Below are positions 1 through 22,442 of a stretch of DNA of 22,442 nt, in pieces. The DNA lies in contig JAGWDQ010000131.1 in the NCBI GenBank assembly GCA_018260615.1, positions 1-22,442 of the forward strand. The letters are read 5' to 3'. Position 1 is the stretch's first letter, and every line of letters starts with the position of its first letter. This stretch comes from Candidatus Altarchaeum sp. GTDB taxonomy: Archaea > Altiarchaeota > Altiarchaeia > Altiarchaeales > Altiarchaeaceae. The notes beneath the pieces are model-generated. The model saw only the letters and a list, made by a program, of their open reading frames with translations, was not told the DNA's origin and searched no databases. A program made the position numbers and the translations under genes.

Positions 1-671
1 TTTTATAAAATGAGCAGTTACAAAATTTATTTACCACAACTTATTGAGAAGTTACGAAATTTTTCTCTTAAAATCATTTATGAATATTAAAGCAATGTAA
101 TCCTCCAAAAATTTACCTTTTATTCCCGGCGGGATAATGCCGTTTAAAATACCTGCCCTCAGCGATGGACTAACAAAGAGGAACTTTATTGGTTTTCTTA
201 TCTGTGTAAATTTCTGCCCGTAACTTTTTACTTCAATCAAAACACCGCTCTGAACCAGCGCATCAACAATGCCCCGCACCGAACGATAATCAAGTTTAAG
301 AACCTTGCCTAACTTGTCAAAATTTGTTGTATCAGAACTTGCGATTAGATATAAGAGGTCTTTAATTTTAGAAATTGTTTCGGAACTAAATTTTTTCATC
401 TCTAAAATATCTTTTGTAATGAGTTTATCCATTACTCCCGAAATCAGCTCATAAATCAAAGATCGTTTGTTTTTAAGTTGTAAAACAAACGGAAATCCGC
501 CGTAATAGAAAAATTCTTCTTCGGTTCCTGGCGGCAGTTTCAAAAAATAGCGGGTAATCTCCAGGGATGAGTCGTTAAGTGTCTTATATAATTCCCCTGC
601 ATCTTTGCTGAATAATACGCTTTCAGCGATATTATCGGATAAATTTCTTTCGGGATTGGGAAGTCCTTTAA

Positions 672-1091
672 GGGGTTGCTCAAAAATAACTTTTACTTTT
701 TAGCGTTTGTTCTATTCTTGTTATTTTGGTAAAATTGTATAATTCCATTCCGGATTTGTCTCGTGAAAGATAAGATTTAATTCTTTCATTTGATCATCTT
801 TTGATACCTCCATGACCAAGAAGCATTGCCTCCATAGCAACAAACCATCGGGTTTGATCTTCATCCAAAGTATCTAAAAATTTTAATGTAATGTTTTCTT
901 GAATTTTAGTTTCAATACTCATTATTATAGTGAAAATGCTAACCTTTGATACTAATACCGAACTCGTGCGCATTAAATTAAAGCATCAAAAGTTGATATT
1001 TTGACTATAATTAGTATTTTCATACTCATTATTAATTAACAATGTTATATAATAATTAGTTAAAAAGTCAACTTTATTTTTGAGCAACCCC
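672..1091 (-). mobile_element. Internally deleted ISAzo13-family-like IS (MITE-like, 420 bp)
   Basis: 31-bp terminal inverted repeats (672-702 / 1061-1091, 28/31 match, outer 18 bp perfect: GGGGTTGCTCAAAAATAA). 3-bp TSD TAA at 669-671 and 1092-1094. Contains transposase N- and C-terminal fragments. Confidence 0.88.
721..922 (-). pseudogene. Transposase remnant (ISAzo13-like N- and C-terminal fragments joined by a deletion)
   Basis: 922-794 encodes MSIETKIQENITLKFLDTLDEDQTRWFVAMEAMLLGHGGIKR*, resembling the ISAzo13 N-terminal LDERQRR...LGHGGI motif. 798-721, in another frame, encodes DDQMKELNLIFHETNPEWNYTILPK*, resembling the C-terminal WNYTI motif. Family recognised from memory. Confidence 0.75.
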
Positions 1092-1798
1092 TAAGGATAC
1101 AAAACTCATTAAATTTTAAAGGCTCAATTTCTTCGGAAAGAGAGCGTCTGGATAAGTCGGGATTCATTTTTAGTTTTAAAGCCGACGAACCGGTAGCAAT
1201 AACGAACAGATTTTTATGACCTTTTGTGGCATCAAACAAAACCTTCAGAAACAGCCCCCACTTTTCATCGTAGTGAATCTCATCCAAAAGAAGGATAATT
1301 TTTTTCTTCATGTCTACAAGACGGAAATCATTTATTTCCTGATAAAAACTGAAAAATTCATTAAGTTCAATTCCTTCTGCGGAAAGACGGCTGACATCCA
1401 AATACAACTTTTGATAGTCCTGTTCAAAAATTTTCGGAAAATCGCTTTACTGTGATTTGGAAATAAATTTCGGAGCAAAGTAAAGTTGTCCCAAAAGTGT
1501 TGTCTTTCCCACACCCCTTATACCTGACAGAATATTGATTTTCTCTATTTCATCAATTTGCTCATTCAAAAACCGCTCCAAAAGTTGAACATAATGGAAA
1601 AATTTATGTCTCGTGGGATTCAGGTTTCCCGTTCCATCATAAACATAACTGTTGATTAATTTTTCCTGCTCCAAAATCCACAAACTGTAAAATTTTTCTA
1701 TCTTTGCTCTTTCTGCCATTTTTAATTTATTAAAATTTGAACGAAGTGAAATTATTTTAAATTTAATTTTAAATTTAATTAGATTTTTGTTCCTTTAT

Positions 1799-1862
1799 TT
1801 TTCAATTGTATTCCAATCCAATTGAAAACTATGTTTTGATTGTATTCCAATCCAATTGAAAT
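1799..1862. repeat. Tandem 23-bp direct repeat with a hairpin; second unit resembles a CRISPR repeat
   Basis: ATTGTATTCCAATCCAATTGAAA at 1805-1827 and 1839-1861 (period 34). 10-bp inverted repeat TTTTCAATTG/CAATTGAAAA at 1799-1828. Lies just 3' of the minus-strand gene ending at 1865. Confidence 0.8.
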
Positions 1863-1864
1863 TT

Positions 1865-2353
1865 TTATCGCTTCGTCAATATCACTTCGCAAAATTTATC
1901 TCCCTTACTTCTCCTTTTGGTGCAACAATATTTGACATTTTTGTTTATTCCCTCTACTAATCCAATATCATATTCCTCAATTGAGGCACACACTTCAGGC
2001 GTCCAATTCTTCTTATCTTTCCACAAACATTTTGTCGCATGGATTATTATCTCATCGTTGTTTTCTTCTGCGATATAACTTTTTATCCCGAAAAGTGAGT
2101 TCGCAGCAATTGATGCAATTGCACATCCGTGCAAATTTCTCTCTATTTTCAATTTCTTAACAAATTCGTCAGCATCATTTACGCCCATATCATACAGTAT
2201 TTTTCCCAATTTTTTCTTGCCGTCTTTGTCAAGCATACAAAAAATATCATTGAACATTCTGCCGACTCCTCTCGCACTTTTTATCCATCTTAATCGCACA
2301 GGGATAAGGTCATGCACAACCACGAATTCCATTAATTTACTTTTAATGTTCAT
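1865..2353 (-). CDS. Hypothetical protein, V4R/ATC-hydrolase-like small ligand-binding fold
   Basis: 162-aa ORF with the Cys spacing KCLW...EVC...GDKFCEV that is typical of V4R-like domains. Family assignment by eye. Confidence 0.55.
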   Translation of the reverse strand: MNIKSKLMEFVVVHDLIPVRLRWIKSARGVGRMFNDIFCMLDKDGKKKLGKILYDMGVNDADEFVKKLKIERNLHGCAIASIAANSLFGIKSYIAEENNDEIIIHATKCLWKDKKNWTPEVCASIEEYDIGLVEGINKNVKYCCTKRRSKGDKFCEVILTKR

Positions 2354-2359
2354 CGTCTT

Positions 2360-2635
2360 TTATATTGTTGTCTTTATAATTTTTATCTCAAATTCAACAC
2401 CTCCGTCTGTCTCTATGCATCTCAGTTTTCCGGTATCTCCGCTGCCAATTCCGAAATCCTCAAATTTAACACCTTTTGAAATAGCAGTTAATACGGGCAA
2501 AAATGACGACAAAGCGTAAACACAAATTTTGTCACTTTCCGCCATATTTACTTCCGCACCTTCAATAACAAATTTATCTCCTTCCTTAAACACGGAACAT
2601 TTAATTACCTTTCTAGCGATAATTTCAATTTTCAT
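2360..2635 (-). CDS. TIGR04076-family-like small Cys-containing protein
   Basis: 91 aa. Pattern KC.VFK.GDKF...IC..AL..FLP...RC...G.VEFEI. Ends 6 nt before the start of the 1865-2353 gene, so probably co-transcribed. Confidence 0.6.
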   Translation of the reverse strand: MKIEIIARKVIKCSVFKEGDKFVIEGAEVNMAESDKICVYALSSFLPVLTAISKGVKFEDFGIGSGDTGKLRCIETDGGVEFEIKIIKTTI

Positions 2636-2710
2636 TTTTAAATTTTATCGTAATTATTAGAATGTTATAATTATTGTTTAGTAATAAAAATTAGACCTAA
2701 ATCAACAGAA

Positions 2711-4093
2711 ATGAAATTTAAAATTTTAACCTACGGATGTGCGATGAATAAGGCAGACAGTGAGTGTATTGCGGGAATAATCAGGGAAAAATTTCACTGT
2801 GAGATTGAGGAATATTTTGTAGACGAGGCAAAAAATTTTGCTCCTGATGAAGAAAATCTCAATTCAGGCAATAATTTTCTAATCATAAATACCTGTATAG
2901 TCAAGCAGCCAACGGAAAACAAAATTCTGGATTTGATGAGAAAGATAGAGAATAAAAGAGAAAATGAAAAATATCCGAATGTAATAGTCAGCGGTTGTCT
3001 GCCTGCAGCATATCCTGAAATTTGCGGGAAATTTAAATTTTCGTTCATCGGAACAAATGTTTCTGATATAGACAAGGCAATTGACGAGGCAATTGAAGGG
3101 AGAAAATTTGTCCGGATTGAAAAACAAAAAAACAAACTCTGTATTCCGAAATTTTCGTTTAATAAATTTATCTCTATAATTCCAATATCAGAAGGATGTC
3201 TTGGAAATTGTTCATACTGCTCAACAAAACTGGCACGGAAAAATTTAACTTCGTATAAGGAAGAGGAAATAACCGAAACAATAAAAAATGCAGTAAACAA
3301 TAATGCGAAAGAAATCTGGCTGACAAGTCAGGATACGGGATGCTACGGACTTGACACAGGCACAAACATCGCTAATTTGCTTAAAAAAATTTGCAGGATA
3401 GAAGGAAAATTTAAGGTTAGGGTCGGAATGCTCAATCCGAATTTTGCTTTAAATTTTTTGGATGATTTGATTGAGGTCTTTAAAAATGAAAAATTTTACA
3501 GGTTTATTCATATTCCGGTTCAGAGCGGAAGCAATAAAATTTTAAGCGATATGAAAAGAAATTATTGTGTTGGGGATTTTATCAAAGTTGCTGAAAAATT
3601 TAAAAGTATTGATGCGAGCATTTCAACGGACATCATTGTCGGATTTCCAACCGAAACGGAAGATGATTTTAAAGCAACCGTTGAATTAATTAAGAAAATT
3701 AAACCGGACATTTTAAATGTGTCAAAATTTTATGTCAGGAAGGGAACGATGGCTGAAAAAAATATAAGAAACAGGCAATGGAAATGTGATACGAAAATTG
3801 CAAAAGAACGGTCGTCGTTAATTTCCAAAATTTTCAGGGAAATTTCAGGGGAGAATAATAAAAAGTGGCTTAACTGGGAAGGGGAAATTTTGACAGATGA
3901 AGAGGATGATAATGTTCTTATAGGAAGAAATTTTGCATATAAAAAAATTCATATAAGGGGTGATGAATATAATGATAAAATGTCAGGTAAATTTGTCCGT
4001 TGCAGAATTATTAAAGCAGGGGAAATTCTGGAAGGGGAAATTTTAGAGAATTTTGAAAATATGAGAGATTTTGAAAATATCCGAACGAAGTGA
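2711..4093 (+). CDS. mtaB: Radical SAM tRNA methylthiotransferase (archaeal MiaB-like / MtaB, t6A37 C2-methylthiotransferase)
   Basis: N-terminal UPF0004 motifs TYGCAMN, NTC and SGCLP. Radical SAM motif CLGNCSYC. HIPVQSGS and TDIIVGFPTETEDDF. C-terminal TRAM-like region. Confidence 0.88.
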   Translation: MKFKILTYGCAMNKADSECIAGIIREKFHCEIEEYFVDEAKNFAPDEENLNSGNNFLIINTCIVKQPTENKILDLMRKIENKRENEKYPNVIVSGCLPAAYPEICGKFKFSFIGTNVSDIDKAIDEAIEGRKFVRIEKQKNKLCIPKFSFNKFISIIPISEGCLGNCSYCSTKLARKNLTSYKEEEITETIKNAVNNNAKEIWLTSQDTGCYGLDTGTNIANLLKKICRIEGKFKVRVGMLNPNFALNFLDDLIEVFKNEKFYRFIHIPVQSGSNKILSDMKRNYCVGDFIKVAEKFKSIDASISTDIIVGFPTETEDDFKATVELIKKIKPDILNVSKFYVRKGTMAEKNIRNRQWKCDTKIAKERSSLISKIFREISGENNKKWLNWEGEILTDEEDDNVLIGRNFAYKKIHIRGDEYNDKMSGKFVRCRIIKAGEILEGEILENFENMRDFENIRTK

Positions 4094-4137
4094 GGTTAAT
4101 GAGGTTAATTATGGAAAAGTAATTATTTACTGCTAAA

Positions 4138-4875
4138 ATGCGACTTTTAATAAAATTAAGGAATGCGAAAGAGCAGGCGTATGATTTGAAGTATTACCAC
4201 AAATTACAGGGCTTTATATATGATTTAATAAAAGATACAGATTACGGCGAACTTCATAATCGCGAGGGATATAAGTTTTTCTCTTTCTCAAATATTTTTC
4301 CGATGAAAACAGGTAAAGGCGACGAAAGGAATCTCATGCTCGCATCACCGAGCGGGAAATTTATTGATGCGGTTTCAGGTAAATTAAGCGGGAGAAAAGA
4401 GAAATTACTGCACATAGGAGAATACGAACTTGAACTTTGCGAGATAAAAAAAATAAAACCAAAACTGGAAAATAAATGCACCATTATAACGGGAACACCC
4501 ATAGTAATAAGAATACCGAAAGAGAACTATGAAAAATACGGCATAGAAGAAGAATACGATTCAACTTACTGGAAAAAGGAGTACTCTTTTGAACCGTTCA
4601 TAAAACAGCTTGAAAGTAATTTATTTAAGAAATATAATGCATTCTATAACACAGGAATAAATGAATTTCCGATATTTGAGCAGTTCATATTCAAAAAACC
4701 AACAGTCAACCATGTTATAAAAAACGGGATGGAGCATAAGGTATTCGGATCTGTGTGGGAGTTTAATTTCAATCATTTAAATGATTCGCAGAGAAGGATT
4801 CTTGAATTCGGATTGGATACGGGATTCGGGGAAATGAATTCGCTGGGGTTTGGATTTATGAATGTGGAAAAATGA
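4138..4875 (+). CDS. cas6: CRISPR-associated endoribonuclease Cas6
   Basis: YHKLQGFIY, FFSFSNIF, TGTPIV and the C-terminal Gly-rich loop GFGEMNSLGFGF. Confidence 0.95.
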   Translation: MRLLIKLRNAKEQAYDLKYYHKLQGFIYDLIKDTDYGELHNREGYKFFSFSNIFPMKTGKGDERNLMLASPSGKFIDAVSGKLSGRKEKLLHIGEYELELCEIKKIKPKLENKCTIITGTPIVIRIPKENYEKYGIEEEYDSTYWKKEYSFEPFIKQLESNLFKKYNAFYNTGINEFPIFEQFIFKKPTVNHVIKNGMEHKVFGSVWEFNFNHLNDSQRRILEFGLDTGFGEMNSLGFGFMNVEK

Positions 4876-4928
4876 AGTATTTATATTTAAATTTTTAATT
4901 TTAAAATTTACTCGCTGTCAATCGTAAA

Positions 4929-5342
4929 ATGAATATAAAACGAAAAGTGCGGACGCTTGGATTTCCAAAAAAACCAAAACCAAAAGTTCCGGAGCAGACA
5001 AAGGTGGAAGTAGGAAAAATATGCAATGAATTTGTTGAATCATTTTTAAAGCCGCAATACATTAAACCGCCGCCAAAAGATAATGATTTTAACTATGTTG
5101 TTGACATATACACAAAATGGCGCCTCAATTGTTTCTATTTCATCGCAAAATACAGATGTCCGGGCCCTAACGCAGTATCTCTGTTCTTTGAAGATAAATT
5201 TGCCAGAATTGAATATGTGGATAAAAACAAATTTAATCTGTCATATATGAGACACACAGAACAGTGGTTTGAGATTTTTACGGAAATATCACTTAAAGAA
5301 TGCATAGAGGCAATAAAAGAAATGCCTCATTTTATGCCTTGA
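4929..5342 (+). CDS. Conserved hypothetical protein (possibly DUF3024-like)
   Basis: 137-aa ORF with protein-like composition and the motif FARIEYV..NKFNLSYMRHTEQW. Not a recognisable Cas protein. Confidence 0.65.
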   Translation: MNIKRKVRTLGFPKKPKPKVPEQTKVEVGKICNEFVESFLKPQYIKPPPKDNDFNYVVDIYTKWRLNCFYFIAKYRCPGPNAVSLFFEDKFARIEYVDKNKFNLSYMRHTEQWFEIFTEISLKECIEAIKEMPHFMP

Positions 5343-5446
5343 TAAAATTTAAATTTAAAACGCCAATTGCACATTATAAATATAAAACAAAGATTTAACC
5401 TACATTCCGCACATTCTATCAAATTTTTTAATTTCCGATTGTTTTT

Positions 5447-5460
5447 CGCAAAATTTATAA
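5447..5460 (+). promoter_or_regulatory. Putative BRE-TATA element upstream of cas8
   Basis: CGCAAAATTTATAA, close to CGAAAATTTATAA in the CRISPR leader (14933-14945). A second TTTATAA is near 5530. Confidence 0.4.
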
Positions 5461-5625
5461 CAAAAATTTGTAAATTTTATCGTTTTTGAGGGTGATGTGT
5501 GGAATGTAAGATATAAGGTTAAGAAATAAATTTATAATTATACAATCATAATTATATTAAGAAAATTTAATTGAATGTATGAAAAGTAAATTTAATGACA
5601 ATCTTAATTAAACTATAAAAGAGAT

Positions 5626-6978
5626 ATGGAAAATATTATTTATAAATTTACAGGTGATCCTTTTGTAGATGCTGGAATCTGGGCTATATGTGGATGGGTT
5701 GGTAAGACAAAACCAGAGGAATTAGATAAAGAGGATTTAAAAAAGATAACTGGAGACATAGTTCAACTTTATTTAACTGAAAAATGGGCGAAATCTCTTT
5801 TTTCAATTTTTCCAAACAACCCAATTACAAATCCTTCTGTAAAAGACAAGAAAACGAGATATTCTAATTATCTGAATGGACTAATTGGATATATAAACAA
5901 AATGCCCGCTGAAGCAACTGGAAATTGTATTAGTTGCGGCCATAGAGATGTTAAAGAAATTAGGACAAAAACAGATATTCCATTAATTGGTTCAGGTACT
6001 ATGATAAATTTCTTTCCTTCTGGGCAATCTGGTGGAGATTATTGTCCCGCGTGCACATTTGCTGTCCAGTTTTCACCTTTGGTTTTATATCGATGTGGTA
6101 AATTGCTGTTAGTTCATTCAAATTCAGATAAAATTATGCGTTATTGGTCCAAGAAAGCAATTAAAGATGTGAGAAGACAAACTCTTATGAAAGGATATAC
6201 CGGATGTTTTAATGAATATTTCACAAACCCAATAAATGCTCTTTTCAATATAATTGAGTCTATGATAAGAGAGTATGATGAAAACTGGCTTAATGAAAAT
6301 CCTTCAATAAACCTATATCATTTTACAAATTATAATCAAGGACCTGATATTGATACGTATCATGTCCCAACACCTATTTTTATGTTTTTGGCTTATGTAA
6401 AACAACATGAGAGGTATGACGATTGGAAAAAAATTGTTAAAAAAGGGTACAAGAAAGTCGATTGGGATAAAGTAAAAGAAGAAGATGAGTATAAGAATAA
6501 AACTAACTTAGTTTATAATAATTTATTAAAAAATAAATCAATAATAGGGTATTTCCTTAATAGAAAAAATAGAGAAATAATTGGTGACTGGAACTTATTT
6601 ATATTTTATTTAAAAGAAGTAAAAAAAATGGATCCAAAACGATTGGAAACCCTTAAAAGGGTGGGAGATGAATTGTCTGAATATATAAAGTCAACGGACA
6701 ATACAAAAAGATTGAGTGATTTAGAAAGGGTAAAAAATTATGGCAGTTTTAGAAATATTCTAAGGAAAATTATTAAAGATAGAATTAACAATGCAGATAA
6801 ACCAATGTTTTCGTTGGAGGAATATGTAGAATATTTGTTTCCGGACGGATATCTTAGCTGGAGGGAAACACAAGATTTGCTTTTATTCAGAATATATGAA
6901 GATTTACATGATTGGTTGAAAAACAAAGAATTACCTGAAAATGAAGTTGAGGAAGAAATAAGTGATGATAAAAATTAA
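5626..6978 (+). CDS. cas8b1: Type I-B Cas8b1/Cst1 (CXXC-CXXC) large subunit
   Basis: N-terminal FTGDPFVDAG, SIFPN, CISC and CPAC motifs. Directly precedes cas7 and cas5. Confidence 0.92.
   Translation: MENIIYKFTGDPFVDAGIWAICGWVGKTKPEELDKEDLKKITGDIVQLYLTEKWAKSLFSIFPNNPITNPSVKDKKTRYSNYLNGLIGYINKMPAEATGNCISCGHRDVKEIRTKTDIPLIGSGTMINFFPSGQSGGDYCPACTFAVQFSPLVLYRCGKLLLVHSNSDKIMRYWSKKAIKDVRRQTLMKGYTGCFNEYFTNPINALFNIIESMIREYDENWLNENPSINLYHFTNYNQGPDIDTYHVPTPIFMFLAYVKQHERYDDWKKIVKKGYKKVDWDKVKEEDEYKNKTNLVYNNLLKNKSIIGYFLNRKNREIIGDWNLFIFYLKEVKKMDPKRLETLKRVGDELSEYIKSTDNTKRLSDLERVKNYGSFRNILRKIIKDRINNADKPMFSLEEYVEYLFPDGYLSWRETQDLLLFRIYEDLHDWLKNKELPENEVEEEISDDKN
6628..6978 (+). CDS. cas11: Probable internally initiated Cas11 small subunit (116 aa)
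   Basis: In-frame ATG (M335) after LKEVKK, followed by a helical C-terminal domain. Internal Cas11 translation from cas8 is established for type I-B. Initiation here is inferred. Confidence 0.6.
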   Translation: MDPKRLETLKRVGDELSEYIKSTDNTKRLSDLERVKNYGSFRNILRKIIKDRINNADKPMFSLEEYVEYLFPDGYLSWRETQDLLLFRIYEDLHDWLKNKELPENEVEEEISDDKN

Positions 6979-7004
6979 TAAATTTAAAAAACAAAATAAA
7001 GAAA

Positions 7005-8057
7005 ATGGCAAAAAATGTAATCGGCTTTATGCTGGTGGATGCGCCTCATTCGGCGTTGAATAATGCTGGAAGTGATGTGGGAGAAAGAACGGACAATATA
7101 GTCAAAGTCAAATTAATTCGTAGAGGAAAGGATTCATATCCTTATGTGTCTGGTCAGGCGGTGAGATACTGGTGGAGAGATACACTACAATCAAAATTTG
7201 AGTGGAAATTATCCCCTATTGAAAGAAAAGAAAAAATTGCTTTTACAGCCGCGAACCCTGTGGAATATGCTGACGATGATATTTTTGGTTATATGCGGGC
7301 ACTTAAAAAGGATAAAAAATCGGAGGAAAAGAATAAAAAGGAATATGTAAAGGATAAAACGGAAGAGGGAGGCACCGTTACAAGATTATCACCTCTAAAA
7401 AATTCCCCTTTAATCTCCGTTATTAGCCAGATACCAACCAATGATTTTGGAGTTATGGCTCGACATGAAGGCAATCCAGTACCTTATGAACACGAATTTT
7501 ATTCAACAGTTTTAAAAGGCATATTTTCTCTGGATTTAGACCGTGTAGGTATATTCTATGGAAAAGAAAAAACAGGATATAAGAACATGTACTCTAAATT
7601 GGAAGAGATTGCTAAAGAAAAAGGTGCTGAAAAAGATGGCGATAGATGGGTTATGCCAAAAGATGTGAGAATAAAAAGAGCAAAAGAAGCTATTGCTGTT
7701 CTCCCATATATTAGCGGCGGTGCTAAGCAAACACCCCATCTGACTGATGTTTCACCAAAGTTTTTGGTTTTAGCGGTTTTAGATGGCGGAAACCATATTT
7801 TCATGAATATTGCAAAGGAAGATAATAGAGAAACAACAATAAGCATTGACGCACTAAAAGAGGTAATAAATGATTACTCTGATTGTCTATTAACTAATAT
7901 ATACATAGGACGCCGGGAAGGTTTTATGGACGAAATAGATGAGAAAATCAAAGGATTAGTTAAAGAATACGAAAATAAAGAAAAGAAAATAATTTACAAA
8001 TCAATAAATGAGGTTGTAAAAGATTTCGTTGAAGAAATACCTAAATTCATAAAATAA
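7005..8057 (+). CDS. cas7: Type I-B Cas7/Cst2/DevR
   Basis: DAPHSALNN, YVSGQAVRYWWR, DDDIFGYM, RLSPLK and GGAKQT motifs. Confidence 0.95.
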   Translation: MAKNVIGFMLVDAPHSALNNAGSDVGERTDNIVKVKLIRRGKDSYPYVSGQAVRYWWRDTLQSKFEWKLSPIERKEKIAFTAANPVEYADDDIFGYMRALKKDKKSEEKNKKEYVKDKTEEGGTVTRLSPLKNSPLISVISQIPTNDFGVMARHEGNPVPYEHEFYSTVLKGIFSLDLDRVGIFYGKEKTGYKNMYSKLEEIAKEKGAEKDGDRWVMPKDVRIKRAKEAIAVLPYISGGAKQTPHLTDVSPKFLVLAVLDGGNHIFMNIAKEDNRETTISIDALKEVINDYSDCLLTNIYIGRREGFMDEIDEKIKGLVKEYENKEKKIIYKSINEVVKDFVEEIPKFIK

Positions 8058-8059
8058 AT

Positions 8060-8683
8060 ATGGACGTATTAAGGATTCTAATTGAAGGATGGACTGCCTC
8101 TTTTAGATACCCGAGTTTTATTAGCGGATACCAGCCAACACTTCCATCACCGCCTTTGAGTACAATTTACGGTTTGATATCATCAGCAAAGGGTGAACTT
8201 GTTGGTCCCGAGGATTTATGTGTAGGATATGTTTTTGATTGTGAAAGTAAAGCAGTTGATTTAGAGACAATTTATGAATTAAGTCCAAACTTGCATGCTA
8301 AATCAAATGTTATAAAAAGAGAATTTCTATTCAACCCTAAATTACATCTTTATATCAAAGATTTAAGTTACGAACAATATTTTAAGAAACCATATTATTC
8401 CATGCTGTTTGGAAGATCAACGGACCTTGCAATGGTAAAGGAAATTAAAAAAATAAAATTATCTGAAAGAGAAAATATTAATGTGGGAAAAACAATACTT
8501 CCAATGGAATTGGCTGGTGCTCATGGCCATGTTGTCCCTTTACCAACTCATTTTACAGATACAATACCAAGAAAGGTAATTGGAGTTAAACCATATATCT
8601 TAATGACGGAATTTTTTAAATATTCTGCTAAATGTCCATACGATGAAGAAAAGGGATGGGGAGTATGGTTTCATGAGAAATAA
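8060..8683 (+). CDS. cas5: Type I-B Cas5
   Basis: ASFRYP...QPTLPSPPLSTIYGLISSAKG N-terminal signature and FGRSTDL. Confidence 0.95.
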   Translation: MDVLRILIEGWTASFRYPSFISGYQPTLPSPPLSTIYGLISSAKGELVGPEDLCVGYVFDCESKAVDLETIYELSPNLHAKSNVIKREFLFNPKLHLYIKDLSYEQYFKKPYYSMLFGRSTDLAMVKEIKKIKLSERENINVGKTILPMELAGAHGHVVPLPTHFTDTIPRKVIGVKPYILMTEFFKYSAKCPYDEEKGWGVWFHEK

Positions 8684-8687
8684 AAAG

Positions 8688-11162
8688 ATGACATTATTAG
8701 CAAAACCTGATGAAACGATATTAGAACATACTGAAAATGCTTTAAAAGTATTTAAAAGTATAAAAAACGCTTATGAGAAAGTTCCTGAATTGTGCAGTGT
8801 TAATGACTTTTGGGAGCATCTTTTTTATGCCGTATTTTTTCATGACTTTGGGAAGGGAGCATCCGGATTTCAAAATGTTTTTAATGGAAATAAATGGAAT
8901 TATCGCCATGAGATTTTATCTGCTGGTTTTATATCTTCTCTAAATTATGATGAACTTTATAAAGAAGCTATTGGACTTGCCATAATAACACACCACAAAG
9001 ATATAGAATACTTAAAAGAAAAATATGCCACTACCGATCAATTAGAAATTGGAAAAAAGAGATATGAATCTAAACTTAAAGAACTTGAAGCTAATTTTGA
9101 TGAAATAAAAACATATTATGATAAAATCCCCGAGTTTAGTGAAAAGTATTTAGGTTATGAGTTAAGGAATTTCAAAATTTTAAATTCTCCACAGAAAATT
9201 GTTGATGTATATAAAGATATTGTTATTAAATATGAGGGACAATTAAATTATGGTGAAAAAACAGAATTGCATAGAAAGTATGGGATCTTTTTAAAAGGTT
9301 TTCTTAATGCATGTGACCATCTTGCCTCAGCTCATAAGTATAAAATACTAAATGCAGTTAGGAATATGCGTGAAATTTATTCATTCAAAGATTTGAGAAG
9401 TACACAAATAAAAGCATTAAATACCAAAGGAGATTCTTTTTTGACTGCTCCGACAGGAAGCGGAAAAACCGAAGCATCTCTTTTTTGGACAGATAAAAAC
9501 CAAAATACTCAAAAATCAAGAAGGGTTTTCTATTTGCTACCTTACACTGCAAGTATAAATGCGATGTATGAACGGCTGAAATCTGACTTCAGAAAATATT
9601 TGTTTAGATGGGACGATATTCCTGAAAACAATACAGAATTCATAAAATTTTTAAAAGATGCTTTAAAAACAGAAGGGGTAGAAAATGCAGAAATCAAAAA
9701 AAGCGACAATAATGAAACAATAACTGTTATGAATGAGAAAAACGTAATTACTATCAAACTGGACAAAAAAGAAAAGAATGTGACTTTAGAAATTACTGGT
9801 GGTAAAACATACGAATACTTTTTAAAAGAAGAGAAAGGTAAGCTAAACATATACTTCGGAGACGATGAACTTGTTGGAATTCAACATGGAAAAGCAAACT
9901 ATTTTTTATATAAAGCATTTTTAGAGGAAGAGGATTATACAGTAGCTAAAAACATGGCTAAAAACATGACAAATTTAACAAAAAAGATTTATGGACCTTA
10001 CAAAGTACTTACCCCCTTCCAGATACTAAAAGCATTTTTTGGGATGTATTGGTTTGAAATGCAACTTTCAGAGATGGCAAACGGACTTTTTATTCTTGAT
10101 GAAATCCATGCTTATGATGCACATACAACATCTCTAATACTTGAATGTTTAAAGATTTTAAAACATGAATATAAGGTAAATTTGTTTATCATGTCTGCAA
10201 CACTTCCTAAATTTATAAAAGAACTATTCAGGGAAATCCTTGAAATTGATAATGAAATCTTCATAGAGAAAAACGAATTAAAAGAATTTACAAGGCACCG
10301 TGTGAAAATATTGGATGGAAATATTATTGACAATATGGATAAAATAAAATCAGATTTAAAAAGTAAGAGGGTTTTGGTTGTTTGCAACACAGTTTCAAGA
10401 GCACAAGAAGTTTTTAAAGAATTATCAAAAACTGAAAAGAATAGTGTTCTTTTACATGGACGATTCATGTTAAGGGATAGAGAAAAAATAGAGAAAAGAT
10501 TGAACGAAGTAAATCTTTTAGTTGGAACTCAGGCAATAGAAGTTTCCTTGAATATTGATTATGATATTTTATACACCGAACCTGCACCAATAGACGCTCT
10601 AATTCAGAGGTTTGGAAGAGTTAACAGAAAAGGTTGGGAGAAACAGATCATTGCTCCTGTAAATATCTTATCAGAGGGTTCAGATAAAGACAAATACATT
10701 TATACTAAAGAATTAGTGAATAGAACTATTGAAAAACTTAAAGAAGTTGATTTATTGGAAGAGGATATGATCCAAGAGATAGTAGATGATATTTACAAAG
10801 AGGGGTATGTTGGAAAAGACAAAGAAGATTTTGAAAAAGTAAAAGAAAATTTCAAGTTATTTTACAATGAAGTTGTTCCTTTTATTTACGAAAAAACAAA
10901 GGAAGAAGATTTTTATTCTCTTTTTAAATCATACGACGTCGTTCCTTTTCAATACAAATTAGAATATTTAGACGAAATTAAAAATGGTCGTTATTTAGAA
11001 GCAATAGGATACTTTACTTCAATAAGTATAGGGCAGTTTAAAAAGTTGAAAAATGAAAATAGAATTGAAATGGATGGAGATAATAAAACTTATTTTGTAA
11101 ATGCGAAATACACCTCTGAATTAGGATTAATTATTGATGAGGAAGACGACAACATAATATGA
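8688..11162 (+). CDS. cas3: Cas3 HD nuclease-helicase with an 89-aa insertion
   Basis: HD domain (EH...HDFGK, RHE, HH, CDHLAS), then APTGSGKT, LPYTASIN, DEIH, SAT and QRFGRVNR. Start placed at the ATG 4 nt after the cas5 stop rather than at 8643. Confidence 0.95.
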   Translation: MTLLAKPDETILEHTENALKVFKSIKNAYEKVPELCSVNDFWEHLFYAVFFHDFGKGASGFQNVFNGNKWNYRHEILSAGFISSLNYDELYKEAIGLAIITHHKDIEYLKEKYATTDQLEIGKKRYESKLKELEANFDEIKTYYDKIPEFSEKYLGYELRNFKILNSPQKIVDVYKDIVIKYEGQLNYGEKTELHRKYGIFLKGFLNACDHLASAHKYKILNAVRNMREIYSFKDLRSTQIKALNTKGDSFLTAPTGSGKTEASLFWTDKNQNTQKSRRVFYLLPYTASINAMYERLKSDFRKYLFRWDDIPENNTEFIKFLKDALKTEGVENAEIKKSDNNETITVMNEKNVITIKLDKKEKNVTLEITGGKTYEYFLKEEKGKLNIYFGDDELVGIQHGKANYFLYKAFLEEEDYTVAKNMAKNMTNLTKKIYGPYKVLTPFQILKAFFGMYWFEMQLSEMANGLFILDEIHAYDAHTTSLILECLKILKHEYKVNLFIMSATLPKFIKELFREILEIDNEIFIEKNELKEFTRHRVKILDGNIIDNMDKIKSDLKSKRVLVVCNTVSRAQEVFKELSKTEKNSVLLHGRFMLRDREKIEKRLNEVNLLVGTQAIEVSLNIDYDILYTEPAPIDALIQRFGRVNRKGWEKQIIAPVNILSEGSDKDKYIYTKELVNRTIEKLKEVDLLEEDMIQEIVDDIYKEGYVGKDKEDFEKVKENFKLFYNEVVPFIYEKTKEEDFYSLFKSYDVVPFQYKLEYLDEIKNGRYLEAIGYFTSISIGQFKKLKNENRIEMDGDNKTYFVNAKYTSELGLIIDEEDDNII
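9597..9853 (+). mobile_element. In-frame, inverted-repeat-bounded insertion in cas3 (putative protein-coding MITE / mobile domain)
   Basis: TATTTGTTTAG (9597-9607) matches the reverse complement of CTAAACATATA (9843-9853) at 10/11. Flanks CTTCAGAAAA (9587-9596) and CTTCGGAGAC (9854-9863) match 7/10. Total offset is 267 bp. Removal gives ERLKSDF-GDDELVGIQHG. Confidence 0.6.
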
Positions 11163-11217
11163 TCTCCTATGATTATACTGTTTTATGCAATTGTTCTTTT
11201 AATTATAATTAAATTTC

Positions 11218-11268
11218 ATCGTTTATAATCTCCAAAATCTAATTATTTTATCGTTTATAATCTACAAA
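11218..11268 (+). promoter_or_regulatory. Tandem TATA-containing repeat upstream of the inserted ATPase
   Basis: ATCGTTTATAATCT(C/A)CAAA at 11218-11236 and 11250-11268 (18/19 identity, period 32). Confidence 0.5.
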
Positions 11269-11276
11269 TTTATAAT

Positions 11277-12605
11277 ATGAAAGAAATAATCATCAGATAC
11301 AACCCATGGTGGCATACCGGGAATATATCCGAAGAAAAAACAGGAATCAGGAGAAGCAGGTATTTAAATCAGATACTTTCCTTTATGGACTCTCCGGAAA
11401 TAATAAAGATTGTCGGAGTGCGAAGGTCAGGGAAAACCACGCTTATTTTTCAGTTAATTGATTTTCTGCTTAAAAAAGGTGTTGACCCCAAAAATATCTG
11501 CTATGTGCAGATGGATGATGAGGAGTTTTCATTTTACGATAAAAACAAGCTCATAAAACAGGTTATTGATGAATATCAGGAAATATGCGAAAAAAATATA
11601 GAGAAAGACAGGATTTATTTTTTATTTGATGAAATCCAGTACATTGACACATGGCCCGGATGGCTTAAAACATATTATGATAATTTCAAAAATGTGAAAT
11701 TTATCGTTTCGGGCTCATCATCCACGCTCATTGATAAGGACTCTGTTGAGAAACTTTCGGGAAGGCAGATTGATTTTATGATTCAGACCCTTTCATTCGG
11801 GGAATTTCTTGAATTCAACAATATTAAAATTAAATTTCAAAATGGTCTGTTTGATGTATCTCTTGAAGATATAGAAAAAAACATTGAGTTTGCAGCAGAA
11901 AAAAACGAGCTCAATATCTTACTAAAAAGATACCTTGAAACAGGGGGTTTTCCGAATGTAGTTTTTCTGGAAGATGAAAAAAGAAGGATTATATTGAAGC
12001 AGTACTTCAGGGATATCGTGTACAGAGATATTATACGGGTCTTTAAAATAAGGGATGCCGAGTTGCTGGAGAATTTTGGTGTTTATATGTTCAAGCACAT
12101 CGGCAAAAAATTTAGCTTTACATCCCTTTCAAAGGTGCTTGGCGTAAGCACAGACACTATTATAGAATACTTCAGCATGTTTTTGAAGACCTTTCTTTAC
12201 TATGAGGTAAACTATTATTCAACCGCTCTTAAAAGCACAATAAGAAAAGCAAAGAAAATTTACTGTGCAGACATCGGATTAAGGAATGCAATAATAACCG
12301 AAAGAGATGAAGGCGAAGCTGTTGAAAATGTTGTTTTCAAACATCTGATATTAAGTTACGATAAAATTTACTACTGGGACAACAAATACGAATGTGATTT
12401 TATAGTAAAGACCTACGAAAACATAATGCCAATAGAAGTAAAATACAGTGATGACCCGAAGAGAATTAACGGCCTTCTTGAGTTTATGGAAAATTTTGGC
12501 GTTAAACGCGGGATTGTCGTAACAAAAGACATTCTGAAAAAAGAGAAATTCAGCGATTGTGAGGTTTTATTTATCCCTCTGCGGATATTTTTATTATTAT
12601 TTTAA
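11277..12605 (+). CDS. AAA+ ATPase (AAA_14) with DUF4143 / PD-(D/E)XK-like C-terminus
   Basis: YNPWW, Walker A GVRRSGKT, Walker B FDEIQ, VSGSSS, GGFP and C-terminal ECDF...PIEVK. Confidence 0.9.
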   Translation: MKEIIIRYNPWWHTGNISEEKTGIRRSRYLNQILSFMDSPEIIKIVGVRRSGKTTLIFQLIDFLLKKGVDPKNICYVQMDDEEFSFYDKNKLIKQVIDEYQEICEKNIEKDRIYFLFDEIQYIDTWPGWLKTYYDNFKNVKFIVSGSSSTLIDKDSVEKLSGRQIDFMIQTLSFGEFLEFNNIKIKFQNGLFDVSLEDIEKNIEFAAEKNELNILLKRYLETGGFPNVVFLEDEKRRIILKQYFRDIVYRDIIRVFKIRDAELLENFGVYMFKHIGKKFSFTSLSKVLGVSTDTIIEYFSMFLKTFLYYEVNYYSTALKSTIRKAKKIYCADIGLRNAIITERDEGEAVENVVFKHLILSYDKIYYWDNKYECDFIVKTYENIMPIEVKYSDDPKRINGLLEFMENFGVKRGIVVTKDILKKEKFSDCEVLFIPLRIFLLLF

Positions 12606-12606
12606 A

Positions 12607-13110
12607 ATGCTCCCATCCAACCTTTATTTCACAGGAACCCAGATAAATTATTACATTGTCTGTCCGCGTAAATTATGGCTTTTTACAAAAAACATAGAAA
12701 TGGAACACACAAGCGATCTGGTCTATGAAGGAAAACTCATTCACGAGAATTCCTACGAAAGAAAGGAAAAGGAAATTCAGATTGGAAATATAAAGATTGA
12801 CTTTATGGAGAAGGGCTCGGGATTAGTAATTTGCGAAGTTAAAAAATCAAAGAAGATTGAAAAAGCACATTTTTATCAGATACTCTATTATCTTTATTAT
12901 CTGAAAAATTTGGGAATAAATGCAAAAGGAACAATAACATATCCTTTATTGCGGAAACGGGAAGAAATTTCTCTTACAAAAGAAAACGAGGAAGAAATTT
13001 CAGAAATTTTAAACAAAATTAAAGAACTGCTTGCCCTTAAAGACCCTCCTCTTTTAGAGAAGAAAAAAATCTGCAACAAATGCAGTTATTACGATTTTTG
13101 TTTTTGCTAA
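12607..13110 (+). CDS. cas4: CRISPR-associated exonuclease Cas4
   Basis: CPRKLW, KIDF...EVKKS and C-terminal CNKCSYYDFC (4 Fe-S cysteines). Start at the ATG 1 nt after the ATPase stop. Confidence 0.95.
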   Translation: MLPSNLYFTGTQINYYIVCPRKLWLFTKNIEMEHTSDLVYEGKLIHENSYERKEKEIQIGNIKIDFMEKGSGLVICEVKKSKKIEKAHFYQILYYLYYLKNLGINAKGTITYPLLRKREEISLTKENEEEISEILNKIKELLALKDPPLLEKKKICNKCSYYDFCFC

Positions 13111-13123
13111 AAATTAATTTAAA

Positions 13124-14113
13124 ATGAAACAAAACTATTACCTGATGAAAAGCGGACGACTGAAAAGAGAACAAAACACGATTTATTTTGAAAACGAAGA
13201 AGGAAGAATTCCCCTTCCTGTAAACAACATTTCATCAATTTTCGTTATGGGTGAACTTGACATTAACAGCAAACTGTTAATTTTTCTCTCACAAAACAAC
13301 ATCCCCATGCATTTTTTCAATTATTATGGTTATTACTCGGGGACATATTATCCGCGAGAATATCTGAATTCCGGATTTTTGATAGTGAAACAGGTTGAGC
13401 ATTACACAAATAATGAAAAGCGTATGAACATTGCCAGAGAAATAATCAGTACGGCAAGTCATAACATTCTGAAAAATCTCATTCACTATCAAAGTAACGC
13501 AAAAGATGTTAATGAAGAGATTGAAAAAATCAGAAAGGAATCCGAAGAAATTTCCGGTACGAATAATATCCCGCAGCTTATGTCAGTAGAAGGAAGAATC
13601 AGGGAGACATATTATAAAACATTCAATAAAATTTTAAGAACGGGGTTTGAATTTGAGAAGAGGGTCAGAAGACCTCCTGACAATATGATAAATGCGCTGA
13701 TTTCTTTTGGAAATTCTTATATGTATGCGACTGTGCTCAGCGAAATTTATCACACACAGTTAAATCCCGTGCTCAGTTATCTGCATGAACCCTCCGAAAG
13801 AAGATTTTCGTTAAGTTTGGATATAAGTGAAATTTTTAAGCCGGTAATTACCGACAGGGTGATATTTAAACTCATCAACAATCAGATGCTCAAAGAAGAT
13901 GACTTTGAGCAGGAATTGAATTGCTGTCTTTTAAACGATAACGGGAAGAAAATTTTTACAAAAGAATACGATGAGAAACTGAAGACAACGATAGAACATA
14001 AAGAACTCGGAAGAAAAGTATCATATCAGACATTGATACGGCTGGAACTTTATAAATTAGAAAAGCATTTGATTGGGGAAAAGGAGTATAAGGGGTTGAA
14101 GATGTGGTGGTGA
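13124..14113 (+). CDS. cas1: Type I-B Cas1 integrase
   Basis: NYYGYYSG, EG..R..YY, RRPP.N.INALISFGNS, YLHEP...RFSL.LDISEIFKP and the terminal MWW. Confidence 0.97.
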   Translation: MKQNYYLMKSGRLKREQNTIYFENEEGRIPLPVNNISSIFVMGELDINSKLLIFLSQNNIPMHFFNYYGYYSGTYYPREYLNSGFLIVKQVEHYTNNEKRMNIAREIISTASHNILKNLIHYQSNAKDVNEEIEKIRKESEEISGTNNIPQLMSVEGRIRETYYKTFNKILRTGFEFEKRVRRPPDNMINALISFGNSYMYATVLSEIYHTQLNPVLSYLHEPSERRFSLSLDISEIFKPVITDRVIFKLINNQMLKEDDFEQELNCCLLNDNGKKIFTKEYDEKLKTTIEHKELGRKVSYQTLIRLELYKLEKHLIGEKEYKGLKMWW

Positions 14114-14279
14114 AATAAAGTAAAGTAATTATGGATAGTGATTTTATTAAATTTATTTTATTAAATTTTAATACTTTTAAATATTAATTGGGAAATAATA
14201 GGAATAACATGTTACTCGCAAAAGACCTTATTGAAAGAACACTAATCTACGCAAGATATCATGCTAAAGCATTATAAAA

Positions 14280-14588
14280 ATGAAATCAAAACTTGAAATC
14301 GCAAAGGAATTTGCAGAATCTTTAAAATACCCTGAAATCAGGGATATTATATTATTCGGTTCTGCTGCAAGGAAAACAGATACGGAAAGTTCGGATATAG
14401 ACATACTCATAGCGTGCGAAGGCGACAGATTTAAATTGCTTCATAAAGTAATGGATGATGTTGTTAAATTTATTTCAAAATATAGGGAATATATTTCCGT
14501 AAAGGTTCTTTCTGTTCAGGATATTGAAAGATTGAAAAATACTTATTTCATATCAATCATAAAAAAGGAAGGAGTAAAAATCGGATGA
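14280..14588 (+). CDS. Minimal nucleotidyltransferase (MNT) antitoxin-type protein
   Basis: ILFGSAAR...SDIDILI (GS...DxD) motif, 102 aa. Confidence 0.9.
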   Translation: MKSKLEIAKEFAESLKYPEIRDIILFGSAARKTDTESSDIDILIACEGDRFKLLHKVMDDVVKFISKYREYISVKVLSVQDIERLKNTYFISIIKKEGVKIG

Positions 14589-14589
14589 G

Positions 14590-14640
14590 ATGAACGAAAT
14601 TACGGAATTGTTAAAAAGGAGCAAGGTCAAATTAAAATAA
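14590..14640 (+). pseudogene. Probable HEPN toxin 5' stub (16 codons)
   Basis: The ATG 1 nt after the MNT stop gives MNEITELLKRSKVKLK*. This resembles the first helix of archaeal HEPN partners and sits in the expected position. Confidence 0.5.
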
Positions 14641-14659
14641 GTAAATATAAAATCTGGAA

Positions 14660-14923
14660 ATGTACGCAATAATTGTCTATGATGTTGCACAGGAAAGGGT
14701 CAGCAAGGTCTGTCAGTTTTTGAGAAGATATTTAAACTGGGTTCAGAATTCGGTCTTTGAAGGTGAGATTACAGAAGGACAATTAAGGGCGATAAAAATT
14801 GGCATTGGAAAAATTATAGATGAAGAATATGACTGTATTTTAATTTATAGGGTAGAAAGTAAGAAATGGCTTAACAAAGAGGTTATGGGGATTGAAAAAA
14901 GAGAGGTTACAAATATATTATAA
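14660..14923 (+). CDS. cas2: CRISPR-associated Cas2
   Basis: IIVYDV...RV.KV...LRRYLNWVQNSVFEG. Confidence 0.97.
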   Translation: MYAIIVYDVAQERVSKVCQFLRRYLNWVQNSVFEGEITEGQLRAIKIGIGKIIDEEYDCILIYRVESKKWLNKEVMGIEKREVTNIL

Positions 14924-15094
14924 AGGTGTTGGCGAAAATTTATAAGTAAATTAAAATTTTGGTTTGCCTTTAAAAATTTTTCAACCTTCAGTAATGCTTT
15001 TCCAAAAGCAAGGTTGGCGAAAATTTTATGATTGTGTTTAATTTTTAGGATCAAAATCTTAATTATTTTTAATAATTTTACGCATATTTTGCGG
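14924..15094 (+). promoter_or_regulatory. CRISPR leader (171 bp) with BRE-TATA-like element and repeated motifs
   Basis: AT-rich stretch between cas2 and repeat 1. GTTGGCGAAAATTT occurs at 14928-14941 and 15013-15026. Confidence 0.8.
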
Positions 15095-18000
15095 GTTTGA
15101 ATAGAACCAGTGTGGTATTGAAATGACAAAGAATTCGAGAAATATCAGAAAGCAAATGACAGTTTGAATAGAACCAGTGTGGTATTGAAATATAATTAAT
15201 TATATTTATAGGTTGAATTTCTCCATCGTTTGAATAGAACCAGTGTGGTATTGAAATATCCACACACATTGAGGTCGTTATTTTCGACAGAAGTTTGAAT
15301 AGAACCAGTGTGGTATTGAAATGTTTTATGCGTAGTCGCAGCAGTAGCAGGTACGTTTGAATAGAACCAGTGTGGTATTGAAATCACGGAATACGACCAG
15401 AACAACTGTGGGGAAATATTGTTTGAATAGAACCAGTGTGGTATTGAAATAAAAACAAATTAATAATAATTAAAAAAAAACAAACAGTTTGAATAGAACC
15501 AGTGTGGTATTGAAATATATATTTTTTTGTTTCCATATTAAATTTTTAGTTTGTTTGAATAGAACCAGTGTGGTATTGAAATATTATTATTCCGTATGGT
15601 GTTCCATTACCAATCGGCGAGTTTGAATAGAACCAGTGTGGTATTGAAATTCAATACTGTAGATAGTTGTTCTTTATATGTAGATGGTTTGAATAGAACC
15701 AGTGTGGTATTGAAATTTATTTCAAAATCACTCTCATTTCTTAAAAATTCAAGTTTGAATAGAACCAGTGTGGTATTGAAATCTCATTATGAGAATACGT
15801 CCTTGAGGTTGTCACTTGTTTGAATAGAACCAGTGTGGTATTGAAATATAAATTGTTCCTTCATTCCAATTATACATCTAAGTTTGAATAGAACCAGTGT
15901 GGTATTGAAATGGGCAACAAAGACATTATGTTGCAAGATTGATAACAAAGTTTGAATAGAACCAGTGTGGTATTGAAATTTAAATCTGTTTTTTGTTGTA
16001 ATTTTTTCAGTATTTGCGTTTGAATAGAACCAGTGTGGTATTGAAATAACTTTTGATACTTTTTTTCAATATGTTAACATTTTGGTTTGAATAGAACCAG
16101 TGTGGTATTGAAATGCTGAAATATTTTCTTTATATCTTTGCATTTTATATTTGTTTGAATAGAACCAGTGTGGTATTGAAATCTGAAATATTTTCTTTAT
16201 ATCTTTGCATTTTATATTTATAGTTTGAATAGAACCAGTGTGGTATTGAAATCCAGCCATATTTATTGCATCCTGAATTTTCTTTTTGGTTTGAATAGAA
16301 CCAGTGTGGTATTGAAATAATATGCTGACTTAACCTTTTCCCCCTGCATTCTATAAGTTTGAATAGAACCAGTGTGGTATTGAAATCTGTCTTTTTTTAT
16401 GTTGTTGTAAGTGGTGATTTGTTGTTTGAATAGAACCAGTGTGGTATTGAAATGGAATGATGAATTATTCCGTTGATTTAAATAATCAAAAGTTTGAATA
16501 GAACCAGTGTGGTATTGAAATCGTTATCAATAATTCCGTTGTTGTTTAAGTCAGGCGTTTGAATAGAACCAGTGTGGTATTGAAATTATCTCCTTCACCG
16601 TCAAAGTCCAAATGCAAATATGCTGTTTGAATAGAACCAGTGTGGTATTGAAATAAATCTAATTTAATTTGTTCCGCTAATTGTTCCTGCGTTTGAATAG
16701 AACCAGTGTGGTATTGAAATTTTTGAACAAAAAAGAGTGTAAGAAGTAAAAACCTCCTGTTTGAATAGAACCAGTGTGGTATTGAAATTATTCATCGCTT
16801 CAAAAATAACTACCGCCTTAAATGTTTGAATAGAACCAGTGTGGTATTGAAATTATTTCTTTACCTTCGCAAAGATATACATCGTGTTGTCCGTTTGAAT
16901 AGAACCAGTGTGGTATTGAAATTTCTTTATTAACTGAAAATGTTGTTGCTGTATATCTGTTTGAATAGAACCAGTGTGGTATTGAAATTAAATATTATTT
17001 AAAGTTATTGTATTATTTATTATGTTGTTTGAATAGAACCAGTGTGGTATTGAAATTTACTATCTTGTGTTGATGCAGTATATGTTGAACTTGTGTTTGA
17101 ATAGAACCAGTGTGGTATTGAAATTACACTCCTTAAACAAATTTTGGAAACTTACGCCTGCAAGTTTGAATAGAACCAGTGTGGTATTGAAATCCTGTTG
17201 CGAGCAAAAGAGGCGCCCCTACAACATCGCTGTTTGAATAGAACCAGTGTGGTATTGAAATTGTATTGTTTTATTTACAAATATTTTTGTATCTACAGTT
17301 TGAATAGAACCAGTGTGGTATTGAAATATAACTGCTGTTACTGCTGAAATGTGGATAAAATTTGTTTGAATAGAACCAGTGTGGTATTGAAATATTATAA
17401 TTTTTAGATAACCATTCTTTATTAACTGAAAGTTTGAATAGAACCAGTGTGGTATTGAAATCTTATTGCTTCAATTATAAACTTATATTCAGTTGGGTTT
17501 GAATAGAACCAGTGTGGTATTGAAATTCTGAAATAAGCAAATCATTTATCTTTTTTATTTGCTGTTTGAATAGAACCAGTGTGGTATTGAAATTATATTT
17601 TTCATTTTGATTTGTTAAAGTTAGAAAATAGTTTGAATAGAACCAGTGTGGTATTGAAATTAAGAGAAATCCCAAGCACTGATAATATCGTATTTTCGTT
17701 TGAATAGAACCAGTGTGGTATTGAAATCAGCCAGATTTTGCCTGTGAAGCATATGCCGACATCGTTTGAATAGAACCAGTGTGGTATTGAAATCTCTGAA
17801 AAGGCGATATTTTATCGTTATATTTTGCAGTTTGAATAGAACCAGTGTGGTATTGAAATCTGATTTGCCATATTCCATGCCAGTCCCTCACTTGTGTTTG
17901 AATAGAACCAGTGTGGTATTGAAATCAGGAATTATTTGTGTATATTTTGGGAGTTCAGTATAAGTTTGAATAGAACCAGTGTGGTATTGAAATCGATGAG

Positions 18001-21000
18001 CCATTTGATTTGCCGTTCTTTCCGATATATCGTGTTTGAATAGAACCAGTGTGGTATTGAAATATTAACCCATGCATACCTTAAAAGTGTTGAATATTTC
18101 GTTTGAATAGAACCAGTGTGGTATTGAAATATAAGGTAGATAATATGTTCATAGTCATACTAATAAAGTTTGAATAGAACCAGTGTGGTATTGAAATCTT
18201 TTGCACTCCACACGCCAACTATCAAATCATATGGTTTGAATAGAACCAGTGTGGTATTGAAATTCGGAATAACCAAGCAGTAATTCCGACGCCTTAAAGT
18301 TTGAATAGAACCAGTGTGGTATTGAAATACTATTACCGCAATTAACCCTTTCTTTTTGTTTGAGACCGTTTGAATAGAACCAGTGTGGTATTGAAATATC
18401 GTTTTAGGTGCTATTGCGGGTGCGGTTAAAAATGTTTGAATAGAACCAGTGTGGTATTGAAATAGAGCCGTCCCAACCCTTACCAAAATAGAAGCAACGT
18501 TTGAATAGAACCAGTGTGGTATTGAAATTTAAACTTAACTTGGTTTTATTCACTTCTTACACTTGGGTTTGAATAGAACCAGTGTGGTATTGAAATACAG
18601 GAAGGTCTAAATTCAAGTATCGTGTAAATGTGTTTGAATAGAACCAGTGTGGTATTGAAATGCGGATACAGGGATAATGAGAATAATCATTGATGACGGT
18701 TTGAATAGAACCAGTGTGGTATTGAAATATGTTTTTTATGCCTTCTAATTGCTCTTTAACCCGTTTGAATAGAACCAGTGTGGTATTGAAATTTAATATA
18801 CATATTTTTATTAAATTTTCTTTCATTTGTTTGAATAGAACCAGTGTGGTATTGAAATATGGGGATATTTTGATGAGACCAGCAAATATTTGAGGCAGTT
18901 TGAATAGAACCAGTGTGGTATTGAAATAACAGCAAGCCATCAACGAAATTGGAGCAATTAGTGGGTTTGAATAGAACCAGTGTGGTATTGAAATGAAACA
19001 AAAGAGGAAATAAATACTGAAACTTGTTTGTGGTTTGAATAGAACCAGTGTGGTATTGAAATGTTGTCGTTGCAGGATCCTGAGTATGTTTCCATTATTG
19101 TTTGAATAGAACCAGTGTGGTATTGAAATTTTTTGTATTTGTAAATTATAACATTTTTCACAATATTGTTTGAATAGAACCAGTGTGGTATTGAAATCTC
19201 GGGTCGGGTCGTTTTTCACACAAAACCACGTGTGTGTTTGAATAGAACCAGTGTGGTATTGAAATAAGCATTAAATAACTATCAACAAACCGAACAAGAA
19301 AAGAGTTTGAATAGAACCAGTGTGGTATTGAAATAATTAAACAAAGAGTTTATAAGCAATCCGACACAGGAAGTTTGAATAGAACCAGTGTGGTATTGAA
19401 ATTTTTTGTATTATAATAAATTACAGGATAAATTAATCGTTTGAATAGAACCAGTGTGGTATTGAAATTTTTTGTAGTAATTAAATTAAATATTCTTTCT
19501 TGTTGGTTTGAATAGAACCAGTGTGGTATTGAAATTAGTTTCGTCCTTATGTGGTGTATCTGGGCACATTTTTACGTTTGAATAGAACCAGTGTGGTATT
19601 GAAATGAGTGTGAAAATTCAAACCTCTTAACAATTTCATGTTTGAATAGAACCAGTGTGGTATTGAAATGCTTCATATTCGTCGTACACAACAGAGCATG
19701 TTAGCGTGTTTGAATAGAACTAGTGTGGTATTGAAATGCAACGCGGACCATATCCACGCTGCCGACTTTTTTCGTTTGAATAGAACCAGTGTGGTATTGA
19801 AATATTACAGGAAATTACCTCATTTCTTCGTAGTTGAAAAGTTTGAATAGAACCAGTGTGGTATTGAAATTGGACACAGGGAAATGGAACGCTGCAAGGG
19901 TGCTGCGTTTGAATAGAACCAGTGTGGTATTGAAATATTTTGCTGCACTGTCGAAACATGAATGTGTCTTCAAGTTTGAATAGAACCAGTGTGGTATTGA
20001 AATGTGACAAGGTCTGATATCAATCTGCTTTTGTTTTTTAGTTTGAATAGAACCAGTGTGGTATTGAAATTCATTTGATGCAAAAAAACTTATGTGGGCA
20101 GTAATTAGTTTGAATAGAACCAGTGTGGTATTGAAATTTGTAATTGTATAAACGGACAAACTCAAAATTGCTCTCGTTTGAATAGAACCAGTGTGGTATT
20201 GAAATATGAGGTTTTCAATGAAGTAAAAGAAAAAAGTATTGCAAGTTTGAATAGAACCAGTGTGGTATTGAAATTTGCAAATAGTGATTTCGTCAGCACC
20301 GCCCAGATTTAGTTTGAATAGAACCAGTGTGGTATTGAAATAATCTAAAGGTTCAAAATTTTAAAATAATATGCCTTCCGTTTGAATAGAACCAGTGTGG
20401 TATTGAAATGCGATGGTTGGGTTCATATTGTAGGAACTTGGAACGTTTGAATAGAACCAGTGTGGTATTGAAATGAGACAGAACAATTTCAGCGAGAAAC
20501 TCATTCAGACGGTTTGAATAGAACCAGTGTGGTATTGAAATTAAGAACAATATTTCACATAATATTTACTCCGTTTGAATAGAACCAGTGTGGTATTGAA
20601 ATAAGCATTAAATCTTTGGAATACTTTGGGATACTTATAGTTTGAATAGAACCAGTGTGGTATTGAAATTTCTTTTATTGTAAATTGTATCTAAAAATTC
20701 TGCACCGTTTGAATAGAACCAGTGTGGTATTGAAATAATTATGTAACGGGGTGTTATGGAAATCTAATTTATGTTTGAATAGAACCAGTGTGGTATTGAA
20801 ATACTGTGAAGGTGATTATAAAATAAGAAAATTTTCAAGTTTGAATAGAACCAGTGTGGTATTGAAATGAAGAGTTATGGATAGTAACATATCAGCATTT
20901 GCAGTTTGAATAGAACCAGTGTGGTATTGAAATAACCGTTCAGGACGGGTGAGTTTCGGAAATTCTAAAAGGTTTGAATAGAACCAGTGTGGTATTGAAA

Positions 21001-22387
21001 TGACGATAACATTCAATTTCTTTACCTTTCACATTTCCGGTTTGAATAGAACCAGTGTGGTATTGAAATCAAATTTTTTCAATAATTCAGGTTTTTCTCA
21101 ATCTCGTTTGAATAGAACCAGTGTGGTATTGAAATTTCACTTTTCCTAAATCATCAACATAAATGTACCATTTGTTTGAATAGAACCAGTGTGGTATTGA
21201 AATTAAGAATTAAGCCCGTCAACTGCTTCACCAATCTGGTTTGAATAGAACCAGTGTGGTATTGAAATGTTGTTCCATTACTCATTAAAACATAAACATT
21301 TTCCAAAGTTTGAATAGAACCAGTGTGGTATTGAAATTTGTTATTGCACTGAGGATATTTACATTTATTACGTTTGAATAGAACCAGTGTGGTATTGAAA
21401 TTTCAGACGGGAGTTGATATTCTTACAAATATTAATAAGTTTGAATAGAACCAGTGTGGTATTGAAATAGAGTGTAAAACAGATATAGAAGAATCGTTTT
21501 ATTTCAAGTTTGAATAGAACCAGTGTGGTATTGAAATCTTTAAATTAGCTCAAAAAACAAAAAAATGAATTATTATGTTTGAATAGAACCAGTGTGGTAT
21601 TGAAATAATGAGCAAATTTGTTGAAAATTTTAATTCGTTCTTTGGTTTGAATAGAACCAGTGTGGTATTGAAATCTATATTTACCCGCCACATATATTTT
21701 TATCATTTTGCGTTTGAATAGAACCAGTGTGGTATTGAAATGAAGTTATTTCGTGTTCAATTATCAGTTTAACGTGTTCGTTTGAATAGAATCAGTGTGG
21801 TATTGAAATGAAGAAAGCAAATATATAGATGTACAACAAATAGAAAGTTTGAATAGAACCAGTGTGGTATTGAAATAAATCTATATCAGGAAACGAACGA
21901 AAAAATTTATACGTTTGAATAGAACCAGTGTGGTATTGAAATGAATTTGGCGAAACAACTGAAAAAAACTCTTATAAAGTTTGAATAGAACCAGTGTGGT
22001 ATTGAAATAAAAAATAATTGAATTAGAAAAAAAGATAATGTATAGTTTGAATAGAACCAGTGTGGTATTGAAATTAACAAAGTTTGGCAAATGGTATATT
22101 CATAAGGTTTGAATAGAACCAGTGTGGTATTGAAATACATCACTGTTTTCATCAGCAACGATGTCTGCAATTTTTGTTTGAATAGAACCAGTGTGGTATT
22201 GAAATTCAGAAGTTCAACAGCACGCAGTATTATTTCTATTCGTTTGAATAGAACCAGTGTGGTATTGAAATTGGAATATATGCATATGTGAAGTCCAGAC
22301 CCCGCCTTTGTTTGAATAGAACCAGTGTGGTATTGAAATGTATTAAAATAACATCTTAACATCAATTCTTTAAGGTCGGTTTGAATA
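15095..22387 (+). CRISPR. CRISPR array, repeat GTTTGAATAGAACCAGTGTGGTATTGAAAT (30 bp), 109 full repeats, 109 spacers of 31-40 nt, truncated terminal repeat
   Basis: Hand count from 15095 to 22339, then a last spacer and GTTTGAATA at 22379-22387. ACCA-GTG-TGGT mini-stem and ATTGAAAT 3' handle. Orientation is supported by the leader on the left and the degenerate repeat on the right. Confidence 0.99.
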
Positions 22388-22442
22388 ACCTTTATGTCGG
22401 GATTATTCCGTGAATCGTGCAAATTTAATTTCTAAATTCTAA

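What the first reader, a model, noticed from the sequence alone, without database searches (positions are those of the whole stretch)
9587..9863. Cas3 helicase carries a translated, inverted-repeat-bounded 89-aa insertion: a candidate protein-coding MITE / mobile domain
Seen: between motif Ia (LPYTASINAMYERL) and VGIQHG there are 267 extra, stop-free, in-frame bases (RKYLFRWDDIPENNTEFIKFL...EEKGKLNIYF). The DNA for the end motifs YLF and LNIY is an 11-bp inverted repeat (10/11). It is flanked by ACTTC exactly 267 bp apart, or read as a 257-bp element plus a degenerate 10-bp duplication (7/10). Removal restores a normal-looking SDFGDDELVG loop. There are no intein end residues (no C/S start, no HN end). 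From memory and unverified: similar YLFxW...KLNIY segments occur inside unrelated proteins of ANME/Methanosarcinales-type archaea, and I know no family name for them. Inference: a selfish element that spreads by in-frame insertion into protein loops and folds as a tolerated domain, analogous to Rickettsia palindromic elements. Alternatively the paired ends allow RNA-level removal, or the domain adds a function to Cas3.
Basis: partly seen in the sequence, partly recalled or inferred. Interest (0 to 1): 0.9.

Follow-up and report, generated by a model that had tools for sequence, protein, structure and literature searches.

The report
Translated mini-transposon inside Cas3 helicase
The extra 89 residues in this archaeal Cas3 are a copy of a small IS66-type transposon (a MITE) that is read in frame as a compact folded domain; the same element sits in hundreds to thousands of unrelated archaeal proteins, showing how mobile DNA can add whole domains to proteins without breaking them.

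Summary

- **Anatomy.** Window 9596-9854 is a 259-bp element. Its imperfect terminal inverted repeats match 11/14 here and 12/13 in younger copies. It is flanked by a decayed 8-bp target duplication, TTCAGAAA / TTCGGAGA. 259 + 8 = 267 bp = 89 codons, all open.
- **Copies.** The same genome (Altiarchaeales) has about 12 further sites. All are in frame, in unrelated proteins such as LonB, RadC (nested copies), TBP, rhomboid and a kinase.
- **Spread.** Worldwide, 2036 cluster representatives carry the module, including proteins of ANME, Methanoperedens and Freyarchaeia.
- **Empty sites.** Cas3 orthologues of 82% and 81% identity, and the G018 orthologue (62-65%), lack it exactly.
- **Second hit.** A second Cas3 lineage was hit independently in the same loop.
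- **Parent element.** Single-ORF IS66-family (ISBst12-like) insertion sequences in related genomes have the same 14-nt ends and perfect 8-bp duplications. A non-coding MITE in this genome also shares these ends.
- **Protein.** The module folds confidently (pLDDT 91), has no PDB match, and evolves under purifying selection (dN/dS 0.14-0.39).
- **Rejected.** Intein and RNA excision are not supported.
- **Open.** Whether the domain does anything for Cas3 is unresolved.

This scan had already found the same family on other DNA (RadC/LonB of this genome; Methanoperedens/ANME genomes). I found no paper describing it. The closest known analogue is the Rickettsia palindromic elements.

The parts
8643..11162 (+). 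cas3 (HD nuclease + SF2 helicase), host gene of the insertion. All helicase and HD motifs are intact.
   Evidence: dN/dS 0.13 against the insert-less orthologue P0222
9588..9595 (+). left copy of the 8-bp target-site duplication, TTCAGAAA (codons F316, R317 and the first two bases of K318)
   Evidence: 6/8 identical to the right copy; orthologues read TTC/TTT + 5 nt here
9596..9854 (+). 259-bp translated MITE. It encodes Y319-Y404, an 86-residue copy of the YLFxW...KLNIY module.
9596..9609 (+). left terminal inverted repeat, ATATTTGTTTAGAT (family consensus GTATTTGTTTAGCT)
   Evidence: identical 14-mer at both ends of IS66-type elements L147 and L151
9841..9854 (+). right terminal inverted repeat, AGCTAAACATATAC (reverse complement GTATATGTTTAGCT)
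9855..9862 (+). right copy of the 8-bp target-site duplication, TTCGGAGA (F405, G406 and the first two bases of D407)
4138..14113 (+). type I-B-like cas operon around cas3: cas6 4138-4875, cas8b 5626-6978, cas7 7005-8057, cas5 8060-8683, an AAA_14/DUF4143 ATPase 11277-12605, cas4 12559-13110, cas1 13124-14113
15095..22442 (+). CRISPR array with at least 109 copies of a 30-nt repeat (GTTTGAATAGAACCAGTGTGGTATTGAAAT), running to the end of the window

Best explanation
The segment is a non-autonomous DNA transposon (MITE) of the IS66 family, ISBst12-like group. It landed in the surface loop that follows helicase motif Ia of Cas3 and has been translated as part of Cas3 ever since.

Shown:
- The element has about 14-nt terminal inverted repeats and makes an 8-bp target duplication.
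- Element plus duplication is a multiple of three (259 + 8 here, 265 + 8 in consensus copies).
- One frame is open from end to end, including through both inverted repeats.
- That frame encodes a compact alpha/beta domain that is conserved as a protein.

Inferred:
- An ISBst12-type DDE transposase supplied in trans moves the element.
- Insertions in the wrong phase or orientation, or in structurally intolerant places, destroy genes and are purged.
- Intergenic copies of this old family have decayed or been deleted.
- What remains are in-frame copies in loops, linkers and termini. These are protected because any imprecise deletion would break the host gene.
- In Cas3 the domain is most likely a tolerated passenger that bulges from RecA1. 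The gene, the operon and a very large CRISPR array are intact.
For: 1. Copies in unrelated genes.
- About 12 further sites in the own genome, all in open frames.
- Hosts: LonB (two copies), RadC, PQQ-propeller kinase, rhomboid, MBL/TPR protein, DUF4411, two TBP paralogues and unknowns.
- 13-17 matches in each of the 4 genomes of the genus.
- 2036 cluster representatives worldwide, 1373 at E<=1e-10.
- 40 different Pfam families among 88 hosts, none in more than 5. They include CTP synthase, primase large subunit, RFC, Cas7 and RAMPs.

2. Transposon hallmarks.
- Copy ends are GTATTTGTTTAGCT ... AGCTAAACATATAC.
- Over 24 independent sites the best register is 8 bp next to the G. Mean match is 4.0/8 against 2.8 for mismatched pairs, with 9 sites at >=6/8 against 4% expected (permutation p<5e-5).
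- The Cas3 site was mis-registered in that run and scored 1/8. Its true score is 6/8, so the test is conservative.
- Perfect 8/8 duplications occur in the nested RadC copy and in L115.
- Nested insertion: one copy sits inside another in RadC of G000, while the RadC orthologues of G001 and G002 have only the outer copy.

3. Empty sites.
- P0222 (738 aa, 82% aa identity, 83-84% nt) and P0223 (81%) lack the element exactly. So do G018 and more than 100 other Cas3 homologues.

4. Autonomous relatives.
- PF03050 elements in the same class carry the same ends. L147 and L151 (G036) have GTATTTGTTTAGCT 14/14 at both ends.
- L142 (1414 bp, 450-aa ORF) and L144 (1455 bp, 461-aa ORF) have perfect 8-bp duplications.
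- This matches ISDge4, an ISBst12-group IS66 element: TIR GTAACTGCTCAGCA, a 449-aa transposase and an 8-bp repeat (PMC12898284).
- An intergenic non-coding MITE family in the own genome shares the terminal 13 nt and has perfect 8-bp duplications in 7 copies.

5. Translated and folded.
- All copies have 0 stops in the sense frame. Both other sense frames average 7.1 and 8.4 stops per 264 nt in genes of this genome.
- dN/dS is 0.14-0.39 between orthologous copies.
- AlphaFold2 with a 78-sequence alignment gives pLDDT 91 and pTM 0.81.

6. Host still functional-looking.
- All Cas3 motifs are present and dN/dS is 0.13 against P0222.
- The cas operon is complete and the array has at least 109 repeats.
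Against: - No IS66 transposase and no autonomous element with these ends was found in the window's own genome (87% complete MAG). Only remnants were found in two genus relatives. Current mobility in this lineage is therefore unshown.
- The closest pair of coding copies is only 79% identical in DNA, so the family looks old here.
- No intergenic or wrong-frame copy of the coding family was seen. Random insertion plus selection explains this only if old neutral copies have been lost, and that is an inference.
- Extra conservation of synonymous sites at the ends is weak: clear-ish at the 5' end, not at the 3' end.
- Translation is inferred from sequence constraints.
- That the domain's N and C termini lie next to each other could not be measured, because no coordinates were returned.
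Confidence: 0.88

Rival explanations
1. Exapted domain. The element arrived by transposition, but in Cas3 (and perhaps other hosts) the encoded domain has since acquired a function, for example regulation, partner or nucleic-acid binding, or modulation of CRISPR interference. It would be kept for that reason and not merely tolerated.
For: - Purifying selection acts on fixed copies (dN/dS 0.14-0.39).
- The same Cas3 loop was hit independently in a second Cas3 lineage. P0224 has the insert-less sister P0225, and its junction lies 3 nt away.
- Further Cas proteins carry copies: another Cas3 in RecA2, Cas7, Cmr3 and RAMPs.
- The LonB copies are conserved in all four genus genomes.
Against: - Purifying selection is also expected for a passenger that must simply keep folding so as not to poison its host.
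- The hosts are extremely heterogeneous (40 Pfam families in 88 proteins).
- No conserved surface, ligand motif or known fold was found.
- The closest Cas3 orthologues work without it.
Confidence: 0.15
2. Ordinary domain shuffling. The module is a lineage-specific protein domain spread by duplication and recombination of coding sequence, and the inverted ends and flanking duplications are coincidence.
For: - Tandem and partial repeats of the module exist in some proteins (MBL/TPR protein, RadC).
- The module is a well-folded domain.
Against: - Flanking 8-bp duplications are far above chance and perfect in young copies.
- The ends are identical to those of IS66-type elements and of a non-coding MITE.
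- End complementarity is not explained by peptide plus codon usage (p about 0.001).
- Boundaries are exact to the nucleotide in unrelated hosts and phyla.
- An ANME-1 copy is as close to Altiarchaeum copies (dS 0.67) as copies within Altiarchaeales.
Confidence: 0.03
3. The segment is removed before the mature protein is made. It would be either an archaeal bulge-helix-bulge type intron whose paired ends bring the splice sites together, or an intein-like protein splicing element.
For: The two ends can pair in RNA. The stem appears in the MFE and centroid folds.
Against: - The fold is no more stable than shuffled sequence (z = +1.1) and there is no bulge-helix-bulge geometry at the junctions.
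- There is no Rfam hit.
- The frame is open in every copy and the peptide is under purifying selection and folds. None of this would be needed for a spliced-out RNA.
- There is no Cys/Ser/Thr at the N-junction, no His-Asn at the C-junction and no HINT-like fold.
Confidence: 0.02

Closest known systems
Rickettsia palindromic elements (RPEs; Ogata et al. 2000, as summarised in review PMC10969869)
   Same: Both are short repeated selfish DNA inserted in frame into many unrelated protein-coding genes. Both are translated as a conserved peptide compatible with host protein folding, and both survive inside genes.
   Different: - There is no sequence relationship, and the hosts are archaeal (Altiarchaeales, ANME, Methanoperedens, Freyarchaeia).
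- This element has classical terminal inverted repeats, an 8-bp target duplication and an identifiable parent IS family.
- It is longer (about 265 bp against about 150 bp) and encodes a complete, confidently folded 86-88-residue alpha/beta domain instead of a short peptide segment.
ISBst12-group elements of the IS66 family, e.g. ISDge4 (PMC12898284), and MITEs derived from insertion sequences
   Same: The end type matches (GTAxxTGxTxAGC, about 14 nt) and so does the 8-bp direct repeat. Autonomous relatives with a single transposase of about 450 aa and identical 14-nt ends occur in related Altiarchaeia genomes.
   Different: - The element carries no transposase and shares only the ends with the IS.
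- Unlike ordinary MITEs, including the non-coding one with the same ends in this genome, every detectable copy lies inside a gene, in one orientation and phase, and is open through both inverted repeats.
Intragenic ERIC / RU / BOX / QMITE-type bacterial MITEs with ORFs (PMC10969869, PMC2759123)
   Same: These are small mobile repeats occasionally found inside genes as in-frame fusions.
   Different: Those are mainly intergenic, with occasional genic copies and no evidence of a folded domain. Here the genic, translated state is the rule, and the peptide is a conserved domain found in about 2000 protein clusters.
Inteins and archaeal bulge-helix-bulge introns in protein genes
   Same: Both are selfish insertions inside essential or conserved genes that leave the host function intact.
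   Different: Those are removed at the protein or RNA level. This element lacks their defining junction residues or RNA structure and appears to stay in the mature protein.

Membership tests
MITE (non-autonomous DNA transposon) | Terminal inverted repeats | tested here: met
   11/14 in the Cas3 copy and 12/13 in consensus-like copies. Given the peptide and codon usage, p is about 0.001.
MITE (non-autonomous DNA transposon) | Target-site duplication of fixed length | tested here: met
   The duplication is 8 bp. The permutation test over 24 independent sites gives p<5e-5. It is perfect in nested RadC and L115 and 6/8 at Cas3.
MITE (non-autonomous DNA transposon) | Too short to encode a transposase; multiple dispersed copies | tested here: met
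   Copies are 246-300 bp. There are 13-17 matches per genus genome. The module has no similarity to the IS66 ORFs.
MITE (non-autonomous DNA transposon) | Presence/absence at orthologous sites (evidence of insertion events) | tested here: met
   Insert-less Cas3 orthologues exist at 82% and 81% identity, plus G018 at 62-65%. The nested RadC copy is present in G000 only.
IS66 family, ISBst12-like group (as parent of the MITE) | Ends shared with an autonomous element encoding a DDE_Tnp_IS66 transposase | tested here: met
   L147 and L151 (G036) have GTATTTGTTTAGCT 14/14 at both ends around a PF03050 ORF. This was found in related genomes, not in the window's genome.
IS66 family, ISBst12-like group (as parent of the MITE) | 8-bp direct repeat, single transposase ORF of about 450 aa, ends GTA...AGC | tested here: met
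   L142 and L144 have perfect 8-bp repeats and 450- and 461-aa ORFs. Compare ISDge4 in PMC12898284.
IS66 family, ISBst12-like group (as parent of the MITE) | Mobilisation of the MITE by that transposase | not testable with these tools
   This needs a transposition assay.
Rickettsia palindromic elements | In-frame insertion into many unrelated genes, encoding a conserved peptide | tested here: met
Rickettsia palindromic elements | Sequence homology to an RPE family / Rickettsiales host | tested here: not met
   The hosts are archaeal. The module has no Pfam match. The resemblance is functional only.
Intein | Cys/Ser/Thr at the N-junction, His-Asn + Cys/Ser/Thr at the C-junction, HINT fold | tested here: not met
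   The junctions read K-YLF and NIY-F. The predicted fold is a beta-alpha-beta7 domain with no HINT match.
Archaeal BHB intron | Bulge-helix-bulge motif at both junctions | tested here: not met
   There is only a simple terminal stem, z = +1.1. The ORF is conserved and under purifying selection.
Type I Cas3 (host gene) | HD nuclease plus SF2 helicase motifs I, Ia, II, III, V, VI inside a cas operon | tested here: met

The most novel reading that the evidence does not exclude
The element may be more than a tolerated passenger. It would be a transposon lineage that has evolved to live inside coding sequence. Its features fit that reading: an ORF through both inverted repeats, length plus duplication equal to 3n, and a self-folding domain. 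Its encoded domain could also have been co-opted in some hosts. The repeated hits in CRISPR-Cas proteins are suggestive: the same Cas3 loop twice, a second Cas3 in RecA2, Cas7, Cmr3 and RAMPs. They would then reflect either a targeting or selective link with defence genes, or a shared regulatory or docking module that alters interference.
Probability: 0.15. Interest if true: 0.9.

Novelty: new variant of a known kind. Interest (0 to 1): 0.75.

Why it matters
- **Protein evolution.** It gives a concrete mechanism by which prokaryotic proteins gain whole inserted domains in one step. A transposon of known family (IS66/ISBst12-like) has ends that are themselves codons and a cargo that is a self-folding domain. 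It has done this in core machinery (Cas3, LonB, TBP, RFC, primase, CTP synthase) across several archaeal phyla.
- **Experiments.** It offers a natural map of permissive insertion sites in those proteins. It also offers a compact domain that tolerates, and is tolerated in, many contexts.
- **Annotation.** The module has no Pfam family. It inflates or splits domain hits, as with DEAD/ResIII in this Cas3.
- **CRISPR biology.** It raises the testable question of whether a Cas3 with an 86-residue bulge after motif Ia works normally.

Tried and rejected
- **Other transposase families.** IS1595 (PF12762), ISL3 (PF01610) and DDE_Tnp_1 (PF01609) were searched in the genus genomes. None of the hits has these ends. 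A solitary end-like site on contig C2 lies next to an aminotransferase, not a transposase.
- **IS66 remnants in G002 and G003.** These have no clear matching ends.
- **Antisense coding.** Antisense frame -2 is open in about half the copies, against 8% of random gene windows. However, every antisense match coincides with a sense copy, and the peptide is hydrophobic. I treat this as a by-product of the purine-rich sense strand.
- **Synonymous-site conservation at the ends.** Only weakly raised, so inconclusive.
- **Covariation between the two arms.** Modest: 14 observed against 8.4 expected, p = 0.03.
- **Fold assignment.** There is no significant PDB match (best E 0.09, TM <=0.43) and no convincing ESM Atlas match (TM <=0.56). 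Pfam shows nothing at E<0.01.
- **Tool failures and misassignments.** The search for related loci with the 78-sequence alignment failed for lack of a conserved stretch. It worked with the 11-sequence alignment. A 925-aa ORF of Altiarchaeales A3 that I first took for Cas3 is a methyltransferase.
- **Not attempted.** A full-length Cas3 model with the insert was not made, because the tool returns no coordinates and so could not show where the domain sits.
Full report
**Observation**

The window carries a type I-B-like cas operon: cas6, cas8b, cas7, cas5, cas3, an AAA_14/DUF4143 ATPase, cas4 and cas1. It is followed by a CRISPR array of at least 109 repeats that runs to the window's end.

- Cas3 is the ORF at 8643-11162, 839 aa.
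- After motif Ia it contains 89 extra, stop-free, in-frame codons.
So is the ACTTC pair 267 bp apart.

**It is a repeated element, not a Cas3 peculiarity**

- Searching the window's own genome (G000, a 2.2-Mb, 87%-complete MAG) with the insert, as protein and as DNA, finds about a dozen further sites. DNA identity reaches 79%, and every site lies in an open frame.
- The hosts are unrelated. They are LonB protease (two copies), RadC, a PQQ-propeller Ser/Thr kinase, a rhomboid protease, an MBL/TPR protein, a DUF4411 protein (domain split by the insert), two TBP paralogues and proteins of unknown family.
- Source names show the organism is an Altiarchaeales archaeon.
- All four genomes of the genus have 13-17 matches. 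Two of 15 genomes of a sister family have one copy each. The other 22 genomes searched in the class have none.
- An exhaustive profile search of 1.84 billion cluster representatives finds 2036 proteins at E<=1e-3 and 1373 at E<=1e-10, many with several copies.
- Hosts with annotation include DNA ligase, a KAP NTPase of ANME-2c, HNH, radical SAM, HD and N6-methyltransferase proteins. They also include another Cas3, Cas7, Cmr3, RHS, DprA and RNA polymerase.
- Of 88 further hosts scanned, 40 different Pfam families appear and none occurs in more than five proteins. They include CTP synthase, primase large subunit and RFC.
- DNA loci were recovered from ANME-1, ANME-2, Methanoperedens, Methanosarcinales and Freyarchaeia as well as Altiarchaeales.

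**Anatomy**

- Aligned with their flanks, the copies start at (G)TATTTGTTTAGCTGG and end at AAGCTAAACATATAC. The two ends are complementary at 12 of 13 positions in consensus-like copies.
- Simulating the terminal peptides with this genome's codon usage gives such a match in 0.13% of trials. The end codons TTG, AGC, AAG, CTA, AAC and TAC are all minority codons here.
- In RadC of G000 one copy sits inside another, flanked by a perfect duplication (GCAAAAAA plus a further matching base). The RadC orthologues of G001 and G002 have only the outer copy.
- Over 24 independent insertion sites, the register that fits best is an 8-bp duplication directly outside an element that begins one base before TAT. 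Nine sites match at >=6/8 where 4% are expected (permutation p<5e-5).
- In that run the Cas3 site was mis-registered by my script and scored 1/8. Its true score is 6/8.
- More sites in other taxa score 7/8 or 8/8.
- For Cas3 the parts are: left duplication 9588-9595 (TTCAGAAA), element 9596-9854 (259 bp), right duplication 9855-9862 (TTCGGAGA). 259 + 8 = 267 = 89 codons. Consensus copies are 265 + 8 = 273.

**Empty sites**

- The G018 orthologue (62-65% identity, another family of the class) aligns on both sides of the insert without it.
- The protein database holds orthologues of 82% (P0222, 738 aa) and 81% (P0223, 735 aa) identity that also lack it. So do more than a hundred other Cas3 homologues.
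- At the DNA level, ours and P0222 are 83-84% identical on both sides, and the alignment breaks exactly at the element.
- One other Cas3, P0224 (827 aa), has a divergent copy in the same loop. Its junction is 3 nt upstream, and its sister in the tree, P0225, has none. Ours groups with the insert-less P0222 and P0223, both nodes with support 1.0.
- Two independent insertions are therefore the most economical reading.
- A third Cas3 (P0193, Altiarchaeales A3) carries a copy in RecA2 between motifs IV and V.

**The transposase**

- In the own genome, a non-coding, intergenic MITE family (135-380 bp, at least 7 copies) shares the terminal 13 nt. Its copies have perfect 8-bp duplications.
- My first searches for IS1595, ISL3 and IS4/IS5-type transposases found nothing with these ends.
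- PF03050 has no match in G000 and only remnants in G002 and G003.
- In other genomes of the class there are single-ORF IS66-type elements of 1.4-1.65 kb with these ends. L147 and L151 (G036, which also has one coding copy) carry GTATTTGTTTAGCT 14/14 at both ends.
- L142 and L144 have 450- and 461-aa ORFs and perfect 8-bp duplications.
- This matches the ISBst12 group of the IS66 family. ISDge4 of that group has the TIR GTAACTGCTCAGCA, a 449-aa transposase and an 8-bp repeat (PMC12898284).
- Only the ends are shared. The module is not derived from the transposase.

**Translated and folded**

- Every copy has zero stops in the sense frame. Both other sense frames average 7.1 and 8.4 stops per 264 nt in this genome's genes.
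- Orthologous copies fixed in LonB and RadC evolve with dN/dS 0.14-0.39.
- AlphaFold2 with a 78-sequence alignment predicts a compact domain of one strand, one helix and seven further strands, at pLDDT 91 and pTM 0.81.
- There is no significant match in the PDB or the ESM Atlas and no Pfam family.
- The RNA of the element is no more structured than shuffled sequence and has no bulge-helix-bulge motif. There is no Rfam hit. Intein junction residues are absent.
- The host Cas3 keeps all motifs and shows dN/dS 0.13 against P0222.

**Age and spread**

- The Cas3 copy differs from its nearest paralogues by dS 0.36-0.5. That is similar to orthologous copies between species of the genus, so the insertion is not recent.
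- An ANME-1 copy is as close to Altiarchaeum copies (dS 0.67) as copies within Altiarchaeales. This implies transfer between phyla.

**What is known**

- In-frame, translated MITE-like repeats are known from Rickettsia (RPEs) and sporadically from other bacteria (PMC10969869).
- Ca. Altiarchaeum hamiconexum was reported to have the highest MITE density among archaea, but without mention of coding copies (PMC11602168).
- My literature searches found no description of this family.
- This scan had already met it on other DNA: e1-1064248 and e1-5531835 in this genome, e1-5203531 and e1-2758722 in methane-oxidising archaea.

**Verdict**

- The new contributions for this site are the exact anatomy, the empty sites, a second independent hit in the same Cas3 loop, and the confirmation of the IS66/ISBst12-type parent.
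- Three points stay open: whether the domain does anything in Cas3, whether the element is still mobile in this lineage, and why only genic copies survive.

Noticed in passing
window 15095-22442: There is a very large CRISPR array: at least 109 copies of the 30-nt repeat GTTTGAATAGAACCAGTGTGGTATTGAAAT, cut by the window end. The listed minus-strand ORFs in this stretch are artefacts of the array.
   Followed up: partly
window 11277-12605: An AAA_14 + DUF4143 ATPase gene sits between cas3 and cas4, inside the cas operon.
   Followed up: no
G000 contigs C15:720-1030, C124:19294-19612, C130:22028-22396, C26:10330-10708, C37:3086-3343, C60:49913-50075, C60:63459-63595: A non-coding intergenic MITE family shares the same terminal 13 nt as the coding element. 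It has perfect 8-bp target duplications and nearly identical ends, so it looks young.
   Followed up: yes
window 4050-4096 and about 900 BLAST hits genome-wide: Short (about 47-bp) palindromic repeat units are scattered through the whole genome, and also inside the non-coding MITEs. One lies between the radical SAM gene and cas6.
   Followed up: no
L050 (G000:C9:9435-10898), aa 42-208: A TBP paralogue carries a divergent copy of the module that is itself interrupted by about 80 further residues of unknown origin. This may be another nested insertion.
   Followed up: no
L040 (G000:C60:53365-55728, minus strand), aa 77-297: An MBL/TPR protein has three tandem 30-residue N-terminal pieces of the module, followed by one complete remainder and a second C-terminal half. 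These are partial tandem duplications or rearranged nested copies.
   Followed up: no
window 9542-9850, minus strand: A 102-codon antisense ORF covers the element. The same antisense frame is open in about half of all copies (8% expected), but no protein uses it. It is probably a by-product of the purine-rich sense strand.
   Followed up: yes
P0222-P0340: The closest Cas3 relatives (55-82% identity) come from other lineages such as Methanobacterium, Methanosarcina, Methanofastidiosum and a WS2 bacterium. The same-genus genomes have only 32%-identical Cas3. The cas operon therefore looks horizontally acquired.
   Followed up: partly
Many hosts of the module are defence or conflict genes: Cas3, Cas7, Cmr3, RAMPs, a restriction-modification methyltransferase, KAP and STAND NTPases, SIR2, RHS, DUF4411, AbiEii-like AAA_21 and phage-tail baseplate proteins. 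No enrichment test was done.
   Followed up: no
P0188: A 663-aa DDE_3 (IS630-type) transposase-like protein itself carries an in-frame copy of the module.
   Followed up: no
G000:C51 (1103 bp contig): A whole small contig is an IS5/Harbinger-like transposase gene with unrelated ends. It is probably a collapsed multi-copy IS.
   Followed up: partly
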